A DNA stretch of 64,000 nucleotides. Source: a virus. This document shows, piece after piece, positions 1 through 64,000 of the stretch. Every line of letters begins with the position of its first letter. Position 1 is the stretch's first letter. The notes beneath the pieces are model-generated. The model saw only the letters and a program-made list of their open reading frames with translations, ran no database searches and was not told the DNA's origin. The DNA is taken from the IMG/VR virus record IMGVR_UViG_3300008259_004660, positions 1 through 64,000 of that record. One strand, 5' to 3'. Both the position numbers and the translations under genes were made by a program.

Positions 1-7772: not shown

Positions 7773-8118
7773 AAATAATGATAGTATCTTTTTTGTGTTT
7801 TCTGGCAAGATTAATCGCACTCATTGTGCCTTTTGATTGTCCATCCCAAAAGGCAATTACCTTATCTGTGTATTGCATGATCTGCTCGTTGCGAATTGGA
7901 CCAGCGGCTTTACCGTGCTTATTCCAATCAGCAGGAAATTCTGTATATTTTAGTTTATATTCTTCTGCTAATCTTTTAGCCAACGAATCGACTCCACTTG
8001 CTCCGCCACTTACAATTTCATATGGAGAATATGTAAGATCCCTAAAGTATTTGAAAACATATCCTTTTACTTCATCATAATCATTATAATCTCTGCCACC
8101 AACAATTGCGAGTTTCAT
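7765..8118 (-). CDS. SLOG family (DUF2493/YspA-like) protein
   Basis: IVGGRDY, VSGGASGVD, FPADW..HGKAAGPIRN, AFWDG.SKGT. Confidence 0.85.
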   Translation of the reverse strand: MKLAIVGGRDYNDYDEVKGYVFKYFRDLTYSPYEIVSGGASGVDSLAKRLAEEYKLKYTEFPADWNKHGKAAGPIRNEQIMQYTDKVIAFWDGQSKGTMSAINLARKHKKDTIIIYV

Positions 8119-8282
8119 ATTATTGCGTCATTATATGCATCTAGATATTTGTTAATTATCAACTTTGCAACTTTTATTCCGTTCTGATTGTTAGTTTGTT
8201 CAAAGTGAGCAAGTTTTTTTCTCCAATATTCAAGATCTTCAAGTATGTCTTCTTTAGTGTGACCTGTTTTATCTGATTCCAT
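8115..8282 (-). CDS. 55-aa hypothetical protein
   Basis: MESDKTGHTKEDILEDLEYWRKK..., stop overlaps SLOG ATG. Confidence 0.55.
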   Translation of the reverse strand: MESDKTGHTKEDILEDLEYWRKKLAHFEQTNNQNGIKVAKLIINKYLDAYNDAII

Positions 8283-8416
8283 CTGTGAATAATAATGTAA
8301 GTATATTAGAAATCAATCAAAAAATATATTGCTGATAAATTCTTTAAAATATTTTTGATTGACTTGAACGCGATGTTCGATAATTATTGTTACTGTTCTT
8401 TGAATAATAATTTTTG

Positions 8417-8595
8417 AAACATGCAGGGTAGTTAAAAGGCCAGACTTTGGAAAAAGTTTGGTCATTCTTCAGCGACAATCCTAGTAGGCATCAACGCTAT
8501 ATGCTTGTATAAAATTGCCGAAGTCAAGAAGATAGGTCGAGTCACCCAAATGTGGTTCCGGTACCGAATGCCCTAACATCGGTCCCTGCATGTTT
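8417..8595 (+). ncRNA. candidate 6S-sized rod-shaped ncRNA
   Basis: perfect 12-bp terminal stem AAACATGCAGGG/CCCTGCATGTTT, further helices inward, 179 nt, no ORF, 7 nt upstream of tmRNA. Confidence 0.6.
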
Positions 8596-8602
8596 TATTT
8601 TC

Positions 8603-8996
8603 GGGCGCGTTCTTGGATTCTACTATATAGTATAGGTACAGGCCGCATGCACAGAGTCCAAAGTCTCTGTATAATACCCATTGGAAAAAATAAATGCTAA
8701 GAGAAATCTTGCAAAGGTATCTTTCCTAAGCGTTCGCAAGAATGCCGATGTTGAGATGCTAGCCGCAGCCTAATTAGTGCTGCCCGTTGTCCTTGTGACG
8801 CAGATAACAAGTCAACAACGTCAAACATCTGCTGGTCATTATAAGGCAGAGAGTCGGTAATAATGACGAGTCAATACAGAACTCTCAACTTCTGAATGGT
8901 GCTCTACCAAATTCAGTCGGATTATAAGAGATAAGCATGTATATGTTTGTGGTTATATTATACAGCACGCGGGTTCAACTCCCGCCGCGTCCACCA
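8603..8996 (+). ncRNA. ssrA: tmRNA
   Basis: 5' GGGCGCGTTCTTGGATTCTAC; 3' GCGGGTTCAACTCCCGCCGCGTCCACCA; G3.U70 pair; tag ORF 8696-8773 ending LAAA*. Confidence 0.95.
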
Positions 8997-9025
8997 TATT
9001 TACAGATATATAAGAAAAAAATTTC

Positions 9026-9053
9026 TTGACGAAATGATTTTCAAATGTATAGT
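9026..9053 (+). promoter_or_regulatory. sigma70-like promoter
   Basis: TTGACG-16nt-TATAGT before OMP gene. Confidence 0.7.
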
Positions 9054-9105
9054 TATTCATACTTTACGAAACGTGAAGTATTAAAACAATAATATACAAA
9101 AATAT

Positions 9106-9822
9106 ATGAAGAATAAAATCCTAGTATTAATCACAGCACTTATTGCAGCAGTAGCAGTAAATGCTGCACCAGTAGCACTAAGTGCAAATGCAACATATCA
9201 CACCAAGTACTTTGACAAGGGCTTGGTTGCGTTCGAAGATGTTGCTGTTGCAGGAGCTACACTGGAAGTCTACAATTTTGTTGCAGGTGTAAATACCTTC
9301 AACACATTGAAGGACACCACAACTGGAAAGTATACTGCAAGTGCTGGCTTGTTCAAGCGCACTGATCTGTCGCTCGGCTACAAGTTCACATCGCCGTTGG
9401 CCAATCTAACATTGGGCGGTACATACAAGAACTTTGCCAAGAGCGTATCAAATCTTTCCAGCAACACTGAGCCATTTGCTCTATTGAATGGTACATTCTT
9501 TGGTACACGCGCTACGTGGGATGCACGCTATCGCAACGATCTAAAGAATCGCACCAACAACACCGAGGCAAATCTCCGCTTGCCATTTGGTTTCCAACAC
9601 CTCAAGTTGGTTCCAGCAGTTGGATACGGTTTCAACGACCTTGGTGCGGATACGATTGCTCAGTACAAAAATGCAAAGCAATATGCCGTCGTTGGCATTG
9701 GTTTGGGATATTACACAAAGTATGCCACATTGAATGTTGATTTTTCTCAACTACGTGATGGTTTGATTACCGCAGGAAACACAGTAAACAGTCTTTCTGC
9801 CGGTCTTTCTGTAAAGTTCTAA
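9106..9822 (+). CDS. outer-membrane beta-barrel protein
   Basis: signal peptide (AVAVNA|AP), amphipathic strands, C-terminal LSAGLSVKF BAM-type signature. Confidence 0.75.
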   Translation: MKNKILVLITALIAAVAVNAAPVALSANATYHTKYFDKGLVAFEDVAVAGATLEVYNFVAGVNTFNTLKDTTTGKYTASAGLFKRTDLSLGYKFTSPLANLTLGGTYKNFAKSVSNLSSNTEPFALLNGTFFGTRATWDARYRNDLKNRTNNTEANLRLPFGFQHLKLVPAVGYGFNDLGADTIAQYKNAKQYAVVGIGLGYYTKYATLNVDFSQLRDGLITAGNTVNSLSAGLSVKF

Positions 9823-9844
9823 TAAACTAATAAGCTTATATCGC

Positions 9845-9878
9845 AAAAAAGAGCCTCATTAAATGTGAGGCTCTTTTT
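9845..9878 (+). terminator. intrinsic terminator
   Basis: AAAAAGAGCCTCA/TGAGGCTCTTTTT hairpin. Confidence 0.85.
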
Positions 9879-9884
9879 ATTTTT

Positions 9885-10952
9885 ATGAAACTATTATATC
9901 TAGCAAGACGCCAACTTGGAGATAATTTGTTCATGGTTCCACTGTGGAAAAAATTGGCGGCTGAATATGAACTATACTATCTTGGTAGAGAAGATCTATT
10001 TCCAGTAGTAAAAAGATATAACCTTTTCAAAGAATACATCAAGGGATGTAGATATTCTGATAGAAATGATGCTTGTTTGGAAAAGGCGTCAGTGGATAGA
10101 ATAAAAGAAATTTTCTCAGATAAAAATGAAAGCTACATGGTATACGACTTGGATAAATTTTCCATATTCATGAACAATCACCCAGAACTTCAATATATCA
10201 AAAGACATCCTCGGTTACTGAATGATATGCAAGTATCGGAAAAACTTTATAGTAACAATGGGACTGTTATCATAGGCGAAACCAAAAAATCATTACTAAG
10301 ATATCAATTTTATACACTGGAAGAGTTAGAGCACAAAAGTTTTAAAACCGATATGTCTCCGCCGAAAAATTTATCAAATAACGACACGGTCATCATATAT
10401 CAAGGATCTGATGAAGAATGGAGAAAATTACCAGATGGTGTTATATTGGAGTTTGCAAAACAACTTCCTCATGCAATATACTTCATAACAAAGGCGGCGT
10501 TGGAAAAAATTAACAACCAAAATATTTCAGTCAAGTTCGTTCTGACTAAGCCATATAATGTTGAAGGGTTGCTGGAAATAATTAAAATATTTGAATCTTA
10601 TCCAAAAGTCATGATAGGACCAGATTCAGGATTGACACAACTTGCATTGTCGTATGGTATACCTCAAATATGGATGCAATCCAGAATAAGACCTGAAAAC
10701 GTGATTGATCCTATACATTTTCACCTGATACGAATATACTTCAAAAATAAATTGACTTGTTTGAAAGATTGTTCTGGGTGTGCAATTTCAAGAGAACATC
10801 CAAATGAGTTACAAAACACTCCATTTTTATTAAAGGAACCATTTTTGCATAAACAATTTCTTAAATGCCATTCTAAAGTTTTACCACCGTCATGTTTAGA
10901 TTACAGCGTAGATGAAGTAAAAGAAATCATATCAATGATAGATAGTGTTTGA
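9885..10952 (+). CDS. GT9 (heptosyltransferase-like) glycosyltransferase
   Basis: RRQLGDNLF..PL N-terminal motif and IGPDSGLTQLA motif; Cys cluster near C-terminus. Confidence 0.7.
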   Translation: MKLLYLARRQLGDNLFMVPLWKKLAAEYELYYLGREDLFPVVKRYNLFKEYIKGCRYSDRNDACLEKASVDRIKEIFSDKNESYMVYDLDKFSIFMNNHPELQYIKRHPRLLNDMQVSEKLYSNNGTVIIGETKKSLLRYQFYTLEELEHKSFKTDMSPPKNLSNNDTVIIYQGSDEEWRKLPDGVILEFAKQLPHAIYFITKAALEKINNQNISVKFVLTKPYNVEGLLEIIKIFESYPKVMIGPDSGLTQLALSYGIPQIWMQSRIRPENVIDPIHFHLIRIYFKNKLTCLKDCSGCAISREHPNELQNTPFLLKEPFLHKQFLKCHSKVLPPSCLDYSVDEVKEIISMIDSV

Positions 10953-10983
10953 CAAAATATATATTTTGTGCATACTTGATTGC

Positions 10984-11934
10984 ATGATTTTACCACCCAA
11001 TATTGTTCCTTCCCTATGTTGTATCCATGTAGGGCTACAAGAACAAAAGATCAAGTTCAATGTAATGACGTATGCCCAATACAAGAAATTGGGTAAAAAA
11101 GAAGCAATGAAAGTTCTTGCTGATCGTTCACTTAACAACATCAAGACCATTCACGCTATTCTAAAGGAATGTGCCAAGAATAATTGGAATTATCGTATTG
11201 GTAGCAATGTATTTCCATTGATGACACACCCCGACCTAGATTTCACTGTAGATGATTTTTACAATGCAGATGAAATTTATGCTGAATTTTCCGCTGCCGC
11301 ACAAACAATCAGGCAGAACAACATTCGTTGCAGTATGCATCCTGACCAGTTTGTTGTACCTGCCAGCCCCAACCCCAAAGTGGTAGAGAATTCTATTAGA
11401 GACTTGGAACAACATGCCATGATCATGGATATGCTTGAATTGCCCCAGTCATATGAAGCTCCCATTAACATCCATATGAATTGCTACAACGATGGCAAGT
11501 TCAGCGAAGTTGTTGATAGACTTGAAACTGTTCTCAAGCGTATGTCAAAGCCAGTAACAAGCAGACTAGTTTTTGAGAACGAGGACAAGGGTAAAAGCTG
11601 GACTGTTTGTAATCTATACGAATATCTTTACAAGCGTGCTGGTATTCCGATTACTTTCGACAACCTGCATCACCAATGCAATCACAATGACACCAGCGAG
11701 CAATATGCATTTGAGCTTGCATTATCCACTTGGCCCAAAGATGTGGTTCCACTGTTCCATTTCAGCGAATCTCTTGTCGGCAATAATCCTCGTGCTCACG
11801 CGGATTTTCCTACAATGCTTCCTGCCATCTATAAGAACTACAATGGTGAACTTCATCTTGACTTTGAGTTCAAGATGAAAGAAATCGCGATTAATAAGAT
11901 TTCTCGCGAAAAGTTATTGACAATTGCTGGTTAA
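10984..11934 (+). CDS. uvsE: UV-damage endonuclease
   Basis: YRIGSNVFP, SMHPDQF, ENED, FDNLHH, HFSES, AHAD motifs; start re-called after promoter at 10949. Confidence 0.9.
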   Translation: MILPPNIVPSLCCIHVGLQEQKIKFNVMTYAQYKKLGKKEAMKVLADRSLNNIKTIHAILKECAKNNWNYRIGSNVFPLMTHPDLDFTVDDFYNADEIYAEFSAAAQTIRQNNIRCSMHPDQFVVPASPNPKVVENSIRDLEQHAMIMDMLELPQSYEAPINIHMNCYNDGKFSEVVDRLETVLKRMSKPVTSRLVFENEDKGKSWTVCNLYEYLYKRAGIPITFDNLHHQCNHNDTSEQYAFELALSTWPKDVVPLFHFSESLVGNNPRAHADFPTMLPAIYKNYNGELHLDFEFKMKEIAINKISREKLLTIAG

Positions 11935-11984
11935 TCCACATAATGTATTTTGTTCCAATAAACAAAAATAAACTAAAAAAACAT

Positions 11985-12200
11985 ATGACAAAGCACAATA
12001 AGACAAAGAATGGTCGCAAGATCAATACCTACGTCCGCAACGAAAAGTATTCTATTTCGTTCACTCGCCCTATCGAGGGTGTGAAGGATGAAAGAATGCA
12101 TCTAAACGTAACTGGAGTTAATCCCGTTACCAAGAAGATGAATAAGGTTCAGTTGAACGGTCGCGCTATTGCTATCTTGCGCAAGCTCCTAGCAGCGTAA
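11985..12200 (+). CDS. basic hypothetical protein
   Basis: ORF followed by terminator. Confidence 0.6.
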   Translation: MTKHNKTKNGRKINTYVRNEKYSISFTRPIEGVKDERMHLNVTGVNPVTKKMNKVQLNGRAIAILRKLLAA

Positions 12201-12223
12201 AAAGTTGAAAAGGTTATAAAGTC

Positions 12224-12254
12224 AAACCCACGGCATAAACCCCGTGGGTTTTTT
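12224..12254 (+). terminator. intrinsic terminator
   Basis: AAACCCACGG/CCGTGGGTTT plus T run. Confidence 0.85.
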
Positions 12255-12298
12255 ATTGGTTGACATTTTGGACTTCATCATCCATAGTTATATTTCTT

Positions 12299-13414
12299 AT
12301 GAAAATTGATTTAGAGTCCATTGACAAAGAATCATTTATGGTTCATCAACATAAAATAGGAGAACACGAAGTAACACTTGTTCAACCTATCCACATTGGA
12401 GCGACTTGGAACAGGGGTAATCTTATATTTCGTTCCTCTGTTTGGGATAAAGAAGGCAATCCCGTATCTCTTTCTTTCAAGAAGTTTTTCAATTGGGATG
12501 AAAAGCCTGATATCGATCCTGCACCAGAAACTTTAGAAGGCGCAAAGCTTTTAGAAAAACTGGACGGATCTACTCTAATTATCTCTCGCTACAAGGGTAT
12601 TACAGTTATGCGTACACGTGGAACTGTAGATGCATATCAGCAAGCAAACGCCGACGAGCTTACATTTTTGCGTGAAAAGTATGATAAGTTTTTTGAATTT
12701 ATAGAAGCACAAGAAAACACTTCTGTTTCTTACATCTTTGAATGGTTATCACCATCTAACCGTATTGTATTGGACTACGGAAACGACCCAGATATGGTTT
12801 TAATCGGCGTGATATTTCACAACGATTATTCTATGATGTCACAAGATGGACTAAGCACTGTTGCATCACAGCTTCAGCTTCGTCGTCCAAAGCTTTATTC
12901 ATATGACTCTATTGAGGAGATGAAGACTAGCGTGGAAGCATTACGTGATCAAGAAGGTCTTTGTGTATATTACAAGGAAGAGCAGTGCATTCGTAAAGTA
13001 AAGAGCGCACACTATTTGTATCTTCATAGAGCAAAGAGTGAAATTTCTAGCATAGACAAAGTTATTGATGTGTATATTGATTGGTTCATGGAGCGTCATA
13101 AAATTTCGCCTGAAGCAACTGGATATCCTGATTTCTTCAAGTATCTTACTGAAAAGTTTGATTACGAAATCGCAACAATGGCGCAAGGTCACGCATCTCG
13201 TATCTGTGATGCTATGAAGGAAGTGAAAAAGATAATGGATGCTTTGGTTCTTTTTTCGTTCCGTCGTATCAATATTCCTCGTAAGCAAGCAGCAGCAGAA
13301 ATATTACAAGCGTATGGCAGCACAGGCAGAGCAGCTATTGTATTCAAGATGCTTGACGCGAAGTACATTGGTGCCGATGACTACAAGAAACTGCTATACC
13401 AAGTCCTCAAATGA
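12299..13414 (+). CDS. RNA ligase (T4 Rnl1-like)
   Basis: FKKFFNWDE, motif I EKLDGS, FEWLSP.NRIV, EGLCV, KVKS..Y. Confidence 0.85.
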   Translation: MKIDLESIDKESFMVHQHKIGEHEVTLVQPIHIGATWNRGNLIFRSSVWDKEGNPVSLSFKKFFNWDEKPDIDPAPETLEGAKLLEKLDGSTLIISRYKGITVMRTRGTVDAYQQANADELTFLREKYDKFFEFIEAQENTSVSYIFEWLSPSNRIVLDYGNDPDMVLIGVIFHNDYSMMSQDGLSTVASQLQLRRPKLYSYDSIEEMKTSVEALRDQEGLCVYYKEEQCIRKVKSAHYLYLHRAKSEISSIDKVIDVYIDWFMERHKISPEATGYPDFFKYLTEKFDYEIATMAQGHASRICDAMKEVKKIMDALVLFSFRRINIPRKQAAAEILQAYGSTGRAAIVFKMLDAKYIGADDYKKLLYQVLK

Positions 13415-13602
13415 TCATCATAGGCGTTCGTGCGAGAGTAAGATGGGATATGAAACTCGCACGGATGCGCTACGTGATGCTAAAAGAATATTTATGGAGT
13501 ATAGATCCGAGAAGACGCCATACAAATGCAATCATTGTGGGTATTGGCATTTAGCGACAAAAGAAGATTGACATCTTTGATGCCATATAACAATATTTAT
13601 AC

Positions 13603-13800
13603 ATGATGGCAAAAACAACATATAAATTGGTCGAGAAAGCAGCAAAGCGGTTGGTAATTGGAGATAGAGTACCAAGTGCTTCTGGAAGAATACTTGTAGT
13701 GAGCCTAGTAGTTCAAAAAGCAAATAGAACCATTGTATTGTTTGATGGTGATATGGAGATTGATTTTGACCCATATTTTCAGATCAAAGTAATTGGATAA
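13603..13800 (+). CDS. hypothetical protein
   Basis: ORF with upstream ATATTTAT motif. Confidence 0.55.
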   Translation: MMAKTTYKLVEKAAKRLVIGDRVPSASGRILVVSLVVQKANRTIVLFDGDMEIDFDPYFQIKVIG

Positions 13801-13853
13801 ATAAGTCTTGACTTTTTATAGATTAAAAGTCATAGTTATACCATATAAAGGAT

Positions 13854-14522
13854 ATGGAAATGAATGTTATCAATCAACCAGTTTTATCTTTGAATGCTTC
13901 TTGGCAAGCTATTGGCACCAAGACAGTTAAAGATGCTTTTATAGCAATGCTAGGTGGCGACGGCGGAAAAAATGCTCCTGCTGTCGCGATTGATATGGAA
14001 TTTGAAATAGATTCTGACGGCAGTGTTGATTGGAACAGCCCAACCAATACAAATCCAGTAACTTGGGATATTTGGAAAACACTTCCTATCCGTGAATATG
14101 ACCTTGCTATTCATACTGGTAACATGACACTTCGTGTACCAAGAGTAATAATTCAGCCAAACTATGGTAAAATGCCAATGGTTCAGCCCCGCCCTACTAA
14201 GGAAAGTATTCGCAAGCGTGACGGTGGAGTGTGCCAATACACTGGTAAACCACTTTCTTGGAAAGAAGGCAATGTAGATCATGTTATTCCACGTTCACAA
14301 GGTGGTAAAAATACTTTTGAGAATATGGTATGGTGCCACAGAGATATCAACAGTAAGAAGGCGGATAAAACACCAGAACAAGCTGGACTTAGACTCATTC
14401 GTAAACCTTATGCTCCAAAAAGTATTCCTGTTAGTGCAACAATAAACATTGCACATCATCCAAGTTGGATTCATTTCTTGGATAATGTCTCCGAAGTAAG
14501 AGGGTTTCAAATAGCATCTTGA
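13854..14522 (+). CDS. HNH endonuclease (McrA-like)
   Basis: VLSLNASWQ, RVPRVI, RDGGVCQYTG, VDHVIPRSQGG..TFENMV. Confidence 0.85.
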   Translation: MEMNVINQPVLSLNASWQAIGTKTVKDAFIAMLGGDGGKNAPAVAIDMEFEIDSDGSVDWNSPTNTNPVTWDIWKTLPIREYDLAIHTGNMTLRVPRVIIQPNYGKMPMVQPRPTKESIRKRDGGVCQYTGKPLSWKEGNVDHVIPRSQGGKNTFENMVWCHRDINSKKADKTPEQAGLRLIRKPYAPKSIPVSATINIAHHPSWIHFLDNVSEVRGFQIAS

Positions 14523-14559
14523 CAACAAAGTTGCCCCGAAGTATAGTGGGCCATATTTT

Positions 14560-14922
14560 ATGGAATTCACATATCTATTAATTTTTTCTTTGTATGCAAT
14601 TTGTGGTTACTTGCTGCACAAGCAGGTAAAAATATTGCGTATGTTGAAAGAACAAGATATTACACATAAGAAATCCTTGGCAGAAGCAGGAAGTGCCATA
14701 ACAGAAACACTAAAAGTTGCATTTGATAATTTGAAGAAAAATTCAAATGATCATAACAAATTTAATACTAAAATCGTGGAACACAATTCTAGAATACACA
14801 GAGTAGAACAACATATAAGCAGAACTGCCAAAAATTTTGATAATAAAAAAGTTAAAGCCGATGATGAAGTCGCCTTCACACGCAGAAAAATAAAAGATGG
14901 AGATGAAAATGAAAACGAATAA
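14560..14922 (+). CDS. membrane-anchored coiled-coil hypothetical protein
   Basis: N-terminal TM then helical region. Confidence 0.55.
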   Translation: MEFTYLLIFSLYAICGYLLHKQVKILRMLKEQDITHKKSLAEAGSAITETLKVAFDNLKKNSNDHNKFNTKIVEHNSRIHRVEQHISRTAKNFDNKKVKADDEVAFTRRKIKDGDENENE

Positions 14923-15124
14923 TGATGGTCCAAAAATGATGGAATTTGGAAAATTGGATATTGGTGGAAAATTTTATCTTTCCAACCCGTCCAACTTAAC
15001 CGAGAATGCCGCTTACACAAAAATGGCTACCCAAAAAGGAATTGATGGAAAATGGTCAAATGCCAAAAATGCACTGGGTCTTGTAACCTTCGTTCAATAT
15101 GATAAGCGCATTTGGAAAAAATGA
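14909..15124 (+). CDS. hypothetical protein
   Basis: ORF in co-directional run. Confidence 0.5.
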   Translation: MKTNNDGPKMMEFGKLDIGGKFYLSNPSNLTENAAYTKMATQKGIDGKWSNAKNALGLVTFVQYDKRIWKK

Positions 15125-15582
15125 AGAAAAAAGTAAAAGAAACAAAACCCAAAGTAAGATCATTGTTTGATCATGTGAATGAAATACGTGTGGGAAAAAA
15201 TCCTAAGTATTTTGAAACTCTTTCTGATGAAGATAAGAAGACTTGGTCGAATTATATGGTATGCAGAGTTCTGAGCATGCAAACCGATCTAATTGATGTA
15301 ATCAATGATTTACAGTATTATCAGGATAAATTGTCTCCAGAACAATTCTACAGACTGTGTATCGCTTCTACACCAAAAGGAAAAGGATATTTTCCATATA
15401 TAAAGAATTCTACAGAAAAATACAACAAGTCATTACTTACATTGATGTGCATTCACTTTCAAGATAGCACGCGAAATATTGTTGAATACATGAAACTCAT
15501 TCCCAGAGATGATGTACGAAGTATACTTAGAAAATACGGATATTCCGAAGATCAAATTGAAGAGATGATGGAAAAGGCTTGA
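15121..15582 (+). CDS. putative clamp-loader small subunit (gp62-like)
   Basis: LFDHVNEI...WSNYMVCRVLSM...Q.Y...PKGKGYFPYIK pattern recalled from T4-like gp62 homologues. Confidence 0.6.
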   Translation: MKKKVKETKPKVRSLFDHVNEIRVGKNPKYFETLSDEDKKTWSNYMVCRVLSMQTDLIDVINDLQYYQDKLSPEQFYRLCIASTPKGKGYFPYIKNSTEKYNKSLLTLMCIHFQDSTRNIVEYMKLIPRDDVRSILRKYGYSEDQIEEMMEKA

Positions 15583-15614
15583 CCATTTCAAATCAAGTGG
15601 TATCTTGAGAGATT

Positions 15615-16253
15615 ATGACGAACAAAAAAGTTATTGGTCTTAGCGGCGTGGCAAGAGCAGGTAAAGATACATTCGCTGGAATACTTGCTTCTAAACTACA
15701 ACAAGCTGGTAAATCAGTGAGACGAGTTGCTTTGGCCGAACCTCTAAAATATCAAGTGGATGATTTTCTTGTAAAGAATCTTGGTATCACCGCGTTTACA
15801 CCAGTAACTGAGCAAAAAACTCTTATTAGACCTATGCTTGTTTGGTATGGAGATGCACAAAGAAAATTGACTAATGGAAGATATTGGATTGACCTTGCAA
15901 AGAAAACTATTGAAGAATCCAATTATGACTATTACATTATCACTGATGTGCGCTATGATGCTTATGAGAAAGATGAGCTTTATTTTCTGAAGAACGAAGT
16001 GAATGGCATTTTGTGTCATATCAGCAAATACAAAACCGTTGATGAGACCCAAGACGGTTGCCGTCTTATTGAAAAGAAATTTGTACAACCAGCAAACGAC
16101 CATGAAGCTGAAAATGATCCAAGGATTAAACGCGCAGCTGATCACATTGTTGAGTGGCCAGACGAAGGTAAGATGAATGAAGTGGAGCTTTTAATGAATC
16201 CTACACTAAATGAATATGTTGATGAGTTTATTGAAAAATTTAAACTGATCTAG
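15615..16253 (+). CDS. deoxynucleoside monophosphate kinase
   Basis: P-loop GVARAGKDT, LAEPLK, ITDVRY motifs (gp1-like). Confidence 0.8.
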   Translation: MTNKKVIGLSGVARAGKDTFAGILASKLQQAGKSVRRVALAEPLKYQVDDFLVKNLGITAFTPVTEQKTLIRPMLVWYGDAQRKLTNGRYWIDLAKKTIEESNYDYYIITDVRYDAYEKDELYFLKNEVNGILCHISKYKTVDETQDGCRLIEKKFVQPANDHEAENDPRIKRAADHIVEWPDEGKMNEVELLMNPTLNEYVDEFIEKFKLI

Positions 16254-16696
16254 TCTTCATATTCCTCGTCGCTATCGTCATTATTATCATAATCATCTTT
16301 TGTCTCTTCTTCAAGTTCATTTTTTAGATTTACAAAATCTTCTTGAGTAAGTTCTAGTTCTGTGATTATGGCTGAAATTAAAAATGCCAATTCTTTTTTG
16401 CTGAAATTATTTTTCTTCAAAGCTTTTGAAATTTTTTTCGTCAATGCCAAAATCGTTTGCCGCTTATCTGAATCTTCTGTTTTGTAGATGATTCCCGGAA
16501 TTGGATTAGCTTTATCGTGCATGTTTGATATTTTAGAAAGCTCTTCTTCCAATAAAGTCTTGTATTCATTTTCATCTGACGCAATTTCCTTGATGAGCTT
16601 TTTGAGATCCTCGATGTCTTTTTTCTTCACAATTTTTGCCACCGTAAAAGTCTTCAAGACCCCAGTTTTTTGTAGAACATGTGTATATAGTTCCAT
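16250..16696 (-). CDS. acidic helical hypothetical protein
   Basis: lone minus-strand ORF with upstream ATATTTAT motif. Confidence 0.55.
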   Translation of the reverse strand: MELYTHVLQKTGVLKTFTVAKIVKKKDIEDLKKLIKEIASDENEYKTLLEEELSKISNMHDKANPIPGIIYKTEDSDKRQTILALTKKISKALKKNNFSKKELAFLISAIITELELTQEDFVNLKNELEEETKDDYDNNDDSDEEYED

Positions 16697-16776
16697 AGTG
16701 TAAAATGCGTTGTTCTACATAAATATAAACTCAAATGAATTGACACATCTCATTTTCCCCATATAGTATTTCAATT

Positions 16777-17772
16777 ATGTCAACCGACCAAATTTCAACC
16801 AATCCAACTGAAGTTCTTCAAACAGAAGAACAAAAGAAACCAAAAACGGTAAGTTTTAGCCAATATGCTATGTGGTTGAAATGCCCACAACAATGGAAGC
16901 TATCATATATAGACAAATTAGCACCATACGAAGCAAGCATACATACTGTGTTTGGTACAGGTATACACGCAGCCCTTCAAGAGTATCTTAGGTTATTATA
17001 TACTGTAGGAACATCAGAAGCAGATGCATTGGATACATTTGCATTATTCAAGAAGGAGTATGAGGAAGGACTAAAAGAACTCAAGATTGCAAATGAAGAG
17101 CAGTTGAAGCTTGCTGAAGGCGAGTTAGACTCTCTTGGATTAATTACACCATCCACTGTATCAGAGTTTGAGCAAGATGGTAAAGTTATTCTTGATCACG
17201 TTTTGAGTTATGCACAGCGTAGTAAACATTTTCCAAGTAAGAAATATGAATTGGTAGGTATTGAGCTTCCTTTGGAAATTCCGTTGCGAAATGGAACTAT
17301 ACTTTATAAAGGATTTCTTGATATTGTATTTAGAGACAAAGATACAAAGAAGATTTTGATTCTTGATTTTAAAACCAGTACTAATGGTTGGAACAAATAT
17401 CAGAAAGCAGATAGAACAAAGATCGATCAATTACTTTTGTATAAGCGTTTTTATAATCAGATGTTCAAGGTTCCAATGTCTGACATAGAAGTTGAATTCT
17501 TTGTTGTCAAGAGAAAACTTTTAGAAAATGTTGAATTTCCACAACAGCGAATTCAAAGAATATCTCCTCCAGATGGAAAGATGAGTATGAAGGAAGTTGA
17601 AACTACTTTCCTAGATTTTATAAATAGTGGATTCACCAAAGAGGGTGAATATAATACTTCTGTGCCATTTCCTAAAAACCCCGGTAAAGCTCGCAAAAAT
17701 TGTAAATACTGTGTTTTTAAAACTCTTAAAAACGATAAAGGTGAGTTATACTGCAACGGTAAAGAGGGTTGA
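16777..17772 (+). CDS. PD-(D/E)XK nuclease (RecB/Cas4-like exonuclease)
   Basis: SFSQ...KCPQQW, GFLDIV, ILDFKT, CKYCVF. Confidence 0.85.
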   Translation: MSTDQISTNPTEVLQTEEQKKPKTVSFSQYAMWLKCPQQWKLSYIDKLAPYEASIHTVFGTGIHAALQEYLRLLYTVGTSEADALDTFALFKKEYEEGLKELKIANEEQLKLAEGELDSLGLITPSTVSEFEQDGKVILDHVLSYAQRSKHFPSKKYELVGIELPLEIPLRNGTILYKGFLDIVFRDKDTKKILILDFKTSTNGWNKYQKADRTKIDQLLLYKRFYNQMFKVPMSDIEVEFFVVKRKLLENVEFPQQRIQRISPPDGKMSMKEVETTFLDFINSGFTKEGEYNTSVPFPKNPGKARKNCKYCVFKTLKNDKGELYCNGKEG

Positions 17773-17849
17773 TATAAAAAACATAAATAGTTTTTATACA
17801 TCACAAAATCTGTTGTTCATATATATGTATATAGAAGAAAGGTATATAT

Positions 17850-18059
17850 ATGAAACTAAAATCAAATCACGAAACAAGCTTCACCAGCATTCATATCTTC
17901 AAAGACAAATATACGTCGTTTAAAGAGGCTGGAGTAAGCAGCGGCATGACACTGCAAAAACTAGTAAATCGTTGCGTCTATTTGTATACAAATGACCCAG
18001 AATTCAAAGCAAAGATTGATTCTACCAACGCTCTACAAGTTAGCGGTTCGGCATTTTAA
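17850..18059 (+). CDS. small putative DNA-binding protein (RHH-like)
   Basis: TSIHIFKDKYTSFK...MTLQKLVNRCVYLY. Confidence 0.45.
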   Translation: MKLKSNHETSFTSIHIFKDKYTSFKEAGVSSGMTLQKLVNRCVYLYTNDPEFKAKIDSTNALQVSGSAF

Positions 18060-18103
18060 ATCATTGACAAACATAAGATTTAAATCATAATACAAGGTTA
18101 TAT

Positions 18104-19579
18104 ATGGTAAATGGTTATATTCCTCAAAAGGACAGAAAGAAAATTATACTCCTATGCGATGACCTAAGAATGCATTCTGGTATTGCCACAATGGCAAGAG
18201 AGTTTGTAACAGGTCTAGCTGGTAAATACAACTGGGTTCAGTTGGCTGGTAGTATTCAACATCCCGAAAAGGGAAAGATAATGAATCTTGATAGTGCAGT
18301 CAATCAAATGGCTGGCATCAATGATGCATATGTGCGTTTATATCCAGTGGACGGTTATGGCAATCCTGAAATTCTGAACGAGGTCATTAATCTCGAAAAA
18401 CCAGATGGTTTAATTCATTTTACTGATCCAAGATTTTGGACATGGTTGTATCAAATGGAACGTGAACTTCGCCAACGTATGCCGATTGGATTTTACAGCA
18501 TCTGGGACGACTTGCCATATCCAATGTACAATCGGGCTTTCTATGAAAGCTGTGATTGGATTGGATGCATCAGCAAGCAAACGAAAAATATTATTGAGGG
18601 TGTACTCGGGACTGCACTAAACAATCCTACTACAGTAACATATGTTCCTCACGGAATTAATCCAAAAACATTTCGTCCACTCACAACCGATCAAGAGTTG
18701 AAGGAACTTGGTGTATTGAGAAAGCAGTTGTTCAAAAAAGATTATAACTTTGTATTGTTCTATAACAATAGAAACATTCGTCGTAAGCAAACATCAACAA
18801 TAATGCTGGCGTACAGAAATTTCTGCGATAGTCTTTCTCCAGAAGAAGCAAAGAAGTGTGTTCTCTTCATGCATACAAATACAGCAGACGAAGCGGGAAC
18901 AGATTTACCAGCATGCAAAACGGCATTTTGTCCAGATTATGATGTGATCTTTAGTACAGATAAGATCATGCCAGAAAGACTGAACCAGTATTATAACATT
19001 GCCGATGTTACAATCAATCTTTCAGACAATGAAGGATTTGGTTTAGGAACTGCTGAAAGCATTTCGGCTGGGACTCCAATCATCGTTACAGTAACTGGAG
19101 GATTGCAGGATCAGTGTGGGTTTACAGATGAGAATGGAAAGCCTGTTGAATTCAATCTTGATTGGGGTACAAATGCAGATGGTAGATACAAAAATCATGG
19201 CACTTGGGCAACTCCCATATTTCCGGGAGCAAGAATGGTTCAAGGTAGTATTCCCACGCCATATATTCTCGCTGATTATGCTCGTTGGGAAGACGCCGCT
19301 GTAGCTATGATGCATTGGTATGAAGTTGGTAGAGAAGCACGCAAGGCAAGAGGACTTAAAGGTCGCGAGTGGCTAATTGGACCAAATGGTTTGAGTGCTG
19401 AAAAAATGTGTGAAAACATGGCAGACGGTATCGATAGTATGCTCCGAAATTGGAAGGGTAGAGAAAAATTCAATATTCATCGCCATGATGAATTTGTTGG
19501 GCATAATATGCCAAATAAAAAGTTGGGATTCATTCTACCAAAAATTGATAGACAAGAAGCAAAGAACAAATTTAACTAA
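18104..19579 (+). CDS. GT4 glycosyltransferase
   Basis: HSGIATMARE, NRNIRRK, EGFGLGTAESISAGTPII..TGGLQDQ. Confidence 0.9.
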   Translation: MVNGYIPQKDRKKIILLCDDLRMHSGIATMAREFVTGLAGKYNWVQLAGSIQHPEKGKIMNLDSAVNQMAGINDAYVRLYPVDGYGNPEILNEVINLEKPDGLIHFTDPRFWTWLYQMERELRQRMPIGFYSIWDDLPYPMYNRAFYESCDWIGCISKQTKNIIEGVLGTALNNPTTVTYVPHGINPKTFRPLTTDQELKELGVLRKQLFKKDYNFVLFYNNRNIRRKQTSTIMLAYRNFCDSLSPEEAKKCVLFMHTNTADEAGTDLPACKTAFCPDYDVIFSTDKIMPERLNQYYNIADVTINLSDNEGFGLGTAESISAGTPIIVTVTGGLQDQCGFTDENGKPVEFNLDWGTNADGRYKNHGTWATPIFPGARMVQGSIPTPYILADYARWEDAAVAMMHWYEVGREARKARGLKGREWLIGPNGLSAEKMCENMADGIDSMLRNWKGREKFNIHRHDEFVGHNMPNKKLGFILPKIDRQEAKNKFN

Positions 19580-19588
19580 TATAAACAT

Positions 19589-19939
19589 ATGGCTAAACCA
19601 TTAACAACAGATCAGGCAAAAGATAAGATTTATAACCTAACCAAGCGTCTATTTGAACTTGAAAAGGACAAGAAGGCAGAAATGAAAACATATGCCGAAG
19701 AAGATAGAGAGTTGAAAAATGAAATTGAAGATACATACGAAAAGCAAAAACAAAAAGCCATTAGTGACGATGCCGCAAAAGGTCGTGTGTATGAAGCAAC
19801 CGAGAAGCGCCTTGAAATTGCGAAAGAAAAAAAAGCTAAAGCGCAAGAATACAAGGACGAAATTGGTGATGTTGTAAGCGAAATCTTTGCAGTATTTGCA
19901 GAGCAGGATGATCAAAACACTACCGGAACAAATCCATAA
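19589..19939 (+). CDS. coiled-coil hypothetical protein with internal duplication
   Basis: two similar halves (AKDKIYNLTKRLFELEK / AKGRVYEATEKRLEIAK). Confidence 0.55.
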   Translation: MAKPLTTDQAKDKIYNLTKRLFELEKDKKAEMKTYAEEDRELKNEIEDTYEKQKQKAISDDAAKGRVYEATEKRLEIAKEKKAKAQEYKDEIGDVVSEIFAVFAEQDDQNTTGTNP

Positions 19940-19958
19940 AATAAAAAAGGTTATATAA

Positions 19959-21257
19959 ATGAGTAACGAAATTAAACCAGTCTGTGTATTGCAGGGACCA
20001 GTTGCATCTCGCAGTGGATACGGCGACCACACTTTCCAAATTGCCACTGCATTGATCAATTGGGGCAAGTTCGATGTAAAGATTGTTCCTATGCGATGGG
20101 GAGTTTGTCCAAATACTATGTTGGAAGATGAAAATCGTCCAATGGTCAAGGAAGTAAAAAGCAAAATAGTCAGCAAACTTACTGAGCAACCTGATTTGTT
20201 TGTACAAGTTTCGATTCCAAACGAGTTCAGACCAATTGGAAAATATAATGTTGGTATAACTGCTGGTATCGAAAGCACGGTTCCGAAACCGGAATGGATT
20301 GAGGGATTGAACAGAATGAATCTCAACATTGTTCCTTCTTACTTTTCAAAAGATGTATTTGTAAAAGCTGCTTATGAAAAGAAATTAGATAATGGTGCGA
20401 TTGAAAAAATTTCTTTGAATAGACCCATTGAAGTTGCATTTGAAGGAGTGGATACAAATATTTACAAGAAAACATCAGAACCTTCTGAAGGAATTGACTC
20501 CGCATTAAATGCTGTGAAAGAAGATTTCTGTTTTCTGATGGTTGGGCATTGGCTACAAGGAGATATTGGTGCCGATAGAAAAGACATTGGAATGCTTGTA
20601 AAAGTATTCAGTGAAGTGTTCAAGAACAAGAAGAACAAGCCCGCACTTATATTGAAGAGCAGTGGAGCTACATTCTCCAAGATGGACAGAACGGAAATCT
20701 TGAAGAAGATACATGACATACGTCAAAATATGATGGGCGATCTTCCAAACATCTATTTGATTCATGGAGAACTTGATCCAATCGAATTAAACAGATTGTA
20801 TAATCATCCAAAAGTAAAAGCACATGTAAGCTTCACTCACGGCGAAGGATTTGGCAGACCTTTATTGGAGGCTACACTTAGTGGCAAGCCATTGCTAACA
20901 TCTGGATGGAGTGGGCATGTTGACTTTTTGCCGTCCGAGCTTTCTAATTTATTGCCGGGCAATATTGACCACGTTCCACCAAGTGCATGTAACGATTGGC
21001 TGATTAAGGAAGCAAAATGGTTCAACGTTAACTACAGTGTCGCTGCACAAAAATTGGAAGATATGTTTGAAAATTACATCAAATATGTTCCAAATGCTGA
21101 AAAGCTACGTGTTCAAAACGCTGAAAAGTTTACATTGGAAAATGGAAATAAGGTACTGATTGACATTTTGGATAAGAATCTTCCTTCATTTGAAAAGAAG
21201 GTGGCCATTACTCTTCCAAAGTTCAAAAAAGTTTCAGCACCAACGCCAGTTTCCTAA
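19959..21257 (+). CDS. GT4 glycosyltransferase
   Basis: SRSGYGDH, THGEGFGRPLLEA.LSGKP...WSGHVDF. Confidence 0.9.
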   Translation: MSNEIKPVCVLQGPVASRSGYGDHTFQIATALINWGKFDVKIVPMRWGVCPNTMLEDENRPMVKEVKSKIVSKLTEQPDLFVQVSIPNEFRPIGKYNVGITAGIESTVPKPEWIEGLNRMNLNIVPSYFSKDVFVKAAYEKKLDNGAIEKISLNRPIEVAFEGVDTNIYKKTSEPSEGIDSALNAVKEDFCFLMVGHWLQGDIGADRKDIGMLVKVFSEVFKNKKNKPALILKSSGATFSKMDRTEILKKIHDIRQNMMGDLPNIYLIHGELDPIELNRLYNHPKVKAHVSFTHGEGFGRPLLEATLSGKPLLTSGWSGHVDFLPSELSNLLPGNIDHVPPSACNDWLIKEAKWFNVNYSVAAQKLEDMFENYIKYVPNAEKLRVQNAEKFTLENGNKVLIDILDKNLPSFEKKVAITLPKFKKVSAPTPVS

Positions 21258-21937
21258 TGAAAATCAGTTATCTTGTAACTTGTCATAACGAGACACTTGA
21301 GCTTCTTGAATTGATTGAGAAGCTCAAGAAGCATATTGATTCTGATGCACCAAATGATGAAGTTGTCATACTTGACGACTTTTCAACGAACGATGAAACA
21401 ATAAAGATATTAAACAAAGCAAGGTCATATGGGTTTACTGTTGTACAACATGCATTGAACAAAAATTTTGCTGAACACAAAAATTATGGCAGCAAAAGAT
21501 GTGTTGGTGATTACATCGTTCAAATAGACGCCGACGAATATCCGCATTCAACTCTTCTTTACAACATGAAAGAACTGCTTGAGGCAAATCCAATGGTTGA
21601 ATTGTATCGTGTTCCAAGAGTTAATATTGTAAGAGGAGCAACAGAACAAGACGCTAGAACATGGGGATGGAATATTTCCAAATTACTTGATTACGGAGAT
21701 CTTCCTATCATAAACTGGCATCACGGTGACTATCAATCAAGAATATATAAGAACAGCTTGAAAATTCAATGGCACAAACCTCTGCATGAAACAATTGTTG
21801 GTGCGGAATATGTATCTCAATTGCCAAAAGAAGTTGATTGGGCATTTATACACGACAAGACAATAGATCGTCAACGTGCGCAAAATATGTTTTATAATCA
21901 AAATTGGTCTGTAAAGGCCAATATGGGGCATGGATAA
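21257..21937 (+). CDS. GT2 glycosyltransferase
   Basis: KISYLVTCHNE, ILDDFS, QIDADE. Confidence 0.85.
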   Translation: MKISYLVTCHNETLELLELIEKLKKHIDSDAPNDEVVILDDFSTNDETIKILNKARSYGFTVVQHALNKNFAEHKNYGSKRCVGDYIVQIDADEYPHSTLLYNMKELLEANPMVELYRVPRVNIVRGATEQDARTWGWNISKLLDYGDLPIINWHHGDYQSRIYKNSLKIQWHKPLHETIVGAEYVSQLPKEVDWAFIHDKTIDRQRAQNMFYNQNWSVKANMGHG

Positions 21938-21940
21938 TTT

Positions 21941-22579
21941 ATGAGCAAATTAACACAAATAGGACTGAATTGCGGAACAGACAAGGCGTATTGGCACAAA
22001 TATACTCCTTTTTACGAAAAATATGTTAGTAACTATGTAAATCCAAATCTACTAGAAATTGGAGTTGCCAATGGTGCGTCGTTGAAAATGTGGGAACAGT
22101 ATTTTGGTACATCAACGATTGTTGGTGTTGATATAATCGACAAACGTGGATTTGAAACTCAAAACATAAAGACACTGATTGCAGATCAGAGTAAACCAGA
22201 AGAACTATTGAAGTGTCTTGATATATGCAAAGAATACGAAATCATGGTTGATGATGGTAGTCACATCATCGGACATCAAATTTCTTCAATGGCCACTCTT
22301 TTTCCATATTTGAAATCGGGTGGAGTTTACTTTCTTGAAGATCTTCATACTTCTTTTTGGAAAAACGAAGAAGGAGTAAAGTATGCCAATCCAAATAAAG
22401 ATGCAGTAACTGCATATGATTTCTTATACAATATTTCAAACAATATTCAGTTTGAAACACCACATGCTACGGCAGAACAAATACAGTACATACGAGATAA
22501 TACCGTGCGTATAGAATTTTTCTCAAGAATGGAGAATGATTTTAATGATAGCGTGACGAGTGCCATTTTGAAGAAATGA
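21941..22579 (+). CDS. class I SAM-dependent (sugar O-)methyltransferase
   Basis: LLEIGVANGASLKMW, VDDGSH, YFLEDLHTS. Confidence 0.85.
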   Translation: MSKLTQIGLNCGTDKAYWHKYTPFYEKYVSNYVNPNLLEIGVANGASLKMWEQYFGTSTIVGVDIIDKRGFETQNIKTLIADQSKPEELLKCLDICKEYEIMVDDGSHIIGHQISSMATLFPYLKSGGVYFLEDLHTSFWKNEEGVKYANPNKDAVTAYDFLYNISNNIQFETPHATAEQIQYIRDNTVRIEFFSRMENDFNDSVTSAILKK

Positions 22580-23385
22580 ATTCTTGTGCATTCAACGGAA
22601 GACTCGGCAATAACATGTTTCAGATTGCCGCCACACTTTCTCTGGCCAAAAAGTCCAAAGATGCTGTGGTATTTCCGCACACTACATATGCTGGACACAG
22701 AGGAATAAAGCCAGTCGATCTTGGCATATTTGGTTATGATTTTCCCAGAGGAGAATTGCCAAGTGAAAATACTAGGTATGAAGAAAAAGATGACATATAT
22801 TCAGACATACCTGTAAGCAAGAATCTTACACTTTGTGGATTTTATCAATCATATCAGTATTTTGATGACATTAGAGATGAATTAATCGACAAATATTTTG
22901 TTCCAAACAAAGACATAGCTGAACGTTTGTCGAAAATTGAAATATCACCGAACGCGACTGGTGTAAGTGTAAGGCGCGGCGATTATATCATGCTGCAACA
23001 AAATCACTGTGTATTAAGTGAACAATATTACAATGATGCATTTGAAAAGTACTGCACGGACTCGGATCAATTATTTGTGTTATCGGATGATTTTGATTGG
23101 TGTAAACAGACATTTGGTGGAAATGTGATATATGTTGAAGATAGTGTTGGAGTACAATTGTTTCTGATGACAAAAATGAAACATTTGGTGATGTCTAACA
23201 GCACATTTGCTTGGTGGGGAGCATATCTTAACAGAACAAGTGGAAACATTGTGATGCCAGATCCTTGGTATGGTCCAAATTACGATGGTAGAGGAAAAGG
23301 ACTCATCTATCCAAAATGGAAAGTTTTGAATCACAAGCGTGAAGTGCAGCCTTGGACTGGTGTAACCAAAAATATGATTGATTGA
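22576..23385 (+). CDS. GT11 alpha-1,2-fucosyltransferase-like
   Basis: GRLGNNMFQ, SVRRGDY, SNSTFAWWGAYL. Confidence 0.9.
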   Translation: MNSCAFNGRLGNNMFQIAATLSLAKKSKDAVVFPHTTYAGHRGIKPVDLGIFGYDFPRGELPSENTRYEEKDDIYSDIPVSKNLTLCGFYQSYQYFDDIRDELIDKYFVPNKDIAERLSKIEISPNATGVSVRRGDYIMLQQNHCVLSEQYYNDAFEKYCTDSDQLFVLSDDFDWCKQTFGGNVIYVEDSVGVQLFLMTKMKHLVMSNSTFAWWGAYLNRTSGNIVMPDPWYGPNYDGRGKGLIYPKWKVLNHKREVQPWTGVTKNMID

Positions 23386-23388
23386 ACT

Positions 23389-24303
23389 ATGAAGAATGTC
23401 GTAATAAGCATGTTTGTTTTTCCTTGGGAGATTGATGCACTCGAACGAGTGTTGATCTCACTTAAGGAAGCATCATGTTTTTGTGATAGTGGTGTACGAT
23501 ACACTTTATCCATCACATTGGATATCACTGACAAGAAAACGGATTGGAGTAAATCAACCATCCCATCTTCATTTTTCAGAGACAAGTTTGAAAATTTCAA
23601 GGCTTTATGTAATTGGTGCGATATTGATTTTGATTATAATGAACAGAATGACTGCTTTGGGTCAGCCGCCAAAAGAAGAAAAGATTCCATCAAATACAAA
23701 GACAAATGTGATGCATTTATATGGTTGGACCCAGATATGTATTTTCCCATGCATATACTACAGGTGTTGAATGTAGGTTTAAACTCAATCAAAGACAAGC
23801 TGTATATTCTTACTCCAGAGCTTATACGATATTGGGATAGTTCATGGGATGTTATCGTGAATAAGAATTTCTTGAATGAGCCGCACAACCACAGAGATTA
23901 TTTTGACATGTATTCTATTAACAAGGTGGCACAGGAAATAGATTCTCCATACATATCAAAGTTGGATAATGGTACCATAAAGTTTGGCGGCGGATGGTTT
24001 ACTTGTATTTCTCATGATCTTATGCAGACAGCCACTGTACCAGAATTCATTGGAGAATATGGACCAGATGATACATGGCTTACGCATTTTTCATATGAGT
24101 ATAATAGAAGTAAGCGCATGGTGGTTATAAGCCAACATGTGATGAAAAACGTGGTTGTAACAGAAATTGGTAAAAAGTATATAGTAGAAAATCCATATAA
24201 AAAATATTTATCTTTAAATCCCATTGACATTGATGCACATAAGAGTAAAGTGTGGGAAGAATTTGGTGCAAAGCTCAAAGAACATATTTCTAAAACAGTA
24301 TGA
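23389..24303 (+). CDS. GT-A fold glycosyltransferase-like protein
   Basis: WLDPD (DxD), KFGGGWF, YGPDDT; inside glycosylation island. Confidence 0.5.
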   Translation: MKNVVISMFVFPWEIDALERVLISLKEASCFCDSGVRYTLSITLDITDKKTDWSKSTIPSSFFRDKFENFKALCNWCDIDFDYNEQNDCFGSAAKRRKDSIKYKDKCDAFIWLDPDMYFPMHILQVLNVGLNSIKDKLYILTPELIRYWDSSWDVIVNKNFLNEPHNHRDYFDMYSINKVAQEIDSPYISKLDNGTIKFGGGWFTCISHDLMQTATVPEFIGEYGPDDTWLTHFSYEYNRSKRMVVISQHVMKNVVVTEIGKKYIVENPYKKYLSLNPIDIDAHKSKVWEEFGAKLKEHISKTV

Positions 24304-24872
24304 AAATTTCATTATCAAACGTAATCTTGGACTGTCTTACTACATCTCATATCGAACATATCCATCCACAAGCAAACGAATGGTTTCATTTGCAGTCTGG
24401 TAAAGAGCATTACAGATTACTGATTCATCTGTCGTATTGCTATAACAACATTCAAATCTCAGATATTGGAACGTACAGAGGCGCTTCAGCCATTGCATTG
24501 GCTCAAAATCAAAACAACAAAGTATTCAGTTTAGATGTGGGTGTATTTAGAAATGAAATACCATATAGCAATATAGAATTTTGTGTTGGACATTTTCAAA
24601 ATGATTCAAACATACAAGAAAAAATCCTAAAATCGGAACTGATATTCTTAGACATAGATCATTTGTATCATAATGAAATATGGTTTTATAATTTTCTTGT
24701 AGAAAACAATTGGAAGGGAATAATGCTTTGCGATGATATTCATCTTAGCGATGAGATGGAAAGATTTTGGAGAGAAATTAAACATGAAAAGTACGATATA
24801 ACACAGTACGGTCATCATTCTGGTACTGGAATTGTGTTGTTCAGCAACGAAACAACCTTAAACCTATCATAA
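24300..24872 (+). CDS. class I SAM methyltransferase
   Basis: DIGTYRGASA, FLDIDH, CDDIH. Confidence 0.8.
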   Translation: MKISLSNVILDCLTTSHIEHIHPQANEWFHLQSGKEHYRLLIHLSYCYNNIQISDIGTYRGASAIALAQNQNNKVFSLDVGVFRNEIPYSNIEFCVGHFQNDSNIQEKILKSELIFLDIDHLYHNEIWFYNFLVENNWKGIMLCDDIHLSDEMERFWREIKHEKYDITQYGHHSGTGIVLFSNETTLNLS

Positions 24873-24873
24873 C

Positions 24874-25446
24874 ATGCCAGACGGATTTACACACTATAAA
24901 GGGTTCAGAGCAGCACAACACGGCGATTTTCCAAATGTATTTGGTCCATTCTTGGAAGAGCACAAATTTGACATTATCATCGAGATCGGAACATTGAATG
25001 GAGGATTGACAAGATATCTAAGAGATGCATCTCCAAGCTCAAGAATTGTAAGTTATGATATACGAAGCCAACCAGAACATCCTCAACTGATTGAATGTGG
25101 AATAGAAGTAAAGATAGTAAATATCTTTGGAGATAAAGAAGTAATTGATCAAGAAGCCTTGGATATATTGAAGTCCAAAGGTAAAAAGCTTATTCTGTGC
25201 GATGGTGGTAATAAAGCAGGAGAATTCAATATTCTATCACAATATGTTAACTCTGGAGATTTCATCATGGGACATGATTATGCCAAGTCATCCAAATATT
25301 TTCGAGAGTATATCAATGGCAAAGTGTGGGATTGGTTGGAACTGGAAGATATTCAAATATCAGAAGCATCTACCAAATATGGTCTAATTGAGTATAAACC
25401 AGATCTATTTCAATCCATAGTATGGGTTTGCAAGACAAAGAACTGA
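24874..25446 (+). CDS. CmcI-like methyltransferase/hydroxylase
   Basis: IIEIGTLNGGLT, LCDGGNK..EF, GHDY. Confidence 0.7.
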   Translation: MPDGFTHYKGFRAAQHGDFPNVFGPFLEEHKFDIIIEIGTLNGGLTRYLRDASPSSRIVSYDIRSQPEHPQLIECGIEVKIVNIFGDKEVIDQEALDILKSKGKKLILCDGGNKAGEFNILSQYVNSGDFIMGHDYAKSSKYFREYINGKVWDWLELEDIQISEASTKYGLIEYKPDLFQSIVWVCKTKN

Positions 25447-25447
25447 T

Positions 25448-26038
25448 ATGGAAGAGTATAAAACAGAAGACTATATTGTTGATGGAGACCACAAACCGTG
25501 GGGAGGACATTCTACGGTTATTCTTTTGGAGGAAAATGAACAATATATTCATGGAAATGTGTTAGATATAGGATGTAATACTGGTGGTATAACTTATTGG
25601 TTGGGACAAAACAAAAAAGTAACTTCAATAACTGGGGTTGATATAAACTTAAATGTCAAAGAAGGATTTGAAAAAAATCTTTCTGGGGTGGGTATACCAT
25701 TTAAATTCATATGCGCCAATCTTGTAGAAAAGAAAATAAACGAAGAGACATATGATACGGCAATTTCATTTCATTGCATAGAGCATATTCTTGAAAAACA
25801 CGTTGATGCTTTTATATCCAATTCTACCGCAGGACTGAAAATCGGAGGACATTTGATTGTTAGTATTCCATATATGAAGGAATACAAAGACGACCACCAT
25901 AGGGCGTTTTACAACGACAAACAACTTAAAAACATACTTGAAAGAAATAACTTTGAAACTATCAAGTGCAATTATTCAGAACAAGACTCCAGATGGAGAG
26001 AAAAGCACTTGATCAACGGATTGTTTGTTAAAAAATGA
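25448..26038 (+). CDS. class I SAM methyltransferase
   Basis: VLDIGCNTG, GVDIN, HCIEHI. Confidence 0.85.
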   Translation: MEEYKTEDYIVDGDHKPWGGHSTVILLEENEQYIHGNVLDIGCNTGGITYWLGQNKKVTSITGVDINLNVKEGFEKNLSGVGIPFKFICANLVEKKINEETYDTAISFHCIEHILEKHVDAFISNSTAGLKIGGHLIVSIPYMKEYKDDHHRAFYNDKQLKNILERNNFETIKCNYSEQDSRWREKHLINGLFVKK

Positions 26039-26799
26039 AAATTACAAGTGTAATCAATTATTGTACTATCGATCACATGTTTCTTAAGCCATGTATTGAC
26101 GGTGTGCTCCCATTTTCAGAAAAGGTTATTGTTGCGTACTGCGACCATTTCTTGGATGGAACACCAGAAAACAGAGAACTCATCAATAAAGGAATATCCG
26201 AAAATCCAAAAGCTGAGTTTATTGAGTTTGAATATGACCCAACTCAAAGTTCAAGATGGCATCATAACGCATGTCGCAAGTTGGGAATAATGAACGCATC
26301 AGAAGGCACAGACTATTTCATGTTTCTTGATGTGGACGAAGTACTTGAGGCGGACAAGTTCATTAAATGGTGGAGTATGCAGCAAAATAATTTAAAAGAG
26401 AGTTACAGATTGGCTTGCTATTGGTATTTCAGAGAATTTAAATACAGACTAAAGGTGTGGGAAGAAGCAATTGCGTTGGTAAGAGCGGGTAGGCTCACAC
26501 AAAACGATAATATTATTTTTCATCAAGAAGAACGCAAGGCGATGTTTTGGTGCTTGCCAGAGGAAATGAGAATGGATAAATGTAAATTGGACGGTCTTCC
26601 ATTTTCACATCATTTTTCATGGGTAAGATCCAAGGAAGGTATGTTGAAAAAAGTAAAATCTTGGGGACACAATAAGGATCTTGATTGGTCTGTATTAGTC
26701 GAAGAAGAATTTTCACAGCCATTCAGAGGCAAAGATGTGATTTTTGGAGATAGAGAATATGATATTGTTGAACCCTATCTTAACATTCCAATAACATGA
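26035..26799 (+). CDS. GT2-like glycosyltransferase
   Basis: FLDVDE (DxD), HHFSWVRSKE.MLKKV.SWGH. Confidence 0.7.
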   Translation: MKITSVINYCTIDHMFLKPCIDGVLPFSEKVIVAYCDHFLDGTPENRELINKGISENPKAEFIEFEYDPTQSSRWHHNACRKLGIMNASEGTDYFMFLDVDEVLEADKFIKWWSMQQNNLKESYRLACYWYFREFKYRLKVWEEAIALVRAGRLTQNDNIIFHQEERKAMFWCLPEEMRMDKCKLDGLPFSHHFSWVRSKEGMLKKVKSWGHNKDLDWSVLVEEEFSQPFRGKDVIFGDREYDIVEPYLNIPIT

Positions 26800-27506
26800 A
26801 AGTAATATACAGATTCAGCGATAGAGGATATCCAAAACAGAAGCTCCCAATTGTAAACAATGAAAATTGTTTCAAAAACTTCTGCGTCAATTTTTTGAAT
26901 CGCGATTTATCAGATCTTACATTGATAAGAGACTACTGTAATCCATCCACTCATGCGCAATTTGATTCCATCATAAAAGACATAAACATGGGAGGCTGTC
27001 CAAAAGTTATTGATACAAATAACGGCAACGCCGGTTCATTTAAATTTGCTTTGGAGTATGCCATCAACAACTTCGGTGAAGATGAAATTGTATATTTTGT
27101 AGAAGGAGATTATATCCACGATAAAAATTCAAGAAACATGTTATTGGAAGGATATAGGCTGTTGGATGTGGCGGTAGAATATGTCACACTATATGCCCAT
27201 CCTGACAAAGAAATGGAAGAAGGAATAAAGCCAGAGTATATTTTCAGGTCTGATAGTAGTTATTGGAGAAGCTGCGACAGTACAACCATGACATTCTCAT
27301 CAAGAGTAAAGACCTTGAAAGAAGATAAACCTATATTTGACAAATGGATTTCAGGGGTTCATCCAAATGACCATCAGATGTTTTTGGAATTAAGATCAAA
27401 GGAGCGTATTCTTATTTCTCCCATGCCCGGGCATTCAACGCACGGCGAAACAAAATGGCTGAGTCCGTTTAAAGATTGGAGCAAAATATTGGATGCTTCT
27501 TTATGA
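26796..27506 (+). CDS. GT-A fold glycosyltransferase-like protein
   Basis: GNAGSF, YFVEGDYIH, YVTLY.HPD. Confidence 0.6.
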   Translation: MKVIYRFSDRGYPKQKLPIVNNENCFKNFCVNFLNRDLSDLTLIRDYCNPSTHAQFDSIIKDINMGGCPKVIDTNNGNAGSFKFALEYAINNFGEDEIVYFVEGDYIHDKNSRNMLLEGYRLLDVAVEYVTLYAHPDKEMEEGIKPEYIFRSDSSYWRSCDSTTMTFSSRVKTLKEDKPIFDKWISGVHPNDHQMFLELRSKERILISPMPGHSTHGETKWLSPFKDWSKILDASL

Positions 27507-28090
27507 ATATTGTACAGATAGGAGCAAATGAAGGAAGAGACCATGTCTTTGAACTGGCGTCCACAAATAAGGAAAAACTTAACAAGTTAATTCTTGTTGA
27601 GCCAGTGGTGTTCTTGGAGACAAAATTACGTGAATGTTATTCCGATTTTCCACAGGCAGTATTTGAAATGGTTGGGATTGTTCCAGAATATTCTGATGAA
27701 AAAATGACACTGTATTATCCATTAGAAGGTAATTATGAAACCAGTACATTTGATATAAATCATCTTCTTAATCATGGATGTCCTATGAAAAAAATAGCGA
27801 CGATATCGGTTCCCGTAATGACAATCGACGAATTGATGGAAAAACATAAACTAACTGAAGTTGATTATCTTTTCATCGACGCCGAAAGTATGGATTGTAG
27901 AATACTACAAAGCATAGATTTCAAAAAATATAAGATTAAAAATATACAATTTGAAAGTGAACATTCAGACGGAACAAAAAAACGTGGAAAAAAACTTGAT
28001 GAACTTGTAGAATATCTTAAAAGCAACAATTATGATGTGGTTCGTGGTCCTTGGGCAGACCACAATGCAACACTGATTATAAATCCTTGA
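27503..28090 (+). CDS. FkbM family methyltransferase
   Basis: VQIGANEG, LVEP, LFIDAESMD..IL. Confidence 0.85.
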   Translation: MNIVQIGANEGRDHVFELASTNKEKLNKLILVEPVVFLETKLRECYSDFPQAVFEMVGIVPEYSDEKMTLYYPLEGNYETSTFDINHLLNHGCPMKKIATISVPVMTIDELMEKHKLTEVDYLFIDAESMDCRILQSIDFKKYKIKNIQFESEHSDGTKKRGKKLDELVEYLKSNNYDVVRGPWADHNATLIINP

Positions 28091-28126
28091 CTTAACTTCC
28101 AAACTGATACATTATACCAGAATAAT

Positions 28127-28576
28127 ATGATGAAACAAAAGAAAAAAGCAGCGTATTATGTATCGTTTATAGTTTCGGCAATTGGACTGCCGTTCGCCAT
28201 ATCAGCACTATTGGCATTAAAAGTTCAATGGATGAACGATACGTTGTTATCGGATATATTGAAAACGGCGAGTAACGGTCTTATGATTATGATTGAAATG
28301 TACTTTATATCAGAAATATTCAAATATGATGCGGGGTATACTGAGGTAGTAACTACAGAATATAAACTGTTCAAGTGCAGAGAGTCAGGGAACGATACGG
28401 ATTTTATGATGTTTGCCGACAGTGAAGAAGAATTACAAATTTATTTTGATGTTACTCATCCAAATAAGAAGTTTCTTATTGAAGAAGCTGAAATGAATGC
28501 AAAAAGCATCAAAATGAAGGTTATCAACGGAGATGTGGAGTACGAGGACGATGAAGACCGCAGCGTTCATTCTTAA
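28127..28576 (+). CDS. membrane hypothetical protein
   Basis: two N-terminal TM segments; TTGACT promoter upstream. Confidence 0.55.
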   Translation: MMKQKKKAAYYVSFIVSAIGLPFAISALLALKVQWMNDTLLSDILKTASNGLMIMIEMYFISEIFKYDAGYTEVVTTEYKLFKCRESGNDTDFMMFADSEEELQIYFDVTHPNKKFLIEEAEMNAKSIKMKVINGDVEYEDDEDRSVHS

Positions 28577-29327
28577 TCACAATCTGCCCGATTACACGGA
28601 CATGTTATATGAGTCTCTCAAGCCATATGAGAGGCACGATTATGATTTGTATGTGATCGACAATGGATCTTCACTCGAAGGAAAAAGCAAACACACTTCT
28701 TTTGAGCTTGGAGAAAATGTGTACTTTGGCGGTGGATTCAACGCCGCCATGCAATTTACACTTGAAAATAAACAGTATGACAGCATGTTGTTTCTCAACA
28801 ACGATCTCACAGTACATCCATACAATTTTGTTAGATCATTGCGCGAAGAAATGTACGAAGAAGTATTTTTGGACAAGCTTGGGTATCAGGAACAGAAGTA
28901 CGACATTGTTTCACCATCTTTCTACAATATTGAACCAAATGGACAATGTCATTGGAAAAGTATGCACAGTTGGAGCAGCAAGGATATCAGAGACGTAGAT
29001 TATATTGATTTTCAATGTCCTCTTATTTCTCGCCGCTTACTTGAACAGGTAAAGGAGATTGATTCTGATCTATTGTATGGTTGGGGAATATGCTTCTACT
29101 TTGCTCTTGTGGCAAGAAATAATGGTTATAAACTTGGGATGGTTGACCGCTGTTGTGTATTGCATCACAACTCACTCACAGTAAAGCGGGGCGTGGCTGG
29201 CTTGGATATTAAAACATATTGCATGCGAGCTGAAACGGGTCAGCAGAACTTTTTTTCAAAGAAGAACCTATTGAGAGAATACATTGAACTTAGACGAAAA
29301 GCAGAAAATTATGAATACCGTAGTTGA
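28551..29327 (+). CDS. GT2 glycosyltransferase
   Basis: ILNHN, VIDNGS, YFGGGFN, FLNND. Confidence 0.85.
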   Translation: MKTAAFILNHNLPDYTDMLYESLKPYERHDYDLYVIDNGSSLEGKSKHTSFELGENVYFGGGFNAAMQFTLENKQYDSMLFLNNDLTVHPYNFVRSLREEMYEEVFLDKLGYQEQKYDIVSPSFYNIEPNGQCHWKSMHSWSSKDIRDVDYIDFQCPLISRRLLEQVKEIDSDLLYGWGICFYFALVARNNGYKLGMVDRCCVLHHNSLTVKRGVAGLDIKTYCMRAETGQQNFFSKKNLLREYIELRRKAENYEYRS

Positions 29328-29619
29328 AACACAACTTGAATTTGATTTCATGAAGCCTACACAGGCTGATTTGAAATTTGACACGGACTTGTATATCAGA
29401 AACAACAGTTCCAGTAAACTAATAGCATTCTGTCCCACTTATAAAGTAATTTTTCATAACGCCGATGGAGAAGTTGGCGTGTTGGATTGGTCAGATGGCA
29501 CAATGAAATTCAGAGGAGATGCCGATGCTGCTGGACAATTATTCTTCGATCATATCATAAAGCAGCATGTTCAGATGGCATTTCAGTTTGAAAGCCAAAA
29601 GAGTGGATGGAAATCATGA
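29311..29619 (+). CDS. hypothetical protein
   Basis: coupled ORF in island. Confidence 0.5.
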   Translation: MNTVVETQLEFDFMKPTQADLKFDTDLYIRNNSSSKLIAFCPTYKVIFHNADGEVGVLDWSDGTMKFRGDADAAGQLFFDHIIKQHVQMAFQFESQKSGWKS

Positions 29620-30500
29620 GTGAAACAAAATATACTTGGATTATCAACACATACAAAAGCCTGCCATATTTGAAGCTGGCGATTGAATCTATTCGTGAAA
29701 ATGCTCATTATCCAAATCAACCAATCATTGTATACACAGAAAACGACGAAGAGACATATGAATGGCTGAAACAACAAAATGATATAGAAACCATTTATGA
29801 AAAAAATGAAGTTCCAAAAGGAATTGGTGGTGGAGTAAATGAAGCCGTCAAACGAGTTAAAACAGAGTTCTTTAGTCTTATACACAGCGATTTTTACATC
29901 AGTAGGCATTATGATGCTCCACTGTTTGATCTTGTATCTAATACTGAAAAGCCCCTCGTAGCATGTTCTTGGAGACTTGAACCAAATATATTCAATAATC
30001 AGGATAGGCTTGGTACAATATTTTCCCCACCAGATACAATCGGTGGATTTGGAGCATATCATCATGATTTCAAAAAGAGTGAATTTCTTGATTGGGCAGA
30101 TTATTATTTCTCTATATCAAACGCTCCCACATTCAGAAAAGTTGAGGGAGTATCATACATGATGCGTACAAAATATTTTGTGCCAAATGATTCTCGCTTT
30201 GCCCCAAGTTCATTTGAAGATCATATGCAAAGTGTGATTATGCAGTTGAAAGGATATGACTTCGCCGTATATGGAAGTGCGGTTGCTTGGCATTTTGGAG
30301 CACGCAGCAGCCATTTTCTTGGTCAACATGATAAGTTGACTGGGACATCTGATCGACAGAAACAAAGTGAAGCAAAAAACATTCGTACATGGGTTGGTTT
30401 GTGGGGAGAGCCTCCATCATATGATGAAGTTGGGTTTATAAAAGTAACAGAACAAATGCGTCAACGCTATATAAACAATAAGGACTTGTATCTATCATGA
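29616..30500 (+). CDS. GT2 glycosyltransferase
   Basis: IINTYKS, LIHSDF, FEDH, HFGARSSH. Confidence 0.8.
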   Translation: MSETKYTWIINTYKSLPYLKLAIESIRENAHYPNQPIIVYTENDEETYEWLKQQNDIETIYEKNEVPKGIGGGVNEAVKRVKTEFFSLIHSDFYISRHYDAPLFDLVSNTEKPLVACSWRLEPNIFNNQDRLGTIFSPPDTIGGFGAYHHDFKKSEFLDWADYYFSISNAPTFRKVEGVSYMMRTKYFVPNDSRFAPSSFEDHMQSVIMQLKGYDFAVYGSAVAWHFGARSSHFLGQHDKLTGTSDRQKQSEAKNIRTWVGLWGEPPSYDEVGFIKVTEQMRQRYINNKDLYLS

Positions 30501-30682
30501 CGGAGGCAGCGCAGAACTATTTTAAAACGTATTACAAGCTTCAACGTTTTTTTGATGAACAGATAAACGATAAGAAACTTGAAAGCGAGCTTAAAACAAA
30601 ACTTAATGAGGCTTACGCTCAAATGACAGAGAAAGAACGTGAACTACTTGACATTGTGGGTAAAAACAATATAAAGGAATGA
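30497..30682 (+). CDS. hypothetical protein
   Basis: coupled ORF. Confidence 0.5.
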   Translation: MTEAAQNYFKTYYKLQRFFDEQINDKKLESELKTKLNEAYAQMTEKERELLDIVGKNNIKE

Positions 30683-31890
30683 TGAAATATACAGCAAAAG
30701 ATGTATCGTTTATTATGCCATCGTATAATACGTTAAATTATACCCTGATGGCGTACAGAAGTTTACGAGAATATTACCCAGAAAATGAAATAATTGTACT
30801 TGATGATGGAAGTACAGATGGTAGCGCAGATTATTTAGAAGCGCAGATTAAACTTGACGACAATCTTCGTATTTGGATAAATAAAACTGGCAATATTCTT
30901 GGTCATACTATCACATATGATATGGGAATCAAGATGGCTAAAAATCCTCTAGTTACTATCTTTCACAGTGATATGATCTGTGGTAAGAATTATCTTGAGA
31001 ATATGCTCAAGCATTACAAGGAAAAAACAGTAATATGTGCCACAAGAATTGAACCAGAGGGAATATACCCATCTGGAAAAGAAAAGATACTAAAACCATT
31101 TGGAATTGAGTTTCATGAATTTAAACGTGAAGAGTTTAATGCATTTGTTGAACAAGAACAAAAAGAAAGCGAAGATAAAATCACAAAAGGAATATTTGCA
31201 CCGTGGTTGATAAGTAAGAATGACTTTCTTGATATCGGTGGGCATGATGCAAAAAGTTTCGCACCGTATCCAGAAGAAGATGCAGATTTATTTCTAAGGT
31301 ATCATCTTGCTGGATATAACCTAATACAAAGTAGAGACAGCTTATGTTGGCATTGGATCAGCAGAGGGCATAGAAGTTGGGCCAAGAATGGTGTGGGCAA
31401 AGACGACAGCATGTTTCAATTTTATCAAACAAGAGCAAGGCGCAATTATCTTCGCAAGTGGCACAAATGGATGAGTTTTGATGTCGATCATCATCCAATA
31501 TCACACCCTGTGTATAATGTGGGATTTGTATTAACCGATGTAGTGTCTGAAGATTTTCTTCATTTTGTAGAGCCTTGGGCTTCAAATATCTTTGTTGATA
31601 ACATGGTTTGCGCTGAAAGATATATTGAAAGAGAACAGCCAACTACAAAGGTTGATTTGAGGTCAAGAATTCTAAATCATGGATACATCGATCAAACAAA
31701 TAATGACATCCTACTGTATTTTAGCCAAAAAGAATTCATGGTTTCAGGTAATGATAATGCCGCCATCATAATGAAACTTACAGACATATTGTCAGAAGGC
31801 GTGGAAAATAATTCCGAACTTGAGCTTGGTATATTCAAAATGAAAACAAAAACTGTGAAGGATATCCGCAACTCTCTTATTAAGATATGA
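30679..31890 (+). CDS. GT2 glycosyltransferase with C-terminal extension
   Basis: FIMPSYN, LDDGSTDGS, FHSDM, EEDAD, HWISRG. Confidence 0.9.
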   Translation: MMKYTAKDVSFIMPSYNTLNYTLMAYRSLREYYPENEIIVLDDGSTDGSADYLEAQIKLDDNLRIWINKTGNILGHTITYDMGIKMAKNPLVTIFHSDMICGKNYLENMLKHYKEKTVICATRIEPEGIYPSGKEKILKPFGIEFHEFKREEFNAFVEQEQKESEDKITKGIFAPWLISKNDFLDIGGHDAKSFAPYPEEDADLFLRYHLAGYNLIQSRDSLCWHWISRGHRSWAKNGVGKDDSMFQFYQTRARRNYLRKWHKWMSFDVDHHPISHPVYNVGFVLTDVVSEDFLHFVEPWASNIFVDNMVCAERYIEREQPTTKVDLRSRILNHGYIDQTNNDILLYFSQKEFMVSGNDNAAIIMKLTDILSEGVENNSELELGIFKMKTKTVKDIRNSLIKI

Positions 31891-32195
31891 ACTACGACAA
31901 CCTTTTCATTTTCATTATTACACATGTAAAACAGTTGGGGGGAAATGGGCGAGGTGTTGTGGTTATAAGACAAACTCCTATATTGGAAATAACTAAGCTA
32001 TTTGATTTATTCTTATCGCGTGAAGATATTTCTAAAATAATGAAGTTTAAGAAAATCACCGACGATCAAAATCCAAATATGGTTGTATATCAGACAGAAG
32101 GAACAGAAGAACATATTGTGTTTGGAATTAGTGAACAGGGTTGGAAAGGAGATTATGGCTTGACACATAACGATATGGTTGTTAGCATCCATTGA
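31887..32195 (+). CDS. hypothetical protein
   Basis: coupled ORF. Confidence 0.5.
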   Translation: MNYDNLFIFIITHVKQLGGNGRGVVVIRQTPILEITKLFDLFLSREDISKIMKFKKITDDQNPNMVVYQTEGTEEHIVFGISEQGWKGDYGLTHNDMVVSIH

Positions 32196-32197
32196 TT

Positions 32198-32923
32198 ATG
32201 AAAGTAAAATACTATATTAAAAACGTTGATGGAGTCATCGTACCAAAGCGAGCAAATGAAAGTGACGCTGGATATGATGTAATTGCAACCAGCGGACCAA
32301 AGATAACGGGCGAAGTGTATTCTGGTCCATCATACAAGCGAATCGATTATATTGAATACGAAACAAATCTATACATCGCACCAGATTCAAAGTTTCATAC
32401 GGATCTCAGAGCAAGAAGTAGTATCAGTAAATATAATCTTGTGCTTGCCAATTCTGTTGGATTAATTGATCGTGGATATAGAAATCAAGTCCTTGCCAGA
32501 TTCAAGTATATTTGGAATCCAGAGGATTATTCCATATCAGATGGTGCGATTTTTGGAATACCTAATATTTCCAAGATATATCAAAAGGGAGACAAAATTT
32601 GTCAATTGGTTCCTATGGAAACTCATGCGATTGACTTTACTTTAGTGAAAGACCTAGATGGCGAAGATCGCGGAGGCGGATTTGGAAGCACGGATAAACC
32701 ATCACAGAGACCGATTAGTACTGAATTTCAACTGAAAGAAAGAACAACTGTTGGTAAATTCCTTGCAGGACAAAATCCAGCCAAGATTGAAATTGCAAAA
32801 TCATATTATTCAAATTATCAAGGAGAATTGTATGTGTATGAAGAAAATGGAATGAGAGGGCTTTGTGTAATAGATGCATCTGGAGAAATACTCATAAAGA
32901 CTCCAATTGAAAGAATTTCGTAA
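32198..32923 (+). CDS. dut: trimeric dUTPase with C-terminal extension
   Basis: DAGYD, RSSIS, GLIDRGYR, GDKICQL, RGGGFGST. Confidence 0.92.
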   Translation: MKVKYYIKNVDGVIVPKRANESDAGYDVIATSGPKITGEVYSGPSYKRIDYIEYETNLYIAPDSKFHTDLRARSSISKYNLVLANSVGLIDRGYRNQVLARFKYIWNPEDYSISDGAIFGIPNISKIYQKGDKICQLVPMETHAIDFTLVKDLDGEDRGGGFGSTDKPSQRPISTEFQLKERTTVGKFLAGQNPAKIEIAKSYYSNYQGELYVYEENGMRGLCVIDASGEILIKTPIERIS

Positions 32924-32929
32924 AAAAAC

Positions 32930-32960
32930 AAACCCACCAAATACGGTGGGTTTTTCTTTT
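32930..32960 (+). terminator. intrinsic terminator
   Basis: AAACCCACC/GGTGGGTTT plus T run. Confidence 0.85.
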
Positions 32961-32997
32961 GTGTCAAATATTTATATGTGGATATGCTAAAAAACAT

Positions 32998-33153
32998 ATG
33001 AGTAAAAAAAATGATAGATACAAGGAAGATTATTCCAACGTCGATATAGAAGAATTGGACGAAATTGAAACAGAAAAATTTGAAAAATTTCGTCCTAAAA
33101 AGAAGAAAAATAAAAAACCAATACACAAAGATACTCAACACGATGACGAATGA
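32998..33153 (+). CDS. small charged hypothetical protein
   Basis: MSKKNDRYKEDY... Confidence 0.5.
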   Translation: MSKKNDRYKEDYSNVDIEELDEIETEKFEKFRPKKKKNKKPIHKDTQHDDE

Positions 33154-33323
33154 GTGTCGATGACAAGTGTATAGATTATTTGGAAATGTTCCGAGATGGA
33201 AAATATCTTGAACTCTCTGAATGTTTGAAAAATGAAAACGCCGCTGTCGTAGCGGCGTTTTGTTATTACTTGTCAAAGTACGAGGGTGTCGTACATTTGG
33301 ATTTTGTTCGCAAGCTTCTTTAA
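33150..33323 (+). CDS. 57-aa hypothetical protein
   Basis: ATGA overlap with previous ORF; MSVDDKCIDYLEMF...; below ORF-track cutoff. Confidence 0.45.
   Translation: MSVDDKCIDYLEMFRDGKYLELSECLKNENAAVVAAFCYYLSKYEGVVHLDFVRKLL
33235..33261. terminator. hairpin, probable terminator for guaC (minus strand)
   Basis: AAAACGCCGCT-GTCGT-AGCGGCGTTTT. Confidence 0.65.
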
Positions 33324-34318
33324 CGGCGTGGATAAACAACCCCCCAATCAGCCAAACGAATATCACCACCAGCATATGACATGCTGCTTTGTAGACTTTC
33401 TGTCATTTCGTTTAGCTTTTGGTGAACGAAAAACCCATTACATTCAAGAGAAACAAGTCTACCTTCAACGTGAACATTCTTTCCCTTGTTTATTGCAGAA
33501 GCGGAGCCAAAATATTGCTTATATTTTTTGTCTCCCTTTACAACTGTCTCAGCAGGTGAGTCTTCACAAGCAGCAAACACACTACCCACCATAACCATTG
33601 TACCACCAGCACGAATAGCCTTCGCAATATCTCCATTCATACGAATACCACCATCAGCGATAAGTGGTTTACGAGCGGCAGCAGAGCATTCAAGCATACA
33701 ACTAAACATTGGGAGACCGAACCCAGTTTGACCATATGTTGTGCATGCGTCGCCTTGAGCAATACCAACCTTTACAGCATCGGCACCCCAATTTTCAAGA
33801 TCAACAACAGCGGCAGGAGTAGCAACATTGCCGGCAATTATGAATGGCTTATCCAACGAGCAGTTCTTGCTACGATACATTGTAAGAATATATGAAAGCA
33901 TTTCTTTCATACGAATACTGTGAGCGTGGGCAATATCAATAGTGATATAATCAATACGAAGATTTTGTTTGATACAGTGGTCAATCAGATCCATATCTTC
34001 TTGTTTAACACCAAGACTGATACTGATAGTTTTCCACTTGTCTATATTTGCCTGTTCAATAAAGCGAATATTATCTGTATTTGGCGTGTCATAATGATTA
34101 GCATTAAAGCGATGCATTACGTAAAAGTAATCATTGTCGCTCATCCATAATGCCAACTTTTGATTTATGGTACATTTCATGTTTGCCGGAATTACAGGCA
34201 TTCTGAACTTTCTATTACCTAATTCGACCGAAACATCCGCTTCAGATCTCGAATGATATTTTGAGTATTGCGGTTTTAGGAATACATCTTGATACGATAG
34301 ATATTGTGCTTTTTGCAT
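33320..34318 (-). CDS. guaC: GMP reductase
   Basis: PVIPANM, YVMHRF, IDIAHAH, KVGIAQGDACTT, IADGGIR..GDIAKA; lacks CBS subdomain. Confidence 0.88.
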   Translation of the reverse strand: MQKAQYLSYQDVFLKPQYSKYHSRSEADVSVELGNRKFRMPVIPANMKCTINQKLALWMSDNDYFYVMHRFNANHYDTPNTDNIRFIEQANIDKWKTISISLGVKQEDMDLIDHCIKQNLRIDYITIDIAHAHSIRMKEMLSYILTMYRSKNCSLDKPFIIAGNVATPAAVVDLENWGADAVKVGIAQGDACTTYGQTGFGLPMFSCMLECSAAARKPLIADGGIRMNGDIAKAIRAGGTMVMVGSVFAACEDSPAETVVKGDKKYKQYFGSASAINKGKNVHVEGRLVSLECNGFFVHQKLNEMTESLQSSMSYAGGDIRLADWGVVYPRR

Positions 34319-34403
34319 ATATGTTTTTAATTGAACCGTGATATACTCTACCAAATATTACTAAATCGTCAATTTAAATAAAGTCGTATATATTTATTAA
34401 TGT

Positions 34404-34829
34404 ATGAACGCCAAATTAGTCATGGTAAAAGGATGCCCCGAACTTGATGAGTTCGAGCTAAAACTTATTGCCAAGTATGTAAAATACTGCATAGAGCAGT
34501 TAGGTTTGGAAAAACAAGACATCAAGATCAGATTGCTTGGTAAAAATCCAAATGAACCTATTACAACTGGCTGCTATAACCCATCAGACAAAACAATATC
34601 AAGTATAGCTGGCGGCAGACATATGATTGATTATTGTCGTACAATTGCTCATGAACTTGCTCATATGAAACAAGACGTTGATGGTAGAATAAATGGAAAG
34701 CAGGAAGAGATTGGCGGCGAGATAGAAGATGAAGCCAACGTTTTGAGTGGTAGATATACCAAACACTTTATCAAGAACATACTGACGGCAGAAGAAAAAC
34801 AAAAACTTGGATTGGGTTCATACAAATAA
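34404..34829 (+). CDS. putative zinc metallopeptidase (HExxH)
   Basis: RTIAHELAHMKQ...EDEAN. Confidence 0.7.
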   Translation: MNAKLVMVKGCPELDEFELKLIAKYVKYCIEQLGLEKQDIKIRLLGKNPNEPITTGCYNPSDKTISSIAGGRHMIDYCRTIAHELAHMKQDVDGRINGKQEEIGGEIEDEANVLSGRYTKHFIKNILTAEEKQKLGLGSYK

Positions 34830-34976
34830 TGTTTGATAAGTTTGTAAAAGTAGCAAAGAACACACTTACTGTTATATTGCTTGTATTATTATTGGTGATG
34901 TTCTTCGGTGCGGTAATGTGATATATAAAAAGATGTATTAGTTGATCTGGTTTATATTTATATAAAGACCATATAT

Positions 34977-35288
34977 ATGAACGAAAATTGGAGCACAATG
35001 AACATGGATGCATTTTATCCTCGCGGAAAAAGCAAGGATGAAGTAAGTATGAATGACATCAACAATCTTCTTAAAGGTCGTTCGTATACCCAAGAACCAC
35101 TGGCATATAATCAAATACAGGAACACGATCCAAACGATATAAGAGAACTTGAAGAATATTGCCAAAAGCGTGGTATACTTGGTGTAAATTTTGGCGGAAG
35201 AAACCCAAAAGCCGTGCTGCAAATGCTAAAAGCAAGAATGGGTGAACGCAGCGAGCCAACAATCAAAAGAGGAATACTAAATGGATAA
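34977..35288 (+). CDS. hypothetical protein
   Basis: ORF with ATATTTAT motif upstream. Confidence 0.55.
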   Translation: MNENWSTMNMDAFYPRGKSKDEVSMNDINNLLKGRSYTQEPLAYNQIQEHDPNDIRELEEYCQKRGILGVNFGGRNPKAVLQMLKARMGERSEPTIKRGILNG

Positions 35289-36141
35289 ATCAATTGCAGA
35301 ATATTTTGTTGGACAATCTGGTGGATATGGCGGCGGAGCTATGACAGGCGGTGCGGTAGCTCCAACAAATTGGGCTGGAACATTTTCGAGTAATCAAACA
35401 TCTCGTCGTTTGAATGACTATCCAGCAAGTCGTCGCTACACATATATGCAAGGCAACACTGTGATTGGTAGTTCGCTATATGATACCATAACAAGCGACG
35501 ATCTTAAACATCCAAGATTTTCTCCACAAGAAATATTCACGGGACTTAGAAAAGAAATGAGCAGAATGGAATATCCAGACAAGGATGTGGCAAAACAAAC
35601 TGTGTTGAAAAATCTGGACTCAGACCCAAAATATTACAGCGATCTACACATGTATTTTAATTCAGATAAAGAAGGAAGCACTATTATGGAAAACATTGAT
35701 CAAAATGAACTAAAAATTGGTATTCAAGTTGAAAAAGAACATACTCAAGATGAAGCATTGGCAACCAAAATTGCTATGGATCATTTAAAAGAGGATCCAA
35801 AATATTACACTAAACTCAAAGCAGCTGGACTTGAAGAATATGGTAATATGGACATTGGAAATGTGTCACCAATTGCACCATCAATTGCCGTGGTAAAATT
35901 GGCAGCACCTGTTATTGGCGCGGTAATGGGTGGGAACGATGATCAAGAAAAATTGACCAGTTCTGGTTTGGGATCTTCCGGAGTTCCAAAGCCTCTTAAG
36001 AGTGATAAGTTAGAGGCACCCGAGGAAAGCAATAAAGTTGGTCCGAACAGTGTCGCCGTATCAAAGACACCTCCTATTGGTGGTCAAGCTATGTGCGATC
36101 CGTTGGATCACTATGGTGCGCAGATGAATGAAAAATGGTAA
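35281..36141 (+). CDS. DUF5661-like protein
   Basis: ELKIGIQVEKEHT...IAMDHLKEDPKYYTKL; second DPKYY copy upstream. Confidence 0.7.
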   Translation: MDKSIAEYFVGQSGGYGGGAMTGGAVAPTNWAGTFSSNQTSRRLNDYPASRRYTYMQGNTVIGSSLYDTITSDDLKHPRFSPQEIFTGLRKEMSRMEYPDKDVAKQTVLKNLDSDPKYYSDLHMYFNSDKEGSTIMENIDQNELKIGIQVEKEHTQDEALATKIAMDHLKEDPKYYTKLKAAGLEEYGNMDIGNVSPIAPSIAVVKLAAPVIGAVMGGNDDQEKLTSSGLGSSGVPKPLKSDKLEAPEESNKVGPNSVAVSKTPPIGGQAMCDPLDHYGAQMNEKW

Positions 36142-36494
36142 ACTTGGACCCAATTGATCATTATTGCTCCTTTATTCAAAAAATAACTGAAGGAGGAGCA
36201 AAATTGACCACACCGCGTGGACACGAGGGTCTGACTACAGACATGAAAGGTAGATGGACAATTGGCACGTTTGATACATCAAAGAAAAACAAGAAAGAAA
36301 CACCTCCAATGAAAGAAGCAGTTTACGCTAACAACGCAGGAATAATGGAAGTATTCAAATTTTTTGAAGTGGCATCGGATGATCAAAAAACTCAATTTGA
36401 TAATCTTGTAAGCAGCGGAAATCACAAATTGGCATTGCAGTTGGTTGAAAAAGTTTTAGGAATAAAATTTCAAGGAGATTTAACTTCTCAATAA
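36135..36494 (+). CDS. hypothetical protein
   Basis: coupled ORF. Confidence 0.5.
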   Translation: MVNLDPIDHYCSFIQKITEGGAKLTTPRGHEGLTTDMKGRWTIGTFDTSKKNKKETPPMKEAVYANNAGIMEVFKFFEVASDDQKTQFDNLVSSGNHKLALQLVEKVLGIKFQGDLTSQ

Positions 36495-36520
36495 AGGTCA
36501 CATAAACAAATGAATAAAAA

Positions 36521-36781
36521 ATGATTAATCCTATTTTGCGCCACGAAGAATCATCAAAAACGGTTCATATTTGCGCGTGGTGCGATGATAGCGGTGTACT
36601 AACCAAAGAATATAAAGATCAGGGATACTATACAACACACGGAGCTTGCAAATTTCACTTTGAGCAAGTAATCGACGAAACAATTAAATTTTATGAAAAA
36701 AACGGTTTTAGTATTGGTAATGACGATATACACGCTGATGTTTCTTCCAGCGTGCAACACGATCCAAAATTTCCTATATAA
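36521..36781 (+). CDS. small Cys/His phage protein
   Basis: CAWC...THGAC motif. Confidence 0.5.
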   Translation: MINPILRHEESSKTVHICAWCDDSGVLTKEYKDQGYYTTHGACKFHFEQVIDETIKFYEKNGFSIGNDDIHADVSSSVQHDPKFPI

Positions 36782-37763
36782 CAACGGCTATACAAAAAGA
36801 TCTGATGTTGAAAATCAAATCAAATCTTTGGAAGAAAAACATAAGAAGGAAGTTTCCGAAAAAGTAAAAGATGTTCAAACCAAGCTTGAGAAAACAATAG
36901 AATCTCAAGACAACCAACTTCAAGAAGGTGCCAATAAACTTTACGGTGCCAATGAAGCATTTAAATTTTACAAAAATCCAGAAAGACTGGACCTTATCAT
37001 AAACAACAGAGTAACAGAGGCACAAGCTGCAATAGGAAAACAACCAACATACAAAGCCGTACAAGAAGAGAATGAGCGACTCAAAAAAGAATTGGATGAA
37101 AAACTTACATCACTAGACGATCTTAGAAAGAAACATAATGAAGTAATAGCGGAAAATGTGAAATTATCTGAGGCAACATCAACTGCAAAGAAGGAAGTCG
37201 AAATAGCAAAAGCAGAATGGTTAAAGATTGAGCAAAAATACATATCGGACTCAACACTTCTACAAAGCAAGTTGAAGGAGGCAAATGATAGGATCATACA
37301 AATGGAAAAAGAGAAGGGAGATAATGCGGCGGCAATTGAAAGAATGAAAACCAAACTCATGATTGGATGTGGAATAGCAGCGGCAATATGTGTGATTGGA
37401 ACAATATATTCTCCTGTTGGCAAAGGTTCATTGGCAATAGCCGCTGCTGTATTTGGCGGAGCAGCCGCTGCCATACCATTCATAGAAGGTTGGATGATAT
37501 TGATTGGTGTACTTGCAGTTGCACTAATCATTACCGCTATATTCTTATACAAACATCATGTGGCGGATAAAACAAGTGACAATCTTATCAATCACATACA
37601 AGACATGAAAGAAAATCCAAACATATCTGATGATGTGAAGAAAATGTTAAAGGAAAGTCTTACACAATGGAACAGCAAATATATTGATGGTAAATCAACA
37701 ACCACGGATATATCGGTGGAAAACTATATAAAATCAAAGCTCAAGACTCATGGAAGGCTTTGA
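36693..37763 (+). CDS. putative lipoprotein with long coiled coil and C-terminal TM helices
   Basis: MKKTVLVLVMTIYTLMFLPA|C, heptad region, hydrophobic helices near C-terminus. Confidence 0.6.
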   Translation: MKKTVLVLVMTIYTLMFLPACNTIQNFLYNNGYTKRSDVENQIKSLEEKHKKEVSEKVKDVQTKLEKTIESQDNQLQEGANKLYGANEAFKFYKNPERLDLIINNRVTEAQAAIGKQPTYKAVQEENERLKKELDEKLTSLDDLRKKHNEVIAENVKLSEATSTAKKEVEIAKAEWLKIEQKYISDSTLLQSKLKEANDRIIQMEKEKGDNAAAIERMKTKLMIGCGIAAAICVIGTIYSPVGKGSLAIAAAVFGGAAAAIPFIEGWMILIGVLAVALIITAIFLYKHHVADKTSDNLINHIQDMKENPNISDDVKKMLKESLTQWNSKYIDGKSTTTDISVENYIKSKLKTHGRL

Positions 37764-37812
37764 GTTATTATGAATTGACACAATCACACTTATGTTGGAT
37801 ACTATATCCATC

Positions 37813-38349
37813 ATGAGTAATATTTTAAACAAGACTACATGTACAGTTATTGGTCCCATGCAATATGCGGATGGAAGATCCATTCGTAGTTATTTGACCG
37901 AAGAACTTGGAAAACATGGCATCACTGTATATGATCACTATCACAAGCCGTTCGTTCAGTCGGTTGATGAGGATGAAAACATAAGAGCCCAATTCAAAGT
38001 GTGGTTGGAAAATGAACAGTATGATAAATTGTCTGACCAAAAAAACATTCGCACGTTTGACCTCAAGCTTATTGATATATCTGATTTTATTATAGTGATG
38101 TTTGATCCTACAGTGCTTACTGTTGGTACATGGGAAGAATTTTTCTGGGCAAATCGCTTAAAAAAGCCTATCTTTTTTGTAAATACAAAAGGAAAGAAAA
38201 CAACTCCATATTGGATTTTTTGGACTATTCCACACAAATACATTTATTCTTCAGTAGAAGATTTGCTAAAAACAATAAATGACATAAATAGCGGAAAACA
38301 TCCATTGGACAACGATAGATGGAAACTGCTGAAACCAGAGTTTCGTTGA
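37813..38349 (+). CDS. nucleoside 2-deoxyribosyltransferase-like protein
   Basis: IGPMQY, DLKLIDISDFII, TVGTWEE...KKPI. Confidence 0.7.
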   Translation: MSNILNKTTCTVIGPMQYADGRSIRSYLTEELGKHGITVYDHYHKPFVQSVDEDENIRAQFKVWLENEQYDKLSDQKNIRTFDLKLIDISDFIIVMFDPTVLTVGTWEEFFWANRLKKPIFFVNTKGKKTTPYWIFWTIPHKYIYSSVEDLLKTINDINSGKHPLDNDRWKLLKPEFR

Positions 38350-38534
38350 TATTTATATCATTATGTATACTGGACAAATATATTACAAGGGAGAGCCAAT
38401 AACCGTTCAACAAGCCGTTGATTTGAAACTAGTCACCGTTGATGAAAATGGCGACATTTGGTTGTACAATGACACGGCACACTTGATAAGAATTACAGGC
38501 GATCTCAATTTAGGTTAAAAAACAAAAAGGTTAT

Positions 38535-38852
38535 ATGTCAAAATATTATATTGTGGACTCTACTAAAAAGCAGGGTGGAAAAAATCCTGTTCTCATTTTT
38601 GAAAGTGTTGATGGCGTTGTTAAATATTTGGAGGGTATGTGCCTTCGAAGTTTTGGAAAGACACGTGCCCAATATATGAATGAAGCAGAAAGTATTGGAT
38701 ATGGGGCGGATGAGGCAAGTGGTCGTGCGTTCTATGATCAAATGGAACAATACTTCAATATCGGAGTAATTCGTAGAGATTCAACTCCAGTAAAAACAAA
38801 TATCTTTGAGGCCGCTGCATTCCTCAAAGGAAAAGATGTTCACGGCGATTGA
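38535..38852 (+). CDS. hypothetical protein
   Basis: AAGG RBS, ORF. Confidence 0.55.
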   Translation: MSKYYIVDSTKKQGGKNPVLIFESVDGVVKYLEGMCLRSFGKTRAQYMNEAESIGYGADEASGRAFYDQMEQYFNIGVIRRDSTPVKTNIFEAAAFLKGKDVHGD

Positions 38853-40495
38853 TGGAAGGCGGATCAAAACTGTTTATCAATTGGTCTGAGCCTTCTAAGG
38901 TCAACACCAAATATGGTCCAAAGTGGATGCGTTGGTGGGTTATACCCACAGAATACCTTGAAGGATTCTTTGTGTTTTGGAACAGCAGCAAAGTCAAATT
39001 AAAAGCACAAGGATACAGTGTTGGAAAAAACAAACTTGGGCAATGGTCATTGTATGAATGGCAAACATACAAAGCGGATTTTCGCGAGGACTTTGGTCGA
39101 GATAATAAAGTTGCTCCACTAAAAATACAACAAGAAAGCACTCTTCAAGAATATACGGTTAAAAACAAAAATGGATTAAGAGAGTTTCAAGTTCCAAATG
39201 TCAGTAAACTATGCGCTGCAATATTGAAAAACAAAGCAGCACTTGATGGTTCCGACACTGGTGCCGGTAAGACATACACAGCAGTTGGAGTGGCAAGAGA
39301 ATTGGAAATGAACATTGCTGTTGTATGCCCAAAAGCAGTGATATCATCTTGGAACAAGGTTATTAAAGATCATTTCAAAATGAAGCCTATATTTGTATTG
39401 AATTATGAGTCTGTAAAGACTGGTAAATACAAGGAAATTGGTGTATGGAAAAAGATTAGTCGCACAAGTAATCGTGAATATTTTCAATGGAATATTCCAA
39501 AAAACACACTGCTTGTATTTGATGAAAGTCATAGATTAAAAGGACACGGTACACAAAACAGTGAAATTGCCATGCAAGCAAAGAAGCAAGGATACACCAT
39601 TCTTTGCTGTTCTGCCACAAATGCCATCAATCCAATTGAACTAAAAACTGTTGGGTTTATCACAGGATTGTACAAGAGTGGTAAATGGACAAATTTCTTG
39701 CGTGAACATGGTTGTGAACAAGGTAGATTTGGTTGGGAATTTAGCGGAGACAAAGATGTGTTGAAAAAATTACACGCGGATCTCTTTTTAGATAGAGGAG
39801 TAAGAGTTAGACGCGAAGATATTAAAGGATTTCCAGACAGTGAAGTTATTGCTGAAGCATATAACATAGATGAGCAGTCCGAAAAAGAACTAAAGAAAAT
39901 CTATGAAGAAATGGACAGAGAACTTACCAATCTTAAAGCTATATGCAAGAATACTAAGGAATATAAAATTAATGCCATGACAATCATGCTGCGTGCAAGA
40001 CAACAAGCTGAACTTATCAAGGTTCCATTGTTTGTTGAGATGGCAGAAGATGCAATTGAAAATGGTATGAGTGTTGTGTTGTTTGTGAATTTCAGCGAGA
40101 CTGTGCGAGCATTATCAAAGCGGTTGGAAACAAACTGTGTTGTGTGGGGAGAAAATAAAGGAAACGAAAGAGAAAAACACATTGCGGATTTTCAGGCAGA
40201 CAAAAAGCGTGTTATCATTGTTAACATCAAAGCGGGTGGCGCGGGATTAAGTTTGCACGACCTCAATGGAAATTATCCTCGCATAGCTTTAATATCTCCA
40301 ACACCTTCTGCTGTTGACTTACGCCAAGCACTTGGTAGAGTATGGAGAGATGGAGGCAAAACTAAATCACTTCAAAAAATTATTTTCGCGGCAAATACCG
40401 TGGAGGAAGAGGTGTGCGAAAAAGTAAAATTAAAATTAACCAGTTTGGACACTATAAATGACGGAGATGTGTCGATTGGAACCGAATTTGACTAA
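38852..40495 (+). CDS. superfamily 2 helicase
   Basis: DTGAGKT, VFDESH, SAT, GGAGLSL, QALGRVWR. Confidence 0.92.
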   Translation: MEGGSKLFINWSEPSKVNTKYGPKWMRWWVIPTEYLEGFFVFWNSSKVKLKAQGYSVGKNKLGQWSLYEWQTYKADFREDFGRDNKVAPLKIQQESTLQEYTVKNKNGLREFQVPNVSKLCAAILKNKAALDGSDTGAGKTYTAVGVARELEMNIAVVCPKAVISSWNKVIKDHFKMKPIFVLNYESVKTGKYKEIGVWKKISRTSNREYFQWNIPKNTLLVFDESHRLKGHGTQNSEIAMQAKKQGYTILCCSATNAINPIELKTVGFITGLYKSGKWTNFLREHGCEQGRFGWEFSGDKDVLKKLHADLFLDRGVRVRREDIKGFPDSEVIAEAYNIDEQSEKELKKIYEEMDRELTNLKAICKNTKEYKINAMTIMLRARQQAELIKVPLFVEMAEDAIENGMSVVLFVNFSETVRALSKRLETNCVVWGENKGNEREKHIADFQADKKRVIIVNIKAGGAGLSLHDLNGNYPRIALISPTPSAVDLRQALGRVWRDGGKTKSLQKIIFAANTVEEEVCEKVKLKLTSLDTINDGDVSIGTEFD

Positions 40496-40504
40496 TATAT
40501 ATAC

Positions 40505-40849
40505 ATGAGCAGTTCAATGAATAAAACAAAGATGATGAGTTTTTATGTCGAAGGACCAGATTGGGGACATACCGTCTCAATCGATCCAGAATTATTTGAT
40601 AATGAGCGTGCTCAAATCATGGAAGCTGCGAGTTCTGGTGTTGAAAAACAAATTGACTCCGACGAATTTAATCTTGGCGCAATTGTTATTGTGAAAAAAA
40701 ACAAATCCTCCAAGAAAGAAGCACTTGTTAATGCTTATCTATGTCTTGTCAACATAGGAAAATACAAAATGGCAGAGGATCTTCGTGCCAATTTCAAAAA
40801 GAGTTCTGGCCAAGATCTGGCAGAAGATAAAACAGGATACTCATTCTGA
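40505..40849 (+). CDS. hypothetical protein
   Basis: ORF. Confidence 0.55.
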   Translation: MSSSMNKTKMMSFYVEGPDWGHTVSIDPELFDNERAQIMEAASSGVEKQIDSDEFNLGAIVIVKKNKSSKKEALVNAYLCLVNIGKYKMAEDLRANFKKSSGQDLAEDKTGYSF

Positions 40850-40850
40850 T

Positions 40851-41111
40851 ATGACACGCAATCAGGCACAATCATTAATGGAAGATATTGAAAAGTCATT
40901 GACCAAGTCTGATTATTGCGAGGACATATATCTTAGCATACGAGATATTGGAACGAAAGTTTTCAAGAAGTGTGCGTATCATGAGGTTGAAGGATACACC
41001 TTCATATGGACGGTAAAAGAAAGATATCTTATCAGCAGAAAAGAAATTGGCGATTATGTTGTGATACCGTATGATGCTGCTATACAAATAACACTAAAAA
41101 AGGTTACATGA
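40851..41111 (+). CDS. hypothetical protein
   Basis: ORF, start re-called. Confidence 0.5.
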   Translation: MTRNQAQSLMEDIEKSLTKSDYCEDIYLSIRDIGTKVFKKCAYHEVEGYTFIWTVKERYLISRKEIGDYVVIPYDAAIQITLKKVT

Positions 41112-41114
41112 TTT

Positions 41115-41729
41115 ATGTTGTACAATAACGGAAGACCAAAAAGAATGCTCCTTGAGAGCGAAATAATGGCGGCTCAGAGTATCAGCAAAACAGAAGCCGA
41201 GGCATCTCGCAAACTTGGTGTGTCTTTCATGACATACAGAAAATATGCAAAAATGTATGGACTATATGGCAGAGTAGCAAATGCCGCTGGAAAAGGAATT
41301 TCAAAAGCAATCAAGAATGAGGACAGTGGAAAATATCCATTGAACAAGATTTTGGAAGGAAAGTATCCAAACTATAGCACAAATAGATTGAAGGTAAGAA
41401 TGATTCGTGGGAAAAGAATAGAAGAAAAATGCAATAAATGCAATTTCTCAGAACGAAGAATATCAGACAATATCATGCCGCTGCTATTGAATTATATTGA
41501 TGGGAACATCAAGAACAAAAAGCGCGAGAATCTGGAACTACTTTGCTATAATTGTTATTTTCTATATGTAAATAACCCATTTGGATGCAGAAAAACATTC
41601 AAGGTTTCAAATTCTGATACACAAATTGAAACCAACATAGAAGAACTTTCCGCCGAAGAAATAGAAAACATAAAGATTGAAGTGCAGGAAGAAATCAAAA
41701 ATGAAATTCAACCGCCACAAATATCATGA
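41115..41729 (+). CDS. HTH plus degenerate HNH-fold protein
   Basis: EASRKLGVSFMTYRKYAK HTH; CNKC...LLNYIDGN..N...ENLELLCYNCY with His positions replaced by Tyr. Confidence 0.7.
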   Translation: MLYNNGRPKRMLLESEIMAAQSISKTEAEASRKLGVSFMTYRKYAKMYGLYGRVANAAGKGISKAIKNEDSGKYPLNKILEGKYPNYSTNRLKVRMIRGKRIEEKCNKCNFSERRISDNIMPLLLNYIDGNIKNKKRENLELLCYNCYFLYVNNPFGCRKTFKVSNSDTQIETNIEELSAEEIENIKIEVQEEIKNEIQPPQIS

Positions 41730-42055
41730 GCGAAGAAAATCTACAAACTGAACAAGTAAGAATAGATCCAAATGAAGAAATCACGGATCAAAAGAAAGTA
41801 ATTTTGCTGAATCAATGGAAAGACAAAGTGCAAAACGAGATTGATGAGTATAATTCTGAAAAAGACAAAGTATATCAGGAATACAAAAAGCAAAAAGAAA
41901 AGTATGACAAGGTACTTGGTGTAAAACTCAAGAAAATGAAAAAAATTGATGGATTGATGAACAATCGAAAAAAGGTATTGGTAGATATTACCAAGGAAAT
42001 AACCAACCTTCAATCAACCATATCTCCAACGCAGAAATCAGATATTATTACATGA
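41726..42055 (+). CDS. coiled-coil hypothetical protein
   Basis: K/E-rich heptads. Confidence 0.5.
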   Translation: MSEENLQTEQVRIDPNEEITDQKKVILLNQWKDKVQNEIDEYNSEKDKVYQEYKKQKEKYDKVLGVKLKKMKKIDGLMNNRKKVLVDITKEITNLQSTISPTQKSDIIT

Positions 42056-42112
42056 TTTGCGCTATCATGTAGGTGATTAAAGCATACTCATGTTTATATT
42101 TATTATATATAC

Positions 42113-43465
42113 ATGAGATTACTGCCATTAACAGGTCAAGTAGAACTGGAAGAATCTAATCCAGAGAAGCTAATTAAAGCTTCAAAAGGTGACTATTTTT
42201 ATAGAAAAGGAAATGATTTGTTTTATGTTGTAGGAAAGGATGGAGAAAGACGAAGAATATATATTCCTAGAAAAAGTTTCGCACTTAAATATAGAAATCA
42301 GCCTTGGTATTTGTCTATTTCGGACCATCTGATAATATTTCAAAATTCATATGAGGTTTGGATAAAAGTTGGAAGTGGATATAATTCTGTTGGATGGCAG
42401 CTTTTGAGTTATAAGTCTTTGGATTCTATTAATCCGGCAACACCTACACCAACACCAACGACTACACCTACACCAACTCCAACGGCTACACCTACACCAA
42501 CTCCAACAGGAGCGCCTACATCAACTCCTACACCAACACCCTCGCCTGCTCCTACAGCAACCCCATCGCCCACACCAGCACCAACGGCTACCCCAACTCC
42601 AGCACCGACAGCAACACCAACACCAACTCCGACTGATACACCAACTCCAGCACCAACTTCAACGCCAACACCAACGCCAACAGCAACACCAACACCTGCG
42701 CCAACAGCAACGGCTACACCAGCACCAACTGCAACACCAACCCCAGCAGCACCGACTGATACGCCAACACCAACACCTGCGGCAACTGCAACACCAACAC
42801 CTGCGCCAACTGCAACGGCTACACCTGCGCCAACAGCAACACCAACACCTGCGCCAACTGCAACGGCTACACCAACGCCTGAACCAACGGATACACCAAC
42901 ACCAACCCCAGAACCTTCTTCAACACCGACACCAACGCCTGAACCAACGGATACGCCAACGCCGACACCAGAGCCAACGGATACGCCAACACCAACGCCT
43001 GAGCCAACGGATACACCAACACCAACGCCTGAACCAACGGATACTCCAACGCCGACACCAGAGCCAACGGATACGCCAACACCAACCCCAGAACCTTCTT
43101 CAACACCGACACCAACGCCTGAACCAACGGATACTCCAACGCCAACACCAGAGCCAACGGATACGCCAACACCAACGCCTGAACCAACGGATACACCAAC
43201 GCCGACCCCTGAACCTACCAACACTCCAACGCCGACACCAGAGCCAACGGATACGCCAACACCAACCCCTGAACCTACCAACACTCCAACGCCGACACCA
43301 GAGCCAACGGATACACCAACGCCGACCCCTGAACCAACCAACACTCCGGTTCCAACAGACACTCCATCACCAACCAATACACCAGAACCAACACCAACGC
43401 CAACGCCTACAATATATGTTGGATTTGCAAGAAGTCCTATTAGTGGCAGCGAACTATTCCCGTAA
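42113..43465 (+). CDS. Pro/Thr mucin-like putative virion fibre protein
   Basis: ~105-aa N-terminal domain ending EVWIK.GSG....GW, then ~330 aa PT repeats; no signal peptide. Confidence 0.8.
42878..43357 (+). repeat. 16 tandem 30-nt units encoding PEPT(D/N)TPTPT or [10 protein letters not shown]
   Basis: GAACC/GAGCC recurs every 30 nt from 42881 to 43331; PEPSS variant recurs at 180 nt. Confidence 0.95.
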
Positions 43466-43502
43466 AATTAATCACACAGTTTTCAATCAAGTTTGAAATA
43501 AA

Positions 43503-44216
43503 ATGATCAAAATATATTTAACCAGTTCAAATCCAAATGGTGTCGTACAAGGAAACTTGGGTGATACATTTTACAGAGAAGGAAATAATTTTTATTTGCT
43601 CAATGCAGCAAAAGTGTTAAGTTCTTTATCAATTTCTAAAAAAGCATTTGCTTTTCAGTTATTAAGATCTTCAGCAAATCAATACAAAGAGAATGAAATA
43701 GCGTTCAGACAGCCGAGGGAAGTTTGGATTAAGAAAACAAGAACCAGAGACAACAGACAAGGTTGGACATTTGTAAAAAACGCAACTCCGTTGGCGCAAA
43801 TGATGCCAACACCGACACCAACTCCTACTCCAAATCCTACATACACACCTACACCAACTCCAACGGTTGCACCAACAAGCACTCCTACCCCCACACCAAC
43901 TCCAACAAATGCAGTAACAAACACACCAACCCCTACACCAACTCCTACACTTACAGCAACGCCAACAGCAACACCTGCGCCAACGAATACTCCTACACCA
44001 ACAGCAACACCAGCACCAACAGCCACACCAACGGCAACGCCAGTGCCTACAGCTACGCCAACACCAACACCCACATTGGCTCCAACGGCAACACCAACGC
44101 CAACATCTACACCAGCACCAACAGCAACTCCCGCTCCAACAAGCACACCAACTCCAACACCAACTCCGACACCAATACCGCCGGGATCTGGAGTTGTATT
44201 TGTTAGATATATTTAA
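43503..44216 (+). CDS. Pro/Thr mucin-like protein, paralogue of 42113
   Basis: same N-terminal domain (SNP..V.G..GD.FYR...EVWIKK....QGW) plus PT repeats. Confidence 0.8.
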
Positions 44217-44221
44217 AAATT

Positions 44222-46516
44222 ATGAACGCTGAAAACATAGACATTGCAAAAAAAGAAATAGAGCGATTAATAGTTGATAATCCATATGATGCATATGAAA
44301 TTGCAATAGGATGCAAATCTACAGGTGGAACATATACAGAAGAAAAGGTAATACGATTTGGCGTAGAACAAAAACTTCCCTTGGATCAGATACCAACCGA
44401 AAAATTAATTCCAAAAACAATTAGTATAGATGGGGTAGAATATAAAACGGATGTATACGTGGCTCCAACAGAAGTATACACCGCAGCAGCTATAAGAAAA
44501 ATAGACGATGTCGATTCGCAAGATTTAATACGTGTAATGGCAGTATCATATTGCAACCCTATAGGAGACAATAGTGTTCCTCCTGTAGTTTCTACGCCTG
44601 TTAGTTATAACAGAGCAACAACAAGACCATTGAGAGGTGGAGTATCAATGGCAGCGCCGCCGCCGACTGGATATGTTAATGCAGGAACTTTGGGATTGAT
44701 GGTGGTAGATAGCATGGATAGCAAATTGGTTGGACTAACAAATAATCATGTGTGTGGAAATCCCGGCGGATCAATTAACAAATCCAAATTTTTCGCAAAC
44801 GATGAATCATCTGCAAGTTTTGGGTATTACAATACTATAAACATATATCAGCAAAGTTCGTGGGATAGTGGCGTAGTAAACAAAGCATCGGACAATATAG
44901 GATTTGCAAAAAGACAATTTCCATTATCCACCAATTTCATTAATTACATTGATGCGGGAATAGTAAATTTGACTGCGTCTATTGTAGACAGCGGTAGTTG
45001 GAATGCAGTTGGATCAAGTTTTGTATCATCTCCACCTTTTGCAACGACTGCGGAAATAGATTCTATTACATCCAGTAATCTCGTATTCAAATCTGGAAGA
45101 ACAACGGGACCAATAGGACCAGATAATTACAGTGGGTGCGTTATTCAAATTACAAACACATCAACGGCATTATATGTTTCTGGATATACACCAAGCGGTC
45201 CCGCATTGCTTTTCGGAGATTGTTTGAAAATTGAAAGCACGGGTACAGTTGTCGGAATTGGTGGAGATTCTGGATCGGTGGTATATGCGAAAATAGGAGG
45301 AGTTTGGAAGGTAGTGGGATTGTTTTTTGCAGGAAACGGTGATGGTAGTGCGGGATATGCATGTAGAATAGATAGGGTTTCAAATTTATTAAAAATAAAT
45401 GCATATGATGGTGGATCATATTCCGCAGATCCGGGAACAAGAACTTATGTCACCGCAAGTCTTGCAGAGTTTGGAGGAAAAGCCAGCGCATCTTTTAATG
45501 GAGAAATTTATTGGCAGGTTGGAAAATATGAAATTTCCGATGGACCAACCCCGACTCCAACGCCTACACCTACGTTGACGCCTACGCCTACGCCAACATT
45601 AACATCTACGCCGACACCAACCCCAACACCAACCCCAGTTCCAAATACACAAAAAGCAATTTTTGGATATGGTTACAATGGATCTATATATTTGTCTCTT
45701 ACCAATCTTGTAAATAATACTGGCGTAGTTGCGACGGATACGACAGGTGTAGGTACAGCGAGAATGGATCTTGCGGCTGCTGGATATGGAACAGATAAAG
45801 CCATTTTTGGATATGGTACTGGTGGAGGTGGTGTGGTTTCACTTACAAATCTTGTAAGCAATACTGGCGTGGTAGCCACTAACACCACTGGTGTTGGAAC
45901 TGCCAGATCTACTTTGGCAGCGGCAGGTTATGGTGGAGACAAAGCCATTTTTGGATATGGATATACATCAGGTGCAGTCAATGTTTCACTTACAAATCTT
46001 GTAAGTAATACTGGTGTGGTGGCAACAGACACCACTGGTGTTGGAACTGCTAGACACTTTTTGGCAGCATCTGGATATGGCAGTGACAAATCTATATTTG
46101 GATATGGAAATGGTACTGGAGGATACCTTTCTCTTACAAATCTTGTGAGCAACACTGGAGTTGTGTCTGGAGATACATCAGGTGTTGGTACTGGAAGAGA
46201 ATATCTTGCAGCGGCTGGCTATGGTACAGATAAAGCAATCTTTGGCTATGGTACCACAATAAACGCTCTTTCTATGACAAACCTTGTAAGTAATACTGGT
46301 GTGGTGGCAACAGACACCACTGGTGTTGGAACATCAAGACTTGCCCTAGCAGCCGCAGGTTATGGAAATGATAAGGCAATATTTGGCTATGGACGAGACT
46401 TTGGATATTTCTCAACAACAAATCTTGTAAGTAATACTGGAGTTGTTGCGACAGATACAACTGGAGTTGGCACGAGTAGAATGGGACTAGCCGCCGCTGG
46501 ATATTCCTTGTCATGA
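44222..46516 (+). CDS. trypsin-like serine protease - PT linker - six-repeat beta-propeller
   Basis: GTLGL, TNNHV (His), IDAG (Asp), KSGRTTG, GDSGS (Ser); six KAIFGYG...TNLVSNTGVV.TDTTGVGT.R..LAAAGYG repeats. Confidence 0.85.
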   Translation: MNAENIDIAKKEIERLIVDNPYDAYEIAIGCKSTGGTYTEEKVIRFGVEQKLPLDQIPTEKLIPKTISIDGVEYKTDVYVAPTEVYTAAAIRKIDDVDSQDLIRVMAVSYCNPIGDNSVPPVVSTPVSYNRATTRPLRGGVSMAAPPPTGYVNAGTLGLMVVDSMDSKLVGLTNNHVCGNPGGSINKSKFFANDESSASFGYYNTINIYQQSSWDSGVVNKASDNIGFAKRQFPLSTNFINYIDAGIVNLTASIVDSGSWNAVGSSFVSSPPFATTAEIDSITSSNLVFKSGRTTGPIGPDNYSGCVIQITNTSTALYVSGYTPSGPALLFGDCLKIESTGTVVGIGGDSGSVVYAKIGGVWKVVGLFFAGNGDGSAGYACRIDRVSNLLKINAYDGGSYSADPGTRTYVTASLAEFGGKASASFNGEIYWQVGKYEISDGPTPTPTPTPTLTPTPTPTLTSTPTPTPTPTPVPNTQKAIFGYGYNGSIYLSLTNLVNNTGVVATDTTGVGTARMDLAAAGYGTDKAIFGYGTGGGGVVSLTNLVSNTGVVATNTTGVGTARSTLAAAGYGGDKAIFGYGYTSGAVNVSLTNLVSNTGVVATDTTGVGTARHFLAASGYGSDKSIFGYGNGTGGYLSLTNLVSNTGVVSGDTSGVGTGREYLAAAGYGTDKAIFGYGTTINALSMTNLVSNTGVVATDTTGVGTSRLALAAAGYGNDKAIFGYGRDFGYFSTTNLVSNTGVVATDTTGVGTSRMGLAAAGYSLS
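45650..46510 (+). repeat. six ~48-aa propeller-blade repeats
   Basis: AIFGYG and TNLVSNTGVV recur at ~141-147 nt spacing. Confidence 0.9.
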
Positions 46517-46560
46517 TATTCTTGGTAGATTTAAAAAATATTTGATACTTATATACAAAT

Positions 46561-47430
46561 ATGACATACGTGCCACATCAGTTGGAAGAATCTAGTCCAG
46601 AAAACATTGTTTCTGCGCCAATCGGAAGCATGTTTTTAAGAGACAATAATAATTTTTTTCTTCTTAGTAATGGCAAGTTAGAGTCTTTGCAAATTTTAAA
46701 ATCATCATTTGCCATACACTACAGAAACAAAATATGGTTTCATACTTTGAAAGAAGAAACCATAACCTTTAAAAATGAAAAAGAGTTGTGGATAAAGAAA
46801 ACTGGACAAGGAAAAACAGGATGGGAATTTGTAAGCAACAAGAGCATAGAAGCGGAACAATATGAGTCCCCAGTTGCAACAGCAACACCAACACCAACGC
46901 CAGCACCTACATCTACTCCAACGCCAACGCCAACTGATACACCAACACCAACGCCAGCACCTACATCTACGCCAACACCAACGCCAGCGCCAACTGATAC
47001 ACCAACACCAACGCCAGCACCTACATCTACGCCAACACCAACGCCAGCGCCAACGGCAACACCAACGCCGACTCCTACGGCAACTCCTTCTGGCCCAATG
47101 GCGGCTGGATCTGGCAGCATGACATGGGCAGCGGTTGGTAATTGGACAATAAATTATACAAACGGAGTATATTCGTCGGGAACTTGGACATTTGAATTTT
47201 CAAACACAACTTCAAATGTAGGAGGATCATTTGAAACCACGGTGACATACTATTATACTGGTGGTCCTACTACAATAACCGTAGGATTTAATCCTTCATA
47301 CAACACAAATCCTGCATACTTGAATGTAAGCACAGTAACATATCCTGATTTGTACAAGATAGTAATGACTCCAAGACAGTCTCTAATAGACGCGGGCGCA
47401 GCTGGATCGATAACCATAGATATTACATAA
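46561..47430 (+). CDS. PT-linker protein, third paralogue of 42113 N-terminal domain, with C-terminal beta domain
   Basis: [20 protein letters not shown]...[14 protein letters not shown]; PT repeats; aromatic/Thr-rich C-terminus. Confidence 0.8.
46931..47050 (+). repeat. exact 60-nt tandem duplication
   Basis: 46931-46990 identical to 46991-47050. Confidence 0.9.
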
Positions 47431-47436
47431 TAATTC

Positions 47437-47697
47437 ATGAAAAAAGATAACGAGTTACATTTGACATGCTCGTGTCATACACACGAACTTCATTTTGAAA
47501 AAGATCACGACATGGATATGTGGTATATTTCATTTTGGCAGCGTGGATACGTTGAACAAACATCGTGGAAATATAGATTAAGATATATTTGGCATATACT
47601 CAAAAACGGTAGACCATATGGTGATGAGGTTGTTCTTGAAAAGAAAGATCTTGAAGAGTTGAAAGATTATATTGACGAACAAGTAAAAAATACTTGA
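47437..47697 (+). CDS. hypothetical protein
   Basis: C.CH.HEL...RLRYIWHILK.G..YGDEVVL phage pattern. Confidence 0.55.
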   Translation: MKKDNELHLTCSCHTHELHFEKDHDMDMWYISFWQRGYVEQTSWKYRLRYIWHILKNGRPYGDEVVLEKKDLEELKDYIDEQVKNT

Positions 47698-47720
47698 CAT
47701 TCTATAAAATGTAACTCAAT

Positions 47721-48572
47721 GTGTGGGCTGTGAATAACGGTCCACACATTTCCATTTTCAGCAAGGCACTGTATAGTAATTGGTGCCATTATCCTACTTA
47801 TAATCTATTATTCGATTGTGGCGAAGGGTGTGCTACTCATATTGGAAATCACCTCGCGGGTATTGACAGCATTTTTCTCACACATGATCATGGTGATCAT
47901 ACCCTCGGTATTCCAAGTGTAGTTGGATGTCGTAATGCTGGCAGAGGAATGAGTCGCAATAAAGACACAATGGAAAATAACAAACCGTTGTATGTATATT
48001 ATCCCGATGACAATTTCTTGATGAATGATCTTATCAAGTTTGTGCAATCTCGCACAGATGGATGGCTTCGTTATGACATGAAGTTTATTCCTATCTCTGC
48101 TGGTTTTGAAAAACAACTTGGTAAGAATGTATTTCTGCGTGCTTTCAATATGCAGCATCAAAAGAACAAAAGCACTCTGGGTTATGTTATTTACGAAAAT
48201 CGCACAAGACTCAAGAAAGAATATCAAGGGAAAGATATTCCAACTCTGATCAAGCATGGTGTTGACGGTAAAACTCTCAATGAGAATTATCGTGCCAACT
48301 TGTTCGCATATTGCTTGGATGCATATGCTATTCCAGATTATAATCAACTCATTGAGTGCAAAGATGTTATAATGGACTGCACATTTATCAACGCCGATGA
48401 TCGTGATGATCCTACGCACTTTACACTTGACGAAGCATATAAATTTTGTCAGTGTATCGGAATCAAAAACATAATTGCCGCACATCTGTCTGGTCGCTAC
48501 AATTATAATGAAGTATCCAAAGATTATCCCAGTATTAAATTCATCAATCCATATAAAGTAAACGAATTATGA
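47721..48572 (+). CDS. rnz: ribonuclease Z/BN (metallo-beta-lactamase fold)
   Basis: LLFDCGEG, FLTHDHGDHTLG (HxHxDH), exosite-like insertion, DCTF, HFT, HLSGRY; GTG start. Confidence 0.85.
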   Translation: MWAVNNGPHISIFSKALYSNWCHYPTYNLLFDCGEGCATHIGNHLAGIDSIFLTHDHGDHTLGIPSVVGCRNAGRGMSRNKDTMENNKPLYVYYPDDNFLMNDLIKFVQSRTDGWLRYDMKFIPISAGFEKQLGKNVFLRAFNMQHQKNKSTLGYVIYENRTRLKKEYQGKDIPTLIKHGVDGKTLNENYRANLFAYCLDAYAIPDYNQLIECKDVIMDCTFINADDRDDPTHFTLDEAYKFCQCIGIKNIIAAHLSGRYNYNEVSKDYPSIKFINPYKVNEL

Positions 48573-49438
48573 GTATCGAACATTCCATCAGGTCAGTAAA
48601 AATGCCAGATGAGCCACATCTACTCCGCAAAAAGTGGTGGGAGTTCTGTTGGTGGTGTGAAGAAAACAATCCATTCACTAAGTTTATATATGTAAATAGT
48701 GCCGAGGAATATATGAATATGCCTCGCAAAGATCGTACATATCTTTATTTTTGGTACAATCACGCCATTATCAATGGCGGAAAGCGAATACTTGGTAGCA
48801 AAGCTGACCGAGACGCTATTGATACATTTCTAAAGTATAAGTTTCCTATTCAATATTGGATTCGCGAGAACGGTTTCAAATTGAAAGTCAAATCATCTTT
48901 GATGTGGGACAAGGTACGTTGCGCAATCAACCCTCGCCAAAAATGGTTGATTAAACAGATTCCAAACGAATGGAACGATAAAGTTACACTTATCAAAGAT
49001 ATTAACTTTGCCATGATTGTTCATTTCATTGAAGGCGAGAAGTGTTTTGAAAATACTGATTATGAAGGCAGCAGTGAAGGTCATGCCAAGTTTGCCAAGG
49101 AACTTATAGAGTGCTATAACTACATAAAGAATGAAAGACCAAACTTGGACAACGCGATGATTGCGGCTGGAGGTAATGATAATACGAAACAGTGGAAAGC
49201 ACACTCTCTTGAGGAGTTTGTAGAAATTTTTGCTCAAAATGGAATTAGAGCGGTCCATATGCCAGAAAAACATATGGACGCGATTGAGATCATTTGGAAG
49301 GATCCAAGAAACAACAATATCCCACTTACCCCGCCAAATCAGCCATATAGTCCACCGAAAAAAAAGCAACTATTATGTGACTCAATGGACAAAGGTGAAA
49401 GTGATTGTGAGTTTGATGGTGATGATGTGGGTAGATAA
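48569..49438 (+). CDS. hypothetical protein
   Basis: long aromatic-rich ORF coupled to neighbours. Confidence 0.55.
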   Translation: MSIEHSIRSVKMPDEPHLLRKKWWEFCWWCEENNPFTKFIYVNSAEEYMNMPRKDRTYLYFWYNHAIINGGKRILGSKADRDAIDTFLKYKFPIQYWIRENGFKLKVKSSLMWDKVRCAINPRQKWLIKQIPNEWNDKVTLIKDINFAMIVHFIEGEKCFENTDYEGSSEGHAKFAKELIECYNYIKNERPNLDNAMIAAGGNDNTKQWKAHSLEEFVEIFAQNGIRAVHMPEKHMDAIEIIWKDPRNNNIPLTPPNQPYSPPKKKQLLCDSMDKGESDCEFDGDDVGR

Positions 49439-49813
49439 ATGAAACATATCATCCACATGGATGAAATTCATGTTAGCAGCTATGCTAACTTGGTTTTGCT
49501 CAATAAAACTTATGCTTCTATGGAGAGCAAGAGATGGAATAGAGCAAGGCGATTATTTTTGAGTGAACAAAGGAAAAAAGGTTCACTCAAGTGCTTTTAT
49601 TGCAAAAAAGATAATTTGAAATTAAGATCATTGGCAAGGAAAGACCAAGCCACCGTAGATCACTATGTACCTAAATCTGGTGGGGGAGATAAATTTAGCT
49701 CATCTAATTTTGTTGTATGTTGTCATAGTTGCAATCAAAGAAAAGGAAACATGACGCCGTATGAATTTTTGAACAGTTCTTACATTAAAAAGAAGACATT
49801 TGAAAAAATTTAG
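49439..49813 (+). CDS. HNH endonuclease
   Basis: CFYC, TVDHYVPKSGGG, N.V.CCHSCNQRKG. Confidence 0.85.
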   Translation: MKHIIHMDEIHVSSYANLVLLNKTYASMESKRWNRARRLFLSEQRKKGSLKCFYCKKDNLKLRSLARKDQATVDHYVPKSGGGDKFSSSNFVVCCHSCNQRKGNMTPYEFLNSSYIKKKTFEKI

Positions 49814-49825
49814 GTACCCCCACCT

Positions 49826-50698
49826 ATGAAAACTCTCGTGTTCTCAGACATACACCACAAGCATAAGACTGTCCAGAAAATAATTAATTCTGTAAAACAT
49901 GACAATGTGATATTGTTGGGTGACTACTTTGACGCATTTCATGATAGAGTAGAAGAGGCGATTGAAACTGCCGCATGGCTCAAGGAACATGTGCTACATA
50001 ATCCAAATATCGTAGCATTGATTGGAAATCACGATGCATCGTATATTTGGAAAGACAATCATTATCTACGTTGCAGTGGATATAGTGATGAAAAAAGTTC
50101 CGCTATCAACAATATACTGAATGACAGTGACATTTTAAAATTTAAGCCATACCATATTGAACACGGTTATGTGTTTAGTCACGCCGGATTATCAAATGCA
50201 TGGTGGAAAGTTTTTTCCGAGAAAAGCACACAAAATGAAAATGAAAACAAACTACAGTATTTTGATCGCGTAATGAAATATTACATCGACGTAGATATTG
50301 AAAAAGCCAAAAACAACAATGACGCACCACTATTTAATGCAGGATGGGATCGCGGCGGCATACAAAAAGATGGTGGAATTAATTGGGTAGATTGGGAAAA
50401 TTTTGCACCTATTAAGGGAGTAAATCAAATACTTGGTCATACCACTCATTTGTGTCCACAGATATGTATCCAGAAAGTTGGAGGCGGATTACAGAAAAAA
50501 GATATATCTGAATATTACATTACTGAATTGGATAAAAATGAAACTTATTTAAGTCTAAGTTATGGATTGGATACTTGTTTAAGACACTATGCTTTGATCG
50601 AGGACGGCGATATCAATATATTTCATATTGACACAAATACAAATCTCAAGGATGTAAGAAAAATATATTTACCAGACAATCCTATGAGTGGATTGTAA
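49826..50698 (+). CDS. calcineurin-like metallophosphoesterase
   Basis: SDIHH, LGDYFD, GNHD, SHAG, QILGHT. Confidence 0.9.
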   Translation: MKTLVFSDIHHKHKTVQKIINSVKHDNVILLGDYFDAFHDRVEEAIETAAWLKEHVLHNPNIVALIGNHDASYIWKDNHYLRCSGYSDEKSSAINNILNDSDILKFKPYHIEHGYVFSHAGLSNAWWKVFSEKSTQNENENKLQYFDRVMKYYIDVDIEKAKNNNDAPLFNAGWDRGGIQKDGGINWVDWENFAPIKGVNQILGHTTHLCPQICIQKVGGGLQKKDISEYYITELDKNETYLSLSYGLDTCLRHYALIEDGDINIFHIDTNTNLKDVRKIYLPDNPMSGL

Positions 50699-50702
50699 TT
50701 TT

Positions 50703-51338
50703 TTATTTTGAGCAATCGCTCAACTCTTTCAAACAAAGATCTATCACATTTTCAATTCCTGTAGGGAATCCTACTCCGTGTTTTTCATCGTCGTCAAGGT
50801 ATACAACGCAGTGTTTTTCATTTTCCATCCAAACCGCATATTTGTCGTGCCAAAGGTTCAAGTGAAGTTCCAGTTGATTTAACTGATCTGCCACACCTTC
50901 ACCAAATTTATCACGAATACATTTTACACTGTTGATTTTGAATTCTTTGTCCTCTTTCAACCACTTCAACATTTCCGTGTTAACAATTTTCATTGAGTTC
51001 ATTGTTGTACCACGAATGACAGAATGCATATCTCTCTCATGTTCATCCATCAATTCATAATGATCGCAAATAAATGATTGAAAACTTATTGATGTTGGTA
51101 AACTCATTTTGAGCCTTTCACTCATTGTTGAAACCAGTCTGCGAAGAAGTTTATTTTGCATTACAAATAAATTACCACTTTCAACGAGCAATCCTTTCAA
51201 CGTCTCCAATTTCTTTATACGATCCTTTTGAACTTGTCGCTTAGATTGAAAATAATCCCATCCATACTTGGCAAAAAAGCCAAAAATAGATGCTAAACCC
51301 GTACCAATCATTTCACTTATCCAAGATGCCATTGCCAT
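50703..51338 (-). CDS. membrane-anchored hypothetical protein
   Basis: lone reverse gene, N-terminal TM, ATACTTAT motif upstream. Confidence 0.6.
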   Translation of the reverse strand: MAMASWISEMIGTGLASIFGFFAKYGWDYFQSKRQVQKDRIKKLETLKGLLVESGNLFVMQNKLLRRLVSTMSERLKMSLPTSISFQSFICDHYELMDEHERDMHSVIRGTTMNSMKIVNTEMLKWLKEDKEFKINSVKCIRDKFGEGVADQLNQLELHLNLWHDKYAVWMENEKHCVVYLDDDEKHGVGFPTGIENVIDLCLKELSDCSK

Positions 51339-51406
51339 ATAGTATAAGTATCAAATATATGAGTGAAAAATCTTGACTTACACATAAAACGCGGCAAAAT
51401 TTAACT

Positions 51407-51817
51407 ATGAAAATGAAATCTAGATACAAAATCATTCCTCTTGAAAAGAAGAGTATTATCCAAATTACTACATACAAAACTGGGGACTCTACTCACATGA
51501 GTGAAGGAGATAAAATTGCAACCCGAGAGGATACATATCGTTGGGGATATGCTGTGGTAGAAGCAAATAAGAAAGATTTGCCCAAAGATGGTGAGATCAT
51601 TGTGTCCGACTATGAGTTGATTGAAAATGATTATCAAGATGGTGTCGCGGTATTTTGGGATTGTTCTGATAATGTAACTGAAGAAGAACTGGAAGTCATC
51701 GAAAACGCATATAATGAAGATGGTGATGATGGCTTGACCAAACTTGGTTGGCATTATTTTGACAGTGAAGATAAAATTCTTGGTCCATTTAAGATAGAAA
51801 AACAAAAACAAAAATAA
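51407..51817 (+). CDS. acidic hypothetical protein
   Basis: TTGACT promoter upstream. Confidence 0.55.
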   Translation: MKMKSRYKIIPLEKKSIIQITTYKTGDSTHMSEGDKIATREDTYRWGYAVVEANKKDLPKDGEIIVSDYELIENDYQDGVAVFWDCSDNVTEEELEVIENAYNEDGDDGLTKLGWHYFDSEDKILGPFKIEKQKQK

Positions 51818-51818
51818 T

Positions 51819-52214
51819 ATGAAAATACGAGTAATGTATGGTGAGTCATTCGTCACAATTTGTGGATATGAAGATTATATCGTAGATCTGGACAAGTTTC
51901 CAGAACTACAAGGCAAGAGCGAGGAAGAAATCACTGAATGGTTGTATAAGAATAGCGATAATCTTTATATCAATGATTCTTATGAAGATCCAAATCCTCG
52001 CGAAGAGATGGGTGGTGCATATGAAATTGTTCCCGAAGGAGAAGGCGAATATACTTTGGCTGATACTGTTGGAAACAATGGTGTCACTTGGGACAAGATC
52101 AAAAATGAAGAGCATTATTTCGTTTATGTAGGCGAAGAAGAGGAAGAAGCAGAGGAAACAGAAAGCGAAGAAGAAAATGGTGAAGAAGAGGGCGAGGAAA
52201 AAGAAAGTTCTTGA
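51819..52214 (+). CDS. acidic hypothetical protein
   Basis: poly-Glu tail. Confidence 0.55.
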   Translation: MKIRVMYGESFVTICGYEDYIVDLDKFPELQGKSEEEITEWLYKNSDNLYINDSYEDPNPREEMGGAYEIVPEGEGEYTLADTVGNNGVTWDKIKNEEHYFVYVGEEEEEAEETESEEENGEEEGEEKESS

Positions 52215-52247
52215 TTTTCTATAAACTTTGCTTAAAGTGTCTTCATT

Positions 52248-52457
52248 ATGGATGAAGTCACATATTACAACCTACACGCAAGTGCTGTTGGTGCTGGACA
52301 CGAAGCCAACAGAAACGCAAAAAAGTATGCTGAAGATTTGATGATCATTCATCTGCATCTTGAGCACAAGATGGGAGTGCGTGAACTTGCCAAGCGATTC
52401 AATCGCAAGATGGTCGAAATCAAGAATGTTATTCACCCAAGTGAAATCAACGCTTGA
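52248..52457 (+). CDS. hypothetical protein (possible HTH)
   Basis: MGVRELAKRFNRKMVEIKNVI. Confidence 0.5.
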   Translation: MDEVTYYNLHASAVGAGHEANRNAKKYAEDLMIIHLHLEHKMGVRELAKRFNRKMVEIKNVIHPSEINA

Positions 52458-52492
52458 CTTTTTATAATCCATCACTACTCTAAAGATCTATT

Positions 52493-52819
52493 ATGAAAGA
52501 TCCACTTCGTTACTTCATTGATGAAGGCTTTGGCTGCGTTTTCGCCTACCGTGTTGGTGAAAATGATTATGCTGGAGAAATCATCTTCAACAAACTCAAC
52601 ACCGATTTTGCTCCGTCGTACTTGAACTATGATGGCAAAAAAATTGTTTATTTTGGCTGTAAGAATCGTGATAAGAAGTATGTTGTTGATCGTGAATTCT
52701 TTGAGAAGTATGCGGTAATTTTTGATAACAGAGATGATGCCGTTGATGCTGTGATGAAATATGCCGCTGAATGCGATGAAATTGCCAAGTTTGTTGCTGA
52801 ATCCACGCATCTTGCTTGA
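52493..52819 (+). CDS. hypothetical protein
   Basis: own promoter at 52454. Confidence 0.55.
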   Translation: MKDPLRYFIDEGFGCVFAYRVGENDYAGEIIFNKLNTDFAPSYLNYDGKKIVYFGCKNRDKKYVVDREFFEKYAVIFDNRDDAVDAVMKYAAECDEIAKFVAESTHLA

Positions 52820-52850
52820 CTTTCTATAAAGTATCTATACTCTATACCGT

Positions 52851-53999
52851 ATGAAATATCTTCCTACTCTGTTCTCTCGCACTTCAACCGGAGCAGTCCA
52901 GCAATGGACCGTTCAGATTGATGGCGACAAGTTTCGCGTCGAGTCTGGACAGACCGATGGCAAGAAGGTTATCAGTGAATGGACTGTGTGCGAACCCAAG
53001 AATGTTGGGCGTGCCAATGCTACAACTGCTGAACAACAAGCTGACAGTGAAGCACAAAGCAAGTGGGACAAGAAGGTCAAACTTGGTTATACAACCGATG
53101 TAACCAAGATTGATACTTCCACATCGTTCATTGAGCCTATGCTTGCCAAGGACTTTGATGACTATCGTGCTAAGATGGATTGGAAGAGTGGCTTGATTGT
53201 TCAGAACAAGTATAACGGTGTTCGTTGCGTTGCTACATTTGATGGTGAGCGTGTTGTTCTAAAGAGTCGCAAGGGTGAGGAATGGATTAGCGTTCCTCAT
53301 ATCAACAAGGACTTGGAAAAGTTCTTTGAGCAATATCCCGATGCTGTGCTTGACGGTGAACTGTACAATTACGATCTGCGTCAGAAACTCAATGAACTGA
53401 CCAAACTTGTTCGCAAGACCAAGAATATCAGTGATGCTGATCTGAATAAGAGTGAAGATATGGTTCGCTACTACATCTATGATGGTTATGACTTTGGTAC
53501 TGCCACCGATGTCTGTGTGAAGTATAGTTCTCGCAAGGCTAAGATTGATGAACTGCTGCCAAAGTATAGCAAGTATTATCGCAAGGTAGATGATGCGGCT
53601 GTATATTCGCAGGAAGAACTTGATAAGATTTACAACAAGTATCTTGATGATGGTGAAGAAGGTGCGATTATTCGTGTTCCTTATGCTCCTTATGAACATA
53701 AGCGTAGCAAGACACTGCTCAAGTATAAGCCCGAAAACGATGATGAGGCTGTTATTGTTGATATCATTGAGGGAACTGGCAACTGGGCTGGAACTGCCAA
53801 GACCTGTACGCTGAAGTGGAATGGCAAGGAGTTTGATGCTACCTTCAAGGGTACATTTGAGCAGGGTGTTGACCGTCTCAAGAATAAGAATGATTGGGTT
53901 GGCAAGACTGTTACATTCCTTTATACAGGCTTGACTGGTCTTGGTGTTCCAAACTATGCTCGCATTGATCCAGACAATTGCTTCAAGGGAGATCGCTGA
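52851..53999 (+). CDS. lig: ATP-dependent DNA ligase with N-terminal WGR-like domain
   Basis: EPMLA, motif I KYNGVRC, LDGELY, IYD, EGAIIR, LLKYK, OB-fold C-terminus. Confidence 0.92.
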   Translation: MKYLPTLFSRTSTGAVQQWTVQIDGDKFRVESGQTDGKKVISEWTVCEPKNVGRANATTAEQQADSEAQSKWDKKVKLGYTTDVTKIDTSTSFIEPMLAKDFDDYRAKMDWKSGLIVQNKYNGVRCVATFDGERVVLKSRKGEEWISVPHINKDLEKFFEQYPDAVLDGELYNYDLRQKLNELTKLVRKTKNISDADLNKSEDMVRYYIYDGYDFGTATDVCVKYSSRKAKIDELLPKYSKYYRKVDDAAVYSQEELDKIYNKYLDDGEEGAIIRVPYAPYEHKRSKTLLKYKPENDDEAVIVDIIEGTGNWAGTAKTCTLKWNGKEFDATFKGTFEQGVDRLKNKNDWVGKTVTFLYTGLTGLGVPNYARIDPDNCFKGDR

Positions 54000-54039
54000 T
54001 GCTTGACATTCTATAATCTTCTGCTATTCTATAACCATT

Positions 54040-54678
54040 ATGAGTAAAACTCCAAGAACAGATGAACAAGCAGGGGCGTTAATAGACGCCGAAGAAGTAG
54101 TTCCGGCAGATTTTGCTCGTGAGCTTGAGATTGAGCTAAATGAACAAGTATTGCTCAATGGCAAGGGTAGTGAGCGTGAATATTCTCTGCTTGGAAAGAT
54201 TGAGCGACTTGAGCGTGAAAACTCCGCACTAACACAAAAAAATTCAGAATGGGAATCAGAGCGACTACAGTTTGCTAACCGCTCAAAAAAATTGCACAGA
54301 CTGGAAGAAGAGAATACTGAGTTAAAAGCAGCAATCAAAGATATGCTTCACGCTGCCGACGATCTTGGAATATATCCCGCCGCCACTATTCAACCTGATG
54401 GTACAGAAGTAAAAAGAACACCGCAACAAGAAGGTTATAACGAAGCAGTTATGACACTTGGATCAGCATTGGATCTTATTGCTGCTAAATATAAGATTGA
54501 AGTAGATGAAAATCGCGAAGATCCTTGGTGTTGGTCAAAACCGTTGGCAAATCTGCAAAATCTTATTGAGCAACTTAAGCGTGAGAAGTTGGAACTGTTG
54601 AGCAATAATCAAACTGAAGAATATATCTGCGTGGACAGAGAACACGGTCTGTGGAAACGAAAGGACAAAACTTTATGA
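54040..54678 (+). CDS. coiled-coil hypothetical protein
   Basis: TPRTD...VPADFARELE phage pattern. Confidence 0.55.
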   Translation: MSKTPRTDEQAGALIDAEEVVPADFARELEIELNEQVLLNGKGSEREYSLLGKIERLERENSALTQKNSEWESERLQFANRSKKLHRLEEENTELKAAIKDMLHAADDLGIYPAATIQPDGTEVKRTPQQEGYNEAVMTLGSALDLIAAKYKIEVDENREDPWCWSKPLANLQNLIEQLKREKLELLSNNQTEEYICVDREHGLWKRKDKTL

Positions 54679-54956
54679 AAGCATACTTTGTATTCTTTTT
54701 ACCAAAAGGCATTCCTGCTCACCCGATTGCAATTTATTTTGACAAGAAGAAAGCATACGAGCATATGAAGACTGCCAACAGAGAATATGTTCAGTTGCGT
54801 CTTTGTGATTGGAAAGATGGAATATTACCTTGTTGGTCAGAAACAAGTTTTGTTGACGTTCCTGTGCCAAAGCCTAAGAAAAAGAAGTTGACAACTGAAC
54901 CTGTTTTGAGTAAGGTTTCAGAAAATGAAAGCAACAATAGAATTCCAGTTACCTGA
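54675..54956 (+). CDS. hypothetical protein
   Basis: ATGA-coupled ORF. Confidence 0.5.
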   Translation: MKAYFVFFLPKGIPAHPIAIYFDKKKAYEHMKTANREYVQLRLCDWKDGILPCWSETSFVDVPVPKPKKKKLTTEPVLSKVSENESNNRIPVT

Positions 54957-55137
54957 AGATAGGCACGAACATCTACGAGCCATTTACGCCACCGAGGCTT
55001 GGTCTGTATTGTATGATATTGACAATACACTTCGTAATGTATTGAAACACGGCGATTACAGATACAAGACTGTAGAGGATCTTGCTACCGCCATTCGAGA
55101 ACAAGCAAGAATCGCGTTGGACAAGATTGATGAATAA
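54925..55137 (+). CDS. hypothetical protein
   Basis: MKATIEFQLPED..EH phage pattern. Confidence 0.6.
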   Translation: MKATIEFQLPEDRHEHLRAIYATEAWSVLYDIDNTLRNVLKHGDYRYKTVEDLATAIREQARIALDKIDE

Positions 55138-55512
55138 ATGAAAAGAAAAAAGAAACCACAAATTTCTGAACAAGATGCCAATCTATTGTCTTGCTTCATT
55201 GACACTCCAAGTGAGCTTGTGTTTTGGAGTTTCAGATACTTTATTGGTCGCATGACCATTGCCACTTGCTGCTTTGCTGATGGTTTGGCGAAAGGTTGGG
55301 TACATCTTAATCCTCGTATTCAAGAACTTATCAAACGTGAACTTGAAAGAGAGTTTGAGCGTGATGACGAAGCAAGAAAAGACAGAGTTGAAAATCCAGA
55401 AAGCATATTCAAATATTCTCTTCCACTTGGTCACGACTGTGATCGTGAAGCTTGGCAGAAAGTAAGAGATGCCTACACACATGAAGAAAAAAATAAAGAG
55501 TTTCAGAGTTAG
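55138..55512 (+). CDS. hypothetical protein
   Basis: SFRYFIGRMTIA...GHDCD...W phage pattern. Confidence 0.6.
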   Translation: MKRKKKPQISEQDANLLSCFIDTPSELVFWSFRYFIGRMTIATCCFADGLAKGWVHLNPRIQELIKRELEREFERDDEARKDRVENPESIFKYSLPLGHDCDREAWQKVRDAYTHEEKNKEFQS

Positions 55513-55807
55513 CAGGAAATATCTAACTAGCGTTGATGATACACGGACGATAACATTATTTTATCCATCTGGCCAAAAGGTGGAAGGAACGGCGGTTGGC
55601 ACAAAAGATCATCCCAAATTTACAGAGTTCAGAAACAAACTAGAGAAACTTGGTTATATTCAAACAGAAAGAAATTGGATAAATGGAGACAGAGTGTTGA
55701 AGTCATTCATATTAAATGGAATGAAACTAAAAAAGGGTGACAAGTTTGTATGTGCTTGTGCTCTTGAAATTCAAATCAGGGTTTATAAAAATTATGAAAA
55801 AAAGTAA
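55481..55807 (+). CDS. hypothetical protein
   Basis: ORF. Confidence 0.5.
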   Translation: MKKKIKSFRVSRKYLTSVDDTRTITLFYPSGQKVEGTAVGTKDHPKFTEFRNKLEKLGYIQTERNWINGDRVLKSFILNGMKLKKGDKFVCACALEIQIRVYKNYEKK

Positions 55808-55982
55808 AATATTAGCAATACTTGGAACGGTGATTGGATTAATTATTATAATCATAGGGTTTTTTATGAAAAATACTTGGCAAGTTTGTGCTGGAACATA
55901 TATGATTCTATGGGTGTATGAAGTATATCAAAACCATAAACTCATGCAGCATCTAACAAGTATGCTTGCTAGCAAATCTTAG
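55791..55982 (+). CDS. small membrane protein
   Basis: two hydrophobic helices. Confidence 0.5.
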   Translation: MMKKSKILAILGTVIGLIIIIIGFFMKNTWQVCAGTYMILWVYEVYQNHKLMQHLTSMLASKS

Positions 55983-56029
55983 TAAATATAAAAAGTTTTA
56001 TATTATATCTCCATATATTTATATAATAT

Positions 56030-56215
56030 ATGGAAAATACTAAATATCCTATCACATTTTTAGATTATACAATAATAGTTCCGATGCCCGGTATAATAAT
56101 GTTTGACGAGGAAATAAATCCCGATGCACTCTGTGTAAGAGATGGCGATACATTTAAAGTTGTTATAGATGAAGGTAGGATAAGATTTGTAGGTGTCAGC
56201 AGAAAGCCGCAATAA
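56030..56215 (+). CDS. hypothetical protein
   Basis: ATATTTAT motif upstream. Confidence 0.45.
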   Translation: MENTKYPITFLDYTIIVPMPGIIMFDEEINPDALCVRDGDTFKVVIDEGRIRFVGVSRKPQ

Positions 56216-56321
56216 ATCAAAAATAAAAGGTTCTAAAATTGAAGTTGATAGTTTGTGGTAACAAAATATTTAACAAGAACTGCTTGACACAAACACACTT
56301 CCAAAGTAATATACTTGGAAT

Positions 56322-56573
56322 ATGATTCAAATAATGGCGATTTATTTTGCTACACTGATCGTGGCGTGTGCGGTAAATTTTCAATATCGCAATGCTATCA
56401 AAGGTGACTATTTTGCCATAGCACTTACATCATGCTTGATTGGGTCGCTCAATTTGTTTATGCTCAAAACAATTCCACATGTAACTCAATTTGGAGAGGG
56501 GCTTGCTTATATTCTTGGTGGAGCATGTGGTGCAATCGGAGCAAATTATTTACACAAAAGATTTTTCAAATGA
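56322..56573 (+). CDS. small multi-TM protein
   Basis: three hydrophobic helices, GGACG..G. Confidence 0.55.
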   Translation: MIQIMAIYFATLIVACAVNFQYRNAIKGDYFAIALTSCLIGSLNLFMLKTIPHVTQFGEGLAYILGGACGAIGANYLHKRFFK

Positions 56574-57247
56574 CAAAACTAGTAGCAATTTCAGATACAC
56601 ATGGAAGCCATTGGAATGTGAAAGTTCCAGACGGTGATATTCTTGTACATGCTGGTGACTTTTGTTCTCATGGAAGTATGCCAGATGCATTGGACTTTTT
56701 GAAATGGTTCAACGTACATCCTCATAAGCACAAGATTATGATCGCGGGAAATCATGATTGGATTTGTGAGAGAGATCCAAATCTGTTTACACTCTTGTTG
56801 AACAATTTTCCAGACATAAAATACTTGGAAGATAACGCCTGTAAAATTGGGAATTTAAAGTTTTATGGCTCACCACAAACTCCTCGCTTTTTCAATTGGG
56901 CGTTCAATCGTGATCGTGGTGAAGACATCAAACAATATTGGGACGTTATACCAGATGATACTGATGTATTAATCACTCACGGTCCTCCACATGGCATTTG
57001 CGATGAAGCATACCGTGTTGGATTTAATACCACAGAGCATACTGGATGCAAGGATTTGCTTGACGCTACACTACGTATTGCTCCCAAGCTACATCTTTTT
57101 GGTCACATTCACTATTCTGGTCAAACATCTTATGTTGCTCCAAAAACAACATATGCCAATGTATCTATGCTCAACGAAGCATATTTGGTTTGGGGTAAAC
57201 CAATGATATTTGATATTGACAACAACAAAAATGTGAGCATAATCTAA
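56570..57247 (+). CDS. metallophosphoesterase (MPPED/239FB-like)
   Basis: SDTHG, HAGDF, AGNHD, LITHGPP, FGHIH. Confidence 0.9.
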   Translation: MTKLVAISDTHGSHWNVKVPDGDILVHAGDFCSHGSMPDALDFLKWFNVHPHKHKIMIAGNHDWICERDPNLFTLLLNNFPDIKYLEDNACKIGNLKFYGSPQTPRFFNWAFNRDRGEDIKQYWDVIPDDTDVLITHGPPHGICDEAYRVGFNTTEHTGCKDLLDATLRIAPKLHLFGHIHYSGQTSYVAPKTTYANVSMLNEAYLVWGKPMIFDIDNNKNVSII

Positions 57248-57255
57248 AAAAGTAT

Positions 57256-57573
57256 ATGAAAAAATCTTCACTATCTGTGTTTGGTCTAACGTGTGGTATT
57301 ATTGCAACTGTGATGAGTGGAATATTATTTCCACTTGCGTTGATAACAAATTCATCAGCGGGTATTATATTTTTGGGATTCGTTGCTATATTCATCACTT
57401 TCATAGGTATGGTTGGAATTATTACTTCTACGATAAAACTTCTTATCACTGGAAATGAAATCGTGGTGGATCAGGAAAATAGAATTATAGCAAAACGAGG
57501 ACTTTGGTTTTCTCTAGTTCCTACTATCTTTTGGATTTTTACCTTTATCATGATCATTGGATCTATCAAATAA
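57256..57573 (+). CDS. three-TM membrane protein
   Basis: hydrophobic helices. Confidence 0.55.
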   Translation: MKKSSLSVFGLTCGIIATVMSGILFPLALITNSSAGIIFLGFVAIFITFIGMVGIITSTIKLLITGNEIVVDQENRIIAKRGLWFSLVPTIFWIFTFIMIIGSIK

Positions 57574-57582
57574 TAAAATAAT

Positions 57583-58128
57583 ATGAGTACACTAAGAGAA
57601 CTTACATCAGAGAATCACAAAAGAGCAGAAAACACATTGTTTATGCGCTTGTTTATGTCTAGAGGTCTTACAGAAGAAGAGTATATGGAATATATCACTC
57701 AACTATCTGTAATCTATACAGCACTTGAGTTTGCAGCTGAAAAGGTTGGCATTCTACAAGAACTTCAAGGTATTGAACGAGCAGCAAAAGTTCGTGCTGA
57801 TGTGGCTGAACTTAACAAGAAGCTTGGCAAACAGTCCCAACTCAATTGGGAAACGATGGCGTATTACAACCAAATCATACGAATGACTGACAAGAAAGAA
57901 ATTCTCGCTCATTTTTATGTTCGTTATGCTGGAGATATGTTTGGCGGTCAAATGCTCAAGTCTATTTCTCATGGTAGCGGAACAATGTATGAATTTGGAG
58001 ATAATCTTCCTGTTCTTCGCCAGAAAATGCGTGAACTTGCTACACCAGACTTGGCAGAGTATGCGAATGATGCATACAGTAAGAATATTCAAATATTAAA
58101 CGATATTATGAAGGTAAATAGTTTCTGA
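57583..58128 (+). CDS. hemO: heme oxygenase
   Basis: LRELTSENHKRAE (proximal His), AHFYVRYAGDMFGGQ (distal helix). Confidence 0.9.
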   Translation: MSTLRELTSENHKRAENTLFMRLFMSRGLTEEEYMEYITQLSVIYTALEFAAEKVGILQELQGIERAAKVRADVAELNKKLGKQSQLNWETMAYYNQIIRMTDKKEILAHFYVRYAGDMFGGQMLKSISHGSGTMYEFGDNLPVLRQKMRELATPDLAEYANDAYSKNIQILNDIMKVNSF

Positions 58129-58129
58129 T

Positions 58130-58807
58130 ATGAGCGTCATATTCGACAAGATGAAAGTACTAGCAAGTGAACTCTATATAGAGATTGCTTCTGGTAATAG
58201 AGAAATTGAAAACTCCGATTTGGCAAAATATGCGTGGACAAACCGCATATTTCGCGGAGATAGATTTCGCCGTGGTCATCTTGAAGTACTAGATACCACA
58301 GAATCAAAGAAGATGTGGATAATGCATATCTGCATCTTTCCTCATCTTGATGATAGTTCTCCTATATTTGGATTTGATGTAATCTGCGGTGCCAACAAGA
58401 TCACAGGAGTATTCCTTGATTTTAGTATGGCTGATGAAAATCATCCTATGAATATTTGGTTCAAGGAAAGAACCAAAAATCTTGTATGGAAAAAAGATAG
58501 AGAATTGCCTGATTGGGGTAAGCGCATTTTTAGTCCAAACATGATTGCCGCTGGACAAGTTAATACTGATGAAGAACTAAATCAAATCATCGATGTGGCA
58601 AAAGATTGCTTGCATTTTTACGTAAACAATGTAGGATTAACCATCAGCAATGTTAGCAGTGTACTTGCGCACAATCATTATTGCGTTAATCAAAAACAGA
58701 ATGTTCATACACAAAGATTCCTTGTGAATTGTGGTTATGATCTGAAAGATGTAAACACATTCATTGACAAACATTTGTTCCCAGAAATTGAACCAAACTA
58801 TCCATGA
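58130..58807 (+). CDS. ferredoxin-dependent bilin reductase (PcyA/PcyX-like)
   Basis: FRRGHLE(52), MH(66)ICIFP, PIFGFD(83)V, FLDFS, LPDWG..IFS, YC.NQKQN.HT. Confidence 0.88.
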   Translation: MSVIFDKMKVLASELYIEIASGNREIENSDLAKYAWTNRIFRGDRFRRGHLEVLDTTESKKMWIMHICIFPHLDDSSPIFGFDVICGANKITGVFLDFSMADENHPMNIWFKERTKNLVWKKDRELPDWGKRIFSPNMIAAGQVNTDEELNQIIDVAKDCLHFYVNNVGLTISNVSSVLAHNHYCVNQKQNVHTQRFLVNCGYDLKDVNTFIDKHLFPEIEPNYP

Positions 58808-59388
58808 GTCCATCACTCGACAAACAACTCTGCGAAAAATATCCAAATATATTCTTGACTCAAGAATTGGGTACCTCATTTGGATTTGAGTGTGGAGACG
58901 GATGGTACAAAGTAATTGATATGCTTTGTATGGCTGCATCAAATACATACAGTACAGGTCTAAGAATAGACAAAGAGGATGCTGCCAAGTATGGCATTGA
59001 AAGTCCAGACGACGAGGCGGGCGAAAGATATTATTTCACTGTAGAATCTCCGCAAATTGTAGCTTCACAAGTGAAAGAAAAGTTTGGTTCACTCCGTTTC
59101 TATTACCGATTGGACTTTGACCCAAGAGTGACTGAACTTATCAAGACAGAAAAGTACCCAGAACTACAAAAGATCGTGGATAATTTTCATTTTTACTTCG
59201 ACGGTATTGTTTATATGGCAGAAATATTGTCTATCAATACCTGTGAAATTACCGGCAGAGAAGGTGAAATGCATGTAAGCAATGGTGGAAAAAACGGATG
59301 GTATAAAACTCTAAATCGTGAATATGCCAAATCTGAAGAGTTTTATGTAAGCCGAAATTATGTTCCATTTAAAGATATACCAAAATAA
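58804..59388 (+). CDS. conserved phage hypothetical protein
   Basis: FECGDGW, QVKEKFGSLRFY, TCEITG. Confidence 0.7.
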   Translation: MSPSLDKQLCEKYPNIFLTQELGTSFGFECGDGWYKVIDMLCMAASNTYSTGLRIDKEDAAKYGIESPDDEAGERYYFTVESPQIVASQVKEKFGSLRFYYRLDFDPRVTELIKTEKYPELQKIVDNFHFYFDGIVYMAEILSINTCEITGREGEMHVSNGGKNGWYKTLNREYAKSEEFYVSRNYVPFKDIPK

Positions 59389-59502
59389 GAAATATGAGCC
59401 AAAACGGAAAAGGAAGCAAACCACGACCATACAGCGTGAAATATTCTCAGTATTGTGAGAATTGGGAAGTAATATTCAACAAAAATAAAACCAAGGATCA
59501 AA

Positions 59503-59706
59503 ATGATAACGATAGACACAAAATTCAAAAAAGACATACAAAGAATTCGTGATGCTCATAAAGCTCACAATGACATGATTGATTATTTCATCAAAAAAGT
59601 TGGAGAGCGTGCTGGACTAAAGACAGTAGAAGAACATGAAACGTTGTGGGATCATGTACTAAATGAAAGTAGTTGGACCGTTGAATATAAGAAAGGAAAC
59701 AAATGA
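59503..59706 (+). CDS. hypothetical protein
   Basis: ORF. Confidence 0.5.
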   Translation: MITIDTKFKKDIQRIRDAHKAHNDMIDYFIKKVGERAGLKTVEEHETLWDHVLNESSWTVEYKKGNK

Positions 59707-59879
59707 AAATTCAAATTCAAATTAATGATGAAATCACCGACAGGATTATTCGCGCTGAACTGAAATGGCATAGAGACAATACCAAAGACATTGGTGATAT
59801 GTGCAAAGAGGACAAGAAGTATTTCAAAAAGCTTGCTCCTGCTTTGGATATTGTGAATGAGCGAAGAAGATGCATATGA
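59703..59879 (+). CDS. 58-aa hypothetical protein, possibly 3'-truncated
   Basis: ATGA-coupled; MKIQIQINDEITDRII... Confidence 0.45.
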   Translation: MKIQIQINDEITDRIIRAELKWHRDNTKDIGDMCKEDKKYFKKLAPALDIVNERRRCI

Positions 59880-59952
59880 ATATTTTGATTTCAACATTGA
59901 ATGCGCTTATGTCGGAGAAAAAACACCAGTTTATCTGAATACAATATCATGA
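59857..59952 (+). pseudogene. C-terminal remnant of a widespread small phage protein
   Basis: MSEEDAYEYFDFNIECAYVGEKTP matches a recalled C-terminal motif; stop overlaps next ATG. Confidence 0.4.
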
Positions 59953-60374
59953 AAATTGCAATCAATGCAGCACACGGATCATTTGGATTATCTCCAGATG
60001 CAATTAGATTATACTGCAAGAAAACTGGAACACCATGTTACTTCTTTGATCTTACATTTAAAAACAAGGAAAACAATTACGAGGTTATATTCATGCCGAC
60101 TGATACTCCTGTAGGAATGCTACGTTGGTCTGCTTATACAATTCCAAATCCTTCCGAAGTAAAAGACCCGCACAAATACCGCTTCAATGATAATTTCAGA
60201 GATGATCGTGCTAACAAATATCTAATCGAAACAATTGAGGAACTTGGATCCAAAGTTGCAAGTGGACCATTTTCTAAATTGAAGATCGTGGAAGTACCAG
60301 ATGATGTCAAATGGCATATCGCTGAATTTGATGGATGGGAATGGGTGGCGGAAGATCATAGAACTTGGGAATAA
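59949..60374 (+). CDS. conserved phage hypothetical protein
   Basis: IN..HG.FGLS...L...IEELG...LKIVEVPDDV.W.I.E.DG.EWVAE.HR. Confidence 0.7.
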   Translation: MKIAINAAHGSFGLSPDAIRLYCKKTGTPCYFFDLTFKNKENNYEVIFMPTDTPVGMLRWSAYTIPNPSEVKDPHKYRFNDNFRDDRANKYLIETIEELGSKVASGPFSKLKIVEVPDDVKWHIAEFDGWEWVAEDHRTWE

Positions 60375-60380
60375 AAACTT

Positions 60381-60596
60381 ATGAAACTAGAAGTAGATGA
60401 AAATATGTTGGATGGTATTATTGTTGCCTCATTGACTGACAGCATCAATTGTATTGAATATGAGATCAAACGGTTGAAGAAAATAAAGAAAAGAAAAGAA
60501 TATCAAGAACGTGATTTAGGAGATTGTTTCATTCATCTTGACGCATTGAAACTTACTCGCTATTATTATGGTGGCGCAAAATATTTGCCTAAATAA
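60381..60596 (+). CDS. hypothetical protein
   Basis: ORF. Confidence 0.5.
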   Translation: MKLEVDENMLDGIIVASLTDSINCIEYEIKRLKKIKKRKEYQERDLGDCFIHLDALKLTRYYYGGAKYLPK

Positions 60597-60616
60597 TATT
60601 TAGGTACCCTCCCCCT

Positions 60617-61015
60617 ATGGAATTACATGAAAAAATAGACACCATAGTAAAGGAATATGCGGATGCTATACTCAATCGTGTAAAAAGTATATCACCCAAT
60701 ATCCCCTTGGTATCTGATTTTGAACGAGGTCCAAGTGAAGATGGAAAATATTACGCCTCCGTTTGTGACATTCAAACGGAGTATGGATTTGTAACAATCT
60801 TTCCAGATTTCAACAAAGAAGGTGCCAAAGCTGCTATATTAAATAGAGGATTGGTAAGAGCAATGGATTTGGAAGGATTTAATGAAGATGAAATCAATCA
60901 AGCAAAAGTGTATGGTGACCTTATGCCTTTCACGGAAGAATCGGTGGATATAATTGTGTTGGTGCTCACAGAAGATCTTGGACTCCAACATCAAAAAAAT
61001 TTAGACGATGAATAA
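60617..61015 (+). CDS. hypothetical protein
   Basis: ORF. Confidence 0.5.
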   Translation: MELHEKIDTIVKEYADAILNRVKSISPNIPLVSDFERGPSEDGKYYASVCDIQTEYGFVTIFPDFNKEGAKAAILNRGLVRAMDLEGFNEDEINQAKVYGDLMPFTEESVDIIVLVLTEDLGLQHQKNLDDE

Positions 61016-61637
61016 CAATAATACTGTAGAATTAATTGGATATTATGGAAGCGATGAAATCCACGCTTGTTCGGCTTGGACTTCTACTAGCAGAGAGATC
61101 ACTGAAGAAAAACGTAATCGCATTCCATCTTTATTGAAGATGCTTGCAGATCATGGGCATCATACTCCGTTTGAAAAGTCAAGCCTTCATTTCCTTGTTG
61201 ATACAGATATTGCGTCACATATTCATATCATCAAGCACCGAATTGGTGTAAGTGTTAATGGTGAAAGCGCACGATATAAAGAAATCAAGCAAGACAAGTT
61301 TCTAATTCCAAATGATTGGCCAACGGAGTGGAAGGAATTGCTACAAGCATATACTGAAAAAGGAAATGAATTGTATCACAAGTGCGTTGCCGATCTTGTT
61401 AACAAGGGATACGACAAGAAACGTGTAAAGGAAAGCGCCCGATTCTTCAAGACATACAACAGCCAAATTTGCGCCGACGTAATGTTTAATTGGAGGTCAT
61501 TCTATCATTTCTTGGCACTGAGAAACAAGCCAGACGCTCAAAAAGAAATCAGAGAAGTTGCCGCCGAAATGCTTAATCTTGTTAAGAACATTGAAGGTAA
61601 TCCATTCAAGCACACAATCGACGCATTCAATCTATGA
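61008..61637 (+). CDS. thyX: FAD-dependent thymidylate synthase
   Basis: GHHTPFE, KHRIGVSVNGESARY, N.RSFYHFL.LR...AQKEIR. Confidence 0.92.
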   Translation: MNNNNTVELIGYYGSDEIHACSAWTSTSREITEEKRNRIPSLLKMLADHGHHTPFEKSSLHFLVDTDIASHIHIIKHRIGVSVNGESARYKEIKQDKFLIPNDWPTEWKELLQAYTEKGNELYHKCVADLVNKGYDKKRVKESARFFKTYNSQICADVMFNWRSFYHFLALRNKPDAQKEIREVAAEMLNLVKNIEGNPFKHTIDAFNL

Positions 61638-62146
61638 AATCATTAGACTGCAATACACCAAGGGGTCAAATTTATATAGGCACACAGCTTTCTTGTCATA
61701 CAAGAATAGAAGAAGCGTTGAACTGCGAGGTAATTTCCACAAATACAAAAAGTTCGTCTGACATAGATGCACTACTAGTGAGAAATAAGATATTAATTGG
61801 TCTTGGTGAAGTAAAATCCAGAGAGATGTCATTTGATTTAATTTCCAAAAAATTAATGTATAACGGAAGAGGATACGATTCATATTTAATCACACACGAG
61901 AAGCTTGAAAAGCTAAGAAACCTATGTAAGATATTTAATGTATCTGGATTTCTTTTTGTATCTCTTCTATTGGATGGAAAAATAGCGGTGTGGAAAATAT
62001 GCGACGCTAATGGAAATTTTTGCGTTGAAATGAAAAAAGAAAAAACAAAAACTCAAGCTACTTGTAATGGAGGAACTGCTTTTAGAGAAAACGCATACTT
62101 ATCATTAAACTCAATGCAAATATTGAAAGAGAAAGTTTTGACTTGA
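61634..62146 (+). CDS. putative PD-(D/E)XK-fold protein
   Basis: DIDALL...GEVKSR. Confidence 0.5.
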   Translation: MKSLDCNTPRGQIYIGTQLSCHTRIEEALNCEVISTNTKSSSDIDALLVRNKILIGLGEVKSREMSFDLISKKLMYNGRGYDSYLITHEKLEKLRNLCKIFNVSGFLFVSLLLDGKIAVWKICDANGNFCVEMKKEKTKTQATCNGGTAFRENAYLSLNSMQILKEKVLT

Positions 62147-62172
62147 TATATATAAGATAAAAAGGATTACTT

Positions 62173-62733
62173 ATGGGAATGTTCGATTATATCTCTGTAG
62201 CTGATAAGCTTCCTACAAACGCGGAAATTGACGCCGCTGGATTGGATCTTTATAAAGAACCATTTCAAACAAAAGACTTGGATAATGTTCTAGCCACGTA
62301 CTATATCCAAGGTGGTAGATTGTTTGTTGAAAAATATAGATCTTCAACTTGGGTTGCAGATGCAGATGCATTTGCCGGTGGATATCTCGACCGAGAAGAA
62401 CCTTATCAAGAAGAACTAGTAGATTTTCACGGCAAGATCAACTTCTATCATCTTATTGATAAAGATGACAAAGATCATTGGGTTGAGTATAATGCCTTCT
62501 TTACTCACGGTAAGCTAGACAAGATTGAACTGTTTAAATACAGTGTGGAGTCAAATGTTGAACGCAAACAAAGCCTCAAGGAAATATTTGCCAAGAGTGA
62601 AGAGCGTAATAGGATTTGGTATAACAAATATATCTTTCACACAAAAGTATGGAGAAAAGTCCGTAGGGTTATGTTCAGATCTCTTTCTTTGGTGGAAAGC
62701 AGCATCAGTTACATCAAGTACAGATTGCCTTGA
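62173..62733 (+). CDS. conserved phage hypothetical protein
   Basis: MGMFD.I...FQTKDLD....Y.I..G.L...F.HGKL. Confidence 0.65.
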   Translation: MGMFDYISVADKLPTNAEIDAAGLDLYKEPFQTKDLDNVLATYYIQGGRLFVEKYRSSTWVADADAFAGGYLDREEPYQEELVDFHGKINFYHLIDKDDKDHWVEYNAFFTHGKLDKIELFKYSVESNVERKQSLKEIFAKSEERNRIWYNKYIFHTKVWRKVRRVMFRSLSLVESSISYIKYRLP

Positions 62734-62737
62734 TGAC

Positions 62738-63505
62738 TTATTCAAGTTTTACATCAAAAGCTTTTTCAAATGCCTTTGGTGCTTCTTTATAGCTTTCTTG
62801 AGTTTCATCTTTTGGATCATTCAAGTATTGCCAATTAAAACTTAATTCATTTGGAACTTTGAACCCAAAGAACTTCAAAACGTTCTTTTGTGTTTCCAAA
62901 ACTTGCTCACCGTTCCAATTTTGACCAATAAACACAATACCTGCATCTTTATCTTTAATAATGTTATCTTCGTTCAAAGTGCTGTGTCTGTTTTCAAGCC
63001 AAGTCAAACGTTCGATCAATCTTTGATATACTCCGTTTGTTTGTCCCCATCTTACACTGCCAAAAAATACAACTGCGTCTGACTCAAACAATACTTTGCT
63101 GATCTTCCATAACTCATCGTCTTTGTTGTTGTAGCTGCACCAACAACGATGATCTCCTGTAGGATTCTTGGTTTTGTCTTTTAGTGCTGCTTCTTTTACT
63201 CCACAATTATTTCCTTCGTTCTTACTGACGTTACCTTCACAATCATATATCTTCAATTTTGATACATCGATAACTTCAGCGTTTCCAATTTCGTTTGCAA
63301 CATATTCAGCTAGTACACTGCTCTTTGGTTTTTGTTTGTCACCAACCCAACGATTGCTCGTAGTAAGAATCAGCACTTTTTTCTTTTGTTTCAGGCTATT
63401 GATCAATTTGTCCAACTTGCCTTCATACTCTGCATTCTCATTCAACTGAAAATGCTCGTTCAGAAGCTTACGATGCTTTAAAAATGTTTGTTCGAAATTG
63501 GACAT
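62738..63505 (-). CDS. flavodoxin-fold NAD(P)H-dependent FMN reductase / iron-sulfur flavoprotein
   Basis: VLILTTSNR...KSSVLA, IYDCEG..S, CWC, DAVVFFGSVRWG. Confidence 0.75.
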   Translation of the reverse strand: MSNFEQTFLKHRKLLNEHFQLNENAEYEGKLDKLINSLKQKKKVLILTTSNRWVGDKQKPKSSVLAEYVANEIGNAEVIDVSKLKIYDCEGNVSKNEGNNCGVKEAALKDKTKNPTGDHRCWCSYNNKDDELWKISKVLFESDAVVFFGSVRWGQTNGVYQRLIERLTWLENRHSTLNEDNIIKDKDAGIVFIGQNWNGEQVLETQKNVLKFFGFKVPNELSFNWQYLNDPKDETQESYKEAPKAFEKAFDVKLE

Positions 63506-63563
63506 ATATATAAATATTATCATTTATTATTTTAACATAGATTATTTGATATTTATCTACTGT

Positions 63564-64000
63564 ATGAAAAACTCAAATGTATTGAGTATAAGCGTTGAAA
63601 ATGCATGGAAGCCGTTGCCAGTTTCAGAGTGGAATGAAGAAAATGCACGGCATCTATTAAACAGAGCAGGATGGACAGCGACACCAGAAATGTTGAAGCT
63701 TGCTGTTTCAGAAGGATTGGGAAAAACACTTAATAGACTTTTTTCTTTGGGAGCAATGTCAAAGGGAATTATAAAACCGCCTTCTGTAGTAAGATTTGAA
63801 AATGAGGAGAAAGAGCTTCAAGCATCATTAAGAGGAGCAACTTCACCAGAAGAGCGTGCAAAAATTCGCAGAGAAATACAAAACAAGGAAAGAAACGGAA
63901 TAAATGATTTGGCGATGCAATGGATTAAAGATGCCGCCGAAATTGAAAATTCTGCATTTTACAAGTGGGTGTTGTTTTTAAGCGATGTGTATGTAGTTGG
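63564..64000 (+). CDS. DUF1800 family protein (partial, runs off window)
   Basis: manual translation MKNSNVLSISVENAWKPLPVSEWNEENARHLLNRAGW...MQWIKDAA...KWVLFLSDVYVV; not in ORF track because no stop. Confidence 0.75.
   Translation, partial: MKNSNVLSISVENAWKPLPVSEWNEENARHLLNRAGWTATPEMLKLAVSEGLGKTLNRLFSLGAMSKGIIKPPSVVRFENEEKELQASLRGATSPEERAKIRREIQNKERNGINDLAMQWIKDAAEIENSAFYKWVLFLSDVYVV

Follow-up and report, generated by a model that had tools for sequence, protein, structure and literature searches.

A cassette of modular Pro-Thr proteins with a predicted NAL1-type serine protease in a large uncultured T4-like phage

T4 Hoc and the branched tailspike adaptors combine a conserved attachment domain with variable distal domains. 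Pro/Thr-rich linkers, as found in cellulases, in cell-surface proteins and as spacers ahead of sorting signals, are extended, variable in length and often O-glycosylated. In the LPXTG, PEP-CTERM and PGF-CTERM systems, sorted surface proteins carry such a spacer and a short C-terminal signal, and a dedicated protease is encoded adjacently.

Rice NARROW LEAF 1 (NAL1; PDB 7Y77, 8PN2 and 8PMG) assembles into trimers that are stabilised by ATP and stack to give a hexameric cage, and it oligomerises via intermolecular β-strand exchange (PMC12012508). In the umbrella-toxin spokes of Streptomyces, the trypsin fold of UmbA holds the extended terminus of its partner and displays lectins (PMC11062931). 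Cluster F1 mycobacteriophages such as Che8 encode glycosyltransferases thought to modify proteins of their own particles, and the substrates are reported to be major capsid proteins (Freeman et al. 2023, as cited in PMC11256854).

The locus described here belongs to a large uncultured T4-like phage with a 184.8-kb genome (IMGVR_UViG_3300008259_004660), of which positions 1 to 64,000 form the window, the whole stretch of DNA under analysis. Four open reading frames (ORFs) with Pro/Thr-rich (PT) regions follow one another, separated by gaps of 37, 5 and 44 nt in gene order.

42113–43465, + strand, ORF of 450 aa with a PT-rich region of 333 aa
43503–44216, + strand, ORF of 237 aa with a PT-rich region of 133 aa
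44222–46516, + strand, ORF of 764 aa with a PT-rich region of 41 aa
46561–47430, + strand, ORF of 289 aa with a PT-rich region of 78 aa

The original prediction, which was made from this DNA alone, described four adjacent genes with long PT tracts. Adjacency on the + strand holds, whereas "long" does not apply to the 44222 protein, whose tract of only 41 aa is a short linker. A hydropathy scan detects no signal-peptide-like or transmembrane segment in any of the four proteins, in keeping with the predicted lack of signal peptides. The "GVGVG" ORFs on the − strand are mirror artefacts. The cassette proteins have no homology to known structural families, GenBank phages give no match by megablast of 16 kb or by tblastn of the N-terminal domain and the protease, and two scans of bacterial and archaeal genomes, both pattern-limited, yield no relative. 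Mucin-like low-complexity genes are common in large environmental phages and usually go unannotated, and this locus shows how they can be read. Its central conserved element, which had escaped the original prediction, is a NAL1-type protease together with a tail-bearing partner.

A domain of about 100 aa (N-domain) is common to the N-termini of the 42113, 43503 and 46561 proteins at 28–38% identity. Residues R27, E75, W77 and K79 are invariant and a GW pair is nearly so, which bears out the shared domain that had been proposed for these three proteins. Exactly three copies are present in the whole genome.

42113–42418, + strand, N-domain of the 42113 protein
43503–43787, + strand, N-domain of the 43503 protein
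46561–46854, + strand, N-domain of the 46561 protein

The motif E(V/L)WIK...GW had been called typical of phage fibre anchors, a claim that finds no database support; it is instead the signature of this undescribed family. Pfam contains no match to the N-domain, and PHROG none within its residues 1–77, the only matches starting at residue 78 or beyond and running into the PT tract. Fold searches with the full 289-aa model of the 46561 protein were dominated by its C-domain (Foldseek E>0.01). Scores from an ESM Atlas search with the N-domain are at most 0.89, a level of low recognition at which the hits serve as leads only.

By exhaustive profile search, the N-domain occurs in 96 representative clusters of proteins of 74–1455 aa. 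It begins within the first ~40 residues in all but one of these (95/96) and is directly followed by PT sequence in 48/96, and the payloads carried by the family include PA14/GLEYA, Laminin_G_3 (LamG) and RCC1. One member (P0223) joins an N-domain of the 42113 type to a C-domain of the 46561 type. In the closest relative (L007), the corresponding syntenic slot holds this protease surrounded by six N-domain genes. The short N-termini of two further PT proteins of this genome, at 95113 and 96178, have no detectable relation to the N-domain.

The N-domain is probably an undescribed adaptor of about 100 aa that fixes its proteins to one site on the particle, a role assigned from architecture. A conserved end, variable binding-type payloads and arrays of paralogues are what this family has in common with T4 Hoc and the tailspike adaptors, although the N-domain matches none of them in sequence or in the fold searches with the full-length 46561 model.

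The PT tract that follows each N-domain had been regarded as the payload itself, with almost nothing after it in the 42113 and 43503 proteins.

42425–43423, + strand, PT spacer of the 42113 protein, 333 aa
43794–44192, + strand, PT spacer of the 43503 protein, 133 aa
46867–47100, + strand, PT spacer of the 46561 protein, 78 aa

Both views conflict with the comparative data. The residues after these tracts are recurrent tail motifs. In addition, the 43503 orthologue at the equivalent position of the closest relative (L007:9625–9990) consists of the N-domain and the C-terminal tail and lacks PT sequence, as do two other N-domain proteins with tails (P0160 and P0170). More broadly, the 43503 architecture recurs with a PT tract ranging from 0 aa to about 160 aa (P0147, P0160, P0164, P0165, P0170, P0177, P0196 and L007:9625–9990). 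A tract that is missing from orthologous or architecturally identical proteins cannot be the payload. Judged from these comparisons, the PT tract is a spacer across which domains are shuffled.

The length of this spacer is tunable, as had been suggested. Six orthologues of the 46561 protein strongly conserve the C-domain while their PT length varies, and orthologues whose flanks are identical show differences of 57–113 aa in PT length. The tracts are composed of tandem units of 24–180 nt (TRF), among them an array at 42884–43338 within the 42113 tract with a period of 180 nt and an 89% match. A conserved attachment domain, a freely evolving PT spacer and swappable glycan-binding heads would together give the phage a ready means of altering reach and specificity.

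Distal to their spacers, the 42113 and 46561 proteins differ. The latter ends in a small domain.

Following the PT spacer at 46867–47100, in the ORF ending at 47430, + strand, predicted β-sandwich-like C-domain of ~109 aa (fold model of low confidence)

This low-confidence model retrieves only generic β-sandwich matches, with Z about 5. The 42113 protein ends in a short tail type of 18 letters, which is shared with an 835-aa PT protein at 101018–103525. In the PA14 domains of P0131 and P0128, the first strand ("TIYDGYFADD") and the last ("IFY..FP") are similar to this tail ("TIYVGFA...LFP"), as is the end of P0130. The resemblance to PA14 strands raises the possibility, which we consider doubtful, that the 42113 protein alone is a decaying family member in which a PA14 payload has shrunk to a stub and the PT tract has expanded neutrally by slippage. 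The very recent duplications of 90 and 180 nt in its tract and the failure to find any orthologue of the same architecture are consistent with decay. However, the frame remains open over 450 codons, and the gene is the first after a promoter-like motif. Moreover, the recurrence of the tail type in the 835-aa PT protein, which lies beside a GT60 gene, and the likeness to P0130 suggest that the tail has been kept for a reason.

The third gene of the cassette encodes a protein that, by sequence and structural modelling, is an NAL1-type serine protease (clan PA, S1-like) with an intact catalytic triad and predicted activity.

44222–45532, + strand, predicted NAL1-type serine protease module of chymotrypsin fold, about 437 aa
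45533–45655, + strand, PT linker inside the protease gene, 41 aa (AF2 pLDDT below 50)
45656–46516, + strand, six all-β repeats of 48 aa, predicted to be propeller-like (KAIFGYG...TNLVSNTGVV...GVGT.R)

Sequence searches of the PDB return nothing for the protease. The protease module is modelled by AF2 with pLDDT mostly 80–98, and Foldseek matches it to NAL1 with a probability of 1.0 (E=2e-11). In VIA, model residues 1–401 superimpose on NAL1 residues 91–454 with Z 30.4 and an rmsd of 3.0 Å over 319 aa, compared with Z 17.7 for the next best S1 protease. The similarity thus extends over about 320 residues that include both the ATP-binding-domain region and the protease domain of NAL1, and the His-Asp-Ser triad occurs in the same order. 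An alignment of 54 homologues shows no variation at H176 or in G348-D349-S350-G351, with D244 conserved in at least 90%. The phage protein differs from NAL1 in its sequence (~15% identity), in its PT linker and six C-terminal β repeats, and in its pairing with an upstream tail-bearing gene.

The repeat domain has a period of 144 nt in 5.4 copies (TRF), and DSSP assigns about four recurring strands to each unit of a model with pLDDT 55–75. Pfam holds no match to the six-repeat domain, and phmmer finds a weak resemblance to a Photorhabdus propeller protein (8q7u, E=0.18) that is too weak to call the repeats a lectin. IMG/VR contains 273 matches to the protease, and a full-text literature search retrieved no paper combining NAL1, serine protease and phage; the module, present in 273 IMG/VR stretches, is an unstudied one. 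Should the protease be mounted on fibres, it may provide phages with proteolytic heads for penetrating proteinaceous host envelopes.

The partner of this protease appears to be the gene directly upstream. The 43503 protein carries, after its PT tract, an 11-letter hydrophobic-aromatic tail (class A), and its gene, which ends 5 nt before that of the protease, is the only one in the genome with both a PT linker and a class-A tail. A strict tail motif is present in 35/58 unique genes located directly upstream of the protease compared with 12/683 control genes, and a PTS-rich linker is present in 31 of the same 58 compared with 6/683. None of the 683 controls has both. By this sequence measure, most of 58 diverse phage loci have, upstream of the protease, a gene marked by a PT linker and the tail. 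At two loci (L025 and L013), the upstream partners match the PHROG category "virion structural protein" with E=1e-62 to 1e-75.

Two uses of the tail can be weighed. We favor docking, for which UmbA and UmbB provide a precedent: as in the phage pair, a protein with a chymotrypsin fold also bears a distal domain of binding type, and its gene is accompanied by one for a small adaptor whose terminus is extended (PMC11062931). The structural match of UmbA to the phage protease is at the generic S1 level (VIA Z 11.5), UmbA has lost its triad and is inactive whereas the phage triad is conserved (PMC11062931), and UmbB binds by its N-terminus whereas the candidate phage strand is C-terminal. Alternatively, the tail could be a processing or sorting signal, with the protease cutting at aromatic residues to mature the upstream protein or transferring it onto a virion protein in the manner of a sortase. 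We judge this unlikely, yet it accounts well for the retention of the triad throughout the family, which implies that catalysis matters. A triad is unneeded for pure docking, as UmbA demonstrates, and its strict maintenance here tells against the docking account; the tail could instead be a substrate.

The layout of a domain, a PT-rich spacer, a short C-terminal signal and an adjacent protease also mirrors that of sorted surface proteins, and further points in favor of processing are that the tail is doubled in two loci (L012 and L014) and that tails also end the tandem proteases of a third (L017). The likeness to sortase and exosortase systems lies in the short C-terminal signal after a Pro/Thr-rich spacer and in the adjacent dedicated protease gene; the differences are that the phage tail (7–13 aa) has no membrane-spanning segment and that the enzyme is a soluble serine protease rather than a membrane or cysteine transpeptidase. 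Furthermore, only 0–6 residues follow the motif, such that trimming would remove almost nothing, and there is no known acceptor. The tail strand has hydrophobic residues on both faces and is suited to burial in a sheet, and NAL1 and UmbA are precedents for binding, not for cutting.

A more specific version, which we regard as quite improbable, holds that the protease reads the tail as a sorting tag and, working either as a soluble transpeptidase akin to a sortase or as a trimeric clamp, couples PT-stalked and possibly GT60-glycosylated proteins onto the particle. If so, a "tag, stalk and attach" system of surface display would be common to many large uncultured phage lineages. If the protease does process the tail, the locus would represent a new maturation or attachment chemistry.

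With about even confidence, we interpret the region from 42.1 to 47.4 kb as a late, fast-evolving cassette of modular appendage proteins that includes a tail docking the NAL1-type protease. In this model, the adaptor N-domain of the three paralogues would fix each protein to one particle site, and the Pro-Thr tract behind it would be an extended spacer that changes length by repeat slippage and across which domains are swapped. At the distal end, the 46561 protein would carry a small domain of binding type, and the 42113 and 43503 proteins no more than a short β-strand tail. The remaining gene would supply the NAL1-type serine protease in active form, extended by a PT linker of its own and by the six propeller-like repeats. 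In the 43503 protein, the hydrophobic-aromatic tail would serve as the partner signal of this protease and most likely dock it as an added β-strand. The product would be a fibre in two pieces, running from the anchor along the PT stalk to the protease head and ending in the propeller tip. These proteins would be made late and attach to the virion, the tail would dock rather than be cleaved, and any function of the protease is likewise putative. The divergent tail of 42113, whose protein may be a decayed PA14 member, fits this model less well.

Evidence for timing comes from a motif upstream of the first gene.

42096–42103, + strand, putative late-promoter element ATATTTAT (context TTTATATTTATTATATA), 17 nt before the start of 42113

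There are 37 ATATTTAT sites on the + strand and 10 on the − strand, where about 11 per strand are expected, and at 23 of the sites a start follows within 80 nt. The motif heads the genes for the portal, an adaptor-like protein, a giant fibre and a capsid-cargo polyprotein as well as 42113, and it is kept upstream of the first N-domain gene in the closest relative. All PT ORFs lie in units led by this motif (10/10, compared with 55/200 other ORFs; p=5e-6). The T4 late promoter TATAAATA is not enriched, with 6 forward sites where about 17 are expected and none before the cluster. From the enrichment of ATATTTAT and the identity of the genes that it precedes, we infer that it is a late promoter. 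The cassette proteins are very likely late, virion-type modular proteins with a common N-terminal adaptor.

The surroundings of the cassette point in a different direction. Its neighbors are replication-type genes (helicase, HNH and phosphatase), and the capsid gene is far away at 164.5 kb, which weighs against the appendage model. Proteins encoded amid non-structural genes and lacking homology to known structural families might instead act in the infected cell or at lysis, for example as a protease with lectin-type helpers working on the host envelope or matrix, and thus not be virion parts. This seems very unlikely to us, given that the upstream motif is shared with portal and fibre genes and that, in other lineages, the upstream partners of the protease hit a PHROG of virion structural proteins. 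Inside a cell, there would also be little use for lectin-type payloads held on long spacers.

The original prediction further proposed that the PT tracts are mucin-like acceptors, decorated by enzymes of an island at 18–32 kb to form a glycan brush on the virion. The island itself is real, and none of its products has transmembrane segments.

18104–31890, + strand, island of glycosyltransferase and methyltransferase genes, all products predicted soluble
18104 and 19959, + strand, GT4-like genes
21257, 29607 and 30679, + strand, GT2 genes
22576, + strand, GT11 gene
25448 and 27476, + strand, methyltransferase genes

A multi-enzyme island that is entirely soluble would fit cytoplasmic glycosylation of a soluble acceptor, and the glycosylation of mycobacteriophage capsids is a precedent (PMC11256854). 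We nevertheless consider the brush improbable, the PT tract being absent from orthologous or architecturally identical proteins. The likeness to Che8 consists in phage-encoded glycosyltransferases; the substrates reported for Che8 are major capsid proteins, whereas the candidates here are PT spacers of accessory proteins. Cellulase and surface-protein linkers differ as well in that they belong to secreted proteins, whereas the phage proteins lack a signal peptide, and any modification of them would take place in the cytoplasm.

The predicted link between cluster and island also fails a co-occurrence check. The lead GT4 gene of the island is found only in two syntenic close relatives (G001 and G002) and in three genomes of one other lineage (G014, G015 and G042), and it is absent from the PT-rich G004, G013 and G019. 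Its retention in G001 and G002 counts in favor of the brush, but co-occurrence in close relatives is plain synteny. In a third lineage, the lead GT4 gene lies about 14 kb from GT60 genes, which is again in favor.

O-glycosylation of the PT tracts is plausible as an extra layer. If it occurs, the enzyme of a GT60 gene at about 104 kb makes a stronger candidate for initiating it than the island does.

103919–104803, GT60 gene (E=1e-47), about 56 kb from the cluster

The 835-aa PT protein lies directly upstream of this gene. The GT60 polypeptide α-GlcNAc-transferase cassette (about 101–110 kb) thus shares with the cluster the same genome, the same PT style and the 42113 tail type, although no glycosyltransferase adjoins the 42113–47430 cluster. 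That GT60 neighbors a different PT protein about 56 kb away speaks against the brush, whereas its co-occurrence with PT tracts speaks for it and makes the O-glycosylation of phage proteins open to a concrete and inexpensive test at the bench. A phylogenetically paired comparison of PT and GT60 gave a median p of 0.5 and is underpowered, because many of the contigs are fragments. Across all records, many of them such fragments, PT tracts are associated with GT60 (14/17 versus 9/27; Fisher p=0.002); when only records of at least 90% completeness are counted, the figures are 3/3 versus 0/7.

Four plus-strand ORFs arranged head to tail encode Pro-Thr (PT) tracts in this 184.8-kb IMG/VR virus record, which is 78% complete (CheckV) and whose T4-type major capsid gene lies at 164.5–165.9 kb (PF07068, E=1e-77). 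The window covers the record's first 64 kb.

42113–43465, + strand: PT-cluster ORF 1, Pro/Thr-rich region of 333 residues
43503–44216, + strand: PT-cluster ORF 2, Pro/Thr-rich region of 133 residues
44222–46516, + strand: PT-cluster ORF 3 (764-aa protease protein), Pro/Thr-rich region of 41 residues
46561–47430, + strand: PT-cluster ORF 4, Pro/Thr-rich region of 78 residues

As originally predicted, the products of these adjacent genes lack signal peptides; all four are free of a hydrophobic N-terminus and of transmembrane segments, and three share an N-terminal domain (N-domain) of ~100 residues with 28 to 38% identity. The original observation is thereby confirmed, and its interpretation holds in part. 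The PT-coding DNA is built from tandem units of 24 to 180 nt, some of them very recent (e.g., a 180-nt period with an 89% match). The PT frames are mirrored on the other strand by long Gly-Val ORFs, which were dismissed as artefacts. The same tracts occur in six further ORFs of the genome (4425, 92855, 95113, 96178, 101018, and 113443), LamG-like multi-domain proteins among them, and are a general linker of this phage.

The N-terminal ~437 residues of the 764-aa protein fall in a large metagenomic family whose members are usually stand-alone proteins of 420 to 440 aa. His176 and Gly-Asp-Ser350-Gly are strictly conserved in this family, and Asp244 almost so. The model of this protease is confident and matches rice NAL1 much better than it does any other S1 protease (Z 30.4 versus 17.7 for the next best; Foldseek E=2e-11). 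Downstream lie a 41-aa PT linker and six 48-aa all-beta repeats modeled with moderate confidence, whose match to a Photorhabdus propeller protein (E=0.18) was too weak to use.

IMG/VR holds 273 stretches encoding such proteases, and for 75 of 83 protease genes a same-strand ORF stops only a few bases from where the protease begins. The 58 distinct upstream partners range from 120 to 3300 aa and are otherwise mutually unrelated (Fib_succ_major, DUF285, RCC1, or no family); giant partners at loci L025 and L013 match the PHROG 'virion structural protein' (E=1e-62 to 1e-75). The motif [IVLM][FYW]xx[FYW] falls within the last 12 residues of 35/58 partners versus 12/683 other genes, and a linker of at least 50% Pro/Thr/Ser lies just ahead of this tail motif in 31/58 versus 6/683, with no control gene (0/683) having both. 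The 43503 protein is the only one in the genome with a PT linker and this hydrophobic-aromatic (class-A) tail, and its gene ends 5 nt ahead of the protease. The PT cluster belongs to a widespread, unpublished protease-plus-tail module, which is new content; a full-text literature search returned no paper that deals with NAL1, serine protease, and phage together.

Some partners (L012:9417–9965, L014:4531–6591, L036:3827–4327, and L041:8448–9998) also carry a tail-like strand ('N.AYVRYD..GRIV') at the N-terminus, and in L012 and L014 the C-terminal tail is present as a tandem pair. Locus L017 (IMGVR_UViG_3300016472_000307) encodes five NAL1-type protease paralogues in tandem, most of them with a short motif of related type at the end ('GTTYMNL', 'GTVYQHIPNL'). 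Each is thus the upstream 'partner' of the next, and they may form a daisy chain.

By analogy with known systems, we favor a role for the tail in docking the protease. NAL1 trimers stack via intermolecular beta-strand exchange (PMC12012508), and the trypsin fold of Streptomyces UmbA grips the extended terminus of UmbB, putting lectins at spoke tips (PMC11062931). In this arrangement the tail would contribute an extra strand to the protease, and N-domain, PT stalk, protease, and propeller would together make a two-piece appendage. UmbA is catalytically dead, whereas the phage protease keeps its triad and so would be expected to cut something. Candidate substrates are a host surface protein, a virion protein, and the tail itself; cleavage of the tail is the main rival to the docking arrangement that we favor.

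The original prediction held that the PT repeat itself is the payload and suggested that its length is tunable, and only the latter claim is supported. The closest relative found, L007 (protease 64% identical), surrounds its protease with six N-domain genes at the equivalent position between helicase/HNH genes and an MBL-hydrolase gene, and the gene immediately 5′ of its protease encodes a 121-aa protein comprising the N-domain and the tail 'GSGIIYVTYE' without a PT tract. Seven divergent clusters show this architecture too, with PT lengths from 0 to ~160 residues. The N- and C-domains of the 46561 protein are near-identical across six orthologues, and the PT tracts of these differ by 57 to 113 residues in steps of ~10 residues. 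The family protein P0223 joins a 42113-like N-domain (70% identical) to a 46561-type C-domain, which indicates domain exchange across the PT-coding repeat. These comparisons, direct evidence for PT tracts as evolvable spacers and new content, point to the tract as a spacer rather than a payload. Another relative (IMGVR_UViG_3300042520_003271; L009, L010; protease 66% identical) has an extreme PT load, with 164 strict PT DNA pattern matches in 87 kb; GT60 is not present in this 24% complete fragment.

An alignment of 18 N-domain sequences reveals invariant Arg27, Glu75, Trp77, and Lys79 and near-invariant Trp88 of the GW pair. This genome has exactly three copies of the domain. An exhaustive HMMER profile search of 1.84 billion representative proteins yielded 96 clusters (62 at E<1e-10) of proteins of 74 to 1455 aa. 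The domain starts at most ~40 residues from the N-terminus in 95/96 clusters, mostly at residue 1 to 10, and a PT tract follows immediately in 48/96. The nameable payloads, PA14/GLEYA, Laminin_G_3, and RCC1 repeats, are all binding-type modules. The AlphaFold2 model is confident (pLDDT 83–91) and places two helices between an initial set of four strands and a final set of three. The E(V/L)WIK...GW motif had been read as typical of fibre anchors, which is unsupported because the domain has no match in Pfam or GenBank phages, the sole PHROG matches begin at residue 78 or later and extend into the PT tract, and fold searches with the N-domain-bearing model were dominated by its low-confidence C-domain. 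This N-terminal family is new and undescribed, and we infer its adaptor role from architecture.

The 42113 tail ('TIYVGFA...LFP') is unlike the class-A tail and also ends an 835-aa PT protein (101018–103525). In family proteins P0131 and P0128 the PT tract is followed by a PA14 domain, whose first and last strands this tail resembles. The match is too short for statistics, and 42113 may represent a PA14 member that has collapsed or may carry a second kind of tail.

The proposed glycosyltransferase island at 18–32 kb does exist, with two GT4-like, three GT2, one GT11, and two methyltransferase genes, all predicted soluble. However, its expected co-occurrence with PT tracts was not borne out, as the lead GT4 is limited to a pair of syntenic relatives plus one further lineage, where it lies ~14 kb from GT60, and is absent from other PT-rich phages. 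Next after the PT protein at 101–103.5 kb comes a GT60 gene (PF11397, E=1e-47), and GT60 is found in 16/43 protease-bearing phage records versus 0/14 control genomes. With the present genome counted, the strict (PT)3.5 DNA pattern occurs in 14/17 GT60-positive versus 9/27 GT60-negative records (Fisher p=0.002), and among records at least 90% complete in 3/3 versus 0/7. The pairing spans at least five protease clades; a paired test was powerless because fragments create false absences. These patterns make glycosylation of PT tracts plausible, and as its initiator GT60 is a better candidate than the island, which may act in extending glycans; nothing ties the island to the PT cluster. Its GT11 gene (alpha-1,2-fucosyltransferase family) and FkbM-type methyltransferase gene (window 22576–23385 and 27476–28090) suggest a fucosylated, methylated glycan.

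The T4 late-promoter motif TATAAATA is not used in this T4-like phage. Scanning upstream regions de novo for k-mers identified two enriched motifs.

Window 3966, 6152, 34390, 34954, 42096, and 56015: (T)ATATTTAT(A/T), putative late-promoter element
Window 13854, 28127, and 52851: TCTTGACT(TTT) motif
Window 4425–4868: 147-aa protein with a PT-rich tail at its end, immediately after gene 3979, which the late-type motif heads
Genome 113443–114990: 515-aa protein with N-terminal transmembrane segments, a long coiled coil, and a perfect (TP)11 run, its gene headed by the late-type motif

The first motif is strongly strand-biased genome-wide, with 37 plus-strand versus 10 minus-strand sites (~11 expected per strand), and 23 of the plus-strand sites lie 13 to 38 nt ahead of a start codon. 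It heads the portal gene (phrog_213, E=4e-63), an adaptor-like gene, a 3407-aa fibre, a 1300-aa polyprotein, and 42113, and is kept ahead of the first N-domain gene in L007. Units led by this motif hold 10/10 PT ORFs versus 55/200 other plus-strand genes (p=5e-6). It is a putative late-promoter element replacing that of T4, and the genes it leads would be expressed late. The second motif lies ahead of 19 genes, mostly small and clustered at genome 74–91 kb, and is probably the sigma-70-type −35 element of early promoters.

Just past the PT cassette, an MBL-fold hydrolase (window 47721–48572) scores below threshold against the anti-Pycsar Apyc1 family PF23023 (20.4 bits; cut-off 50). Window sites 754–837, 1143–1228, 2189–2276, and 8603–8996 are accounted for by three genes for tRNA-Leu together with a tmRNA that the phage encodes (tag peptide AKRNLAKVSFLSVRKNADVEMLAAA).
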